Below, piece by piece: positions 1-64,000 of a stretch of DNA of 64,000 bases; within the stretch, counting starts at the first letter, position 1; the number at the start of each line of letters is the position of its first letter. Location: the NCBI RefSeq assembly GCF_964204645.1, contig NC_134031.1, positions 8,928,001 through 8,992,000 of the forward strand, in the 5' to 3' direction. Source of the DNA: Tubulanus polymorphus (taxonomy: Eukaryota > Animalia > Nemertea). The notes under the pieces were generated by a model. It worked only from the letters and a program-made list of their open reading frames with translations. It was not told the DNA's origin and did not search any database. A program made the translations under genes and the position numbers.

Positions 1-2204
1 CCCCTGTATGCTGATTAACACGTTGAAACACTAGATACACGAATAAAAAATGCTAGAAATTGATTTAATCATGTAGATGTAAAATCGTAGAAAAGGTGTA
101 CAGGTTGGCGGGTTCCAGTACACTATTTGATGCTGATACAGCGAGTGTAGTGCACACCGGGATTTAAATAGAAGCCGGGAACCGGGGATTTTTTCGTTAC
201 TTTACACTAAGTTCCCGGCAACTTTTTTATCCCAAAGGTCGCTTTCACCAGCCATAGAGAACTATAAACGTTTATATTTATATGCACCAGCCCCTCCAAC
301 TCGCAAACTACTTCCTTGTTCACTAAAATGTTTACTGATTGGTCCATTTAACTGGAAATTCCACTGAAGCCTAATGTCGTTTGTTACAAGCGCTGTGATT
401 GACCCGACTGGATTCTGGTCGGCTAGTAACTCAGTGCTTCATCTAGCATTAAAAAAGGGCAGGGTGCTGATTTCAAATAAGGGCATTTTTGTGCGTGATT
501 CCATCGGAGCAAGGGCACATAATAACGCGCTCACGTCTGTTTTAGGGGCAAACTGCAATGTTCCCTATTGCATAGAATCGAGGTACCCCTTACTACGATT
601 GAGGACTAGAAACTATGTTTAACTCTGATTTTGCCATGAGTGACACATTTGACCACAGTACACCCTTACACCTATACCTGTCAATGAACAAAAGTTAATC
701 TAGATAGGGCTTTCAAAATGATTTGGAAAACCAGTTGCAGACAAAAAAATTGCAGAAAAAAGCAATCTCAAGTAGCAAATACAGCGAAAAAGAGCCAGCA
801 ATAGTGTATAGGCCTACATGAAATTGCATATTTTTAATCTTAGAAATATCAAATTAATTAATTTAAATTGATAGTGTTAGTGATTGGCAAGTAACTGTTG
901 ATAATCGGTAAGAAGCTGATAGCGGACGGTTTTTGTCGCTTCTTAGCACAACCTTTTTGCCTCGTGTTTCGAGAGGTGATTGGATAGAATTAAGTTGAAC
1001 ATCAGATTTCGACCAATCAACGGTAAGTTTACTGTTTTCTTCGCAGTAATGGCTGACGGCCCAATTTCATGGCATTTATCAACAATTATAGAATCTGAAA
1101 ACGTCCAGTTCCATCATCACACACAAATTCCATTTTTAAGTATTTTAAAAGTAAGCTGATGAGCCAATATCAGAATATCAATCCCATGACGAAAACATGC
1201 CTATATTTTAACTTTTGAAAGTCAAAAGATGATACTGTTGGAAAGATTGTAGTAGGCCTAAAATTTGAACCTACCACCCAAACCGCCCTGGTAATAATGT
1301 CATCTTTTCCAGACTATTCAATGTGCTACATTTTATTGTGTATTAATTATGAGGTATTGGCCTTGACCTAGCAATTCAATCCCTTGAAATTTTTCTGAAC
1401 GATTGATGTATGTGTTGTTGTCGATCTCCGTGTAATTTGGTAAGATGGTCTGCTGGCACTATTAGTATATGATAGCGGATGGCTTTTAGATACTCATTTA
1501 TAATATGATAGTGGCAACAGGCCAGGGAATAAGCTTTTGTTTATTTACTAGGTTTTTTATAACACACGTTGGAATTGGTAGCACAGGCATATGTATCACA
1601 TATGTTGACATCCTTTAACCACGTCTGAGACATGTACCAATCATGATTCATAACTTACAAAACAAGGTACACTGTCTAATATGTGGTTACAGATGATGCC
1701 ACATTCAAAATTATTATGTAAACATGTACATCATATTGTTTCGGAGGACAATGGTCATCAGATGGCAGTTGATGATACTAAAGTTCAACGTATTGAACCA
1801 AACCCTTTGATTATTTCAGGTACATTAAGTTCTTTTTGTCTATTCACTGTTTTGGCTTCTTGATTTTGCTGAAGTATGCCCAAATTCTAACAAATTTTTT
1901 GCATCACTCATACTTATTAAGGTCTGATCAAATTACAGGTACTACAGATGATGTCATTGAACCTTGTGAGGGACAAGTTTTAGGTAAGCTCTTTACAATC
2001 TGAATAAAAATTTCCAGATTTATTTCCTTAATTCTTGTTATCTAGCATATTTATTTTTTAGAATCAGAGAATCAGTTAGGAAAGAATCATATTCACAGCC
2101 TAAGCAAGTCATAAGCAGGCCGCAAAGATGATTATCTACCACCAATTACAAGTGAGTTTTTCAATGTCAATTGGCAAGCAAAACTAGTTGAAATGGTTTG
2201 AATA

Positions 2205-5200
2205 ATTAGGGTTTTCTGTTACATCACAGAAAACCCTATTGAGATTCGCGTGTTTCTTATTAGGGTTTTCTGTTTCTTCACAGAAAACCCTATTGAGATT
2301 CGCGTGATTATTATTAGGGTTTCGGCTGCTTTCGCAGAAACCCTCTTGTATTTCTGTTGATTATTATCATTATTATTAATGGTCCACTTTCCGGCCAAAA
2401 ATCTTTCATAAAATGTAACTCCTCTCAGATTCGACTACCAACAGCTTATAAACGTAATTTTAAATTCTGTCAGAAATATAACTCAGCGCCTGACCATTTC
2501 GAATTTGCGTATAGTTATCTATTATGAATTAAGCCCGTGTTATAACCGGGTCTAAACAGCGACAAGAATAACGCAAAGCATTGTCATCCATTGATAAAAG
2601 TACATCCCGAATAGCCTACAAATTACCGGATGACCTCGAGCGTCAAACTCAACCGTGAATTCAGACTTACAATTAGTCCGGATCCGTCATTTACTGCGGA
2701 CAATATGCAGCCAACATGGCGGATGGTTGAAATCATTTTCAGCTTAAATTTATCGCAAATTTATGGCGAGTTTTAGGACTTAAATGAACTATGATCCCTA
2801 AAATGAGTCAATTGATTTAATTCTATTAGTATATCAATTTACGTTGGCTACATTTCCTGAAGATTTCTGGCTCAAATCAACGTAATATGGACAGGAATGG
2901 TAGGGATTTTCCTATGGAATTTTACTTCCGCGTTCACTTGATGACTTGGATCGATGACAACGACAGCAGAGTTTATGCAATTTAAGGCGAGAATCCACTA
3001 ACCAGGGTATGTAAGACATGATTTCTTGGTCTAACTGCAGTCAAGGTTACCTTTCCACTGGGTGATGCTATGATATGAGTACATATGATAGCAAATGAGT
3101 ACTCGGCAAAGCAATGATCATTGTTGGCTACCTACTTGCCTAATGCCTAGCTTTTTGGGGGATACGCCTAGAATAGATTTAGGCCCTTAATGTAGTGTGT
3201 AGAGCCATTGGAAAGCCTTAGTAGTTAGTAAGGGACTGGTTTACACTTATGTATACGACTATTTATTTCGATTACTTTCTTTCCAGCTATTAATCGTGGA
3301 ATGAACTGGTTACTACGGTCTTCAATTCCTTTGCCGATTCTTGCAGCTGTTGGGAATATATTTAAACCACAGTGTGCAAGTGTACGTTTCAAATTAAGCG
3401 TCTCAGATGCTGTAAGTACTTGACGTTTTGTGTAATTGTTTTTTTCTAATGTCATGTTTAAAATATTTGGATCAGTAATCAGTCGTGCTAGTGTACATGC
3501 AGAATTGGATTCATTGTTATTATGGGATGATAATTCATGAGCATCAAGAGTCCTACGATATACCCTTGATATGAAGCTTTTAAAAGTTTATCAGAGACTT
3601 GTTTTGGAGTAAACCGAATCGCCCTTAAAATACCAATTCCACATGGCTTAACGGTCGGTGTCTATGCTCTGCGAGACAGTAGGAATAGATGTTTCATGAC
3701 AAATGAACCATTTAAATATTTATTATGCTTTCTTTCACTCCTCTATTATATTACATAACTGAGTAATTCTTACATTAGATTGCTTAATTACAGGTGGAAA
3801 GAGGTCAGATGGCATGAAAATCGACTGTGGCTGACTAATTGACGCGCGCGGATAAAGCGTTGAGGTTTCAAAATGTAGCCAAAATGCTTGTATCATCAGG
3901 GGTAGACAAATTATCCGAAGATAAATGAAAACTCCACCTTGTTGATCGTCAGTTGATTTAGCAGTAATTATTTCGTCTGGATCAATCGACACATAATTCA
4001 TTTCAAAATCTGTGTTCAGTAGAATTTCTTTCAATAAAATAAGAATCTATTTGACTAATTTTTTACTAATGTATTCAGGAGTGAATTTTAATTGATCTCA
4101 AAACCAGAGAAAGCATTCTTCAAAAATTTAGAAAGTCCTAGACTCATAATCAAATTCTGTGAAGTCATTTAAGGTCTTTTGCTCGAATCAAGCCAAGGGC
4201 TCAGGTGGCTAAAATTCAATTCCTCATTGTCCTATAATGCCGAGTACGACAGAGTTTACACACTGAAAGACGTTGCGCTGTGTAAGTGTAATTTGGATAA
4301 GTCAGCAATATAATGACGGCCCTGCCCCGCACGCTCCATCTGAGACATCATAAACAAGTTGGACTGTATTGCTTCGATGCTTTGACAAATGGACTCCTAA
4401 TATCCACATATCCAGTATAATATTGACCCAGGTTGCGCTTCTAGGCAATAGTCATATGTTATGGGCTAGAATTATTTCGATGAAATCTTCGTACGCTTCA
4501 CAGTTCGACATATGAACCAATTAGGTAGAGACCCGTTATCGCTGCTGTGCAGCTATATTTATTATTACTATTTTTTTCCACACTTTTTTTGTCAAAAGTA
4601 CAAGTCGTCTTTCTAGTCTTTCTAGTACAAGTTGTTTTTCTAAGTCGTCTTTCCGAAATCTACCGCACGTTTCTTGTCACGTCGATTATTAATTCAAGCA
4701 TGAATTAACAAGTTTATTACCAGATTGCACATTCTGTCGCGGTTTTTAAAAACTAATTTTAACAATAGCCATTTTTCCTCATCAAATCATATTACCGATA
4801 CACAGGAAATTTACTACTTTAGATTTTAAAAGCACTGTCAAGCCGTAAACATTGACAAATCGACGTGTGTCACTACATCGTCGTTCCGGGGATCAGCTGC
4901 GAGTTTCTCCTCATCATGAGAATCAAATCGAGTACAATTTGATTTATTACTACCAGTGATTTGGCTGCGGGCGTCAAGCAGTTAGTTTAGCAATACCTAT
5001 TTTTCTATATCAAATTAACCGTGTATTTACTAAGATAAATCATAAGTGTACCGGGGAGTCGTAGGCCTAAACTAAACACGCCGAAGAGATAGCGCAGAAA
5101 ACCTGTTATGTCGACGAGGTATCAAAATAAAAGAATATATTACTTTATTCGGCCGCGGGCTTCTACCTCTATATCAATACCATCAATACTCTATCCTACA

Positions 5201-6413
5201 GTACATACCGATCATTGTCAAATGCACAAGGTATTTACTAAATACAAGTATATTACACACTCCTTTCTGTATGCTGGACTCACACTTTACATTAGGAGTA
5301 AGCGTTCGCTGTGGGGGAAAGGAGATCGTTCGCTGTGTCGCTTGAAGTGTTTATCGAGTTTTACGCGGCTTTAGGCCTACCGGTACTGAGCTTTACTGTC
5401 TCAAACAAACACAGTATAATTGTTGCGTTTATTAACGGACTCATTGGATTGAACTTCAAAACAAAATTTACGATATTTAGGAGGGTTGTTATTGAATAGG
5501 CCTACGACCAATCTGTCCGGATGTTAGGCCTACGCATATACATAAGCCTACATAGGCGAGTAGCCTCTACTAGGTTAATGCTAATTTCACTGTAAAGGAG
5601 GAATCAGATTCATTAAAATGCACGTTAATTATTGATTAACTGGTTGTGACTTGCAACGATCAATCAAAATTATCAATTTTATTGCCAAAAAAAAAGGTTC
5701 TTTTGAAAATTTCGTCTGAGCAGACAGCTTTATAAGCCAGACTTTTCATTTGAGTTTTTTCATCATAAATGAAACAAGTATTTCATTAATTCCTAATGAC
5801 TTAATCGCGTCACAAGGCCGACCTACGTCCGACTATTAGTTACTGCGGAGCCCCAGAAATATCTTTTTTTTCGTTCAAAAGACCTTTCGCTTGAAAATTC
5901 AAAAAGTTTTTCATATCAACAATAACATAGCTTTTTATTCGAACACATTTTTTTTATTAGAATGAACAAAAGTTTTGGTTCAAACAAAAAGCGTATTGTT
6001 CGATCAAGCAGAATTGTTTTCATTTGAACAAGATTTTCTTGTCGGAACATTAATTTTTTGGGTCAAACAGCGTGTTAAGATCTTTTTGGAAATTTACTCG
6101 GTCTGGTATATTTTGAGTTACTGTGTATGTCATTTGTCAGGACATTAAACAGACGAAGACTTAGGATACTACCTTGCGTGACTCCACTAGTTGAACAGAC
6201 TTATTCCAAGATGAGGCGTTCCGTTGATTTCGGCTTCAAGTTTTCGTTCAGACAACTTCTGAGCCATTTGAGCGACCTATCATTGATACTGCTTCCTAAT
6301 AGCCTGTTTAGTAATGGTGTTGTGCCTTATCAAATGCTTTGTCGAAATCCACCGTTGAACAGGATTCTAAGACTGAGCAGAAAACCCGTTATCGCTGCTT
6401 TGCAGCTATATTT
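2205..6413 (+). mobile_element. Nested non-autonomous Helentron-like (DINE-1/HINE-type) elements
   Basis: Three heads AGGGTTTT...AAACCCT plus (TTA)n at 2209, 2263 and 2317; two tails ACCCGTTATCGCTGCT(G/T)TGCAGCTATATTT at 4531-4560 and 6384-6413; body homologous to 52372-54437. Confidence 0.7.
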
Positions 6414-6729
6414 ATAATTTTAAGTTTGGAGTGACTGTTTTCTTTTTTTTAATTTGGCTATGAAGAGTGAACCTCTATCTTTGTATATTCACCAATTTTC
6501 TTTTCCTTTTATCAACAGATCTCTCTCAAATTGAAATCGAGGCACGGAAGAAAATTATAAAAGAACTCTTTCCAAATGCTACAGGGAAAATTCATTCTGC
6601 ATGCTTGCGTAATAACCGATGCACCCAGTGTTCGAATAGTGACAAAATAGTAACTAAAAATAGGATAAAACATTCGCTTTTTTGCACGAACGTCTCTACA
6701 AACGTAATACACGGGATGAAGCCAGTGAC

Positions 6730-9150
6730 ATAGATGGCTTATTTATATAGAAAATGATAGAATGTACTGTTCCATATGTAGAAAACATGATATGGTTGCC
6801 AAAAATAGTAAAAATAAAATATGGGCTGCTGATTCCTGTGTTAAAATAAGAACTGATGCAATTAGAGATCATTTGATGATTGAAAAACACAAAAATGAAT
6901 GCAGGCCAGCTCATTTTTTTCAAAATATACTCGAAAAAAGTGGAGGTAGAGATGGATGTGTTAAGATCAGTTTTCATTTCTTTGTACTGGATTCTAAAGG
7001 AGGAAATTGCTTTGGCCAAGGTACCAAGTTTGTATGATTTGCTAGAGGGCTGGGGTCTATGGAATTGAACTCTTTGATCACAGGTCACCTTTAATAGTTC
7101 AACAAATGGCATTGACTATTGCTGAAGAGATTAAGAAGTCATTTTTATGTGACATACGTGTCAATAATCATGTTTATGGTTTGTTAGTAGATTAAGCCAG
7201 TGACATCAGTGTTTGTGAGCAGCCCTTGACCTTTATTAGGCATGCCTCTTTTACCAATGGTGAATCTTGTACTAAGTGTTCATCTTCAGATAAACTTGTC
7301 GGTTCTGCTAATGCAGATAACATTACAGAGACTATAACATTGCAATTAAACAAGTGTGAATTATCTCCAGAGAAACTGAGCAGCATTGTGTCTGATGGGG
7401 TTTCAACTTTTACAGAAAGAAAAAATAGTGTAGTAGGAAAATTAAGAATTAAGAAACGAAATTCTTAGTATGGACTTTGCTAAATTGACATGAGTGTATG
7501 TTTAATCAGCATCAAAATTAAACATTGGTACTCTAGATTAGAGATTATAAGCAGAACAAATGAAAAATAGGGAAAACTTTTGGATTGAATTCAAATGACG
7601 GAGAAGACTGACTTTTTACAGATAATAAGATCGAAAATTAGGACGGAAAATATCAAGAAAAAAATGTCTTTTTTCGAATTATGAATGTCAACGCATAGGC
7701 CTACCTATCTTCGGCATGAAATTTTTGGCAGAATTCGTGCTCTAAGTAATCAAAAAAGCCTAAGATGTCCCCCTAGATTAAATCGATGAGTTTTCATGAA
7801 AATCTGTCTATTGATACGATCTCCATCACAACCAATTGCATGTTCATGAATATACATGGTGGCAGGTTTTCCCCACTGACTCTAATAGAAACACTCAGCT
7901 TCTATACACTGTGTACGAGGTTTGTTAGACAATTTACTTTCGTAAATTGAACAATTTTCAAGTTCCTATGTTTACTGTCCTTCTATAAAATTCACTGCTT
8001 TTCACGGCCAGCCGCGACGAACCCTGGCAGTTGAATCATTTGCAGTTTCCAGGAAAACTTTAACTAGGCAACGTGCGAGGCGCGCTTTTCATATACATGC
8101 ACAGATCACAGCGAGTCTGTAATGAGCACGTGTGTTTAGCATGAATAAATGTAAAAGGGCATGTGTTCTTCCGAAACGAAATATAGTTCCAACAACGAAT
8201 AACTAAATTGATAAATAAGCAACAGATTCCGATGAAATTCAATAGGGTTAGAACTTTTATTACTGCATTGAATGTTTTAAAAGTTCTAAAGAGAAACTTA
8301 GCCTCGTTTTGAAGTAATTTTGAAACCAAAGCAAGAAAGTTTCATATGTGATAACAAAATGGACTTCGCTAAAGCGAAAATCCATAATAAACCCTCATCT
8401 TTTGAACATACTCTGCATTTGCCATAGATTGGCTTTGTCCTGTACAGACACAGACAAGGCACTGCAACAAATTAATAATATGGTTCAGTTATTGACAAAC
8501 ATGTGGAAGTTTTTTGAGTATAGCCCTAGGAGGACATCTCTTTTTCTCGTATAAGCTAAATCTAAACTTGAGAACATAGGAATAAATGAGTCACATTGCC
8601 GAAAAGTTGGATCTAAAATCATGAAAGCATCTCGAACACGTTGGCTATTGGTTGAAGCAGGCCTTGTCTCTGCCATTGGTAGTTATGCAGCCTACAAGCC
8701 TTACGCTTGGAAAAGGAATATAGGAATGACGCTGTGGCGATAGGATTGGTACAACAGCTTAGCCAAATCAAAACGCTAGGAATTCTCTATTTGATGTTTA
8801 AGATTGTTCTGGTATTGACAGCCCTCAGTAGGATATCTCAGTAGGATATTCCAGGCTGGTGAAATAAATTTCAGCATGCTTAAACCAGCTATAACACATG
8901 TTAAAGAAAAAATAGAGAGCGTGGAATGTCCTATTGAATAGAGCTAAAAACTGACTTGGCAAGTACCCGTAAGTTAAGTCTTCTAGAAATGGAATATTGT
9001 CTGATCAAACTGAACGTCAAATATCAAATTTGTTCACTACATACAAGCTGCTACCATAGCCAATCTAGACAATAGGTTTAAAGATTAATTAGGGGTATTA
9101 GATGCTATTAGCATATTTGATCATATGACTCTGCCGAACAATCTAGACAA
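6730..9150 (+). pseudogene. Decayed hAT transposase (ZNF862/C17orf113-like), interrupted by an insertion at about 7470-8385
   Basis: Fragments in changing frames: MYCSICRKH...DHLMIEKH finger, LYWILKEEIA, LLVD*ASDIS, IVSDG, NPHLLNILCICHRLAL (CxxH), RTRWL. Confidence 0.85.
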
Positions 9151-12150
9151 TACTTATACTGAAGATTCGTAGCGTAGCCGTGTTGACCAGGTTTAGAATG
9201 AATAACGAGACGAGAAGTACTATATAGGTTAACTATTTATTTGATGCTTTCGCTACTCATGAATAGAAGCTTCATCAGGTGAATGTTTATACTATATCCA
9301 TTGAATTTGGATGTTGAAGGGCATCGTCATCATCATTGAGAAACAAAGGTCAAGGACTTTCGACATTAATGGGATAATGGCAACACCAGATGGTGCAACA
9401 AAACACTGGGCCATTAATCAATAAATAAATTAACATTATCTCAAAGAATGTTATCAATATGACATACTGCACATCAGTTTTCGAAATAATTGTACACCTG
9501 TTTTCGTAGTGAAAATCAGTTCATTTTCAATAAAATTTGAACTTGATCTTTAGGCTCCATAATCCGAAAAATATCAAACAAGTCATCGGATAAGATTCCG
9601 TTTCTCACTCAGTGTATGGTATTGATTTCACTGAAAACCCAGTGCCACTAGCAATCCTTATGGATTATTGCAGAATACTTACTTCCCTCAGCAGCCTTGC
9701 CGGTATCCCATTCCAACACCCATTTCCCTCCTACTGACAAAATATCAGCATTGTACCACCAAGAGCTAACAGAGAGCCAAGATCCTAAAAATGTGTATTC
9801 AAGTGCTGATTCTGCTGAACAACAATGGCTGCCAGCCCGCCATCTTGATTCTGACCGGGCAAGTTTTTGGGCAACAGATGTGTCTAAGGTAGATTCATCT
9901 ATAAACCAAATATCACAAGAAAGCGTATTGAAGAAAACTAGATTTTGTCTACAGACAAACGGAAGTAGGACACAAAAGTGAACGCAATAGCCTACTGGGA
10001 TATAAGTCCAAAGTGCCCAGTTCATGGTAAACCTACACGACATGATGCATATAGTGCCTCAAGAGCTAATAATAATTTAGATTGACTGTGTATATGATGA
10101 AAGTGAAGAACAAAAACTGAAGGAAACTCAAGCAACATATATAATATAAGAATAGATTTGAAAAAACTAGGGGCCCAGGGACACTGCACCCACTTGGGAA
10201 GTGGCTTGAAATGTTCAACAATCATATAATTTCAATATTCACTGCCCCCATGTAAAAATATAATGAAACCAATAACCTTGAAACTCGTCACGTAGAAAAT
10301 ATATCACGTTACAATTTTGCAACTGATTGTGGTATCAAAATATCCGTGTACACCAATACAATATGAAAATACGAAGTTACTTGGCTATTCAACGTCCCCC
10401 GGTGACCAATGACCTCGGTCGTAGAATATCCGTAGGTAACATTATGAATATAGTTGAACCTTGATAAAGGAAATTGGTCGGAAACATTAGACTGCAGAAT
10501 GGGAACAAACTCCAAAGTTGCTATTTCACACACCAAAAAGACTGTGGCGGCCATCTTGGATAACCTGTATATGTCAAAATCAATAATAGGGCACATCCTC
10601 CATCTATCATTAAACCACATATCAAGTAAATAGACGAGAGGTCCAAAGGTCCTATGCTCTCGAGGTCCAGTTTTTGAAATATTAATGAAAACATATTGAG
10701 GGATGAAAACGGCCCATATTGAAAAAGTCAGAAATATCTAAAAAAAAGAATTTTTTGGGGAACAAAAATCAGCAACTTTTAGCCAAAAAACTTACTTTCT
10801 TTTGGTCAAAATGTCATTAGTTTGGGCCTGAATAAAAGCCGCTTTTTGATAAGACGTCATATCAGTTTCTCCGACTCAACAGTTGTGCTAACTACCGCTG
10901 AAAACTGTCTTAAGGAGCACTCCTAACTACGGAGCGCTCCGATGTGACGCCAGCGATTGAGGTGATTAAAGCGATCGGGGCGATTAACACTGATCTCGGA
11001 AATAAAGAATATGTTAGAAAAGGTCGGAAATTCGTCTATTGTCGGAATTTTTTCATCCCTGCATATTACATTGTTAATTCTAGAGTGAGATATGGCCTAA
11101 TAGAGTCGGTTATAGTTCAAAAAGATCGACAGATATAACGGCCTTCCCAAGACTTTTCATGACCAATGTGTATCACTTTCAAAGACTTTTTAATAATTAT
11201 TGGACCGATAGTATGAGCATATGCTGTCACTGTAGCGTGTGCCAGTGTCAGACACTATCTGCTGGCCTCACGCGCGCTAACATGTGACATGGCTAGGCGC
11301 CAACTGGAATTTAAGACTGCTACTGACCCTTGGTGCAAGGTGCCTGTTCACACCAAGTGATGTAGTCTTCCGCATAATTATTCACCTTGTAAAATAAATT
11401 TATCTGGATGAATCATTGCTAAAATATAATTCAAAAATCTTTTTAATATTATTGTGATTAACCTCTATCACCATTCATCCCAATATAATCTATGCTATAA
11501 AGGAAAAACTGTCATTCTTCGTAACCAGTTTGCGCGAAATCTATTCATTGTTCGGTCATGAAACTTGGCATGTACACAGAGGAATAGATTCTCATAGTAA
11601 AGATAAAAATTTTATTTGGAACCAGAGTGTAATTTCCCCCAAATTTAAATCCCCAAAATCCCAGTAGATTCCAGAAGTCGGCAGTTTGATGGTGTGTACA
11701 AGCATGTACTGTGTTATCTGTTACTGCAGTGTTTGACCCAATTTGCACCAGATGAGATTATCACAATAACAGAATTTCACTGAGACATTTGTATCCCTAT
11801 ACAGAGCACTGCCAACCAGCCACTCCGACTCTCAGTACAGGGTGAACAAATTTCTAAACAAATATTTATTGTAAGGCATAGTAAGGATCCAGGAATAGAG
11901 GGGCATGTCGATAAAGGCCTAGACATTCTTCAGGCTTTGGGGAGAAAATGTCGCTTGAGGGGCATGTCACTCTCAGTGCTGGGTGAACAAATTGCAAAAA
12001 TATCTACTGTTATAGATCGAGGAATTGAGGGATATGTCGTGACATTGCTTGATGAGATTTAATTGTTAAAGTCAATAGGGATTTATTAGGCTAACATTTA
12101 GGGAGCCGCCCATAATTTTTTAACCCATCGAGGATGGGCATTTTTGCTTG

Positions 12151-14460
12151 TGTAACAAAATTTCATTTCTCAAGACAGATACCTCAATCCCCTTGGTTAT
12201 CAGCGACCGTGCAGAAGATACATTTCCCCTTACCTCAACTCCGGCGATAACCCGCGGCTCCTTAGTCCCGAAATTGTTCCCGGTGGTAAATAGTACCGCC
12301 GCTGTATTTATCTCGCCTTTTACACACTAAATAATTATCGAAAGTCATCATGTACGATACCGTTTGAAAGAGGATTATAAAGTCTTGACTCGGTGAAAGC
12401 ATCTACTAATGTCATCGTTTTTTTAGGCGACACGAGTTGTAGTTTGGTAGATGAACCGATTTCGCCGGTTTGTTTACTTCCGGTCCGGCCACATGATCCG
12501 CTCGATAAGCGGGAGAGTTAAAGTTTCTACGATGACGTCTTGTTACTGTCACCATAACATATCACCTTAGTATTTAGTCACATAAATTAAGTTCTTAGAT
12601 AATTATCATTATTACAAATCTAGAAGATGATTTCGGCACCTTCGTGCCTTAAAGCTTATGAGTATTCGACGGTTAAACCTGCGATCTCGAACGCGGTCAC
12701 GCATGACGACAGCCTTTCGGGACCTCACTTGTCTTTACGACCGAACTATCTGACACGAATTTCATATCATCGGAAAGTACAAGTTCCAACCTTTTTAATG
12801 GTATATTACTTCGATAAGAAGACAACGTAGTTCAGCAGCAAAGCGGCTCGGAAGAATCCTAGGAAGCACATCCGACGGGGCGGCCATTGTTGAGCGACCA
12901 GTGAAGCGACGCGGAGTGAAGATGCAACACATCGGAGTCGGCAATATCAGAATATAAGGCGCGCAGTTTTTCTCTTTCAGTTAGTTACTCGGAGAACGTC
13001 TTTAAGATGTAAGTCGGTCCGGGACAGCGCCGCTTGGCGGCGTTTCGGGTCTTGTACCCGTTCGTCTCTGTTCCTTCTTTCTGAGTTAGAAATTAAGGGC
13101 CTTAGGCCCACAGAATCCCCCTTACTGTAAATACGTTACTAGTCTTGAGTATTACTCTTTGTTAAGCATTAAGCTACGGCAAAATCATAGTACGATTTCC
13201 TCACCTATGGCCATAAGCCATTGGGCATTACGTTTACCGTCCATACTTATGTATTATTGACGGGCCCTGTGTTTCTCGTTTGTCCTTAGGATCGTTGAAC
13301 TATATATAATCCGTCAATACTTATGTATTAGGTATGGATTCTTGATACCAGGCCTTGGGTTCTTGCGTTTCTCCCCGTTTATACTTAAGTATATAGAGAC
13401 GGGTTTGACCATTACTTGTGCTTATAGCTTTATCAAACTATTATTCTGCCTTCATGTATGTGTGATATAGGTCCTTAAGACCAGCTTTCAAGCTGCGTAT
13501 CTTTAAGTTTCAATAAATTTTATATAGGTATAATGTTCGCGGTCTATATGTTCGTTGTATAAGTTTGAAGCGTAACAGCATGTGTCAATCGCATTATCTT
13601 TTCCCTTTGTAAGTATGTAAGCATTTGTGGAGTATGAACCTGTCTTGTATTTGAGCATGACGTATGTCGGTTTCTGATAGACGAATAAAAGCTGCTGTCG
13701 CAGCACGTAATGGTATTAACGATTTAGTAATAGATGTTGGGTAGTAAAACCGTGGAGTTGGTCGGAGCGTCCATGGTCTGTATAGAGGCTTACTCTCGGA
13801 AATGGTAGAGTCCAGCGGAACGTAGTGCAATCCCGTTCGGGTGACGGGCGGTTTCTGTTTATTCCGCTATCCAATTTAGGCTCAAGCGAGGAAATTCCAC
13901 GTCGGGGGTGGGTGACGTGGTGTGTGATACGGTCGATTCGGGTTCATGTATAACTACGAGGTCGTATGTTATTGGGTGAACAGAAGGGTGCGCATCGCTA
14001 TCTGTAGGTTCTAACATAGGGTTGGGCCCGATCCTTAGTTCCCGGAGGATAGTTTTCGAATCGACCCAGTCGTTACGTTCCTGGATCTATCAGCAATCTA
14101 CACCCGGGGTTGCGGGAATTGCTTACTCGTGTGCTAGGTCGAGTTAAGCCTGAGAGTCATTTATTATTCTACACACAAACATAACTTCCTGTGGTGGTCG
14201 TAGACCCCTTCATAAACATCTTTCCCGTTGTTTACGTGACACAGGCGGACCCTTTGTAGCGGCGCCATTTTACATACATCTATTACATAAGTACACATTT
14301 ACATATATACACTCTGAGGACATATAAGAGGATCACGCTACCGCTATGATCGACTCTGGTGCGAGTGAGTGCACACACTCGCCCGGTGAGTATTTTCAGG
14401 TACTATGTGGATGAAGAAACATGCTAAATTCTTAATGTATTCTAACTACGAAACGCTACA
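12151..14460 (+). repeat. 5' LTR (2310 bp)
   Basis: TG...CA termini, followed after 4 nt by the PBS. About 7 differences from the 3' LTR seen by eye. Confidence 0.96.
12953..13014 (+). promoter_or_regulatory. Putative LTR core promoter (TATA plus Inr), short exon 1 and major splice donor
   Basis: TATAAG at 12953-12958; TCAGTT and TTAGTT initiator-like motifs at 12977-12986, 26-30 nt downstream; AAGAT|GTAAGT with a perfect donor at 13009-13014. Duplicated in the 3' LTR (20908-20969). Confidence 0.65.
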
Positions 14461-14464
14461 AAAT

Positions 14465-14482
14465 TGGTGGCAGCGGTGGGAT
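14465..14482 (+). promoter_or_regulatory. Primer binding site complementary to the tRNA-Leu 3' end
   Basis: TGGTGGCAGCGGTGGGAT is the reverse complement of ...ATCCCACCGCTGCCA-CCA, the 3' end of animal tRNA-Leu(AAG/TAG). It lies directly after the 5' LTR. Confidence 0.92.
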
Positions 14483-14666
14483 AATAAATGTGCCATCTAC
14501 ATCAGAACTACCAGTGTTGTAAATGGTCATGCTCAGTACGTTTAGGTTACTCATGCTTACATACTCCTTTTATCGTTTACAGTCCCTTCCCTAAGGTAGT
14601 GAGTCTGTCATTCCTTTGCATTATCTAATGGTTTGATTTTTCTTGTATCAGAATTCCGTTGCTGTG

Positions 14667-15749
14667 ATGGCTAGTGAAGCGTCTAAACGTCCTAATACGC
14701 GAGGTCTGAAGAGGACACCGGCAGTGTCCCGAAGTAGAAGTCACGATGCTGCAATGCGTGACGGCGAACTTTCTCTACCCGGCGATAGCCTTGGGGTCGG
14801 CAGTACCGACCGTGGTCGGAGCAATAATAGTCCCCTGTCCGTGCATTTTGATACCGGGGATAATACGAATATCCCGGTATCATTCCCTTTGCAGTCCCCC
14901 TTGCATTCTTTCCCTTCTAATAGCGACGGTGGAGATAATGCCTCTACGTCGTTTAGTCGGCAGGATCGTGATTCTTTCTCTCTTGGTCGGCCTCAGTTCC
15001 GTGCGGTAGAGCCCGAGTCATATTCTGGTGAAGGTGTATGGGAGGACTACCTCCAGGTTTTCATTACCGCATCCGAGGTGAATCAATGGAACGATTCTAT
15101 GAAGGCGGCTATGCTTTTCACTCATCTTAAGGGCGCGGCTCGTCAGCTGGCTTGTTCCTTACCTTTCTCCGACCAGAGGGATTTTTCGCGTCTTGTACAG
15201 GCTTTGCATAACAGATTCGGAGCTAGCAATCAATCGGAGCTCTATCTGGCTGAAATACGTAATCGTAAACGTCGTAGGAACGAGTCCCTTCGTGAGCTCG
15301 GCCAGGCACTTATAACCCTTTCTAACCGTGCATATCCAGGTATGGATATGTTGCAACGTGACCGACTTTTGCGGACACACTTTCTTGATGCATTGGATGA
15401 TAGTGATCTTAGAATGAAGCTCTTCATGAGCAAATGTCAGTCCTTAGATGAGCTCATTATTCTTGCAGTGGAGCTTGAGGGATATGCTAAGTTGGAGCAA
15501 GAACGATTAACTGGGGGAAGGGTATTTGTTAAGAACGTAACCGGCAGGGAAAATGAGTCTACGGAGTTAGACCAGCTACGGGGGCAAGTAGCTGATTTGA
15601 CCAAGGCTGTATCCAAGCTTTCCATACCCAATGCTGGACCTCGTGATCTTTCTACCGTTCGTTGTTTTAATTGCGATCGGATGGGCCATTTCAGACGTAA
15701 TTGTCCTGATAGGTCGGGAAACTTCCGTCAGCGGGTCAAGCGGGAGTAA
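14667..15749 (+). CDS. gag: Gag polyprotein (360 aa)
   Basis: First ATG in strong context (GTGATGG) at 14667; retrotransposon capsid-like core (WEDYLQVF...NQWND...LKGAA); zinc knuckle CFNCDRMGHFRRNC. Confidence 0.95.
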   Translation: MASEASKRPNTRGLKRTPAVSRSRSHDAAMRDGELSLPGDSLGVGSTDRGRSNNSPLSVHFDTGDNTNIPVSFPLQSPLHSFPSNSDGGDNASTSFSRQDRDSFSLGRPQFRAVEPESYSGEGVWEDYLQVFITASEVNQWNDSMKAAMLFTHLKGAARQLACSLPFSDQRDFSRLVQALHNRFGASNQSELYLAEIRNRKRRRNESLRELGQALITLSNRAYPGMDMLQRDRLLRTHFLDALDDSDLRMKLFMSKCQSLDELIILAVELEGYAKLEQERLTGGRVFVKNVTGRENESTELDQLRGQVADLTKAVSKLSIPNAGPRDLSTVRCFNCDRMGHFRRNCPDRSGNFRQRVKRE

Positions 15750-15763
15750 GCCCTGCTGCTGAC
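15716..15763 (+). promoter_or_regulatory. -1 programmed ribosomal frameshift signal (gag to pol)
   Basis: Slippery heptamer G GGA AAC (15716-15722) in the gag frame. The -1 frame is open into the protease. Downstream stem GTCAGC/GCTGAC with inner AGCGGG/CCTGCT (15727-15763). Confidence 0.85.
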
Positions 15764-16249
15764 TTATCTCCCACTACACAAATGCACGAGACAGAGAAAC
15801 CCATAGTAAAAGATTCTTTGAGACTTCCTATAATAGTCGAAGGTGTTAAACTCAATTGCCTTGTGGACACTGGAGCATCAGTGTCTATCCTAAATCATAA
15901 CTGCTATTACCGGCTGGGTGAACATACGTCTTCGCCCCCCTTGTCGGATACTTCATTAAACCTCCTAACAGCTAATAAAACTCCCATTCGCTCGTTAGGC
16001 CACACGAATGTTGAAGTAAAGCTGTTCCAAAAACCTGTACATTGGAAATTCGTGGTCGCAGATATCAGTGAAGATGTCATTTTAGGCATGGATTTCCTAT
16101 CCTTCTTTGACTGTCAGATCTTTCCTAAACGCCGGACCCTCATATGTGGCAATGAGCAACTTCATGCAAAATCTCCCAGTAACGGAGCTTGTCTCAATAT
16201 TGTTTCCTCTTGTCAGAGAGTAGTTATAGGCCCCCTTCGGAAGCGTTAA
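15716..16249 (+). CDS. pol: Pol N-terminal part: aspartic protease
   Basis: LVDTGASVSIL active site and ILGMDFL motif; reached by the -1 frameshift. Confidence 0.93.
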   Translation, partial: GKLPSAGQAGVSPAADLSPTTQMHETEKPIVKDSLRLPIIVEGVKLNCLVDTGASVSILNHNCYYRLGEHTSSPPLSDTSLNLLTANKTPIRSLGHTNVEVKLFQKPVHWKFVVADISEDVILGMDFLSFFDCQIFPKRRTLICGNEQLHAKSPSNGACLNIVSSCQRVVIGPLRKR

Positions 16250-19200
16250 TCGCGGGCGTGGCTATGGATATCGAAGCCTATAGCAAGTGGGCATTAGTCG
16301 AACCTCGCATTTCTAGTAATATCACTGACGGTCTGATGGTTGCCCGCTGCCTTGTGGATACCGAAACTCATGCAATTCCCGTTCGAGTGTTCAACTCAAC
16401 GGACCATCCAGTCACCGTCCCCCAGGGTTGTTCTATTGCTTCCATGGTCTCAATTGCGAGTCTCGATGACGCTCCGTCAGACGAAGACGTACCTGACTCT
16501 TCAGATTCGCATTCAGTTAATCATATCAATTGCAACACCCCTGATTACCTTACAGATCTAATTGAACGCAGTTCTGAAGGATTCAATGATAAAGACGCTG
16601 CGAAGATTCGCGAGTTGATTTCAAATTATTCGGACATATTCGTCCAATACGATATGGATCTTGGTACCGCTAAGGGTATAAAGCATACTATCGACGTTGG
16701 TAATGCTCGTCCCGTTAGACAGCGACCCCGTCGTCTGCCCCAGGTAAAACAAGACGAGGCTGATCGTCAAGTTAAAGAAATGCTCGAAAAAGGGGTCATA
16801 GAGCCATCCACCAGTCCTTGGGCAAGTCCCGTCGTCTTAGTTACCAAGAAAGACGGCAGTACCCGTTTCTGTATAGATTACCGAAGATTAAATGAAGTCA
16901 CGCTAAAAGACGCGTATCCCCTTCCTCGCATTGACGATTCTCTGAGATCCCTCCACGGTGCCAAGTATTTCTGTGTTATGGATTTAGCTAGTGGTTATTG
17001 GCAGGTCGAGCTCGACGAAGATGCGAAGGAAAAATCGGCGTTCGTGATGAGAAATGGCTTGTATCAGTTTAAGAAAATGCCTTTCGGCCTATGTAACGCA
17101 AGCGCCACGTTCGAACGCCTTATGGAGAACGTCCTATCCTCGTTGCAATACGAAATCTGTCTGGTTTATCTAGACGACGTGATAGTTTTTGGCTCGTCCC
17201 TTGATGCCACGTTAGAAAACCTTGGACGGGTATTTGAGCGCTTCCGCTTGTCTGGGTTAAAGTTAAAGCCTAAGAAGTGTCATTTCTTTCGAGCGTCGGT
17301 CCAATACTTAGGCCATATCGTCTCCGAAGCTGGCGTTTCTTGCGATCCCGAAAAATTGAGAGCAGTGAGCGAGTGGCCTATTCCACGTACAGTCACAGGA
17401 GTCCGCTCTTTCATGGGTCTCGCATCGTATTACAGGTCTTTCTGTCCGAACTTTGCAGCCGTAGCTAAACCCCTCCATCGTCTCACCGAGAAGGGTAGAG
17501 AGTTCCTTTGGACTGCTGAGTGTCAACGAGCGTTTGAAACTTTGAAGTCGCTGCTCACTACATCCCCTGTACTAGCCTATCCTGATCTGAGAATTCCTTT
17601 TATCCTTGACACTGATGCAAGTGATACGGGCATCGGTGGTGTTCTTTCTCAGGTACACGCTGGTAGTGAAAGAGTCATAGCTTATGCCAGTCGTTCGTTG
17701 TCTAAAGAACAACGCAATTATTGCGTAACCAGGAGAGAATTATTAGCCGTTGTCACGTTTGTCAAATATTTTCGACATTATCTATGGGGTACTCGCTTTA
17801 CTTTGCGAACTGACCACGGATCCCTTAGGTGGCTTACCTCCTTTAAAGAACCCGAAGGCCAAGTAGCTCGGTGGATAGCCGTCCTTAGCACGTACGATTA
17901 TGAACTCCTTCACCGCCCCGGGCGAAACCACGGAAATGCCGACGCGTTATCACGTCAGAACTGTTCGCAGTGTCGTAGGATTGAGCATAAGAGTAGATCG
18001 CCCGCACCCTCTGACGATGTAGGCGTTAATACTATCGGCAGTGTCACTACCACGATAGGTTTCTCTCTACTTCCGCATTGGTCAAAAAAAGAGTTAGCGT
18101 CCGCTCAGCGCTGTGACCCGGAGTTCCGATGGATACTTCGCAAGTTGAAAGATAAGGTCCGCCCTACTCACGAAGAGTCTGCTTCTAAGGGCCCGTTTGA
18201 CCGTTTCTATTCTACCCGTTGGGAGAACCTCCGTTTCGTGGATGGTTTGCTTCACATCATTAAGCACAGGGAAGGTCTCTCCGATTCGACTATCCTACTT
18301 TTACCGAAGCAGTTTCGACAGGAGGTGCTCGAACATTTTCACGGCCACCTTGTTCGTGGGCACTTTGGCGTCAAGCGCACATTGACCGCAATACACGGCA
18401 GGTACTTTTGGTACGATATAAAGAGCGATGTCGCCGTTTGGTGCAGAAATTGTGAGTTGTGTCTCTCCCGGAAAAGTCCTACTCGGCCAAATCACGGTCC
18501 TCTACAGTCCTCGGTAGTTGGGTTCCCTATGCAAAAAGTTGCCATGGACATCGTTGGTAATTTCCCTAGAACTAGCCGTGGTAATATCGCCATACTTGTC
18601 GTAGCTGACTACTTCACTAAGTGGGTGGAGGCATATCCTATCGCCAACAAGGAAGCTGTCACGATAGCCGAAATTCTTACCCGTGAATTCTTCCCCCGTT
18701 TTGGAATACCTGATCAATTACATTCCGATCAGGGTAGCAACTTCTTGTCTAAAATCATGAAGGAGGTATGCGAACTCCTCCGCATAAGGCAAACCCGTAC
18801 TAGTCCTTATCACCCGCAATCCGACGGTCTCGTCGAGCCATTCCATCGCACATTAGTATCGGAGCTTTCTCTAGTAATTGAAGAAAGTCAAGATGATTGG
18901 GATCTGCAGCTTCCGTTCGTAACTATGGCTTATCGAGCCTCCAGGCACGATGCTACTGGTTTCACTCCTAACTTTCTTATGTTGGGTCGTGAGCTCCCTG
19001 CGCCTTTGGATCTTTTATCCGGAAGATCGTTGTCTCTTGCACAAGAACAAACTTCTTATGCCCGTGAACTCCGCGAGCGTATTTCCACCGCTTATGACCG
19101 CAATCGGAACTCCTTAGGTCGACGTATAGTCTTCATGAAAAACCAGTATGACAAAAAGGCTCGAGGACACCCTTTTCGTGTCGATCAGTTAGTTTGGTTA

Positions 19201-19482
19201 CATCAACCCGCCGTGCCTCTCGGTAAATCTCCGAAACTTTGGAAGCATTGGGTTGGTCCTTGTACTATCGTCCAAGTCCTTAATGGCGTAACTTATCGTA
19301 TCCGGTTGCCTAATGCCTCTGAGAAAGTGGTTCACTTCGATCGTCTCAAAATCCATCCTTGTCCGGATGAGGTCATTTCCCCTTCAGTCCCTCGTGCGAT
19401 TGACACTGCTAATCCTCATGTAGCAACGAAAACTCGTAGTGGAAGGGTCGTACACCGTCCCGTTCGATATTCGTGTACTTAA
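16189..19482 (+). CDS. pol: Pol: reverse transcriptase, RNase H, integrase (frame break relative to the protease near 16235)
   Basis: RT (WASPVVLV, RFCIDYRRLN, MPFGL, YLDD); RNase H (TDASDTGIG, ELLAVV, TDH, ADALSR); integrase (HH...CxxC, D-D-E core, GPCTI, C-terminal TRSGR). Confidence 0.97.
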   Translation: MSQYCFLLSESSYRPPSEALIAGVAMDIEAYSKWALVEPRISSNITDGLMVARCLVDTETHAIPVRVFNSTDHPVTVPQGCSIASMVSIASLDDAPSDEDVPDSSDSHSVNHINCNTPDYLTDLIERSSEGFNDKDAAKIRELISNYSDIFVQYDMDLGTAKGIKHTIDVGNARPVRQRPRRLPQVKQDEADRQVKEMLEKGVIEPSTSPWASPVVLVTKKDGSTRFCIDYRRLNEVTLKDAYPLPRIDDSLRSLHGAKYFCVMDLASGYWQVELDEDAKEKSAFVMRNGLYQFKKMPFGLCNASATFERLMENVLSSLQYEICLVYLDDVIVFGSSLDATLENLGRVFERFRLSGLKLKPKKCHFFRASVQYLGHIVSEAGVSCDPEKLRAVSEWPIPRTVTGVRSFMGLASYYRSFCPNFAAVAKPLHRLTEKGREFLWTAECQRAFETLKSLLTTSPVLAYPDLRIPFILDTDASDTGIGGVLSQVHAGSERVIAYASRSLSKEQRNYCVTRRELLAVVTFVKYFRHYLWGTRFTLRTDHGSLRWLTSFKEPEGQVARWIAVLSTYDYELLHRPGRNHGNADALSRQNCSQCRRIEHKSRSPAPSDDVGVNTIGSVTTTIGFSLLPHWSKKELASAQRCDPEFRWILRKLKDKVRPTHEESASKGPFDRFYSTRWENLRFVDGLLHIIKHREGLSDSTILLLPKQFRQEVLEHFHGHLVRGHFGVKRTLTAIHGRYFWYDIKSDVAVWCRNCELCLSRKSPTRPNHGPLQSSVVGFPMQKVAMDIVGNFPRTSRGNIAILVVADYFTKWVEAYPIANKEAVTIAEILTREFFPRFGIPDQLHSDQGSNFLSKIMKEVCELLRIRQTRTSPYHPQSDGLVEPFHRTLVSELSLVIEESQDDWDLQLPFVTMAYRASRHDATGFTPNFLMLGRELPAPLDLLSGRSLSLAQEQTSYARELRERISTAYDRNRNSLGRRIVFMKNQYDKKARGHPFRVDQLVWLHQPAVPLGKSPKLWKHWVGPCTIVQVLNGVTYRIRLPNASEKVVHFDRLKIHPCPDEVISPSVPRAIDTANPHVATKTRSGRVVHRPVRYSCT

Positions 19483-19510
19483 CTCTTAACCCTTTCTTTT
19501 GTCTTCGCAG

Positions 19511-19937
19511 GCCTACGTGTAAAGTATGTGAAGGGGTTTTCCCCGCCTCTGCTATCGAGTCACACATGATGAAGTACCATAATAGCTCGGCGATCGAGGC
19601 ACCCGTTAGAGCCACTCCCTCTACCAGTAAATTGGATCTCATCTTGTCACAGGTCACCGAGGCTGGAGCGGGAGGCGAACCAGCGCCGAAACTTATCACA
19701 GTAAAAAAACGGAAGCGGGTCCCCGTTTTACCTCCTCGTTTCCCGCCTAAAGAGCCAATCGTCCTTTCACCAAACGCAACGAGACGGGATGCTTCAACAC
19801 AGACGGACGCCCCCGCCAATAGAGAGTATGTGCTATTGCACGAACACCTGGGTGTGAAGTATCTCGGCTACGCCGGGGATGCGGTTGACTGTGCGCAATG
19901 CCGCGTATACCTCGCACAGAACAAACATTTGTTGTAA
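19511..19937 (+). CDS. ORF3: putative spliced accessory zinc-finger protein (142 aa if AT at 13007-13008 is joined to G at 19511)
   Basis: Open frame between the pol stop and the PPT with no ATG ahead of the finger. Preceded by branch point CTTAAC, a pyrimidine tract and CAG (19485-19510). Encodes CKVC-x11-H-x4-H, KKRKR, DASTQTD and HEH...CAQC. No signal peptide or TM helix. AATAAATAAA follows the stop. Confidence 0.75.
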
Positions 19938-20093
19938 CCAATAAATAAACGCTGAATTTGACAAAATAATAGTAATTCCTTATTCTTCTTCCGAGGTATT
20001 ATCCGTCTTCAACGTTCGACTCAATTTGGAAATCTGTTGATCACCTCCCCTTGAGAAAATTTTGTTGCTATATTGTTCGACCTTGTTCGGTCT

Positions 20094-20103
20094 GGCAGGG
20101 GGG
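20094..20103 (+). promoter_or_regulatory. Polypurine tract
   Basis: GGCAGGGGGG, 2 nt upstream of the 3' LTR. Confidence 0.85.
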
Positions 20104-20105
20104 TG

Positions 20106-22414
20106 TGTAACAAAATTTCATTTCTCAAGACAGATACCTCTATCCCCTTAGTTATCAACGACCGTGCAGAAGATACATTTCCCCTTACCTCAACTCCGGC
20201 GATAACCCGCGGCTCCTTAGTCCCGAAATTGTTCCCGGTGGTAAATAGTACCGCCGCTGTATTTATCTCGCCTTTTACACACTAAATAATTATCGAAAGT
20301 CATCATGTACGATACCGTTTGAAAGAGGATTATAAAGTCTTGACTCGGTGAAAGCATCTACTAATGTCATCGTTTTTTTAGGCGACACGAGTTGTAGTTT
20401 GGTAGATGAACCGATTTCGCCGGTTTGTTTACTTCCGGTCCGGCCACATGATCCGCTCGATAAGCGGGAGAGTTAAAGTTTCTACGATGACGTCTTGTTA
20501 CTGTCACCATAACATATCACCTTAGTATTTAGTCACATAAATTAAGTTCTTAGATAATTATCATTATTACAAATCTAGAAGATGATTTCGGCACCTTCGT
20601 GCCTTAAAGCTTATGAGTATTCGACGGTTAAACCTGCGATCTCGAACGCGGTCACGCATGACGACAGCCTTTCGGGACCTCACTTGTCTTTACGACCGAA
20701 CTATCTGACACGAATTTCATATCATCGGAAAGTACAAGTTCCAACCTTTTTAATGGTATATTACTTCGATAAGAAGACAACGTAGTTCAGCAGCAAAGCG
20801 GCTCGGAAGAATCCTAGGAAGCACATCCGACGGGGCGGCCATTGTTGAGCGACCAGTGAAGCGACGCGGAGTGAAGATGCAACACATCGGAGTCGGCAAT
20901 ATCAGAATATAAGGCGCGCAGTTTTTCTCTTTCAGTTAGTTACTCGGAGAACGTCTTTAAGATGTAAGTCGGTCCGGGACAGCGCCGCCTGGCGGCGTTT
21001 CGGGTCTTGTACCCGTTCGTCTCTGTTCCTTCTTTCTGAGTTAGAAATTAAGGGCCTTAGGCCCACAGAATCCCCCTTACTGTAAATACGTTACTAGTCT
21101 TGAGTATTACTCTTTGTTAAGCATTAAGCTACGGCAAAATCATAGTACGATTTCCTCACCTATGGCCATAAGCCATTGGGCATTACGTTTACCGTCCATA
21201 CTTATGTATTATTGACGGGCCCTGTGTTTCTCGTTTGTCCTTAGGATCGTTGAACTATATATAATCCGTCAATACTTATGTATTAGGTATGGATTCTTGA
21301 TACCAGGCCTTGGGTTCTTGCGTTTCTCCCCGTTTATACTTAAGTATATAGAGACGGGTTTGACCATTACTTGTGCTTATAGCTTTATCAAACTATTATT
21401 CTGCCTTCATGTATGTGTGATATAGGTCCTTAAGACCAGCTTTCAGGCGCGTATCTTTAAGTTTCAATAAATTTTATATAGGTATAATGTTCGCGGTCTA
21501 TATGTTCGTTGTATAAGTTTGAAGCGTAACAGCATGTGTCAATCGCATTATCTTTTCCCTTTGTAAGTATGTAAGCATTTGTGGAGTATGAACCTGTCTT
21601 GTATTTGAGCATGACGTATGTCGGTTTCTGATAGACGAATAAAAGCTGCTGTCGCAGCACGTAATGGTATTAACGATTTAGTAATAGATGTTGGGTAGTA
21701 AAACCGTGGAGTTGGTCGGAGCGTCCATGGTCTGTATAGAGGCTTACTCTCGGAAATGGTAGAGTCCAGCGGAACGTAGTGCAATCCCGTTCGGGTGACG
21801 GGCGGTTTCTGTTTATTCCGCTATCCAATTTAGGCTCAAGCGAGGAAATTCCACGTCGGGGGTGGGTGACGTGGTGTGTGATACGGTCGATTCGGGTTCA
21901 TGTATAACTACGAGGTCGTATGTTATTGGGTGAACAGAAGGGTGCGCATCGCTATCTGTAGGTTCTAACATAGGGTTGGGCCCGATCCTTAGTTCCCGGA
22001 GGATAGTTTTCGAATCGACCCAGTCGTTACGTTCCTGGATCTATCAGCAATCTACACCCGGGGTTGCGGGAATTGCTTACTCGTGTGCTAGGTCGAGTTA
22101 AGCCTGAGAGTCATTTATTATTCTACACACAAACATAACTTCCTGTGGTGGTCGTAGACCCCTTCATAAACATCTTTCCCGTTGTTTACGTGACACAGGC
22201 GGACCCTTTGTAGCGGCGCCATTTTACATACATCTATTACATAAGTACACCTTTACATATATACACTCTGAGGACATATAAGAGGATCACGCTACCGCTA
22301 TGATCGACTCTGGTGCGAGTGAGTGCACACACTCGCCCGGTGAGTATTTTCAGGTACTATGTGGATGAAGAAACATGCTAAATTCTTAATGTATTCTAAC
22401 TACGAAACGCTACA
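20106..22414 (+). repeat. 3' LTR (2309 bp)
   Basis: Copy of 12151-14460 with one 1-nt indel, preceded by a purine tract. Confidence 0.96.
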
Positions 22415-23151
22415 CTAATGTGAAATAATCTTGAATACAAAGTTCCCGGAACTATTTTTGCAGCGTATTTAACCCCATTTATCGGATCGTTTATTAATTC
22501 AATGACTGTAAAACTGGTGTGCTTCGGTTCGCGGTAAACATATACACCATGATGCCGACATGCCACTAATAGCTCTCTCATTCCTCGAGAGCTAAAAATT
22601 GGTAAAAAATTGTAGACTGTAGAGCGGGAACAAACATCAAAATGGCTATCTTACACATCAAAATGACTGTGGTGGCCATCTTGGATGACCTACATATGTC
22701 AAAAACAATAGGGCTCATCCTCCTCACACCTAAAACAAACATACCAAGTTACAAGAAAATCAACCAAAAAGATAAGCACGTAGAGCGGGAACAACATCTG
22801 CATGCCGCCCACCCAACTGCCCAGCTGGACTGATGGACTCAGGCGACAATACCCCTCCCCTCGCGTCCCACGGCCGAGGGGCAAAACTGTGTAAAAAGTG
22901 CTGATTTCAGCTAACAAAAATGGCCACCAGTCAGCCGTGATTCTCAATGGGCCAGTTTTTAGGCTTAAGATATGTCGAGGGTAGAAACATAGCTAAAAGT
23001 CAAATATCAAGATGTTGAAGCATCCACAAAACTTCCAAAAATATCTGGATTCCATATACACGTGACTGATGAAAGTGAACGCAATAGCCAGCTAGGACAT
23101 AAAGCCTCAAGTGGGCTAATTGTGAAAATAACACATTCACATTCATAAGTT

Positions 23152-23586
23152 CAGAGATGAGAACGCCGACCTTTAAAATCCGCGGTTATTAGCGTGGCCG
23201 TCAAGAAAATTTTGGGGGCAAGAAAATTTTAGAAATTAAAAGCGTTTTTTTAGCACTTAGAGCGATTTTGAACCCATGAACGACTATCATATTTGAAGGT
23301 AATGGCTATTTTCCAATGTGGCACATCCTCATTCGATGACAATTAGCATCTCATGCATTACCGGCCGAGCCCTGAATTATTGTAGTTAAAATGCGCAGAT
23401 GAATGCACACTAAAGATCATCACACAATCTATTATATCTAAAGGTGTTCGCCACGTACGTGCGCGGCAACCAGCCGAGTGAGACCATCATCATCCCCCTA
23501 TACTTTTACATCATTTTTGGACTATTCAGAAAAATGATATTGTTCAATGCGGTAAACCGCGGATCCGCGGTGAATTCTCATCCCTG
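23152..23586. mobile_element. hAT-like MITE with 6-bp TSD (copy 1)
   Basis: TAAGTT|CAGAGATGAGAA...TTCTCATCCCTG|TAAGTT. Confidence 0.8.
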
Positions 23587-24660
23587 TAAGTTGAATAGCT
23601 ACATTCATACTAAAAGTGCTGTTTAAATCATATTCGCTACCTGTCATTCATATTGGAAACTTGAAGAACCTCTGACCTCCATAGTTAGGGGGCAAAAAAT
23701 TTTTAATAGTAATATTGGTATATATCATGGAGACAGCACTTAAGCGGAACAGACAATTACCATTGTTACTGTTGCCGCGCGCGTGTGTGCAACCCATCGA
23801 TAAAATACATACACATCCTAAATCGTAGTAGATCCAAACAGTGTCAGATCTCTAGGATGAGATCGAAATGACGTGTATTTTATATATTTTAGATTGTTCG
23901 AGTAAATAAATTTCTAGATTTTAAAATTCTTTTAATTTGTAGATAGTGGGTTTTTTTTATCTTATAATCCATTCACCACGTTTGAGTGTGGTTATCGTTC
24001 TATAATCGTACCCGTTGGCATGGCACTTATGTGTATATGTACTTATACCATGTCTTTGATGTGATACAGCTGAAACTGAACTAAACCACGTGTACTCAAT
24101 GAATGTTAATTGATTGCAACATGCATTTGTGAAGCATTTTGATAGATCACATCACTAAAGATCATGATTTGTGCTATTAAGAACTCAATCTTAATCTTAT
24201 TAAAATCAATCTTAATCTTATTAAAAATTAAATTTATTCTGGTCCTGGGCCGCTGTTGATACTAGATTTTAAGGACTAAATCCATACCAAAAAAAAACAA
24301 TGATGGTCAAGCTTAAATCAACTTTTGGTCACAAATTGTCAATAAGTATGAAGATTTGTAGACCGACCAGCGATAACTGGCCGAAGTTATAATGCATTTA
24401 CGGATTACGAAACCATTAACGAAGCTGAAAGACATACAGACACATTCGATTGAGCCAAAACAGTGTATGATATTGTGCGGCTGGGCGCTGTTTGGTGAAT
24501 AAAACGTTGTGACGATTTCAACCATGTCGAGAATTTCCCCGCTTACAATAAAAATCCTGGCTATAAGAAATCCATATTCAAAATGAACATACGACCAACA
24601 CTATTGAAAACTATATAAATTGTCCATAAAACTATACAAATCAAATAGTAAACCCGTTAG

Positions 24661-26010
24661 AAATAAATTGCCCTTGGGCAAAGTGTGGTTTACTTTGAAA
24701 GCTAGAGGTTGTTTGGAGTAAGGGCATTTCTTGAAAAATCTTATTAATTTGTGACTTCAAAGTTCTAGAAGTTTATATTGTATTTTATCTTTCTTTCAGT
24801 ATTATTTTGTAGTCAAATAAGACCAAAGATAAACATTTGTTTATGGTCTACGTCCAAACGTCCAAAATTTCGTAGGGTACAGGCAGGCGCGGCAGGGAAA
24901 CTATTTTATATTTTCAAAAAAATATTTTTCACAATATGAAAAAATATTCAAATAAAATTCATATGATGTCACATATCACAGGGTGTTGAGTCTTGTTTAG
25001 CAAAGCTATATTCTGTCCTATTCTCGAAGAATGGTCGACATCGGAAATCCGGAACAGAGCGAAAGAGTAACGAGCGAACTATCAGTTTGGAATACCAAAA
25101 CTGGAACTGACTTTATTTTTACACATAGCTATTTATATAACACAGATTCAGACAGGTTGAGACATGGAAAATGATACAAAAACAAAGGTGACGAGTAGTG
25201 ACATGACAGTGAGACAAACAACAATTAACACATTCTGACACAGACAAACAGTCTCAGAGGACAATGAGTAATAAGATGGAGAAATAAAACAATAAAGAAA
25301 TACGAAATATAGATGAAATATGTATAACAATTATCAGTGATATTTAGTGTTGTTAAACTTGGAAACGAAACCTTTTCCAATGTATGGCCTCGGAAGCTAA
25401 AACCGGGGCGTAGTATTAGATCGTTTTAAATCCTGGAATTTACCACTACAATATTCAGACCTCGACCTATACCTATAGTTGGCTGCTTAGTATTTTCAGG
25501 TCACAAGAAATTACAATTCATTACAAATTCTATCAACAGAAAACACAGCGCTCATCTTCTGCTACGACGATTATTCAGCCTGTTATCATACCAAACGTGC
25601 ACGCGCCAAGCAGCGCTACAGCATCACCATATAGTAGTCTGTATGAGCGAGCGTGTGTTTGTGTGTGCAACAGTCTAATGTTTATTAGCACTCTTGCGCA
25701 AGAGGAGGCCTTGTGTAGTGAACGTTCGCTTCACTTCAATCTCAATCACCAATCATTGGGTATTAAAATGAAACAATACCTATGGCGATATGTGTAAACA
25801 ATTTTCCCGCCAAAAACAGTTTTTCATCAAATTTAAACAAAGTTGACTATGTCATCGACGGAGGTTCGCCATGTCTTCAATCGCATCGATTATACGACGT
25901 TTAACCCGAGAACCAATGAAAAAAATGCTCACATATAAACAACGTACCGCGATTTTACATGAATTGGCTCAATGCCAACCTCATACTGCTGACAAAGGTA
26001 AACCAAAAAG
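24661..26010 (+). repeat. Interspersed repeat paralogous to about 55177-56220; this copy has a solo-LTR-like insert at about 24984-25329
   Basis: Shared head AAATAAATTGCCC(T/A)TGGGCAAAGTGTGG and collinear blocks. The insert is TG...CA with minus-strand TATA and AATAAA but no clear TSD. Confidence 0.6.
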
Positions 26011-27478
26011 AATGTTAAAATGCAGGCGGACGCCTGTTTTGAACACGCACCCTACTGCAGGTCAGTCCAGTACGTTAACCGCTGCGCTACCGGGTCTGTT
26101 CACTTGACGGCTCGTAGAGCTATTTTATGTTAGAATTCAATGTAGCTTAGATATTAGGTTCACGCCTACATAAATTCTTGTTTGCTCTTCTGACCTGGTA
26201 AAATTCTTTTTCGTGATATTGATTCATAATAAATTACTATATGCAAATTTGATGTGATCAGACGCTGAGTTATATTTCTCTCTGAATTGAAAATTACGTT
26301 TAGCTATATAAGCTGTTAGTAATCGAATCTGAGAGGAGATACATGTTATGAAATAGATCTGTCTGGAAAGTGGAAAAGAAATATTCATGAGAATTACAAA
26401 ACAGTTTCTGCGAAGCAGCAGAAACCCAAATAAATAAGCAACAGATTCCCACGAAATTCAATAGGGTTAGAGATTTTATTACTGCATTGAATGTTTTGAA
26501 AGTTCCGAAGAGAAACTAATCTTTGTTCGGAAGTTATTTTGTACCAAAGCAAGAAAGTTTCATATGCGATTGCAAAATGGACTTCTCTAAAGCGAAAGTT
26601 CATAATAAGAATACTATCATTTGGGCTAATCAGCAGGTCTAGCCCTAAGTATGCCCAATTCAAATCCCTGCTTTAGAAGAAGAAACTGCACATGTACATA
26701 CAGTAATTCCAAAAACAACCATTATTTGACCCATTATTATTTATTATGGTACAAAATAGCTTATTTACAGATGATTTTCATGTATTACAAGTTTGCATTA
26801 TTTTGGAATGAACAGTGAGGGCTTTCATATGATTAAGGATTTGAAGAGGTTGGCTACCAGTCATGATTTTGACCCCGAAATTCATCCTGACCAACTACTT
26901 GAAAGGGTACTTCCAAAATATGGTAAGTGGCAAAATATTTCAAATGTTTCAGCTCATCCTTGTCATCATAAAGCTGATCGCCTAACTTGTCCTAGTGTCA
27001 GCTTGTGTCTTGACATAATTTGAAAAATACAACAGCAATTTTTCATATCCAGGACATGACTGAACTGAACGCTCAGCTCAGTTCAGTCATGTTCACACCC
27101 CAAATACAGCACAGCCTAGAAGTAACATAACTCATAAGGCGTCTAGTGTTCGTTACAGATTATTCCGTTTTCATTTTTCATAAAACTAGTTACTACCGCG
27201 GTTCAAATACAACACGGTTGATAGCAGCTCCCTTCTTTTCGAGTGCAACTTCTTGTATTTTGGATAAAATACATGCAGTAACATTATAAACGCCTAATAG
27301 GAGCATTTGAAGTCCATTTCCCTAATTCATAATTTGTATTTACTCTGAACTGTTTAGAATTGCAGTAGTTTCTACGGTACCCCTTGACGTTTCTATTGCT
27401 TGGTTTGTTTATCTTTAGTTCTGACACATTGCTTATATTTTCGATCCTGCGAGTTTGTAACTTGTTTTTCTGGTTATT

Positions 27479-27520
27479 CCACCTGATGATGGCTCTAAGC
27501 CAACAGCCGAAACTTTGTGG
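27479..27520 (+). ncRNA. Minimal hammerhead-ribozyme-like motif (Penelope-tail type, probably degenerate)
   Basis: CCAC-CTGATGA-T-GGCT...AGCC-GAAAC-TTT-GTGG: core boxes plus stems I and II; stem III essentially absent. Confidence 0.5.
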
Positions 27521-29542
27521 TTTCAAAATAATAAATTCTATCAGTATAATTTAATTCGAAGTGTGGGATTTCTTCATTTATTCGAAGTTCCATTGCACCC
27601 ATAGGCGTGCAGCAAAACGCGTAATTCTAAAACGCATACTTGTCCCTAACGAGTGTCAAACACATTTGGAACTAAACGAAAATGAATAACAGAACGCGGT
27701 GCGAACAATATAAAAGTAAAAGTTCAGTTTTTTCCAAGGCTGTACTGTACTAAAGAATTTCAAAACAGGGAGATGTTGATTTCTATACAGAATTTTGTCA
27801 TCTTGTAGCCCAAATCGAAAACTTGTAGCCCAAATCAAACGGAACGCCTCATCTTGGAATAAGTTGGTCTAACTAGTGGAGTCACGCAAGGTAGTATCCT
27901 AAGTCGTCTTCTGTTTAATGTCCTGACAGATGACATACACAGTGATCCAAAATATACCAGACCGAGTAAATTTCCAAAACGACCTTAACACTGTTCGACC
28001 AAAAAACTTAAGGTTCCGACAAGAAAATCTTGTTCGAATGAAAATAATTGTGTTTGATCGAACAATACGCTTTTTGTTTGAACCAAAACTTTTCTTCATT
28101 CTGACAAAAAATGTGTTCGAATAAAAAGCTATGTTATTGTTGAAATGAAAAACTTTTTGTCCCGGCAAAAAAATTTGGTTGTGCGAAAACAATTTTTTCG
28201 AACGAATGTTTGAATGAAAACAATTGTTCGATTGAACGAAATACTTAATACTTTTGGTTCGGAGAAAAAACTTTTTACAATATACTAGATATATGAGTTG
28301 ATATATGAGTTTCTTACGACCACCACGAATTGATCACAGACCGACCATACACTGAAATGCAAGGATAGAACAAGTTCTATTTTCAAGGCAATCGGCGAAA
28401 AGTTTTGCATCACATGACTTTGAGACTCGGCGATGATCGAGTCATAGTAGACCTGAGTGCTCTTTAAGATCCAGAGACAAACTAATTGCAATCAGCATTC
28501 ACATGTGTACTACCGCTGTTCTTACGACGATCTAGTTGGTGGTAAGTGTAAGATGATCTGAGATTGGCTTCAGAATATGAGCCTGCTTGCAGTTTATTGT
28601 GTAATACTGGCAAAAACCGTCGTTTCAAGTGTCTCCATTTCTAATGCATGCTCGTCAGAGAAAGTCAGGAAATGGAATGAGTGTGCAGGTGTCATGACAT
28701 GTGCGTTCAGATGCATGAACATTTGCGGTGCAGTTTGTTTGGTCGTCCTTCATAGCATAGATAATCTTATGTATACATTTATTAAATCAAGTGACTTATC
28801 CAAATAAATTAATTCAATGCATCATGATTCATATCATATATATTTCTCTCTTTTTATTAAATCAATAAATCAGAGTTTCATAAGTTAAGTTGACTATTTT
28901 GAACTAAAATCTGTGGAACTGGATCAGTGTAAAGCGTTCTTCATTTTTTGTCAATAATGGGGAACCGGCACACCAGCTATCCCGTCAGATGATGCCACCG
29001 AGATATCAGATGCACTCGATCAAAATTAGTTCATTTTCAAGTAACTTTGATCTCAATTTTCAGTCTTCCAATCCAACTAAGGGTCCAGGGACACCATGCC
29101 CACTGAGAAAGTGGTTTCAACAATCTAACAATTTCAATATTCAATGCCCCCTGGTGACCATACACAAAAATCAATAATCTTGAAACTCATTACAATCATA
29201 GAAAATGTAGCAACTACAATTTTGCAATTGATTTTGATAACAATAAATGCCTTGGTACCAATATAATATGGAAATACTAAGTTATCCCACTATTCCACGT
29301 CCCCTGGTGACCATATGCAAACCCCAATGACCTTGAAACTCACTACAATCATAGAACATGTCATGAGCTACAATTTTGCAATTGGTTGTGGTAACAATAA
29401 ATGCCTCGGTACCAATATAATATGGAAAGTTTTTCAACTATTCAACATCCCCTGGTGACCATATAGAATAACAAATGACCTTGAAACTCACCCCAATCAT
29501 AGACCATGTCATGAGCTACAACTTTGCAATTGACTGTGGTAA

Positions 29543-30594
29543 GGCATAAAATAAAAAATTCTTTGTTTCCGGTCCCACTTGTATGATTTTTATGGGTAGG
29601 TAGGAATGGAATCAAAAAAGAAATTTTTCTGGGTGTTCAACACATCAAAGTAGTATGTCCAGAAAGTCCAAAAGCATGTACAGTAGACCGTCAGTCGACT
29701 ATCGGATTGTTATTGGTTGCAATCACGATGCGATTGATACAATATGATTTGGCAAAAGAAATTGAAATAATGAGTGCGATTGAAATAGATAAAATTCTCT
29801 ATCAAACAACAAACTTGATTAAATTAATCGTTATTTACTATTCTTTTTGGGAACAAGCTTGATACCTTTAAACTCTTTGTTGCCTGTTCGTCATGATTAG
29901 GTTTTTCATGCTTATAAATTCCTCTAAATCCATAAAAACATCGCCCAAAATCATCGCAACCTAGCTCCTGTCAAACATCTGTCAACAGCCACCAGAGTAA
30001 ATCACACTAATTACAGCCAAGAACCGATGCGGCTAAAAAGGAGGTCGTGTTTACAAATATTTTCAATTTCAATTCGATTTGTTTTTTTCTCTCATTATGA
30101 CCTAATAAATAAAGCAAAATAATGAACTGATACTTAAATAAATTATCTTAGATCGGCCTATTGTCAAAAGATTGCACACTGCAAGCATCGTTATTGATAT
30201 TTTTACAGCAGTGTGTGCTGTTGTAAAGTAAGGCGCCTGAGAGTGTAGGTTGTTCCCCCGGTGACAGCCAGCTGATCAATGTATTGTACTGCACTGCATG
30301 CTTGTGGGAAGCACAGCCACGTGTATCTCAGTTCACACTAGCGGCAAACACACTTAGCGTGTCAACTGGCAGAACTTTCTACGATGTTTTTAAATCAAGA
30401 AGTCACGTATTATGACAATTCCAATATGAACACAAAAAAGGTTTTACATCAAAAATGATTTTTTGCTTTTAATTTTTCACTGGCCGGATAAAAATTTTAT
30501 CTTTTTTTACTAAACTTCCATAAAAATGTTTGGGTCGGCACCTTTTTGATTGGGTCGGTCGGGGGACTGGAAACAAAGACTTTTAATTCATGCC
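29543..30594. mobile_element. PIF/Harbinger-like MITE
   Basis: ~35-bp imperfect TIRs (GGCATAAAATAAAAAATTCTTTGTTTCCGGTCCC / GGGACTGGAAACAAAGACTTTTAATTCATGCC); TAA TSD; interrupts one 150-bp unit. Confidence 0.8.
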
Positions 30595-31657
30595 TAACAA
30601 AATATGCATAGGTACGAATATAATATCGAAATGCTAAGTTATTGTATTATTCAATGCCCCCTGGTGGCCATATATAAAAACCAATGACCTTGAAACTCAC
30701 CACAATCATAGAACATGTTATGAGCTACAGCTTGGCAATTGATTGTGGTAACACAATATGCTTAGGTACCAATATAATGCGGAAAAACATTTTTCCACCT
30801 ACGAATGAGTACTGATGACACCAAGATGGCCACCAATTGCATAATAATTGGCTGATCAAAAATACCTGTCTCAGTGATTTAAGATCCCTTTCCATAGAAT
30901 AGCCACCATAAATTTCAATGAAAGATGACAAACCAATAGGAAGCTACACGACTCAGAATTCGGGCAAAAATTGACATTTTTGGGTATAAAAAAGGTCACA
31001 CAGGACAGCCATCCTGAGTCCGATCGACCCAATTTCGCTTAAGCTGATGGGCCCTTGGGGGATACAAATAAATGTGAAAGATCAAGATAATTGATCAAAG
31101 CGTCTTCAAAATTTCCCTTGAAAACTTTAACAAGAAATTCTAAAAATGGGCTTGCTGGCATGGCTGCCCTGAAAGCTTGCTTAGTGGTTTTGTATTTCTG
31201 TAGTAGAATTCATCAAACTATGAACTGTTTACTTTTTGAAGAGCGAAGAGTTCGGTGTTGTCTTACATCGTTACATGAAATTTTACACACGGGACTGGGG
31301 ATCGAAATGATTTTATTGTAGACGCGGACAAAGTTAGTACAAGCTTTTGGATAGTTGTTATTTGAATATTGAAGTGTCTTAACGAAATCTATCATGTTAT
31401 CATGTTGATAATTGCTAGATTAGTTGTCAGATTGTGTTGAAATGATTTTGCTAGAATAAATTTACAGCTGAAAGAAACTAGGGGTCCAGGGACATGGGCA
31501 TGGTTTCAAATGCTCTAACAATTTCAATATTCAACGCCCCCTGGTGACCATATACAAAAACCAAAGACCTTGAAACTAACCACAATCATAGAACATGTCA
31601 GCAGCTACGATTTTGTAATCGATTGTGATAACAAAATATGCCTCGTTACCAATTTAA

Positions 31658-32222
31658 CACGTTCACAGCCACCTAGTGGTTTAACGTCCGGTCGCCATTG
31701 CCAACGCTAATTTTTTACATTATACAATTTATATACTGCCAGCACTATTTGTACATTGATAGATAAATACACTGATCTATTTTAGTGTAAAAAACCAATG
31801 ACGAGATAACTCGTCACTGGCACTGGTGAAGAGATTCTCAATTTTTTCTTGTCCCCATTGCCAGTGAAAAGCGTGAAAAATCGAATAAAAATCTAAAAGA
31901 ATAAAAGTTTTATTTTAAAAATGATATAGAATGATTTTAGTCGTTATATTCTCTCTTAATATTGGCCGGAAAAGAAGCTAAAATGCATTGCTTTCTGAAG
32001 ATTTTTTAGAAAAAATTTCAAGTGTGCACCAGACTTGAGTTACCCCCATAAATAATATCTTAGTCTCTCCATACTGCCAGACAATTATTATCTGGTTTCT
32101 CGCCTCTGCCAGGTCATTCATAACGCTGTAAAATGACATTGAATCGATGACGATATAACTCGTCATGGCAAACTGCGGCGCACCCACCATGAAGATTTAG
32201 CTCGTCAGCGGCAGCGAACGTG
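31658..32222. mobile_element. piggyBac-like MITE
   Basis: TTAA|CACGTTC...GAACGTG|TTAA inside a 150-bp unit. Confidence 0.85.
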
Positions 32223-33492
32223 TTAATATGGAAATACTAAGTTATTCTACTATTTAATGCCCCCTGGTGACCATATTTAAAACCCAATAACCTTGTTACT
32301 CACCATAATCATAGACCATGTCATGAGCTACAACTTGATTGTGGTAAGAAAATATGCATTGGAACATATTTTGTTATCATGACCAATTGCAAAGTTGTAG
32401 CTCATAAAATGTTCAATGATTATGGTGAGTTTCAAGGTCATTGGGCTTCGCATATGGTCACCAGGGGGTGTTGAATAGTAGAATAACTTAATTCAAGTTA
32501 TGCTACTATTCAACGCCCCCTGGTGACCATATTCAAAACCTAATGTCCTTGACTCACCACAATCATGGTCATGAGCTACAACTTTGCAATTGGTCATGAT
32601 AACAAAATATGCCTAGGTACCAATCTAATAAGGAAATACTAAGTTAGTCTACTATTCAACGCCCCCTAGTGACCAAATAGAAAAACTAATGTCCTTGAAA
32701 CTCACCACAATCATAGACGATGTCATGAGCTACAACTTTGCAATTGATTGTGGTAACATAACATGCATTGGTACAAATATGATATAGAAATACTAAGATA
32801 TTGTATTATTCAACGCCCCCTGGTGGCTATATACAAAAACCAATGACCTTGAAACTCAACACAATCATAGAACACGTTATAAGCTATAACTTTCTACTTC
32901 ATTGTGGTTACAATATATGCTTAGGTATCAATATAATGTCAAAAACTTTTTCCCAACTACGAATGAGTACTGATGACACCAAAATGGCCACCAATTGCGC
33001 CATAATTGGCTGATCAAAAATACCTGTCCCGGGTATAAAACATCCCTTTCCAAAGAATACCCATCAGCAATTGCAATGAGAAATGGCAAACCAGTAGGAA
33101 GCTACAGGACTTCTAGCCATCTTGAGTCCGATCGACCCAATTTTTGTTATGCTGACGGGCCCTGGGGGGATACAAATATATACGAAGCATCGAGGTAATT
33201 GATCAAAGCGTCTTCAAAATTTCCCTCAAGTTCAAAAACGTGTAAAAAGTGCTGATTTTGGTGAACAACAATGGCTGCCAGTCTTGAATCTGAGAGGGCC
33301 AGTTTTTGGGCTGAAGATGTGTCTAGGGTAGATACATGTGTAACCCAAATATCAAGACATTACATTGAAGCGTCTTCAAAACTTCCCAAAATAACTGGAT
33401 TCCGTCTATGGACGGACGGACGGATGGACGACGGACGAAAAGCAATAGCCCGCTGGGACTCGAGTGACTTCAGGTGAAGAGAAGCGAACACA

Positions 33493-35170
33493 ACAAGAGG
33501 CCCATGGGCCTTGAAGCATTGGTCGATTATACTGTGGTATTAAGTGGTTATAATGTTTTACATCTGCCGGCAAATCTTCTATGACGATGTTGATTGGGAG
33601 GACCACAGACTTAAAGGTCTATTTGTCTAGTACGATTTTATTCCTGAAAATGAATTTATTTTCTGCCGAACGATTTAGCCTAGGCTATTTGTACTGTTAA
33701 GCCTCATTAATGCGATTCTGTTAAAAAGACGAAACTAGTTTATTCTGATTTCCATCATGTCCCAGCTAAGATATTTATATCAATCAAGATTTGGATACAA
33801 AAACCCATTTTTACGCATGAACTGTTAGGCCCCACTGAATAATGAAAACAAAAACCGAACGATTTTTCTGAATGCAATTGCAAGACCCTCTGATCTTAGA
33901 GCTCCAAGCTCTGATGCATGTACGCATGCAAAACATCGCAGAGAGCGATGCCGGCGTTGGTGTCACTGAGGCCGGCTGATGATTGTTTGTTTGTCTTTTT
34001 GTTTGTTTGGCTTTACGTACGTCGTTTGGATCTTGGTTTCCCAAGACTATTATTGGATTGTTCATTTAACCTCACAACGGTACGGCCTTTGAAGTGTTGC
34101 CCGCACACTGTTCGCAGCCAGCAGGACTCGAACCCACTTGTCACTCAGCGTTGATAGTGGATTCAACAGCATCCCGCCTTATCTCACTGAGCTACCGAGG
34201 CAGCTCGATTCAATTCCAAAAAAACTACAGCAGCGGCAAATAACCATCCCAATATTAATTCAATCACTGTTGTTTAACGCATGGAAAAGATAATAAAAGG
34301 TATTTTTTCCCGGCACGCATTACAAAGCGAATCTCTGCCGAGTGCGTAAGAGGGTGCTACCGCCTTCTGAGTGCGCAGCAGGCGGGTAGGGCGTCCTAAA
34401 GTGAAAACTTATATTAGAATATAGCCGAATCGAATTTTACAATGTCAGTCAACTGATTGATGATACAACATGGTTGTTCTCGGCGTACTTAACAATGATA
34501 TTTTCCTCCAATAAACAACCCTGGTAAAATTGAATAAAATGGTCTATCTTTATTGGTGATATCGTATCATGGTGGTAGCCTACTGTTTACCGTTTGATGT
34601 TTCGTGTCATCATGAAATGGTTTTAACTTTAGTAAAGGCGTTCCCGCACGATCACATACGGGTTTCAGTCACGAGTAGGCTGTCGTTCCACTGCTCTAGA
34701 AATACGTATTCTGACGCTGAGAATGAATCCCAAATAATCCCATGGATACTGATAGTTGGAATAACAGTGATATCCAAACACTGTGATATTTATAAACCGG
34801 AGGTACATAATTTTATTTTTTCCTATTCAGAAGAGGCTGTTCCCCATTCTTTACTGCCAATGTCAATGCGGACATATCGCTACGCGATTGTTTAACCCGC
34901 TCTCATCTACCAGATAATGAACGAGAAAAATGCGATCGAATAATTTTTTGGACGATTAAATCAGAAATCTGGCGACGCTATGTTGTGGGGAATAATTGAA
35001 ACATTTTTTTAGTCATTTTCAGCTGTTTCTAATGTTTTACGTGAACGGAGTGACAATTTGAAGTTACAATGAAAATGAGAAGAGTTGGCGCTATTTTTTC
35101 GTACTACTATTTTCGATCCATTTTACTAGCATTGGCATGACGTCATAGACGTCAACCAATGCTAAAAAGA
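33493..35170 (+). repeat. Interspersed repeat, paralogous to 41882-45380
   Basis: Shared head AACAAG(A/G)GGCCCATGGGCCTTGAAGCATTGG and collinear body. The second copy carries two additional MITE insertions. Confidence 0.8.
33983..34203 (-). mobile_element. tRNA-derived SINE (second copy about 42455-42645)
   Basis: Minus strand: A-box TAGCTCAGTGAG, B-box GGTTCGAGTCC, tail GACGTACGTAAAGCC(AAAC)n; no proper cloverleaf. Confidence 0.75.
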
Positions 35171-36899
35171 CAGTGTTCATCTTCTCACTGCTATAACAGT
35201 TTGAATAATTATTCATGATAAATAAAGTTATTTAATGAAAAAAACTTCTTTCATTTTGACACAGCTTCATTTAAAACGATGTATTCATATATGCGCGCTT
35301 GTAGCAGCGCTTAATACATTAGGCTATATATAGCGTGTGACTCACACAACTGTATGGTAGTGTATTATACCTGTGTGTGTAACAGTCTATTGATTAACAC
35401 ACAGCAGCAATCAGGCTGAGGCGCACATCGTTATCAAAACAAACTATTCAATATAATGATACAAGTAATTATTCTTCTAAGAGAATGGACTCGACTTATA
35501 AGCCGGATATATGTTAAAATCATGAAATGTAGGTCTAAAAATCGACCTTGACTTATACGCCGCGTAGACTTATACGGCGGTTTTTACGGTAATACATAAT
35601 CCTAATATCATCTCGACAATTTTCAATTACTGGTCCGACAATTTAAGCATAATATCATGCAATTCGTTGGTTGATAGGACAGGCTTTTTAATGAACGTAC
35701 GGGTGGTGTGGTCAAATAAAGTAAGTACAAAGATCGAACGAGGAGGAGGGGAACATTTGAAGCAATTAGATTTATTTCACCGCCAGTTAAAATATTTTTC
35801 GCAAACAAAAATATCAGGATTTGGGATTTATGCACCGAGGAGGTGTGCTCATGACTAACACACCCGTGCGCTCAACAACAAAACCGTCCATTGGATAGGT
35901 ATTCAGCTAGTATGTATATATTGAAAACTAGAAAAACTTCAAACATGTGGTTGGTTCTATTACAGTAGGTTTGAATGAAAAAGATTGTTTTTCATTAGAC
36001 TGCTGGCTGAGACAATCTGTTCTACAAACATTAACAAGAACCCTGATAAACCATCCTTTGCTTTACAATTGTCAAGTAAAGACATGCTGAAAAGTCAATT
36101 GATGATAATGAGCCCCAAAGGGCACCACACTTTTCACATTCGCTTTTCATAAATCAAATGATGTGCCCTGTGGGTTACATATTTGTCAAAACACACTCCC
36201 AGATCAATAGACGTGTTTTATATATGTAATAACAGAGACACTGGGGCTGACAAGAACGAATACCTCAGATCAATCTCTATCGATAGTTTAATGAACAATC
36301 TAAATTTAGAATAAAATAAAATTGAATTTGATGAATGTTAACTTTTTAACTCAATAAACTAAAATTGACTTGGATTTGATATTTTTTGCGAAACAAAATT
36401 TTATTGAATTTGCAATTCGTGTACATGGCTAATTTGCATATCAATGTCATCTATCCGAGAAATTTTTCCAGAACAATTATCAAGTTTATTTGCTCTGTTG
36501 TAAACTGAAGTCCGATTTGCTACTATAGAATTTCATTGTAGTCTCGTTTAGCATTAGTACTGTAGGATTTGTACCCCTTCATTGAACCCCTCTATGCTTG
36601 ACCGTTACTAAGTCTCTAGCGCATTATATGTACAGTATATATTGAATATCTCGCAGTTAAGCATTGGTCATTTTCATAGAAACTCGCTCTTGGAGGAGCT
36701 ACAGTAATTGTAAGTTACGAATTTCAAGATATGCTGTGGATTAGTTTTTCTCTTGATTCTCTTGATAACTTCAATTGATTACTTATATATATTTCTATTT
36801 TCATATTTGTAGCAAACCAGCATTATATGATATAGTACAGCATCGTTAGTTGTTTGAATAAAACACGCAGAGTTTGAGAGTAGCTATGATCGTCGTTTT

Positions 36900-38200
36900 G
36901 TAGATTTTTTCGAGGAATCGTTTCGTCGATTTGGAACATTGTACAAGTCTTGCTGGTTGGCTAACTCGTGCTATTGATGCTGCAGATTCAGTTCGCGTAT
37001 CGGTGCCCGTCGAACCGGCAAAGCAACGTATCGCTGAAGTTTGCAAAATTTGCAGACTGCTCATGACAAGTTCATGTCTGTGCTTGAGGGCATCGGATGC
37101 AGTGTTATTTCGATAAAGCTATGGTTGCTTTAGAAAAGTTAGATAATTTTGCTAAAAGAAACTTGTCTTGAGATCCGAATGCACTCGTTTTCCAAGCGTC
37201 GTCTATATCTTCCGTGTCGCACCCAGTTCCAGAGGATCTTTCGGAGAATGTCGTGATGAATGCTGTAAACAACTCGTCGCCTAGGACTATTGATACGGAA
37301 TCGAGGATTTGGTCGAAGGTGTTGAAACTATAGTATATGTGGAATCATCAACCTCACTGGAAGAAGCCGTTATCATGATTGAGATCGATCGAGATTTACC
37401 GAAAGTTGGTCTCCCGATTCAACGGTTCACCGCTTGTCTGGCAGACGTTCATTGAGCAGTTTTATGTGCAAGTACATAATCATCCCGGGATCCAAGATTC
37501 CAGACATCAGGACCTTCTGCAGTCGCATGTACAAGGTGAAGCCAGAGAGCTCATTCAAGGTCTTGGGTTTAGTGGTTGTAATTATGCACGTTCCGAAGTT
37601 TGTGTTTGGACACAGAGTACACGAAGCTTGGGCTAATAATGAATGAATTACGAACGGACCACCCACAAATTCATATGATTCAATATCATTACGTTCGTTT
37701 ATATCATCACATTAGTGTGAGAGATTGCTTAATTACTCTAAAACAAATGAATTATCTTTCTGAAATTGACAGTAGTGATTTACTACAGAAAGTTGTAAAA
37801 CGTATCCTGATTGACAAATGTCAATGGAACGAATTCATTAGGCGCTATATCTTGACAACGAGGTCCTACATTGTTTGACCTAGAAAGTTGGCTCAAAGAT
37901 TGTGTTGACGCTGACTTTGGTCCATTCTCATTACAACAAAATAAGTTTAAACTTAAGCGTAATATTTCTTCTAGTAATGCTGTGGCCGAGTCTAGCGATT
38001 CCATTGGGTTCGAATCCCTGCGACAGAGCATGTCAGAGGTGTTGAAAAGACAGAACAAGGTGCCCATGGGCACTGATAGATTCAGCGCAGAAGTTAGTGA
38101 ATTGAAGGAGTTAATAATATCCACAATAGACCATACATTGTTTAGTAAGGTGCTCTATCAGCTTATACTTGACATAAAAGGAAATGCATGTTATGAAATT
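36900..38200 (+). pseudogene. Decayed BEL/Pao gag (DUF1759-like)
   Basis: FNGSPLVWQTFIEQFYVQVH...LQSHVQGEARELIQGLGFSGCNYA...FGH; frameshifted; no pol or LTR seen. Confidence 0.8.
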
Positions 38201-40360
38201 ATAAGGTAATTAGATTTTAAATGACAAACAGTTGAATCATTTCAAGGAAGAGAAGGTAAATATGTAACCCATTTATAGTAGGCCTAATAGATTTTGAAAT
38301 GATATACATACAATCATTATAAATTATAAAGCTCTTAATAAATTCTAAGGTTTCGTTAAATCAAAAGCATCTCAAATGTCATATTCATACTTTTGTTGCT
38401 GAAGCTGAAATCAAATCTAGCTGTATCGGGAGATGAGAAAGTATTCCATAGAAACTCCGGATTTTCAGGATTCAAAGCCAAGACCTAAGGCTAAAAAGTT
38501 GATACCTTGTCTCTCCACTCATTGCTGAGCTTAATAGTTGACACAGCCAGCCACATGTTTACCTTGTACATTACTTTTTTAAAACCATGATCAATGATAT
38601 TTTACTATATCAGACCCGGCAGTTTAGAAATGAACTGATAAAGTTTATAACATTCTACAACTAAAGAGATTCTTTCTGTCTGGTTGGTTTAATCAAGTTC
38701 AGCTTTTTGATGAATTGTCAATTAATTTTTATGTGACAGTGCACCAGCTCGACATGAACACTATGTACGTGTGAGCGGTATCTATTCGCCAGACAGAAGC
38801 GACAGTCAACCTGCCCTTATAGTGTCATTGGGGAGGCAGCTTACAGTACGCCATATGAGAGAAGGCGCGGATCGCGGCTACCCTATTACGTAACCGTCTC
38901 AATAAAACCATAGCGTCAAGCAATAGTGCAAGCAAGTTGCCGAGGCCAATAGGACGGTTCCCATGGGCAGGAATGTAGCGAGCCTGCCATGGCGAGATGG
39001 CGAGTTCGAATTCAACTATATACTACACAATATTGGTCGACATGTATGGTGTTTTTAATACGAATTAGAATTGTTTAAAATTCATCTGCATATTGATACA
39101 AACGTTTTTTTCGTCAAGATAATCCCGAGCGTGTGCATAATTAATTTTTGCTCAAATATTTCCTAACAAATCTTTTTTTATTAACAGAATATCCTTTATC
39201 TAGATTAAAGGCTTCGTTGATTTTGGTGAGCTTCACATGTTACTAAAACGAGGGCGCTATTATAACAGCTCCGCAGTAAATACTGCAAACGACTCCGCGC
39301 ATCGACATGAAATTTTCAGCACAGCAAATGAAAAATCATCGTCAATTTTATTTCTTCTTTTGTAGTTTTCTCATTGGAGAATTTTATATGTTGAATCAGT
39401 AATATATAAAAAGCCTACTTGTAAATTCGACAGCAAATGTTGTACCATTCTGCTCGTGATGTTTACGTTAGTAGATCAAGATGACGTCACACTACATCGC
39501 TAAAATCCCCAAAAATGGCATAAAATTGCTAATTCACCCAATTTAGGCTTCAACAACAGTCTTCAAAAGCAGTTGCCACTTAGCTGCCGTTATAACAGCC
39601 AACTAAATGCAGACCTTAGCCCGTGAATCATTTCACACTCGGAGGAGATAGCGGTCAACACGAATTCAGCACTCCGTTTAATACTATTAGATTCAGCTGC
39701 GCTGTGCTTGTTGATAATCAACAAAACATGATTGTTAATTACTACTGACTGTTGACAGCATTCCACTGCTGTTTAATTTACCTCAGAATTCTATTCAAGA
39801 ATGTACTTATGCAGCTGTCAATCTGCTGTCTGTACCCACCACCAGATATCACGATGACAGGATATCACCATGATCAAATTTGACAGCAGTCCAGGTAACA
39901 CCGGACCTAGACAGAAGCAACTATGGTTTCCAGACACTATCACTAGACCATGGGGTAAAATTTGGTTTCAATTAGCCTAATTGGATTTTCAATAGTTAGA
40001 TCACAAGTTGCAAAGTTGATAGCCTTCAATCCAATCTATAATAAATACATCAACTTTGTTAAAATCAGGTTTCTTATTTTTAAAAAGATGTTAAAAATGC
40101 CTCACTTACAAGCTACGTCAATACCAGACCAATTCCTCAACTAACAATCGGATAACGCTATCTATCTTCAGTCATCAAGCAAAAAATATTGCTGGTGCTA
40201 AGTGGCAGAACGGATTGCAATAAGAATTTAAGTCTAGTTTTGGGGAAAGTATTTGAAACGAATCAATCAGCAAATATATATTTAGCTATCATAGCATTTA
40301 AATTTGGGGGTTATTCAGCATATAAGAACTCAATGATGCCAACTCAAATGTTAGACTCAC

Positions 40361-40461
40361 CTTCCTAAATCACGCTGCAAGTCTGTAAGGTACTGTTGAC
40401 ACTGTGATGTATAGTTTAACTGGCTTTCAATGAAGTCGTTGAGACAACGCAAATGGCTGGT
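40361..40461 (-). CDS. SH3GLB1: Endophilin B coding exon: TSHLRCLNDFIESQLNYTSQCQQYLTDLQRDLG
   Basis: tttctag/gtgagt boundaries, 101 nt; matches endophilin-B1 HHLRCLNDFVEAQMTYYAQCYQYMLDLQKQLG; 141-nt intron to the previous exon. Confidence 0.96.
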
Positions 40462-40602
40462 CTAGAAAAAAAATCTAAATTATCTTATCTAAATAATGCA
40501 ATAATATAGGGTTTCATAAAGATCACCTAGTAGAAATCAGGAAAATTTCATAGTAGAGCAAAATGAAAAACAATATACTAAAATGAAAATGTTCATACGT
40601 AC

Positions 40603-40692
40603 ATGTGTACTGCTAATCCCTTCCAGTAATAGTTTAGTAACTTCAGCTTGTCGATCAAATTCAAGCTGGCAGGACTTCTCTTCCTTCTCTGC
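40603..40692 (-). CDS. SH3GLB1: Endophilin B coding exon: AEKEEKSCQLEFDRQAEVTKLLLEGISSTH
   Basis: tttctag/gtacgt boundaries, 90 nt; matches endophilin-B1 EFDRQAEITRLLLEGISSTH. Confidence 0.96.
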
Positions 40693-42865
40693 CTAGAAAA
40701 ATAACAAGAAAATTAATTTTAATAAATCATTTGACGCCTGCAAAAAATGGAGAATTTTTGGGATAAACTAATGTGGGATTGCAAATTTAAAATGGAAGTT
40801 TTAAGAAATTTGGGAAATTGTGAGATTTGGCGATGGGGTAGGTGATATAGGTCGAGGGCCAGGCTAATTAGCCCATCGACGCTGCCACTCGATCCTCTTG
40901 ATTCTGGGTTGAAGTAGACATTGAAATAGTAATAGGCTTGTTTATGTTATTCTGTATGAATTGCGCATCTGTTTTGTATGTTGTATTTTCTTATTTTGAA
41001 ATTTGTAAGTGTATTGAATTTGGGAATCTTATATGTAATGTTTAAACCTCAACAATAGAACATCAGATATTGAAATCCTAAAACAAATCACTACAGATCA
41101 CGAGCAGTGGAGAAATAAAGTACACAACATCTTGGCGCAGCGGCGCTTGCTGATGTAACTGATGATGATGATATGTTTAACATTAAGATCAATAAAGAAT
41201 TGAATTGAATTATCACCTAATACACGTGCCATCAGAGGAAGTGGAGCCGTATACGACAGCTATGCAATTATAAATTACTAATCGGGATCGTTCTCATGAA
41301 ACCGGCATACCCGGCCCTTATATCGAACATATTTTCTAAAACATTTGAATATTGAAATTATATGTTTACACATTTTTATCTTGACCACTTGTAGCCGCTG
41401 ATAAATTTCACACCGGCCCTACGCAGATTGTAGACAGCTTCGTCATTCCACGAGCATTCCTATGCCAGGGTCTTACTTTTATATCAGACTTCCGCATCGT
41501 GTATAAATCCGCCATTTTACCAAATAATCCGATTTACTAATCAATTCTATTCATGCCTGCCGCTTCTGATATCATCATACATCCATTACTATTACAATGC
41601 ATCTTCTCATTATATTCAATGCAATATAATATTTCGACGTTCAAATATGGCTTATTATATAATCACATGAAGACATTCTACATCTTTGTCAATAATGATT
41701 TGCCAAATAGTTTTTGTGTACATATAGACCTGTGACGTTTTGCACATCGATTTACGGTTGTGGTTTGTAAAATGAAGCTGAATGATTAACATTGTTAAGG
41801 TTTCATAATGGTAATGTTTTATAAGGCGTAAAAAAACTGACACATTCAATTCAAATATCACAAATATCTTCCAAAATTCAGAACAAGGGGCCCATGGGCC
41901 TTGAAGCATTGGCAGATAATACTGTGGTAAGGTATTAAGTGGTTAATGTATTACATCTACTGGCAAATCTTCTCCGACGATGTTGATTTGGAGGACTACA
42001 GTCATGAGGTCAATTTGTGCTAGTACGGTTTTCATTTATGCTGAAAATTAATTTCATTCTGCCTAACGATTTAGTTGCTATTTGTATTGTTCAACCTCAT
42101 TAATGCGATTCTGTTAAAAAGATGAAACTAGTTTATTCTGATGTTTTCCATCATGTCCCAGCTAAGATATTTATATCAATCAAGATTTGGATACAGAAAC
42201 CCATTTAATACAACAATTTCGCCTACACGAGATTCGTATCAACGATGTACAACTGTAAGGGTAATCTTGACTGACTGGGGTTTTTTGCATGAACTGTTAG
42301 GCCCTACTGAATAATGAAAACAAAAACAAAGATTTTTCTGAATGCAAGATCCTCTGATGCATAATAGGTACGTAGCTCAACCGGTCGAACATACGCATGC
42401 AAAATGTCACACAGAGAGCGATGCCGGCGTTGGTGTCACTGAGGCCGGCTGATGATTATTTGTTTGGCTTTACGTCGTTTGGTTTCCCAAGATTCCCTAT
42501 TGGTTGTTCATTTAACCTCACAACCGGACGGCCTTTGAAGTGTTGCACACAGCCAGCGGGACTCGAACCCAGTTTTTTCTCAGCACTGATAGTGGATTCA
42601 ACAGCATCGTGCCTTATCTCACTGACACTGAGCTACTGAGGCCGTTAAATTCAGTTCCAAAAAATGTACAACAGCAGAAAATAACCACCACAATATTGCA
42701 ATTTATGACAAATGTAAATTTAATCTCTATTGTGGTGTTCAACGCATGGAAAAGATAATAACAGTTATTTTTTCCCAGCGTGCATTACAAAGCGAATCTA
42801 TCTGCCGAGTGCGTACAGGGCTGCTACCATCTCGTGAGTGTGCAGGAGGCGGGTATGGCATCTTA

Positions 42866-43440
42866 CAGAGATGAGAAGGCTGTCTTTTAAAATCCGCAGT
42901 CCTTTTCTTGAGTTGCCCATGCGAACCAGCTGAAAATCTTAGAAACTAAAAGCGTTTTCCGACCACAGAGCGATCTTGAACTCATGAACGAGTATTATAT
43001 TTTAGAAGGTAATGGCTATTTCCAATGTGGCCCATTCGATGACAATCAGCATCTCATGTATTACAGGTCGAGCCCTGAATTATTGCAGTTAAAATGCGCC
43101 AATGAATGCACACTAAAGATCATCACACAGGGTATGATATCTGAAAGCGTTCGCAGTAGGCCTACATACATTACTACTGTTGCGGCGCGCGCATGCAACC
43201 GATCGATAAAATACATACACATCCCAATTGTAGTGTGCAATGCGATACGCGACGATAAGTTAAACAGGGGCCAAACGCTTTTATGGTTCACCCATTTACC
43301 AATCGCGCCAGACCAGCTGAGTGAGACCATCATCTCTCCCCCCCTATATCTTTACATCATTTTTGGACTTTTTGGAAAAATGATTTTTCAAAACTGGAAT
43401 GCGCAGTTTCCCGCGGATCTGCGGGGAATTCTCACCTCTG
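42866..43440. mobile_element. hAT-like MITE with 6-bp TSD (copy 2)
   Basis: ATCTTA|CAGAGATGAGAA...TTCTCACCTCTG|ATGTTA; absent from the paralogous site near 34395. Confidence 0.8.
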
Positions 43441-43745
43441 ATGTTAAAGTGAAAACATATCTTAGAATATGGCCGAACCGATGGAATTTTACAATAAACT
43501 CTCAGTCAACTGATTGATGATACATGGTTGTTCTCGGCGTACTTAACAATGATATTTTCCTCCAATAAATAACTCTGGTAAAATTGAATAAAATGATTTA
43601 TCTTAATTGATGATATAGTATCATGGGTGGTAGCCTACGATTACTGTTTGATGTTTCGTTTCATCATGAAATAGTGTTAATAGTTTTAGTAAATGCATTC
43701 CCGCACAATCACATAACTTACCTATACGGGTTTCAGTCATTAGTA

Positions 43746-44888
43746 CAGACCTACCAACCTGACTACTTACCAAATCCTAACAAATTATTTTTAAAAGAGT
43801 AACACTGACACCCTTAAGAGTAACATGACCCCAAAGCCCTCATGAAAAGAGTAACAGAGGCACCCTGTGGGGTAATACGACTTAAAACACTTGTTTTATC
43901 AATTCCTGTGCATTTTCTATCTACTGCACTTATGTTCTAAGACATTATATCTTGACATGAGGCCATGACTAATAATGGAACACCCAAAAATATTGAATAA
44001 ATTTTTTTTATTTACTCTTAAGAACCTAAAAAAAAAAATATATTTATATCAAATCTGAAGAAAGAACAGAGTGACTCTCCAGTTAAAAACTTTTAAACGT
44101 TAAAACAACTCTATGAGACAGAGTTGCACTGAATAACATTTCTAAACACAAACATTTCTACAGTAGTAACAAACCTTTTCAACGATCGTCATATCATAAG
44201 CTATACCATGACATATCGATAAGACGATATGTCAATACCACAGTACATGCAGCGCGCGTGGAATCGACTCTTTTGAGATCTTTTGATGAACGAGTACTTG
44301 GTAGTATACGATGAGGAAAAAGTGTACCTGAGTGAATTTTTTTCAGGCGGTTCATCGTCATTTGACTCTGCCGATGAATTATTCCCGAATGATATTTCAT
44401 CGAACTGCTCCTCAATCGCCTCCGCCATGTTTAAAATCTTTTAAGCTAATTTCCAACTGAAACCGTCCAAAACAGAAACAACCAATTCTATCTATTGACA
44501 CTTAACGTTACATAAATACATCAGCATTACATAACAATATAACAATTACAATAAGATTAAGAAAAAAAAAACAATACAGAGAAATGAAATATAACATACT
44601 AACATAAACCATAATGGATAGCTAGTAGACTGGTTGCCTGTCCAAATCAATAGAGACCGATAACCAGTCTAGGTAGCGGGTAGCGAGTTTAATGAATCAC
44701 ACTACGATCGCAACCGTATTCGTTACAAAGACATGTAAAATACGCTAATGCAATAAATTTCTAGTAATTTATTCAAAACGTAGTATTACAATATTCTATC
44801 GTAACACAATTGGGAAATAACGTAATTATATGACATTTTATCGTAAAAAAAAGATCGGGATCGTAACTATTATGATTTGGCAGCTATG
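43746..44888 (-). mobile_element. Internally deleted hAT-like element retaining the transposase N-terminus
   Basis: Imperfect TIRs CAGACCTACCAA / TTGGCAGCTATG; TTAGTA / TGAGTA flanks; ORF 44428-44201 with YSFIKRSQK..FHARCMYCGIDIS (BED-like finger start); absent from the paralog near 34675. Confidence 0.65.
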
Positions 44889-46614
44889 TGAGTAGGCCTA
44901 CCGTTCCACTGCTCTAGAAATACGTATTCTGCCGCTGAGAATAATCCCAATTAGTCTCATTGCTTCTGATAGGAGGAATAACAGTGGTATTCAAACACTA
45001 TGACATTTATATACACCGGGAGTACATAAATTTATGTTTTTCTATTCAAAAGAGGCCATTCCCCATTCTTTACTGCTAATGTCAATGCGAACATATCACT
45101 ATGCGATTATTGCTTAATCCCCTCCCATCTACCAGTTATCTAAGGAGAAAGAAGCGATAGAATACTTTTTGGACCACTAAATCAGAAATCTGTTGACGCT
45201 ATGTTGTGGGGAATAATTGAAACATTATTTTGAGTCATTTTCAGCTGTTTCTAATGTTTTACGTGAACGGAGTGACAATTTAAAGTTAAAATGAAAATGA
45301 GAAGAGTCAGCGCTATTTTCTTGTGGACTACTTTTTTAAATCCATTTGCATGACGTCATAGATGTCAACCAATGCTAAAAAGTACTTAGCTTGGTAGAAC
45401 AAAAAAAAGTACTCAGCTAGAAAGAAGTTTCAAGAGATTTCAGCATAAGACATGCGCGAAAGTTTTCTCGATGACTATAAGAACATATTACTCTATTGAG
45501 TGCATTTTTACAATGCAATGTTTTTGCATTTAGGGGTCAAATATGGGTACCCCCAATTTTTTGACAAGATATTTGCTCCTAGCTTGTTAACTGAAAAATT
45601 AGAATAGTGGTTACAGTTGCATTCGGCAGCCATTGCCTAGACGCTTGTAACGATTTGTTTGACTAAGCAGTCCTTGCCTTCTCAGAATCATTGACAGCTT
45701 TTTACCACAATAGCAAATCACTTTCAAGGGCACATTTGCAAGTGATTTTTGTATGATATTAGAAAAGCCTTAGAAAGGAATGAACATTTAGAATAAATTG
45801 ATCCTTTTTAGTTAAAGAACAATAGTGGAGTGCTGACACAAGTCAGAATTGTTATTGAGGAATGATCACTTTTTCTCAAATTCAAATTCAAAATGACTTT
45901 ATTGACCTTAAAGGGCAAATGCCGTCAAAATTGTACTTTCCGCAATTTCTTAACCAGAAAAAAGTAGCTTGAATTGGCAGTAAATTAGTCATGTATAATC
46001 GATCAAATAAACATTGTTTGTTCACTGTATTCCCAGACCTACAAAGCTACTCACTTATATACCATTATCATATCGTATACAACGGTAGCAACAGTATACA
46101 ATGGTAAGAGTTCAAAATTCAAAGACACTTCTTACACCCTACTCTAATGAAATGACTGGAAGCTTTGAGAGCTTGTGAGAGATGACGTCAGAAAGGTGCA
46201 CATGCTAACGTTAACAATAACAGTAAGCACGCGCTGAAATTGCTGATTTAAAAGTCGTATTTCTCAGTAATGAACTAAATTTCAAACCAGTTGCATATTT
46301 GATATTTGTGAATATATCACATTTTAAAATAACTTTTACATAATATTCTATTTTGACAGCATTTGCACATAGATCAATGTAACATAGGTAACCTTGCAAC
46401 TACCAGGTATATTGTTGTACTTGCACAATAAAATCAGTTTTTGAAAATGACCCATAGAATGGGCTGAAACGTCAAATTCTCATCTAGTTTTTCATTATAT
46501 TGTGGGTTATTAATTCATTAATATCAGACAGTCACTTGTTTATGGAACACATCGTAGTACATGTTTAAGTATAGGTCTATGACAATGCACTGCTTCAAGA
46601 ACCAAATTTCTTAA

Positions 46615-47592
46615 CCCTTTCGGTAAAACATACATCCGGTACAGAATAGACGTACTCCATTCCCCGAAAGGGGTCACTATACGTTTTTTGTCGGAACTTG
46701 AACCCTATTGCATTTGAACGCTTCCTGGTTGTAGTAAACATCTGTTAGGTGGTGCGCAGGTACATTTTGTGAAAGAATTTAATAGTTTTATGAACTTTTG
46801 TGGTAAAACAAAAGGCAAATGGCACAAAAATGGAGACTAACAGTAAGTGAGGCGATAAGATGATATTGAATTCCAACGGCGAGAATGGCTCTGATCAGCG
46901 GACTAAGGAGCGGCATAATCTGTTTATGAAGGTATTGATGAAAACAGATAGCAATAATTCTTTCGATTCAGTAGGTCTAGGGGTACCTTATGCCTAGTTA
47001 CCTAGATATATACTGTATATGATTAGCAATTAGGATAACATTTGAAGTAAAAAAATTGTTTCTCAATCTTTTCATGGACTAATTCTGAAGAAATGGAGAA
47101 TACAAATGACAGATTTTATCATCATCTATGCAGTCTGAGGTGCCCAGGGGGCACCCAGATCAAACGAGACCCCACCATTACGATATTGTTCATGGTCGAG
47201 TTCTATATTCCCGTAACATGTTTCTATGATATATTCTGTTCAATTAAATTTCTTTTGACATGATATCATAAAATAGAAGTGAAGTCCTTGATTTCTGTAC
47301 GTCAATTCGCTCTATTTTGAGTACTATTTTTCCAGGCTTCGATTCCAGAAATTTTCGGTAGTAATTTCCAATCCAAGATGACTGACATTCGTCACATGAC
47401 TTCAACGCATCAATCTGAACCAAGGAAAATTATTATGAAAAGTAGCCCTGATTCATATGTCGAATATGGTGTATAGTTTATTCATTTAGGTTTAGTAGTT
47501 TCTGAGTAATGTAATAAGTTAACTGGAGACACTAGTTTCACCCGAAAATCAGCTCAGTATTATACCATGTAAAATGGCCAGTACTGAAAGGG
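46615..47592. mobile_element. Non-autonomous piggyBac-like element
   Basis: TTAA|CCCTTTCGGTA...TACTGAAAGGG|TTAA. Confidence 0.85.
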
Positions 47593-49251
47593 TTAACACG
47601 GGCTTGCCAAGATAATATTATTGCATGGTAATTGTGTTTAGAATCACACTCGGAAAATGCTAAATTCAACCCCTAAATAAAAGGCATTGGTACCTACAGC
47701 GCTCACTCTTCATGTGCCTCAATATATAAGTTTTGGGCGTTATCACCTAATTCCTGGATCTATCCAACTCTCGATTTTTTTTATATATCGCAATCAATAT
47801 CTCTTCTTTAACAGAATACTAAGTTGTAGACACATTTATTGAATAGTCACAAATGAAACCTTCACAACTCTAGATATCTGTTAATTATAGATGATCGGTA
47901 GAGACATGTCAGTAGCCAGCCCGAGTGACCACCAAATAAATTTCATATCAATATTATATATATACGAACCAGGATTCATGTACAATGAAATGCATTATAT
48001 ACACCATTCCATTTTGGTGCCATATGGTATACATACATATTGACAGGTCTCTCATATATATGTAAAAAAATCCCTTGTTATATGAAACTGATAATATTGC
48101 TAGAAAATTGACACTACGTAGCAATGTTGGATGCTAGTATCTATTAATCACATGAAACGGGACTATTCCAAAATTGATCCTAAATTTACATACACTTTTG
48201 CTTGTAACAATATGACTTCGATATGGTCTTTTTAATTAAATTACACAAAACAACGGCTGCTACACAAGTTCTCCTTGTATGTACAACACATATGCCTAGG
48301 ATTGCTGCGTGCAGCTATTCTGAACAAATGCTACCGAACAACACATTGTAACAAAAAGCATATCAAACATACTACATTGTGTTTGAAACCCACAAAAAAA
48401 AATTTCTAGTTGGACAGTTTTTAGCCTTACATAAAAGCATGCAGTGCAGTTTAATAGACTGCAGATATCAATCCAAATCTTAAGAAGAAAAATTTAAGAA
48501 AATTGACCTAACACCATTGTTCAAGAAAGTAAAATCTTAAATAAAAGCATTTTTGAACCAGAGTATCAGATTTCATTTGTATTTCATCACGTAAGTGAAA
48601 TGCTCATTGATCTGTGAAGAAAGGTTTTTGTTGGCTTAAGTTCATATCCAGTTTCATCAAATAGTTAAAGACTGATATTACTTAAAGAAAAATTGAAGAA
48701 GGAACAAATGAATTTAGACTCTGAGACAAATAAAATTACCAAGATTATTGAAAGAGAAATGATATAAATTAATGCACTAAAAAACATTAAATGGATCTTT
48801 GTGCTGGCCACCCATAAGCTACCGCTAACCTCTGTTTAACCCTGTCGCTGCAACTGACAGGCAATGCCCTTCATACATTAAATGCATTGTCAAATCAACC
48901 CCGCAAGCAAATATGACTACAGTAACGCATGCGGATACTTAAGTATTTGAATTTTACATCCAGGTGGCAGCAAGTGTTGGCATATTTTGGTAGATCGATT
49001 ATTTTGGGCGATAATCCATTTTTTTTGTATTGAATGGATACAGATGCTTTTGATTTTATGAACAAATTTTCATCAGATAGTAGATTCTACGCGTGCCATA
49101 TTGATAGATAGCCTATAATAGACCAGTGGAGGAACGCTGTTAAACGGCATTGGACAACTTTTGGTTTGTTTTTGGCCCAATAAATCGAGGCACTGAGGTA
49201 AAAAAACATGATGCAGCGAAAGGGTTGATAATACGCTAACACAAAACTTAC

Positions 49252-49269
49252 TTTAGCCAGCTCTTCGTC
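49252..49269 (-). CDS. SH3GLB1: Endophilin B 18-nt microexon (DEELAK)
   Basis: ctaattttattttgttttgtttctgcag|GACGAAGAGCTGGCTAAA|gtaagt: branch point, long U tract, perfect donor, phase 0-0 between the flanking exons. Confidence 0.7.
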
Positions 49270-50182
49270 CTGCAGAAACAAAACAAAATAAAATTAGATT
49301 TACTCCTTTGCCAGTTGGGAAATTAGACAATGTCAAAGCCTCAAAAGGCTATGTTTACTAATCTATAGTTTTGCCAAGACAATGTTCTGAAAAGGGAATG
49401 CTCCTTTATTCACGCACATAAGAGGGAGGTGCTCCCTATAAATATGAAAGGTTGGGGTGAACCTTTAAGGGGACATACCATCAAAATTGTACTTTGAGAT
49501 TATTAAATTAATTAACCAGATGAAACTTAAACATATAGATAATGACCTGAGATCTCTTAATTAGCTCTAAATTAGTCATTTATTTTTTCTTCACTTTATT
49601 TATGTACTTCCCACACCACCCAAAATGAAGTTATCTGTGACAATCAGCAGAAGCACTTGCACACTACATCATTTGTTCACTGTACTCACATACCAACAGC
49701 GCTTCTCACTAATATACCTTTATCATGTCACATACGATAGTAGCAACAGTAAGCTTATACAATGGTAAGAGTTTATTAATTCAAAAAACATTCCCAAAAG
49801 GATAAAATACCCTGTGAAATGTCTAGTGAAGTGACTGAAAGCTGCAAGCGTTTGTCAGATATGACACCAGAAATGTGCACCTGCTGACATGAACAAAAAA
49901 GAGTGAGCAAGTGCTGAAATTTAAAAGTCACATTTCTCAATACCTTAAACTACTCCCAGCATTTGGGGGCCATTAACTAATTAACTAATTTAAATTCGGT
50001 TATTTTCATGTAGCAGCAATCGTCGGTAGTTTGTTCGAGGCACTTTTCTGCCATATATTGGTAGGCTTACGTGAATTAAATAGTTCCATGTTCTCATATT
50101 AAGGGTTTTCTGTTACATCACAGAAAACCCTATTGGGATTCGCGTGTTTCTTATTATTATTATTATTATATGTCACACTATT

Positions 50183-52356
50183 TTATAATTTCGGAAGAGT
50201 ATCCAGATAGTTAAATAATAATAAGAACGCAACTATCACAATCTTCATGATGATAATGAGTTTATTTACATGTTCAAACGTTTCGATCGATTTCGACTCA
50301 TCTCTTCGAGTCCTTTTCAAGAAATGACATGAAAAGATACAAACTATGTATAGTATACAGTTACTAATTACAGAGAATATCATGCAGGCGTGAAGTGGCC
50401 TAGTTTACAAAGTACAATTGGATTATAAACATATCAAAATACGTTCAGTAAAAATGAGACACCATGTGTGAAGAGTTATTTGTTAATACTTGGTTTTTTG
50501 GATTTTATATATAATGCCTCTTTGAAGGTGATTTCAAAGTCATTTTTTCCAGAATCAACGATTGAAAAGTTGTTTTTTAAAGAAAAATTTGATGCACAAT
50601 TTTTACATGATGTTAAATGTTCCTTAATTGCTGAAGGCGAAGTTCCATGCTCCTTTACCCTTGTGGCCAAATGTCGCATTGTTTTACCAATGTATGTGTT
50701 ATTTGCATCACGCAAACATTTGAATTTATAAATTACATTGGCCAACAAGGGTGAAGGAGTATGGGACTTGAGTGAAAAGTAGTTCCTAATTTTGAAAGAA
50801 GTAAAGACAATACGAATATCCACGTTGTAATATTGTTTGAATAGACTCTTGAGTTTTCTGCTAAATATAATTGAAGGGAGGCCTATGTAAGGAACGAAAA
50901 AAGTGTTTCGACCTAATCTTCCCTGACCATACTAGCGGGAGTATCATCACTACATTTACTATTCAAAAATCTTCTAAGACACGAATTAAACAAATCTTGT
51001 GGGTAGCCATTTTTGTGGAAAACGTTTTTTAGGAAATCAATTTCTTGTGAGAAAACAAACTAGTGTAAGTTGATTTTCTAAATACATGAGAAGTGAAGGT
51101 TGACGATGGCGCGAAACTTTTCCCTGAACAATCATCTAGCTTATTTTGAATCTAAGCTGCTAGATGATTGTTCAGGGAAAAGTTTCGCGCCATCGTTATA
51201 CCTACGTTATGTTGATGATATTTTCTGTGTATTCAGACGTGATTCAATACATGCATCTTTCCTGGAGAAACTAAATGCACTACACCCAAATCTTAAATTT
51301 ACTTCAGAAATAGGACCGTCTACACTTCCATTTCTAGATACGTATATTTCGCTCCCAACAACGGATGATGGTACCTTCACTTCTCATGTATTTAGAAAAT
51401 CTACTTACACTAGCTTGATTCTAAACTTTTCAGATATGTGTCCGCAAAAATGGAAATTTGGCTTAATCCAATGTCTGCTCCATAGAGCATATACCATAAG
51501 CAATAGTTGGTTTGTTTTCTCACAAGAAATTGATTTCCTAAAAAACGTTTTCCACAAAAATGGCTACCCACAAGATTTGTTTAATTCGTGTCTTAGAAGA
51601 TTTTTGAATAGTAAATGTAGTGATGATACTCCCGCTAGTATGGTCAGGGAAGATAAGGTCCAAACACTTTTTTTCGTTCCTTACATAGGCCTCCCTTCAA
51701 TTATATTTAGCAGAAAACTCAAGAGTCTATTCAAACAATATTACAACGTGGATATTCGTATTGTCTTTACTTCTTTCAAAATTAGGAACTACTTTTCACT
51801 CAAGTCCCATACTCCTTCACCCTTGTTGGCCAATGTAATTTATAAATTCAAATGTTTGCGTGATGCAAATAACACATACATTGGTAAAACAATGCGACAT
51901 TTGGCCACAAGGGTAAAGGAGCATGGAACTTCGCCTTCAGCAATTAAGGAACATTTAACATCATGTAAAAATTGTGCATCAAATTTTTCTTTAAAAAACA
52001 ACTTTTCAATCGTTGATTCTGGAAAAAATGACTTTGAAATCACCATCAAAGAGGCATTATAAATAAAATCCAAAAAACCAAGTATTAACAAACAACTCTT
52101 CACACATGGTGTCTCATTTTTACTGAACGTATTTTTATATGTTTATAATCCAATTGTACTTTGTAAACTAGGCCACTTCACGCCTGCATGATATTCTCTG
52201 TAATTAGTAACAGTATACTATACATAGTTTGTATCTTTTCATGTCATTTCTTGAAAAGGACTCGAAGAGATGAGTCGAAATTGATCGAAACGTTTGAACA
52301 TGTAAATAAACTCATTATCATCATGAAGATTGTGATAGTTGCGTTCTTATTATTAT
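50183..52356 (+). mobile_element. 5'-truncated Penelope-like element with an inverted partial copy upstream
   Basis: About 50215-51060 is the reverse complement of about 51510-52356; RT plus GIY-YIG ORF; flanked by TCACACTATT at 50173-50182 and 52357-52366 (candidate TSD). Confidence 0.92.
51100..52062 (+). pseudogene. Penelope-like RT C-terminal half plus GIY-YIG endonuclease
   Basis: YLRYVDDIF, LPFLD, VIYKFKC...YIGKT.RHL.TRVKEH. Truncated at the 5' end; premature TAA where the inverted copy reads TAT (EALYIK). Confidence 0.93.
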
Positions 52357-53199
52357 TCACACTATTATTCCGTCGTTCCGGGGATCTGCTGCGAGTTTCT
52401 CCTCATCATGAGAATCAAATCGAGTACAAATTAATTTATTGCTACCAGTGATTTGGCTGCGGGCTTCGAGGAGTTTAACAATACCTATTTTTCTTTACCA
52501 AATTAACTGTGTATTTACTAAGATAAATCTTTAGTGTACCGGGGAGTCGTAGGCCTAAACTAAACACGCCGAAGAGATATAGCGGAGAAAAGCTGTTGTG
52601 TCGACAAGGTATCAAAATAAAAGAATATATTACTTTATTTGGCCACGGGCTTTAACCTCTATATCAATACCATCAATACTCTATATTTCCTACAGTACAT
52701 ACCGATCATTGTCAAATGCGCAAGGTATTTACTAAATACAAGTATATAACACACTCCTATCCGTATGCTGGACTCACACTTGACATTCGGAGTAAGCGTT
52801 CGCTGTGGGGGAAAGGAGATCGTTCGCTGTGTCGCTTGAAGTGTTTATCCAGTTTTACGCGACCTAAAGGCTTTAGGCCTACCGGTACTGACCTTTACTG
52901 TCTCAAACAAACACAGTATAATTGTTGCGTTTAGAAACGGACTCATTGGATTGAACTTCAAAACAAAATTTACGATATTTAGGAGGGTTGTTAATCAATA
53001 GGCCTACAACCAATCTGTCCGGATGTTAGGCCTAACTGGTTCTGACTTGCAACGATCAATCACAATTATCAATTTTAATGCCAGAAATGAAGATTCATTT
53101 GAAAATTTCGTCTGAGCAGACAGCTTTATAAGCCAGACTTTTCATTTGAGTTTTTTCATCATAAATGAAACTGGTATTTCATTAATTCCTAATGACTTA

Positions 53200-53517
53200 A
53201 GCCGGGGGTAGGTCGGCCTTGCGACGGCTTGTGACTCACTGCGACGCCATTCACTGCGACCGCCAGCGGCGATTGTGTCGCAATGACTCATCGACCTACG
53301 CTCCCTTGCGACAGTCAGCAACGCCAGTCACAAGGAGTCGCATATGTTCTACTTTCTGCGACGCTACACAACTGTCACAACCGACCTACGCGCTCTTGCG
53401 ACTGGCAGAAACTAGTCGCACACAGTCGCTGACAATCGTATCGCAACCGACTTGCACTGAAACTTGCGATGCAACGCGAGGATCGCATCGCATCACAAGG
53501 CCAACAGACGTCCGGCT
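53200..53517. mobile_element. Harbinger-like MITE
   Basis: TTA|AGCCGG...CCGGCT|TTA with longer imperfect TIRs; mostly deleted in the paralogous copy at about 5800-5835. Confidence 0.75.
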
Positions 53518-56500
53518 TTAAGTTACTGCGGACCCCAGAAATATCTTTTTTTTTCGTTCAAAAGACCTTTCGCTTGAAAATTCTTTCGTCGGAACAAAAC
53601 TTATTTCGTTCGAACCAATAATATTCCGTTCGATTGAACCAATCTGAAAAAATCGTTAGAACAAAGTTGAAGAAACTTTTTTTTGGTCCAAACGAAATGT
53701 TTTTCGTTCGAACATTCGTTCGATCGAACAGAATAATTTTAATTTGAACAGAATTTTCTTGTCAGAACATTAAGTTTTTCGTTCGAACAAGTATATTGTA
53801 AAAAGTTTTTTCTCTGAACCAAAAGTATTAAGTATTTTGTTCAATCGAACAGAATTGTTTTCATTCAAACGTTCGTTTGAAAAAAATTGTTTTCGCTCAA
53901 CCAAATTTTTTTGCCGGGACAAAAAGTTTTTCATTTCAACAATAACATAGCTTTTTATTCGAAAACATTTTTTTGTCAGAATGAAGAAACGTTTTGGTGC
54001 AAACAAAAAGCGTATTGTTCGATCAAACAGAATTGTGTTCATACAAACAAGATTTTCTTGTCGGAACATTAAGTTTTTTGGTCAAACAGCGTGTTAAGGT
54101 CGTTTTGGAAATTTACTCTGTCTGGTATATTTTGGATTACTGTGTATGTCATTTGTCAGGACATTAAAGAGAAGACGACTTAGGATACTACCTTGCGTGA
54201 CTCCACTAGTTAGACCGACTTATTCCAAGATGAGGCGTTCCGTTGATTTTGGCTACAAGTTTTCATTCAGAGATAACTTCTGAGCCATTTGAGCGACCTA
54301 TCATTGATACTGTTTCCTAATAGCTTGTTTAGTAATGGCTGATGTTGTGCCTTATCAAATGCTTTGTCGAAATACACAGTTGAACAGGATTCTAAGACTG
54401 TGCAGAAAACCCGTTATCGCTGCTTTGCAGCTGTATTAGTTAATATAATTTAATTTCATCATTAACAGCTTAGAGGAAACATTTATTAATTTCGATTTGC
54501 AAAATATTGGATCCCTGGATATTTATAGGCCTTACCACTGACAGATCAGTACCACTCTTGAGCGAAACTATACAATTATTGACGTTTTAGAGGCTTTTCT
54601 AAGTAACTATGAGAATGTGTTTATACAATCATTGATGTACCAGTTAATAAATTGAGCGTGTGAACCTGACAGTCTTAGAAAGCCAGATAATAAATTGGTA
54701 AATAAACTGTCAATCATTTTTCTAAGCATGGCGGAATTTCTTTAAGCATGGCGTATCTTTTATTTGCATGGCCGTAAAGTGCCATAGCATGGCGGGCCGC
54801 CGTGCTAAAACCCCTCAGCGAGAACACTGTATCATAATCATATCTCATTATTCATAATTATAATCATCATATCATTTCATACCTAACCACATCAATTTAT
54901 CAAACTTATGCGCGAAATACTGGTATTGAAAAATATCTTTTATAAATGAACAGACTACCTTCACAAAGCCAATGTTCATATCCTCTAAAAACCCCACGTA
55001 CAGCCCTCTGCACAATTTTTAAATGTGGTAAAATTCATAGGAAACACATTTTACACCGCTGTGACCCTATATTCAGTATTCCGTACAAAAATGTGCCGCC
55101 ATCTATTGCGCTAGAGCAACACTATGGCGATAGCTTCTGACTGGCAATGTGACCTCAAATCTCAGTTGCAAACTGAAATAAATTGCCCATGGGCAAAGTG
55201 TGGTTTACCTTGAAAGCTAGAGGTTGTTTGGGGTAAGGGCATTGCTTGAAAAATCTTTTTAATTCGTGACTTCAAAGTTCTATAAGTTTAAATATTCTAT
55301 TTTATCTTTCTTAAAGGATTATTTTGTACTCAAAAGACCAAAGATATACATATGTTTACGGTCCACATCAAAAATTTCCTGGGGTACAGGTAGGCGCGGC
55401 ATGGAAACTATTTTATATTTTCAAAGAAATATTTTTCATAATATGAGAAAATATTCAAATAAAATTCATACCATGTCACAGTTCAGAGGGTGGCTGAATG
55501 TATGGCCATGGAGGCTAAAATACCGGTGCAGTAAGAAATCGGCGTATTAGAATTTATTACAAATTCTATCAAACAGAAAACACAGCGCTCATCTTCTGGT
55601 GATTAAATGTCAAATGCGCCAGCAAGCAGCATTACAGTATCACTATAGAAGTGTATACTGTACGCGCGTGTGTTTGTGTGTGCAACAGTCTAATCTAATG
55701 ATTTCCTCGCGCACGTGTAAGTGAATGTTTGCTTACACTTCAATGTCAATCAAATCAATCACCGGGTATTAAAATGAAACAATACCTATGGCGGATAATA
55801 ATTACATTCTCACCAGCAATGAGCATTTGAAATTCGCACATTTATGGCACCTAGTCCAATGAAACGTTCGCCATTCTATGGCTTTCCTATAATTATTTTA
55901 GTAGCGCCGGCATTCCCCGTAAATCCCAAAAACAGCCAATCACATTCGCTCTTAGAGACGACGCCCCCAATCGAGGTCATTGCAATTTTATATGCGAGAG
56001 CTAAGAATTTTCCCGCCAAAAACAGTTTTTTCGTAGAATTTTAACAATGTTGACCATGTTATCGACGGAGGTTCGCCATGTCTTCAATCGCATCGATTAT
56101 ATGTCGTTTAAGCCGAGAACCAATGAAACAAATGCTCACATAAAAAAACGTACCGCAATTTTACATGAATCGGCTCAATGCCAACTTCATATCGCTGACA
56201 AAGGTAAAGCAAAAATTCTTAATTTTTCATAATGTTCAAAAAGTTCTTTGACCATTGCATATAACCAGTCACATCAGGCACTGAGCATGATTGAGGACTT
56301 AAGAATTCAAATTTAAATTCTAAAATTCTGAATTTTAAGGCCAGACAAATTTTACGATAAAGTGGGCCAAAAAAAGTTAAGGCCGAAACTTAAAAAAGAA
56401 CCCCAAACTAAGTTTTATTCCCAAATATGAATGAAGGTAATTGGATCAAAATTTGAAAGATTTCATTCAATACACTCGTACTAGGCCCAGATCAGGTTTA

Positions 56501-57289
56501 TGAAAAGATTGTGATTGGTTTCAATGTTTCATCATGATCATGATCTTACACTAGATGAGTCGGTACGCCTCTGATGCCCCCGCTTAAAAACAATGTCTAT
56601 ACAAGACCAATTCCTCAGCTAGCTATCAGGTAATGCTGTCTACTACACCAATTGCCATAAACTGGAGTATTATAGCTAGGTATATATTATTTGGTTAACA
56701 GGAATAATATGTCAAACCTGTATACCAAGTTTAAGATATATTTCTCAAGAAATGAAGGCTTAATCGCACATAAATTTTCAAAGCAATCCCCTGATGGCCG
56801 CAATTTGTACCATACCCACTTGGAAAGTGGTTTCAAATGCTCAACAATCTGACAATTTCTATATTCAACGCCCCCTGGTGACCATATACAAAAAACCGAT
56901 GATATTGAAACTCACCACTATCATAGAAAATGTCAGCAGCTACAAATTTGCAATTGATTGTGATAACAATAAATGCCTTGGTACCAACATAATATGGAAA
57001 TACTAAATTATTCTACTATTCAACGCCCCTGGTGACCATGGGATAACTAATGACCTTGAAACTCACCACAATTATAGAGCATGTCATTAGCTACAACTTT
57101 GCAATTGATTGTGGTAACAAAATATGCATAGGTAAGAATATAATATGGAAATACTAAGTTATTGTATTATTCAACGCCCCCCTGGTGGCCATATACAAAA
57201 ACCAATGACCTTGAAACTCACCACAATCATAGAACATAATAGAATATAAGTCCCCCAATCATAGGATCGAAAAAGTATTAAAAAATCGA

Positions 57290-57820
57290 AACTATTAAAA
57301 TTAATTAAAAACCCGATTTTATACTAAAAACCATTTTATCCGTGTTGACTCTAACTCTGTTCAACGTAAGTCTCATATTGTTGTCCCTTATGTCCCTTGT
57401 TTAGACAAATTGAAACCACTCTCAAAGCTCTTAACACTGATATCATATTCAGGTATAATAATAAAATCTGGTCTGATAAAAAATGGTCATCAATTTGATC
57501 TTAATAATTCTCGTATAATTTTTCCATCCAACAGTATTACCCGACCTCACATAGTTGAGTCGGCTTTAATAAATTCCCATTCCAATTCCTGTGTCAATGG
57601 TAACCTTGGGTTTCTCCCCCCATAATAAACTTATGTCCAAACACATTTCCTCTCTGGTCAATATCACCTATATATCTACTATTTTAATGTGCAATAGTGT
57701 GTGTCCTTCTTGCTTGATATATATACTGTGTAATGCCATACTTGTAGATACTCTTGAAAATGGTTTTTAGTATAAAACTGAAAATTTGGGTTTTTAATCA
57801 ATTCTAATAGTTTAAATTTA
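57290..57820 (+). mobile_element. Short Penelope-like relic with inverted terminal segment
   Basis: VVPYVP and HQFDLNNSRIIF...HIVESALI (C-terminus of PLE GIY-YIG); about 57290-57335 is inverted relative to about 57760-57815. Confidence 0.65.
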
Positions 57821-57996
57821 AAACAAGAGATCCACGGATCTTAATATCTCGGGCGCAGAATGTTATCTTTGTAAAGTATAGGCGCCATCTGATTGATGCA
57901 TCTTTAAGGTTTTCCTTGAACACTTCATGGATGTATAATCTGCTGATTTCAGTGAACAACATCATCGAAATCTAATCAGCAATCATCGCGGCAATA

Positions 57997-58809
57997 CAGG
58001 ATATCGACAAATTCAAGTTCTTGAATTACTCGTTTGATGGCGCTAGTCAGAACCGGAAATTAGAACCTAAATCCGCCATGTTCTAGTTCATTTGCAATAA
58101 AGATCTCTCGCTTCAATTTTCTAGTTAGCGATATTTTACTTACTATACAACGGCACGCATAATCCTTTGAGTATGATATCCTGATGTGTTGAATTCGATA
58201 AAACCTCACTTTGAACCCTAAAGATCACTAGAAATGTAAAAAAACTACCAAAAATAACAAATTTAGCGATGACGCTCGAAGCAGCTAACGGAAGTAATGA
58301 CTGGTGCCGGGTGTCATCACTTCGTTGTTGAGTTCAAGTCTCTAAGGTAAATTTATTGCAGGCAACACTGATAAATATGAAATAATATTATGAAATAAAA
58401 TTGATTTTAGAAGGACTAAACTCGTAGATTAATAATCAAAATATGAAAAGTACCAGGACTCGAACCAACAATCTTAATTGGGCCGTCAAGTGCTGCCACC
58501 ATGTGATACCTGGAAACCAGTATTCACATCGTCAGCTGTTGAAAAAAATGTTTTTTGATAATTTTAGGACACTTATAGTGATTTCTAGCCTTTGCAGTGG
58601 TTTTATCATATCCAACGTAGCGGTAGGATAACATATCTCAAGGATAACGCGTGACGATATACAGTAAGTAAAATATCGCTCATTGAAAACTTGAAGCTAG
58701 AGATTTTCATTGCAAATGAACTAGAGCACGGCGGATTTAGGTTCCAATTTCCGGTTCTGACTAGCGCCATCAAACGAGTAATTCAAGAACTTGAATTTGT
58801 CATATCCCG
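57997..58809. mobile_element. Long-TIR MITE
   Basis: ~140-bp inverted repeats (about 58005-58145 and 58660-58802); TA on both sides. Confidence 0.75.
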
Positions 58810-59216
58810 TATACACGAGGTTTGGGCCTATTCGATTGTTCGTGCATAATCTTCCATGAAGTAGCGTATAAATTGAATCTTCGGTTATTTGCATAATGAA
58901 ATAGATATGGGGAGACGGAATCGATACTACGGCTGTCAAATTAAAAATAAACATATAAGACTCTCCCATGACTGGGAAATGAGAAACTAGAACCGAGCAG
59001 ATTAATAGATGAGAAGATTAAAAGACCGGTTTGTCTGCGTCAATCGAATATACCCTTTTACATTGACAGCGGGAGCTCAGCCAACCACAGGGAGCAGTTA
59101 TTTTACTTCAATGTAACGTTGTACATCGGCCTTCTAGCCGTTTTATGAAACAAAATGCTCCTTGAAATTTCTTTAAAAATCGCCACAAATTCGTCGATTT
59201 CTCTTAAATGAACGCG

Positions 59217-59742
59217 ATATTCAAAATTCCATTTCCAACAGATTTTAGCTGCATGATGAAGCTACATTTCGCACATAAACATAGTAGATTGCATGACTTC
59301 GTGTCAAAGTTATGACCTCATTTGTTAGCAAAAATTCGATTTTTGGACCCATTACAATATCTCGAGCTTCGCCCGAGATAAAAAAACATTTTCGATCCTG
59401 TGATTATATTCATCTCTCGCGATTCATTGTGTAGTTTTACCATGTTAACATAGAACAATTTATGAGCTACAGCTTTCCAATATTCAAAATTCCATTTCCA
59501 ACAGATTTTAGCTGCATGATGAAGCTACATTTCGCACATAAACATAGTAGATTGCATGACTTCGTGTCAAAGTTATGACCTCATTTGTTAGCAAAAATTC
59601 GATTTTTGGACCCATTACAATATCTCGAGCTTCACCCGAGATAAAAAAACATTTTCGATCCTGTGATTATATTCATCTCTCGCGATTCATTGTGTAGTTT
59701 TACCATGTTAACATAGAACAATTTATGAGCTACAGCTTTCCA
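59217..59742. repeat. 263-bp tandem duplication
   Basis: 59217-59479 repeated at 59480-59742, one mismatch seen. Confidence 0.9.
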
Positions 59743-61184
59743 ATTGATCGTGGTAACAAAATATGCTTATCAAGATAATAGGTATCAAGATAATGTGGAA
59801 AAACTTTTTTCCACCTATGTATGAGTACTGATGACTCTAAGATGGCCGCAAATTGCGCGATAATTGGCTGATCAAAAATACCTGTCTCAAGTATTAAAGA
59901 ACCATAGAATAGCCATCACAATGTCCATGCAAAATGGCAAACCAGTAGGAAGCTACTGGACTCAGAATTCGGGCCAATATGGACATTTTGGGCACAAAAA
60001 AGGTCACAGAAAGGCCATCTCAAGTCCGATCGACCCAATTTTTTTTATGCTGATGGGCCCTTGGGGGATACAAATACATACCACAGATCAAGATAATTAA
60101 TCAAAGCGTCTTCAAAATTTCCCTCGAAAACTTGAAAAATGTGTAAAAAGTGTTGATTTTGACGAACAATGGCTGTCAGTCGGCCATCTTGAATGTGACA
60201 GGGCCAGTTTTTGGGCTGAAGATATGTTTAGGTTAGATACATGTGTAAATGTGCACAGGTGGGCTAAAATGACAAAAGAATTAACAATTAAAATCTTGAT
60301 TCCTCCATCTCCAAATGATTTCTTTGCCTTATTTTTCTGACTGTAGGCTATATGGTGTGGGGAATTGCCAATACAGAATTTCTTTTTCCCCTGAACATGT
60401 ATGTTGCCGATTGCTATAGCATTGGGATTTGGTCTCTTTGTCAATGTCCAATTTTACTTAAATTCATACAGTTTTGAAGAACAAACACCTAATTTGCACT
60501 AAACCTGTGGTACCCCCCCCCCCCATCAATCATATTTTGGCTATTCTTTACTGCTGGAATTTTTTAACATGTTCACTGCTGAATGCGGGTTATCCATCAT
60601 TGCCACTACGAGATATGTTCTGGTTCCTCCATCAGAGTTAACCCATAGCTGATCTTTCGTATTCATTGTTTGATATTTGCACTCTGGTACGCAGGGATGA
60701 CAGTTCTCACGCCAATGCTCATTGGTCAATTACAAACAATGGTTGACTATGTATAGATCTATTGTCAACAAGGTAATTCGTAGCGGAACTGGGGAAAAAC
60801 ATGGTGGCAGTGAATGTGTCAAGTTGGGTTCTAGCTAATGACAGATCTCTCAGGAAGCTAGGATAAATGTTGCATCTATGATGAGATAACTAGTCCTGGC
60901 AAAATGCTGTTATGACAAATACTGCTATGACAAGTTATATCTCTACGCTAGCAGCGAACTTGTTAAAAATGAAAGATGAATTTTTGGCAAGAATTAACAA
61001 TAATATTAAATTTACACACGTGAAAGCTACACTAACAATAATTAGAAAATCTGTGTGAAACTATAATATTGTTGAACCTATCGTCTACAAGAAACTGAAA
61101 TCGCTTTGCATTAATGTGAGCATCAAAATGTACAAAAAGAAATTCAGGCTAAGGCTTGAGAAACAAAATAACAAAAAGACTTAA

Positions 61185-61456
61185 CCCTTTCAGTGCTGAC
61201 TAATTAATACCCTATAGTGCTGGAGATAATTTGAAAATTCTAAAAAATTCCACCCTAGTGTGTTGAACAACGGGAATACCACTATAGTACGTCTACACTG
61301 CGGCGCGGTGTATCGTTAGTTACTAGTATTTCACTATGTTTGACACATGCTACCATTTTTCAAGAGAGATAATTACTAATTACTAATTACATCAATACAC
61401 TGCAGTGCGGTGTACTAGCAAAATCTATCACTGATTAATACACCGCACTGAAAGGG
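61185..61456. mobile_element. piggyBac-like MITE
   Basis: TTAA|CCCTTTCAGTGC...GCACTGAAAGGG|TTAA. Confidence 0.9.
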
Positions 61457-62647
61457 TTAAGGAATGTAGAAACTGAATCAATGTAAAAACTAGTATTTGT
61501 CAAACATTCATACGCATAAGTCTTTGAAAATAAAGATGAATATGACGACATCCATAAATAAATATAATACAGAATATACAGTTGAGACACGCAGACAATG
61601 TTGATTATACCTCGCTCGTAAGGGGAACGACAGTCATATCAAAGTCAAGCTATGTAAAGAGAAAGATACACATGATGACAGTTAATATATACTTTAACCA
61701 AAATCGACCAAGATTTCCTTGACACAAAATTGTTAAGAATAGCTCTATTGCATTATCAACAGATTAATAATAATAAGAGATATTAAGAAAATTTCTTTAG
61801 AAGTGAGATACTGATTCTTGTACTAGCATGAAGCAAGAGCCATAGTGTCAGCAAAGTCAGAATTAAAATAATCAGGAATCAATAAAAGGTTTAGCAAAAA
61901 CAAGCAGAACTGCTTGTTCAACAATAATCAGCTGAACAGACGAAGCGAAGTTTATGAGTTAGAAATAGGGCTACCCTCCCCCCACATAAAACAATCATAC
62001 CAAGTCACAAGAAAATCAATCAAAACTGAAGACTGTAGAGCGGGAACAACATCGGCACGCCGGTGGTACAGACAGACACAGGCGATGACAATACCTCTCA
62101 CATCTTACGGCCAAGGAGTAGAAATGGCAAAACTGTCAATATTGCATACATCTTTTGACTTAACAAATTAGTCTAAAAATGTTCTGACCACTTAGTATAT
62201 ATAAATATGATACCAACATTTCATCTGCATGCATTTTTGATAATGATGTACATGTATGTCTTGATATTTCTCACAAGCCCATAGGAAATAGGAATAACTG
62301 ATTGTTTATCATAAATAAAAACAGAAAAATTTAGCACGTATATGCTTGATATGTATATGTAGTTCCCGCAAATTACAAGAATCAATTGCAGTCAAGGATC
62401 GAACAGCTGTTTTAGCAACTCAACAAGCACAAGTCACAATTATTTCTTGTCTGAATTAAGCATTCGATACACTTGATATAATCAATAGATATTTAGCTTT
62501 AACATTTTTGAAATGTTGCTCATTACACCTCATTCGTGCCATGTTCAATTTGAGTAATGTTTTCATAGGTCTAAGATTTGTTCAATGATAAAATTCTATG
62601 ATACATAAATGGAACAGCAGAAATGCTGACGATGACATATTGTTTAC

Positions 62648-62740
62648 CTGTTCTTTACTTTGACCAGCTTTTGCTTTTCGCACCTTGTTTTTAGCTGCAT
62701 CGAGATCTAGTCTTTTAGTCTCGAGTATCTTGCGTTCCTT
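62648..62740 (-). CDS. SH3GLB1: Endophilin B coding exon (BAR domain): KERKILETKRLDLDAAKNKVRKAKAGQSKEQ
   Basis: tttgcag/gtaaac boundaries, 93 nt, phase 0; matches endophilin-B1 KERKLLQNKRLDLDAAKTRLKKAK. Confidence 0.93.
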
Positions 62741-64000
62741 CTGCAAATGAAAATTTTGGATCCTTTATTAAAACCCACAACCAATCACTTCATCTATAGT
62801 TAGTAAAGGAACCAGCTCACATTTCTTCTAGTTCAGGCAGATAGGTTGGCTGGTTGGTTGATATTTGTAGACTCTCAGAAAGGGCAGTCTATATTTTTCA
62901 TACCAGAGGGCTGGAAATCCCAAACTATAAAGCTCCAAATCATGGGTTTAATCATCATTCAGGGCTAAATCCGAACATAAATCAACAGGCTCAATTGCAA
63001 AATTGCAATAAAAATGAATTCCTTTCTTTCAAGACTGAAATTTCGGTGGATAAGTACCCTAAAGTTTGCTCCTTTAAGGATGCACTGTGAAACTAGGGGT
63101 CCTGGGACACTATGCCCACTCGGGATATGATTAGAAATGCACAACGATCTAACACTACCAATATTCGATGCCTTCTGGTGAACACAGGAACTAATCACCT
63201 TGAAGCTAACCACAATCATAGATCATGTGTGCTAAAATTTTGCAAATTTATTGTGGAAACAAAATATGCCTCGTACCGATTTAACATGGCAATACTCAGT
63301 TATTCCTCTATTCAATGTCCTCTGGTGTCCCTAAAACTGGGCGATTCCAATTCCCTGCGAGATGTACCCTACCACACGGTGTTGTCGATGCGCTTACTCT
63401 TTGAATCACACTATTAGCACGCAATTCTATCTGACATAGTTCTATGTTACTGTTCAGTTACCAGCTGCAGCAGCAGTCAGAATGTAGTCGGACAAAAAGA
63501 TTCGCACCAGGGCCAACATCGGTTATCGAAGTTAATCGACTGCTTGCGATCTTAGTAGACTTGATCCGCACGATCGCTCTAGGTTGGGCCGTAGTTTTAG
63601 CAGATGGCTGCTAACGTGAAATGTGCTACTACCAAACATGTACCGCGGTTGCATAAAAATTATTCTGATAGAAACCGCGGCTAGTACCAATAGTACGTTT
63701 TTTAGACCCAAGGAATCAACGCGGAGAAGCAAATAAGTAACAGCTGTATCTTCACAAATAACGTTAAAAAAGGTACAATTTTATATATAATCTTCAATAT
63801 CATTCAACTTTTATTAACTCTTCTAGATACAGCACACTCGCATTTATCACAATTTAGATGCAAGAGACGCATTAAAAATCCAAAGCCAGAATATGCATAA
63901 TGTGTATCAGCTGTTTTGGTCTGACATCGTTCATTTTGTGATATTTCTCTTGACCGCATAAACATACCTCAGTTAGGTCTTAATACGACCAGTGAAAGAG

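Follow-up and report, generated by a model that had tools for sequence, protein, structure and literature searches.

Organization of the element

The window analysed here, a 64,000-nt (64-kb) stretch of the Tubulanus polymorphus genome, contains a Gypsy retrotransposon with a third open reading frame (ORF3) behind pol. Its features are listed below, with splice sites scored by a generic, self-made splice-site matrix.

12151..14460, + strand: 5' LTR, 2310 nt, with TG...CA ends
12953..12986, + strand: TATA box (TATAAG at 12953) and Inr-like sites, presumed transcription start
12979..13008, + strand: predicted exon 1, about 30 nt, with AT at its 3' end and A at -3 (13004)
13009..13014, + strand: splice donor GTAAGT (matrix)
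13270..13337, + strand: candidate optional 42-nt exon, acceptor 13289 and donor 13332, in ORF3 phase
13512..13689, + strand: two LTR AATAAA signals (13512 and 13684), 3' of donor 13009
14465..14482, + strand: primer-binding site, 18-mer, within the predicted intron
14630..14651, + strand: candidate gag acceptor AG/A, creating no ATG, 15 nt 5' of the gag ATG
14667..15749, + strand: gag, with CCHC knuckle
15713..19482, + strand: pro-pol, with protease, RT, RNase H and integrase (Pfam)
15716..15722, + strand: slippery site GGGAAAC, inside the gag/pro overlap
19478..19510, + strand: two branch-point-like CTTAAC, pyrimidine tract and acceptor AG (matrix)
19511..19937, + strand: ORF3 exon, 141 codons beyond the G
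19518..19580, + strand: N-terminal finger C-x2-C-x11-H-x4-H (motif search)
19704..19718, + strand: KKRKR, candidate nuclear localisation signal (motif only)
19797..19805, + strand: TQT, candidate LC8/dynein-light-chain site (motif only)
19839..19901, + strand: H-x-H ... C-x2-C, possible second, C-terminal metal site (motif)
19940..19949, + strand: overlapping AATAAA pair, immediately 3' of the ORF3 stop and 5' of the polypurine tract
20094..20103, + strand: polypurine tract (sequence)
20106..22414, + strand: 3' LTR, with a second donor copy at 20964

Hallmarks of a Ty3/Gypsy LTR element are present, namely two direct LTRs ending in TG...CA, a primer-binding site and a polypurine tract, and the gene order is kept, with gag followed by protease, RT, RNase H and integrase as recognised by Pfam. 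The 5' and 3' LTRs are 99.7% identical (7 differences), and the element is young. In the copy studied, the protease frame (15713-16249) is out of register with the RT frame (16183-19482). The primer-binding site, which we take to be of the tRNA-Leu type, has an identical 18-mer in a related locus (L022). No chromodomain, the mark of a chromovirus, was matched by Pfam in the integrase C-terminus at E<=1. An empty-site joint (12146/22415) occurs in run X1, and the 4-nt flanks of the element, where a target-site duplication would be expected, are identical at two of four positions. This joint and the long flanks suggest that the contigs of runs X1-X3 are DNA. They contain no 13008/19511 joint and run X4 yielded no matching contig, results that do not bear on the predicted splice; no run recorded as RNA was found among those with the element. 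Some contigs in all three runs omit or substitute 75 nt spanning the TATA box and donor (20900-20976 or the 5' copy).

A proposed start codon divided between the LTR and ORF3

The earlier note proposed that splicing across gag and pol assembles the ORF3 start codon, and the sites on which it relied are present base for base. Behind the TATA box, Inr-like TCAGTT/TTAGTT sequences place a presumed transcription start at the A of 12979 or 12983, and the AT at 13007-13008 is followed by the donor GTAAGT, 26-30 nt behind these sites. At the other end, CTTAAC occurs at 19478, overlapping the pol stop, and again at 19485; a pyrimidine tract is next, then AG at 19509-19510, and the ORF3 frame continues from there as G CCT ACG TGT. 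Joining the two sites would place A at -3 of an ATG that is also the first after the presumed transcription start, both as the note had stated. Unspliced, positions 13007-13012 read ATG-TAA, a start followed at once by a stop. The ORF3 frame is open from 19440 to 19937 and, as claimed, has no in-frame ATG ahead of the finger; the first lies at 19566, within it, and an out-of-frame ATG-TGA is found at 19526.

Acceptor 19510 ranks first both among the 410 AGs of the element and among the 6845 AGs on both strands of the window, and its score was reached in none of 300 element shuffles. Donor 13009 ranks fourth of the element's 515 GTs, three donors scoring higher; its intronic part is joint first among 476, and its exonic part (GAT) is poor. 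Among the 30 donors that would yield an ATG-led ORF3, it is the best scorer, and every other one is preceded by an ATG. When a GT and an AG are drawn at random from the element, they yield AT/G in the right frame in 0.4-0.9% of cases, a post hoc figure for one chosen pair. Other donors in ORF3 phase are 15746 (end of gag), 18402 (pol), 13454/13456 and 13617. Since both LTR AATAAA signals lie downstream of donor 13009, the donor would fall in R.

ORF3 protein and evidence of constraint

The predicted ORF3 product is a 142-residue soluble finger protein and likely a nuclear regulator, a role that motifs suggest. Its finger motif is carried by no other of the 1189 window ORFs. The spacing (x11/x4) departs from the classical PF00096 pattern of C-x2-C-x12-H-x3/4-H, and no Pfam family scored above cut-off for ORF3, zf-WRNIP1_ubi being sub-threshold at E=0.2. 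The envelope glycoprotein expected of an errantivirus, with signal peptide and TM anchor, was not found in its 141 codons, which gave no env family match and no TM-like segment; the highest 19-residue KD value is 0.54, indicating no hydrophobic segment. The TQT motif, presumably of the LC8/dynein-light-chain site type, is absent from six related ORF3s. Homologs were found neither among 1.84 billion representatives nor by a word-index search, an exact look-up of the sequence from the internal ATG gave no match, and the viral contigs searched held no relative. The best Atlas match (0.90) is nameless and of low recognition, and the prokaryote genomes searched returned a single weak, irrelevant match. 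A single-sequence AlphaFold model was set aside as uninformative (pLDDT 50, pTM 0.24).

The selective constraint on ORF3, for which the earlier note suggested a test, is supported by a sister subfamily, which differs from ORF3 at 85 positions over 495 nt with the frame maintained. Among the differences listed, 27 of 34 fall in third positions, six in first and one in second (p=5e-8). Of the four differences listed 5' of the first in-frame ATG, three leave the amino acid unchanged as judged by eye, which suggests that the ATG-less part is constrained as well; the constrained region starts directly after acceptor 19510. An in-frame stop may lie in the sister-subfamily ORF3 within the 53 of 93 rows of differences beyond those listed. 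The third-position bias supports ORF3 as a real gene. Of the note's claim that a subgenomic mRNA encodes a non-env regulator, the gene is supported and the word regulator depends on motifs.

Variants of the region are found in the runs. One, in X1 and X3, carries insertions of 4+1 bases behind the pol stop and ahead of the acceptor, which speaks against a pol-ORF3 fusion. In the deepest ORF3 contig of X1 and X2 (65.7 of 97.8 and 43.7 of 66.3 in depth, respectively), a 5-nt insertion near 19853 shifts the last codons, and the C-terminal H-x-H ... C-x2-C is frame-shifted in some contigs. Two contigs match solely 19502-19543, that is, the acceptor and first ORF3 codons.

Finger ORF3s in related Gypsy loci

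Among loci with RT identity of at least 48%, 5 of 17 have a zinc-finger-led ORF3 behind pol, against none of 24 loci below 48%. One further finger match (L018) is left out of these numbers because it proved to lie in gag of a tandem unit. Conservation of the split ATG in relatives, a possibility raised in the earlier note, did not hold: all six related ORF3s keep an ATG of their own, so conservation of the device does not extend to them. This comparison covers the ORF3 side of the junction, as the contigs of the relatives rarely include a complete LTR. The acceptor fares better, since a good one lies within 20 nt of the ORF3 ATG in four of the six (local chance 2-7.5%); the finger ORF3s of L016 and L017 have none. 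Among the relatives, L006 passes the PF00096 cut-off.

The closest parallels are L004, L008 and 23 related proteins, which resemble ORF3 in their place behind pol, an acceptor just 5', a Met-Pro start and the finger spacing C-x2-C-x11-H-x4-H. In the L008 family the finger is present in 14 of 23 proteins, and 13 have Met-Pro at most 10 residues before the Cys; the predicted spliced ORF3 likewise would begin with Met-Pro shortly before its Cys. Unlike ORF3, these proteins have their own ATG, are mostly 400-620 aa long and carry a second conserved domain, which is absent from ORF3, with no significant profile similarity. L004 and L008 are sisters in a quick tree of unnamed loci and database matches, and therefore do not count as independent. 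A profile of the related fingers left ORF3 outside the top 12 and top 7 of the 1189 window ORFs, so homology to those fingers is not demonstrated.

Comparison with known systems

The scheme is less surprising than it first looked, since the split-AUG device is already known and a spliced non-env regulator has been described for Cer1. According to Senti et al. (bioRxiv 10.1101/2023.08.03.551782), springer-subclade errantiviruses of Drosophila use a split AUG for env. The same arrangement fits here in sequence, with a donor exon ending in AU, an acceptor exon beginning with G and ORF3 in frame; the springer cargo, however, is an F-type envelope glycoprotein rather than a 142-residue soluble finger protein. 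In the study of Sun et al. 2023 (PMC10309623), the Cer1 element of C. elegans makes CERV, a nuclear non-env product of a spliced mRNA, and mutants show that exporting the unspliced genomic RNA requires it. As there described, CERV resembles the predicted ORF3 as a spliced non-env product with a candidate basic NLS and a Cys-rich finger. It differs in having 517 aa, five exons, an N-terminal half in common with Gag and a C4-type loop, and these descriptions set it apart from ORF3 with its two predicted exons, no Gag part and a C2H2-type finger. Exons shared with Gag would not come from the best donor, 13009, but would from the weak donor 15746.

Bdelloid rotifer LTR elements also carry non-env ORF3s behind pol, and Rodriguez et al. 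2017 (PMC5408684) state that splicing typically produces the messages for such ORF3s. The types described there (GDSL esterase, DEDDy exonuclease, coiled-coil or TM) are unlike a finger ORF3, and neither "zinc finger" nor "start codon" appears in the text of that paper. In the literature searched, PMC13524379, PMC8220671 and PMC6338049 included, neither a zinc-finger class of ORF3 nor the combination of a split AUG with a spliced non-env nuclear regulator was found in print. Schrom et al. 2013 (PMC3694450) describe a donor position like that of 13009 for foamy virus, whose major splice donor is inside the LTR, 5' of the poly(A) signal, and present in both LTRs.

Weighing the alternatives

The favored reading is that donor 13009 is spliced to acceptor 19510 in a transcript starting near 12979 and that ORF3 is a real non-env gene. 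From the sequence we give it a probability of about 0.68, and the predicted splice taken alone about 70%. An unlikely alternative is that acceptor 19510 is used with another donor, generating a Gag-ORF3 (15746) or Pol-ORF3 (18402) fusion. The LTR donor would in that case work in splicing of gag or in suppressing polyadenylation. Donors 15746 and 18402 each match the ORF3 phase and give an open frame headed by an ATG, and Gag-led spliced products have been published for idefix env (10.1101/2023.08.03.551782) and CERV (PMC10309623). According to the foamy virus study (PMC3694450), a donor 5' of the LTR poly(A) signal suppresses 5' LTR polyadenylation without splicing; that retrovirus has demonstrated U1-mediated suppression, which for the Gypsy donor 13009 is an analogy only. 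Yet 15746 and 18402 score 1.2 and 2.4 versus 3.8 for 13009 and are preceded by 30-57 ATGs. In addition, the related ORF3s are free-standing, with a Met-Pro just before the Cys that matches the AT/G start.

Expression of ORF3 without the LTR splice is comparably improbable. Transcription could begin at a promoter within the 3' end of pol, with translation from a near-cognate codon (ACG 19515 or GTG 19473) or ATG 19566, or ORF3 could be reached by reinitiation or frameshifting from pol. Such in-frame near-cognate codons exist, the finger ORF3s of L016 and L017 have no good acceptor, and the accessory gene of the plant element Grande is reportedly transcribed from its own promoter. The sequence CCCTTTC at 19490 is slippery-like, yet it lies 3' of the pol stop, and the insertion variant disrupts the frame between that stop and the acceptor. 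A start at 19566 would truncate the finger though the codons 5' of it are constrained, and the best acceptor in the window, two codons 5' of the first Cys, would be left unexplained. Most doubtful is the view that ORF3 is a captured fragment in decay and that the AT/G arises by chance from a strong LTR donor and a leftover acceptor. The blank homolog search, the uninformative fold and the frame-shifted and deleted derivatives common in the runs would fit decay; the third-position bias, the finger-led ORF3s at the equivalent place in relatives and an acceptor far above background all argue against it.

Proposed expression scheme

Under the favored reading, transcription would start near 12979, and joining donor 13009 to acceptor 19510 would excise a 6.5-kb intron with the primer-binding site, gag and pol. 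The LTR exon would contribute AU and the ORF3 exon G to the start codon. If the AATAAA pair 3' of the ORF3 stop ends the short RNA, as it may, the mRNA would be about 0.5 kb long and would have no site for reverse-transcription priming. In unspliced RNA the same ATG would meet a TAA, and ORF3 output would thus depend on splicing. The predicted site of action of the protein is the nucleus, where it would influence expression of the element itself. Since the genomic RNA would be one large retained intron, the favored role, a tentative prediction, is to control export or the spliced/unspliced balance in a Rev/CERV-like way; transcriptional activation or anti-silencing is possible to the same limited degree.

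A broader and still more speculative proposal is that the element represents a group of animal Gypsy elements, undescribed so far and "complex" in kind, with nuclear zinc-finger regulators behind pol and three RNA pools from donor 13009. The pools would be unspliced genomic RNA, with a start-stop as its first AUG; a gag-pol mRNA spliced to 14651 and lacking the primer-binding site; and the 0.5-kb regulator mRNA, with its splice-made AUG and own poly(A) signal. Sorting among them would fall to this single donor, 30 nt from the 5' end of the RNA. Thirty ATGs lie between the presumed transcription start and the gag ATG, and the candidate gag acceptor 14651 ranks seventh among the 410 AGs. Of ten relatives in which the gag start is clear, one (L001) has a good gag acceptor, three further relatives being ambiguous, so it is not shared by most relatives and no conservation is claimed.

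If both the splice and the nuclear role are true, CERV would be no nematode oddity, and animal Gypsy elements would more widely encode Rev-/Tas-like regulators. Such regulators would escape gene callers because their start codon is absent from the DNA. A protein of 142 residues made through a single predicted junction would offer a compact handle on how retroelements export intron-containing genomic RNA and keep translated and packaged RNA apart. Lastly, in the candidate optional exon, acceptor 13289 ranks second of 410 and donor 13332 eighth of 515.

Element structure and age

The predicted splice pair and ORF3, the third open reading frame after pol, are contained in a 10.3-kb Gypsy LTR retrotransposon on the forward strand. 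Its features are as follows.

12151-14460 and 20106-22414: LTRs, 99.7% identical
13009: predicted donor, AT/GTAAGT, in the 5' LTR
14465: PBS
Gag with a CCHC knuckle, then protease, RT, RNase H and integrase: order along the element
Gag/pro overlap: GGGAAAC slippery site
19510: predicted acceptor, AG followed by G CCT ACG TGT
19440-19937: ORF3, open frame
20094: PPT

In the window copy, the frames of protease and RT do not line up at about 16.2 kb. A contig from sequencing run X1 joins 12146 to 22415; this is the empty site and marks the insertion as young and unfixed. Since the flanks have a GC content of 33-40% and the few named Pol matches come from arachnids, a lancelet and a fish, the element is called an animal Gypsy without a clade name. 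The 4-nt flanks (12147-12150 and 22415-22418) match at 2/4 positions. The last two bases of the 5' flank are TG, the same dinucleotide as 20104-20105 between the PPT and 3' LTR, as though integration had retained an unprocessed cDNA end.

Splice signals and the proposed split start codon

Joining donor 13009 to acceptor 19510 would assemble an ATG and yield a 142-residue protein beginning Met-Pro-Thr-Cys; two AATAAA lie directly 3' of the ORF3 stop and, if used, would give an mRNA of about 0.5 kb. All bases cited for the two sites by the earlier note are present, and its statement that ORF3 lacks an ATG ahead of the finger is correct, the first in-frame ATG (19566) lying within the finger. By a generic splice matrix that is not host-trained, the acceptor ranks 1/410 among AGs of the element and 1/6845 in the whole window, with a score reached by 0/300 shuffles of the element. 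The donor ranks 4/515 in the element and shares first place among 476 when its six intronic bases alone are scored. Among the 30 best donors, 13009 is the top scorer of those that yield an ATG-led ORF3 and the sole one without an upstream ATG. The chance of an AT/G in the ORF3 frame from a GT and an AG of the element, computed post hoc, is 0.4-0.9%. In unspliced sequence the split-start ATG runs directly into TAA, and 30 ATGs lie between the presumed transcription start and gag.

The LTR AATAAA sites are 500-680 nt 3' of the donor, which would therefore be in R; a second copy of the donor is at 20964 in the 3' LTR, and the PBS falls within the predicted intron. In foamy virus, Schrom et al. 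(PMC3694450) report a donor within the LTR that likewise precedes the poly(A) signal. Contigs across the TATA and donor include a form skipping or replacing 75 nt, so the donor may not be conserved in all subfamilies. The same donor may have a second, attractive use: after splicing to the AG/A acceptor 14651, no ATG would precede that of gag, but a good gag acceptor is present in only 1/10 relatives.

Other signals are present. Acceptor 13289 (13270-13337), the element's second-best, also precedes G. Together with donor 13332 it would delimit an exon of 42 nt, free of stops and in phase with ORF3; by itself it leads into a hydrophobic frame of 60 codons. No ATG-led ORF3 arises from a donor-like cluster near the LTR end (14359-14400), where 14386 has the best score of all, or from a possible 16-nt micro-exon at 14583-14598 (region 14583-14604).

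ORF3 as a probable gene

Contigs of three runs (X1, X2 and X3) were aligned to 19420-19990. They include a sister subfamily with 85 differences in 495 nt; of its three gaps, two offset each other within 5 nt and the third follows the ORF3 stop. Codon positions were counted from the 40 of 93 differences that were listed. Six were dropped (one intronic from another contig, three X2-only beside the compensating gaps, one common to all contigs and one private to the X3 main contig), and the 34 kept among those listed fall at third (27), first (6) and second (1) positions (p=5e-8). In two contigs, alignment at 80% or above is confined to the acceptor and first codons, 19502-19543 (42 nt, 4 differences). 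Database searches found no homolog of the window ORF3.

Several observations bear on other origins for this frame. Evidence against a gene comes from the deepest ORF3 contig in X1 and X2, where an insertion of 5 nt near 19853 puts the final codons out of frame, and from derivatives with internal deletions (16558 joined to 19942 in X1 and 16545 to 19696 in X2, with most of pol and ORF3 gone); beside the third-position bias, it is very improbable that ORF3 is a decaying fragment. Four listed differences lie upstream of 19566, and as 3/4 are silent, translation should begin upstream of that position, where no ATG exists. An internal promoter or near-cognate start for ORF3 is unlikely. In a further variant, 4+1 bases are inserted after the pol stop and ahead of the acceptor, evidence against ORF3 being reached by read-through of pol. 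Fusion of ORF3 to Gag or Pol via other in-phase donors also seems unlikely: a GTAAGC donor at 15746 overlaps the gag stop in ORF3 phase and would yield a Gag-ORF3 product, but the in-phase donors are weaker than 13009.

The protein predicted from the split start has one C2H2-type finger, matched in Pfam only by a sub-threshold UBZ-type entry. It also carries KKRKR and TQT motifs and lacks hydrophobic segments. The protein is not an envelope and is predicted to be a nuclear regulator. As the genomic RNA would amount to a 6.5-kb intron left unspliced, we tentatively favor a role like that of CERV or Rev (probability roughly 0.3); transactivation or anti-silencing is about as probable.

Finger ORF3s in related loci

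A metagenome scan covering 5/64 parts of the collection kept 80 of 566 confirmed loci. Of these, 41 include the integrase end plus 500 nt or more beyond it, and a CxxC...H...H/C ORF follows pol in six of the 41; that of L018 was struck from the count, since it is the gag of a tandem unit. The other five (L004, L006, L008, L016 and L017) are among the 17 loci with RT identity of at least 48%, against 0/24 below. A related ORF of L022, also led by CxxC, escaped the pattern. In a quick tree, finger-ORF3 loci are spread through a 29-row group (SH-aLRT 86), with L004, L008, L016 and L017 together and L006, L022 and the window element apart.

A good acceptor lies 1-20 nt upstream of the ATG in 4/6 related ORF3s (local chance 2-7.5%) and is absent in 2/6. 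An acceptor ahead of a finger ORF3 is thus a repeated feature in this region of the Gypsy tree. All six have an ATG of their own, and among the loci compared the split ATG has so far been seen only in the window element. The note's broader reading, a dedicated spliced mRNA for a non-env regulator, is upheld in part: acceptor rank and third-position bias favor it, and the related ATGs count against it.

The L008 ORF3 has 23 database relatives. A finger is visible in 14, of which 13 have Met-Pro at most 10 residues before the Cys. All 14, and L004, have the x11/x4 finger spacing of the window ORF3, a spacing found in 1/1189 window ORFs and, across 612 kb of the loci, just twice. Place and spacing suggest common descent with the window ORF3, and only suggest it, because profiles built from the related fingers did not rank that frame.

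The L008 (6767-8137) and L004 (3415-4320) frames and proteins P0133-P0155 form a family of large ORF3 proteins, mostly of 400-620 aa, that combine an N-terminal finger with another conserved domain; most of them match no Pfam family. The L006 ORF3 (5961-7208) has two N-terminal fingers, one above the PF00096 cut-off, and PLDLS, which we take to be a CtBP motif. At L007 (4559-4954), a Cys-rich ORF behind pol presumably resembles a PHD finger.

Comparison with known systems

Senti et al. (bioRxiv 10.1101/2023.08.03.551782) describe a split start codon for env of the Drosophila springer subclade of errantiviruses, the way of making a start codon that is predicted for the window ORF3. Sun et al. 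(PMC10309623) show that CERV, encoded by a spliced mRNA of the C. elegans element Cer1, is nuclear and is required for genomic RNA export; here the likeness is in the likely cargo. The window element belongs to neither family. Non-env ORF3s of bdelloid rotifer LTR elements are described by Rodriguez et al. (PMC5408684). No description of a zinc-finger ORF3 in animal Gypsy elements was found in the literature searched, Repbase/Dfam being outside its scope.

Other repeats in the window

A dispersed tandem repeat family of about 154 nt has many diverged copies, at 29100-33300, 56850-57270 and 59800-60250. ORFs at 50214-52357, which we take to be of Penelope-like RT/GIY-YIG type, lie inside inverted repeats of 689 nt and 164 nt that are 99% complementary.

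Follow-up and report, generated by a model that had tools for sequence, protein, structure and literature searches.

ORF3, a small open reading frame that follows pol in a Gypsy-type LTR element of Tubulanus polymorphus, is almost certainly a real protein-coding gene under purifying selection, and its start codon is likely made by RNA splicing, with AT supplied by an upstream exon and G by the first base of the ORF3 exon. The element lies in a stretch of 64 kb that was analysed as a whole (the window, from whose first base all positions are counted). The picture drawn in an earlier note on this DNA, a Gypsy ORF that is neither env nor chromodomain, has a zinc-finger-like N-terminus and is not recognised as a described one, is supported by the analysis, which adds that this third ORF is under selection; the nuclear location and LC8 binding proposed there are plausible.

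The element that carries ORF3

The element spans 12149-22414, about 10.3 kb, and has the following parts:

12149..14460, plus strand: 5' LTR of 2312 nt, TG...CA, differing from the 3' LTR by 6 substitutions and 1 indel
14465..14482, plus strand: primer-binding site, an 18-mer also present in the relatives L003 and L006
14667..15749, plus strand: gag with a CCHC knuckle (Pfam)
15713..16249, plus strand: protease portion of pol (ORF list, Pfam)
16183..19482, plus strand: reverse transcriptase, RNase H plus integrase portion of pol (Pfam)
19511..19937, plus strand: ORF3 exon, one base that finishes the start codon, 141 codons and a stop
20094..20103, plus strand: polypurine tract
20104..22414, plus strand: 3' LTR of 2311 nt

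Both the domain order identified with Pfam, gag followed by PR-RT-RH-IN, and the pair of TG...CA LTRs with primer-binding site and polypurine tract are those of Ty3/Gypsy elements. The primer-binding site is one that we take to be of the tRNA-Leu type. As the LTRs diverge by about 0.3%, the insertion is young; three of the six LTR substitutions fall within the first 55 nt. The pol gene of this copy is frameshifted between protease and reverse transcriptase, near 16.2 kb. No target-site duplication of 4-6 bp was found at 12149-22414, where the flanks share at most 2 bases, and the element is possibly a recombined, converted or altered copy. Its nearest pol is P0001 (66% identity), and in a tree built from 45 of the 96 sequences it clusters with P0001 and P0003 (support 1.0); the named pol relatives come from sponge, spider and fish and are 44-47% identical. 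The region from ORF3 to the 3' LTR has no unusual RNA structure (z=+0.99).

Elsewhere in the window no host gene was recognised among the 80 ORFs of 75 aa or more. An ORF fragment with reverse transcriptase and GIY-YIG-like parts lies in a long inverted duplication at 50214-52357 and resembles by eye a 5'-inverted Penelope-like element, with no Pfam match. Members of a dispersed many-copy repeat family with units of about 150-154 nt occupy 29116-33343 and 56851-60248, and matches to DUF1759 (37379-37633) and zf-C17orf113 (6729-7034) are likely decayed transposon pieces.

Selection on ORF3 and its copy classes

The ORF3 coding frame runs from 19512 to 19937 and comprises 141 codons, or 142 aa with the splice-made methionine; when the 621-nt region after pol was shuffled 5,000 times, a stop-free run of at least 141 codons turned up in 1.3% of cases. 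Copies were compared in the contigs of three runs (X1-X3; two samples from one study), which contain, besides the main class, a second, diverged class (about 83% identical; 85 differences along 498 nt spanning ORF3). Substitutions were counted from the 32 differences of the diverged class that are common to X1-X3, drawn from 40 of the 95 difference rows; the 8 rows left out are three outside ORF3, three alignment variants restricted to X2 beside a compensating +1/-1 pair, one replacement relative to the window in all contigs and one replacement in HEH in the main class of X3. The comparison covers ORF3 up to 19843 except for 19696-19795, with the candidate nuclear localisation signal inside the excepted interval and CAQC beyond the end.

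Third codon positions hold 25 of the 32 differences (p=2.7e-7), and 23 of the 32 are silent, where neutral evolution would give 24-30% (p at most 1e-6); the value of omega is about 0.13-0.16 in the diverged class, calculated from these 32 differences. The ratio of silent to replacement differences is 6:1 in the finger (counted in codons 1-24), 10:6 in the linker and 7:2 between TQT and HEH, and the two differences at the TQT site in the compared rows are both silent. For gag and pol of the same class, 16 silent and 11 replacement differences were counted in 27 rows, which does not differ significantly from ORF3 (Fisher p=0.41). The diverged class carries compensating indels that keep ORF3 in frame, and the other five frames fit worse and each acquire one or two stops in that class. 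An antisense ORF at 19409-19867 was rejected because of two stops in the diverged class. A captured host fragment that evolves neutrally, a possibility raised in the earlier note, is ruled out by the silent excess.

A different kind of change affects the 3' end of ORF3. Five bases near 19853 are duplicated in the main class of both X1 (depth 65.7 of 97.8) and X2 (43.7 of 66.3), depth not being copy number; this duplication occurs neither in the main contig of X3 nor in the diverged class. It shifts the frame past about residue 115 and removes the CxxC, whereas finger, nuclear localisation signal and TQT are kept. The HxH/CxxC tail described in the earlier note is present in the window, as HEH (19839-19847) and CAQC (19890-19901), but is lost from an abundant copy class, so that copies can be abundant without having the tail in cis. 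X1 and X2 also contain internally deleted derivatives (16545-19942), which lack the greater part of pol together with some or all of ORF3 and are candidate non-autonomous copies. The abundance of broken-tail and deleted copies fits an action of ORF3 in trans.

A start codon probably assembled by splicing

The initial methionine of 'MPTC', with which the protein had been taken to begin, is absent from the DNA, where 19509-19511 reads AGG; 'MPTC' needs an AT from an upstream exon. The frame is open from 19440, and its first genomic in-frame ATG is residue 19, within the finger. Signals that would provide the missing bases are found in the LTR and around ORF3:

12953..12982, plus strand: putative promoter, TATA-like box (12953) and initiator-like site (12977), by consensus match only
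12980..13008, plus strand: putative first exon of ~29 nt without internal ATG, ending in AT, read from the sequence
13009..13014, plus strand: splice-donor consensus GTAAGT, the first donor after the putative promoter
19478..19510, plus strand: branch-point-like sites, pyrimidine tract and CAG acceptor, shared with other copy classes
19940..19949, plus strand: two overlapping AATAAA just 3' of the stop of ORF3, which may serve as an internal poly(A) signal

The AT before the donor at 13009 and the G at 19511 together make an ATG in the ORF3 frame, and of the 6 donors matching the consensus from the putative start site to 19400 this first one alone yields a methionine at the junction. Donor 13609 could provide a methionine 9 codons upstream of ORF3, and a weaker donor at 13617 is likewise preceded by AT. 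The acceptor-like AG ending at 19510 has 17 pyrimidines in 21 positions, tied for the highest count with four others among the 146 YAG sites of the internal region, and acceptor-like sites with equal pyrimidine content also occur within gag and pol. In one copy class, 5 additional bases lie within the tract just upstream of this AG, and another aligns to the window only from 19502 onward, both of which fit an intron/exon boundary; with two AATAAA within 15 nt of the stop, ORF3 looks like a self-contained terminal exon. No splice joint was present in the X1-X3 contigs, whose depth profile, with LTR depth several times the internal depth, looks like DNA; X4 gave no matching contig.

The arrangement, a donor ending in AT and an acceptor followed by an in-frame G, is that of the Drosophila melanogaster gypsy env, also a third ORF after pol, whose ATG is described as assembled by splicing from donor AT and acceptor G (PMC2585583). 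ORF3 differs from gypsy env in that its product has no signal peptide, TM segment or env size, and in that its putative donor sits inside the LTR, some 30 nt past the putative start site, with the junction read from sequence signals. From these signals and the gypsy env precedent, the ORF3 mRNA would quite probably link the LTR exon, whose last base is 13008, with the exon that starts at 19511, and possibly end at the AATAAA behind the stop. A start codon made in this way is missed by ORF callers.

Three other ways of starting the protein were considered less likely, namely read-through or frameshifting from pol into the open stretch 19440-19510, where one copy class has 5 extra bases; initiation at Met19, by which both cysteines would be lost, yet codons 16-18 differ only silently; and a Gag-ORF3 fusion, for which gag contains no consensus donor. 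Two further features were seen in these regions. The initiator-like site follows a pyrimidine run and CAG (12965-12980), and the short exon ending in AT could be an internal micro-exon. A second acceptor-like site lies by eye at 14620-14651, just before the gag ATG, and ranks outside the top 8 by pyrimidine count.

Motifs of the ORF3 protein

The motifs read in the protein by the earlier note are all encoded in the window:

19518..19580, plus strand: C2H2-type finger, C-x2-C-x11-H-x4-H, predicted beta-beta-alpha (sequence, model, weak matches)
19704..19718, plus strand: KKRKR, candidate nuclear localisation signal (sequence)
19782..19808, plus strand: RRDASTQTD, candidate LC8/DYNLL site (sequence, published LC8 rules), with DASTQTD in frame at 19788-19808
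19839..19901, plus strand: HEH...CAQC tail, cut off by the 5-base duplication near 19853 in the abundant copy class

The linker is rich in Pro, Ser and Ala as had been claimed (54% P/S/T/A/G/E over 80 residues). Neither a hydrophobic signal nor a TM segment is present, the highest 19-residue Kyte-Doolittle mean being 0.54; with this hydropathy and 141 codons the protein is not env, from which a signal peptide, a TM anchor and several hundred residues would be expected. That it is not a chromodomain protein was likewise borne out, as Pfam detects no chromodomain at E up to 1 in ORF3 or in the integrase C-terminus. A leucine-rich export-signal pattern is absent. Shuffling the residues 20,000 times reproduced the finger pattern in 0.16% of cases, five consecutive K/R in 0.26%, TQT in 0.3% and all three jointly in none, for patterns that were picked after the sequence had been seen; a plain K[KR]x[KR] turned up in 13%.

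For residues 1-23 the predicted fold is that of a beta-beta-alpha finger. When residues 1-32 were modelled alone, two short strands and a helix at 12-23 were obtained with a best pLDDT of 82 (53-73 in the other four models), whereas the model of the whole protein is poor (pLDDT 50) and was left out of the fold search. Tested as a C2H2 finger, the segment has the ligands and core residues and its model fits, while its spacing is x11, one residue shorter than classical in the BCL11A alignment, and every match is sub-threshold. The only Pfam match is to the WRNIP1 UBZ (PF18279; E=0.011 for the finger alone, 16.7 bits against a cut-off of 26.4). UBZ4 fingers of the WRNIP1 type have a C2HC ligand set; with a score below cut-off and His as fourth ligand, the ORF3 finger falls outside this class. 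BCL11A ZF6 is a weak match (E about 0.1) that shares the H-x4-H spacing and aligns with a gap of one residue. In fold searches the top Foldseek row is again the WRNIP1 UBZ (rmsd 0.7 over 18 columns, E=3.8), and by Z-score AFV1p06 or Kaiso come at 3-4, with a best Z of 4.0, so that neither sequence nor structure searches returned a significant match to the finger.

At the TQT anchor, the flanking residues R-5, D-4, S-2 and D+2 are favourable or allowed by published rules and Ala at -3 is unfavourable (PMC6607443). The site thus agrees with the rules for LC8/DYNLL clients in all but the -3 position. Many TQT peptides fail to bind LC8 (PMC6607443), and binding by ORF3 is plausible judging by its sequence.

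Homologues and relatives of ORF3

That ORF3 is unlike described Gypsy ORFs, as the earlier note had stated, agrees with the outcome of the protein, metagenome and PDB searches, which gave no homologue. A word-indexed search yielded 104 candidates among proteins of 77-247 aa, none at E up to 0.01; HMMER found none at E up to 0.001 in 1.84 billion representative proteins; none of 389 pattern matches in metagenome contigs was confirmed; the whole protein had no match at E up to 10 among PDB sequences; and tblastn against 80 integrase-bearing loci gave a best E of 0.63. In the ESM Atlas, ORF3 falls at 0.91 to an unnamed cluster, with recognition under the reliable level. Literature searches turned up no description of ORF3 or of a transposon-encoded TQT protein; Repbase, Dfam, GyDB and paper supplements, which were outside their scope, may record ORF3. 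Titles and abstract openings on retrotransposons, LC8 and TQT named no transposon-encoded client.

Scanning 11 of the 64 parts of a metagenome collection for integrase gave at least 80 loci; viral contigs contained no integrase relatives. Of the 52 loci that extend at least 600 nt past the stop of pol, a sense ORF of at least 150 codons lies within 1 kb in 11, a count that includes five taken by length alone (L014, L040, L043, L068, L072) and one, L001, that looks like gag of a following copy. Two loci from a primer-binding-site scan were set aside, since L081 looks like phage and L082 is a different retroelement. L003 and L006, with the same 18-nt primer-binding site as the element studied here, both have a post-pol Cys/His ORF after an acceptor-like AG. 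That of L003 (7989-9540) starts with CxxC-x5-H-x3-C, and a second post-pol frame of this locus contains four T/V/I-Q-T/V/I anchors, one of them a true TQT; a true TQT was found in 1 of the 7 post-pol frames checked, this one, at a background of about 2.5% per 141 residues (148 pol proteins). The ORF of L006 (5807-7450, 547 codons) has two C2H2-like fingers (E=1.5e-4) and in a search returned no homologue except itself. Since each of these ORFs begins with an ATG of its own and cannot be aligned with ORF3, a shared layout rather than a protein family is suggested. Two more post-pol ORFs were viewed by eye: that of L023 (1020-1862), after an acceptor-like AG and ATG, has a K/E-rich stretch and SPHRR-type repeats and an RNA-binding look, and that of L028 (3054-4502, 482 codons) resembles the rotifer DEDDy exonuclease ORF3s, with no such Pfam match.

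Other accessory proteins in Gypsy-class elements have been described. CERV of C. elegans Cer1 is spliced and nuclear, has a KRKK signal and a Cys loop, multimerises and is needed for the export of unspliced RNA (PMC10309623). ORF3 is likewise a Gypsy-class accessory protein with predicted splicing and a candidate nuclear localisation signal, but CERV has 517 aa, a segment in common with Gag, and H, M and G domains; it also has a candidate export signal and predicted ring self-assembly (PMC10309623). By its description ORF3 is set apart from CERV, having 142 aa, a mostly low-confidence model, a C2H2 finger and TQT; its size and the lack of a consensus donor in gag place it outside the CERV family. 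Vesta and Juno of bdelloid rotifers also have family-specific non-env ORF3s after pol, typically from spliced messages; these are GDSL esterases, DEDDy exonucleases, coiled-coil or TM proteins, and 'zinc' does not occur in that text (PMC5408684). The planarian Burro/GYPSM1 elements are Gypsy-like and carry accessory ORFs including zinc-finger and ubiquitin-related domains, but they are 25-30 kb long with recognisable captured domains (PMC6431247), as opposed to about 10.3 kb and one orphan ORF here. The main text of a survey of env-carrying metazoan Gypsy elements contains neither 'zinc finger' nor 'accessory' (PMC13524379).

Possible functions of ORF3

By analogy with CERV, ORF3 may be a nuclear, LC8-paired protein that acts in trans so that the element's unspliced RNA accumulates and exits the nucleus, a reading that we favour tentatively. 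Splicing from a donor about 30 nt after the putative start site to a terminal acceptor would by default excise primer-binding site, gag and pol, which full-length RNA has to avoid; the export role is favoured on this ground and because CERV solves that problem. The protein would probably be imported through KKRKR. An LC8 dimer, about as likely as its absence, would hold two ORF3 chains parallel and so make the single finger and basic patch bivalent. The target could be the element's own intron-containing RNA, with a switch from early spliced to late unspliced RNA as with CERV or Rev, a step that is somewhat doubtful. Several observations weigh against this reading, splicing included: CERV and Rev have candidate export signals and ORF3 lacks the leucine-rich pattern; at 142 aa against 517 it has none of the CERV domains; Ala at -3 is unfavourable for LC8; and AT-preceded donors are not rare (13617 is another), with equal acceptor-like sites in gag and pol. 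To our knowledge, gypsy splices env without a Rev-like protein, and the architecture therefore does not demand one.

Nearly as likely is a chromatin role, with the same gene and splicing, in which the LC8-paired finger and basic patch would bind the long LTR and activate it or shield it from silencing. The closest weak matches of the finger, BCL11A ZF6 and AFV1p06 or Kaiso, are DNA-binding C2H2 fingers, an ESM Atlas cluster at 0.86 has GAGA in 12% of its members (a lead only), and the two C2H2-like fingers of the L006 post-pol ORF point the same way. LC8, moreover, dimerises a nuclear transposon-silencing complex in flies and so works in that arena (PMC7861614). As in LC8 clients with a TQT anchor, such as Panoramix in PICTS/SFiNX, the TQT of ORF3 lies in a predicted disordered stretch, with favourable R-5, D-4 and D+2 (PMC6607443; PMC7861614), but ORF3 differs from these in its single candidate site, in Ala at -3 and in being encoded by a transposon rather than the host. 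Panoramix is described as having no clear homologue outside insects (PMC7861614), the finger is one residue under classical spacing, and residues 12-15, near the predicted helix start, differ between copy classes, all of which speaks against a chromatin role.

An unlikely reading makes the finger a module that binds ubiquitin (UBZ-like) or some other protein, and ORF3 an adaptor that would recruit or degrade a host restriction or chromatin factor. The x11 spacing fits, and the WRNIP1 UBZ is both the only Pfam match and the top Foldseek row; the bit score lies under the curated cut-off, the fourth ligand is His, the E-value of the Foldseek row is 3.8, and the acidic residue by which UBZ fingers contact ubiquitin is presumably absent.

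Still less probable is that, through the TQT, RNA or particles of the element are attached to dynein or a different cytoplasmic LC8 complex and carried towards the nucleus or the oocyte, for although the motif is a good one by published rules and the L003 post-pol frame clusters a TQT with three similar anchors, KKRKR suggests a nuclear protein and LC8 is mostly a dynein-independent dimerisation hub (PMC7861614). It is very improbable that ORF3 has no function at present, as a frame that is decaying or arose by chance, and this reading has largely been refuted: no homologue was found and an abundant copy class is frameshifted, but the strong silent excess and the in-frame compensating indels of the diverged class speak against it.

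With its separable motifs, the 142-aa protein offers an easy test of how elements of this kind move unspliced RNA out of the nucleus or withstand silencing. It is conceivable, and on balance improbable, that an invertebrate Gypsy lineage resembles complex retroviruses in splicing a short LTR leader to a fast-evolving post-pol zinc-finger protein that recruits LC8 for dimerisation and controls the element's RNA or chromatin. If this were true, ORF3 would be a transposon-encoded LC8 client on the same hub that fly piRNA silencing uses. Complex retroviruses are distinguished by their regulatory accessory proteins, and among animal LTR retrotransposons CERV was the sole characterised example that the literature search brought up; two distant relatives, L003 and L006, share a similar layout. 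Because a small, selected orphan gene with a splice-made start escapes ORF callers, such genes may be widespread and lack annotation.
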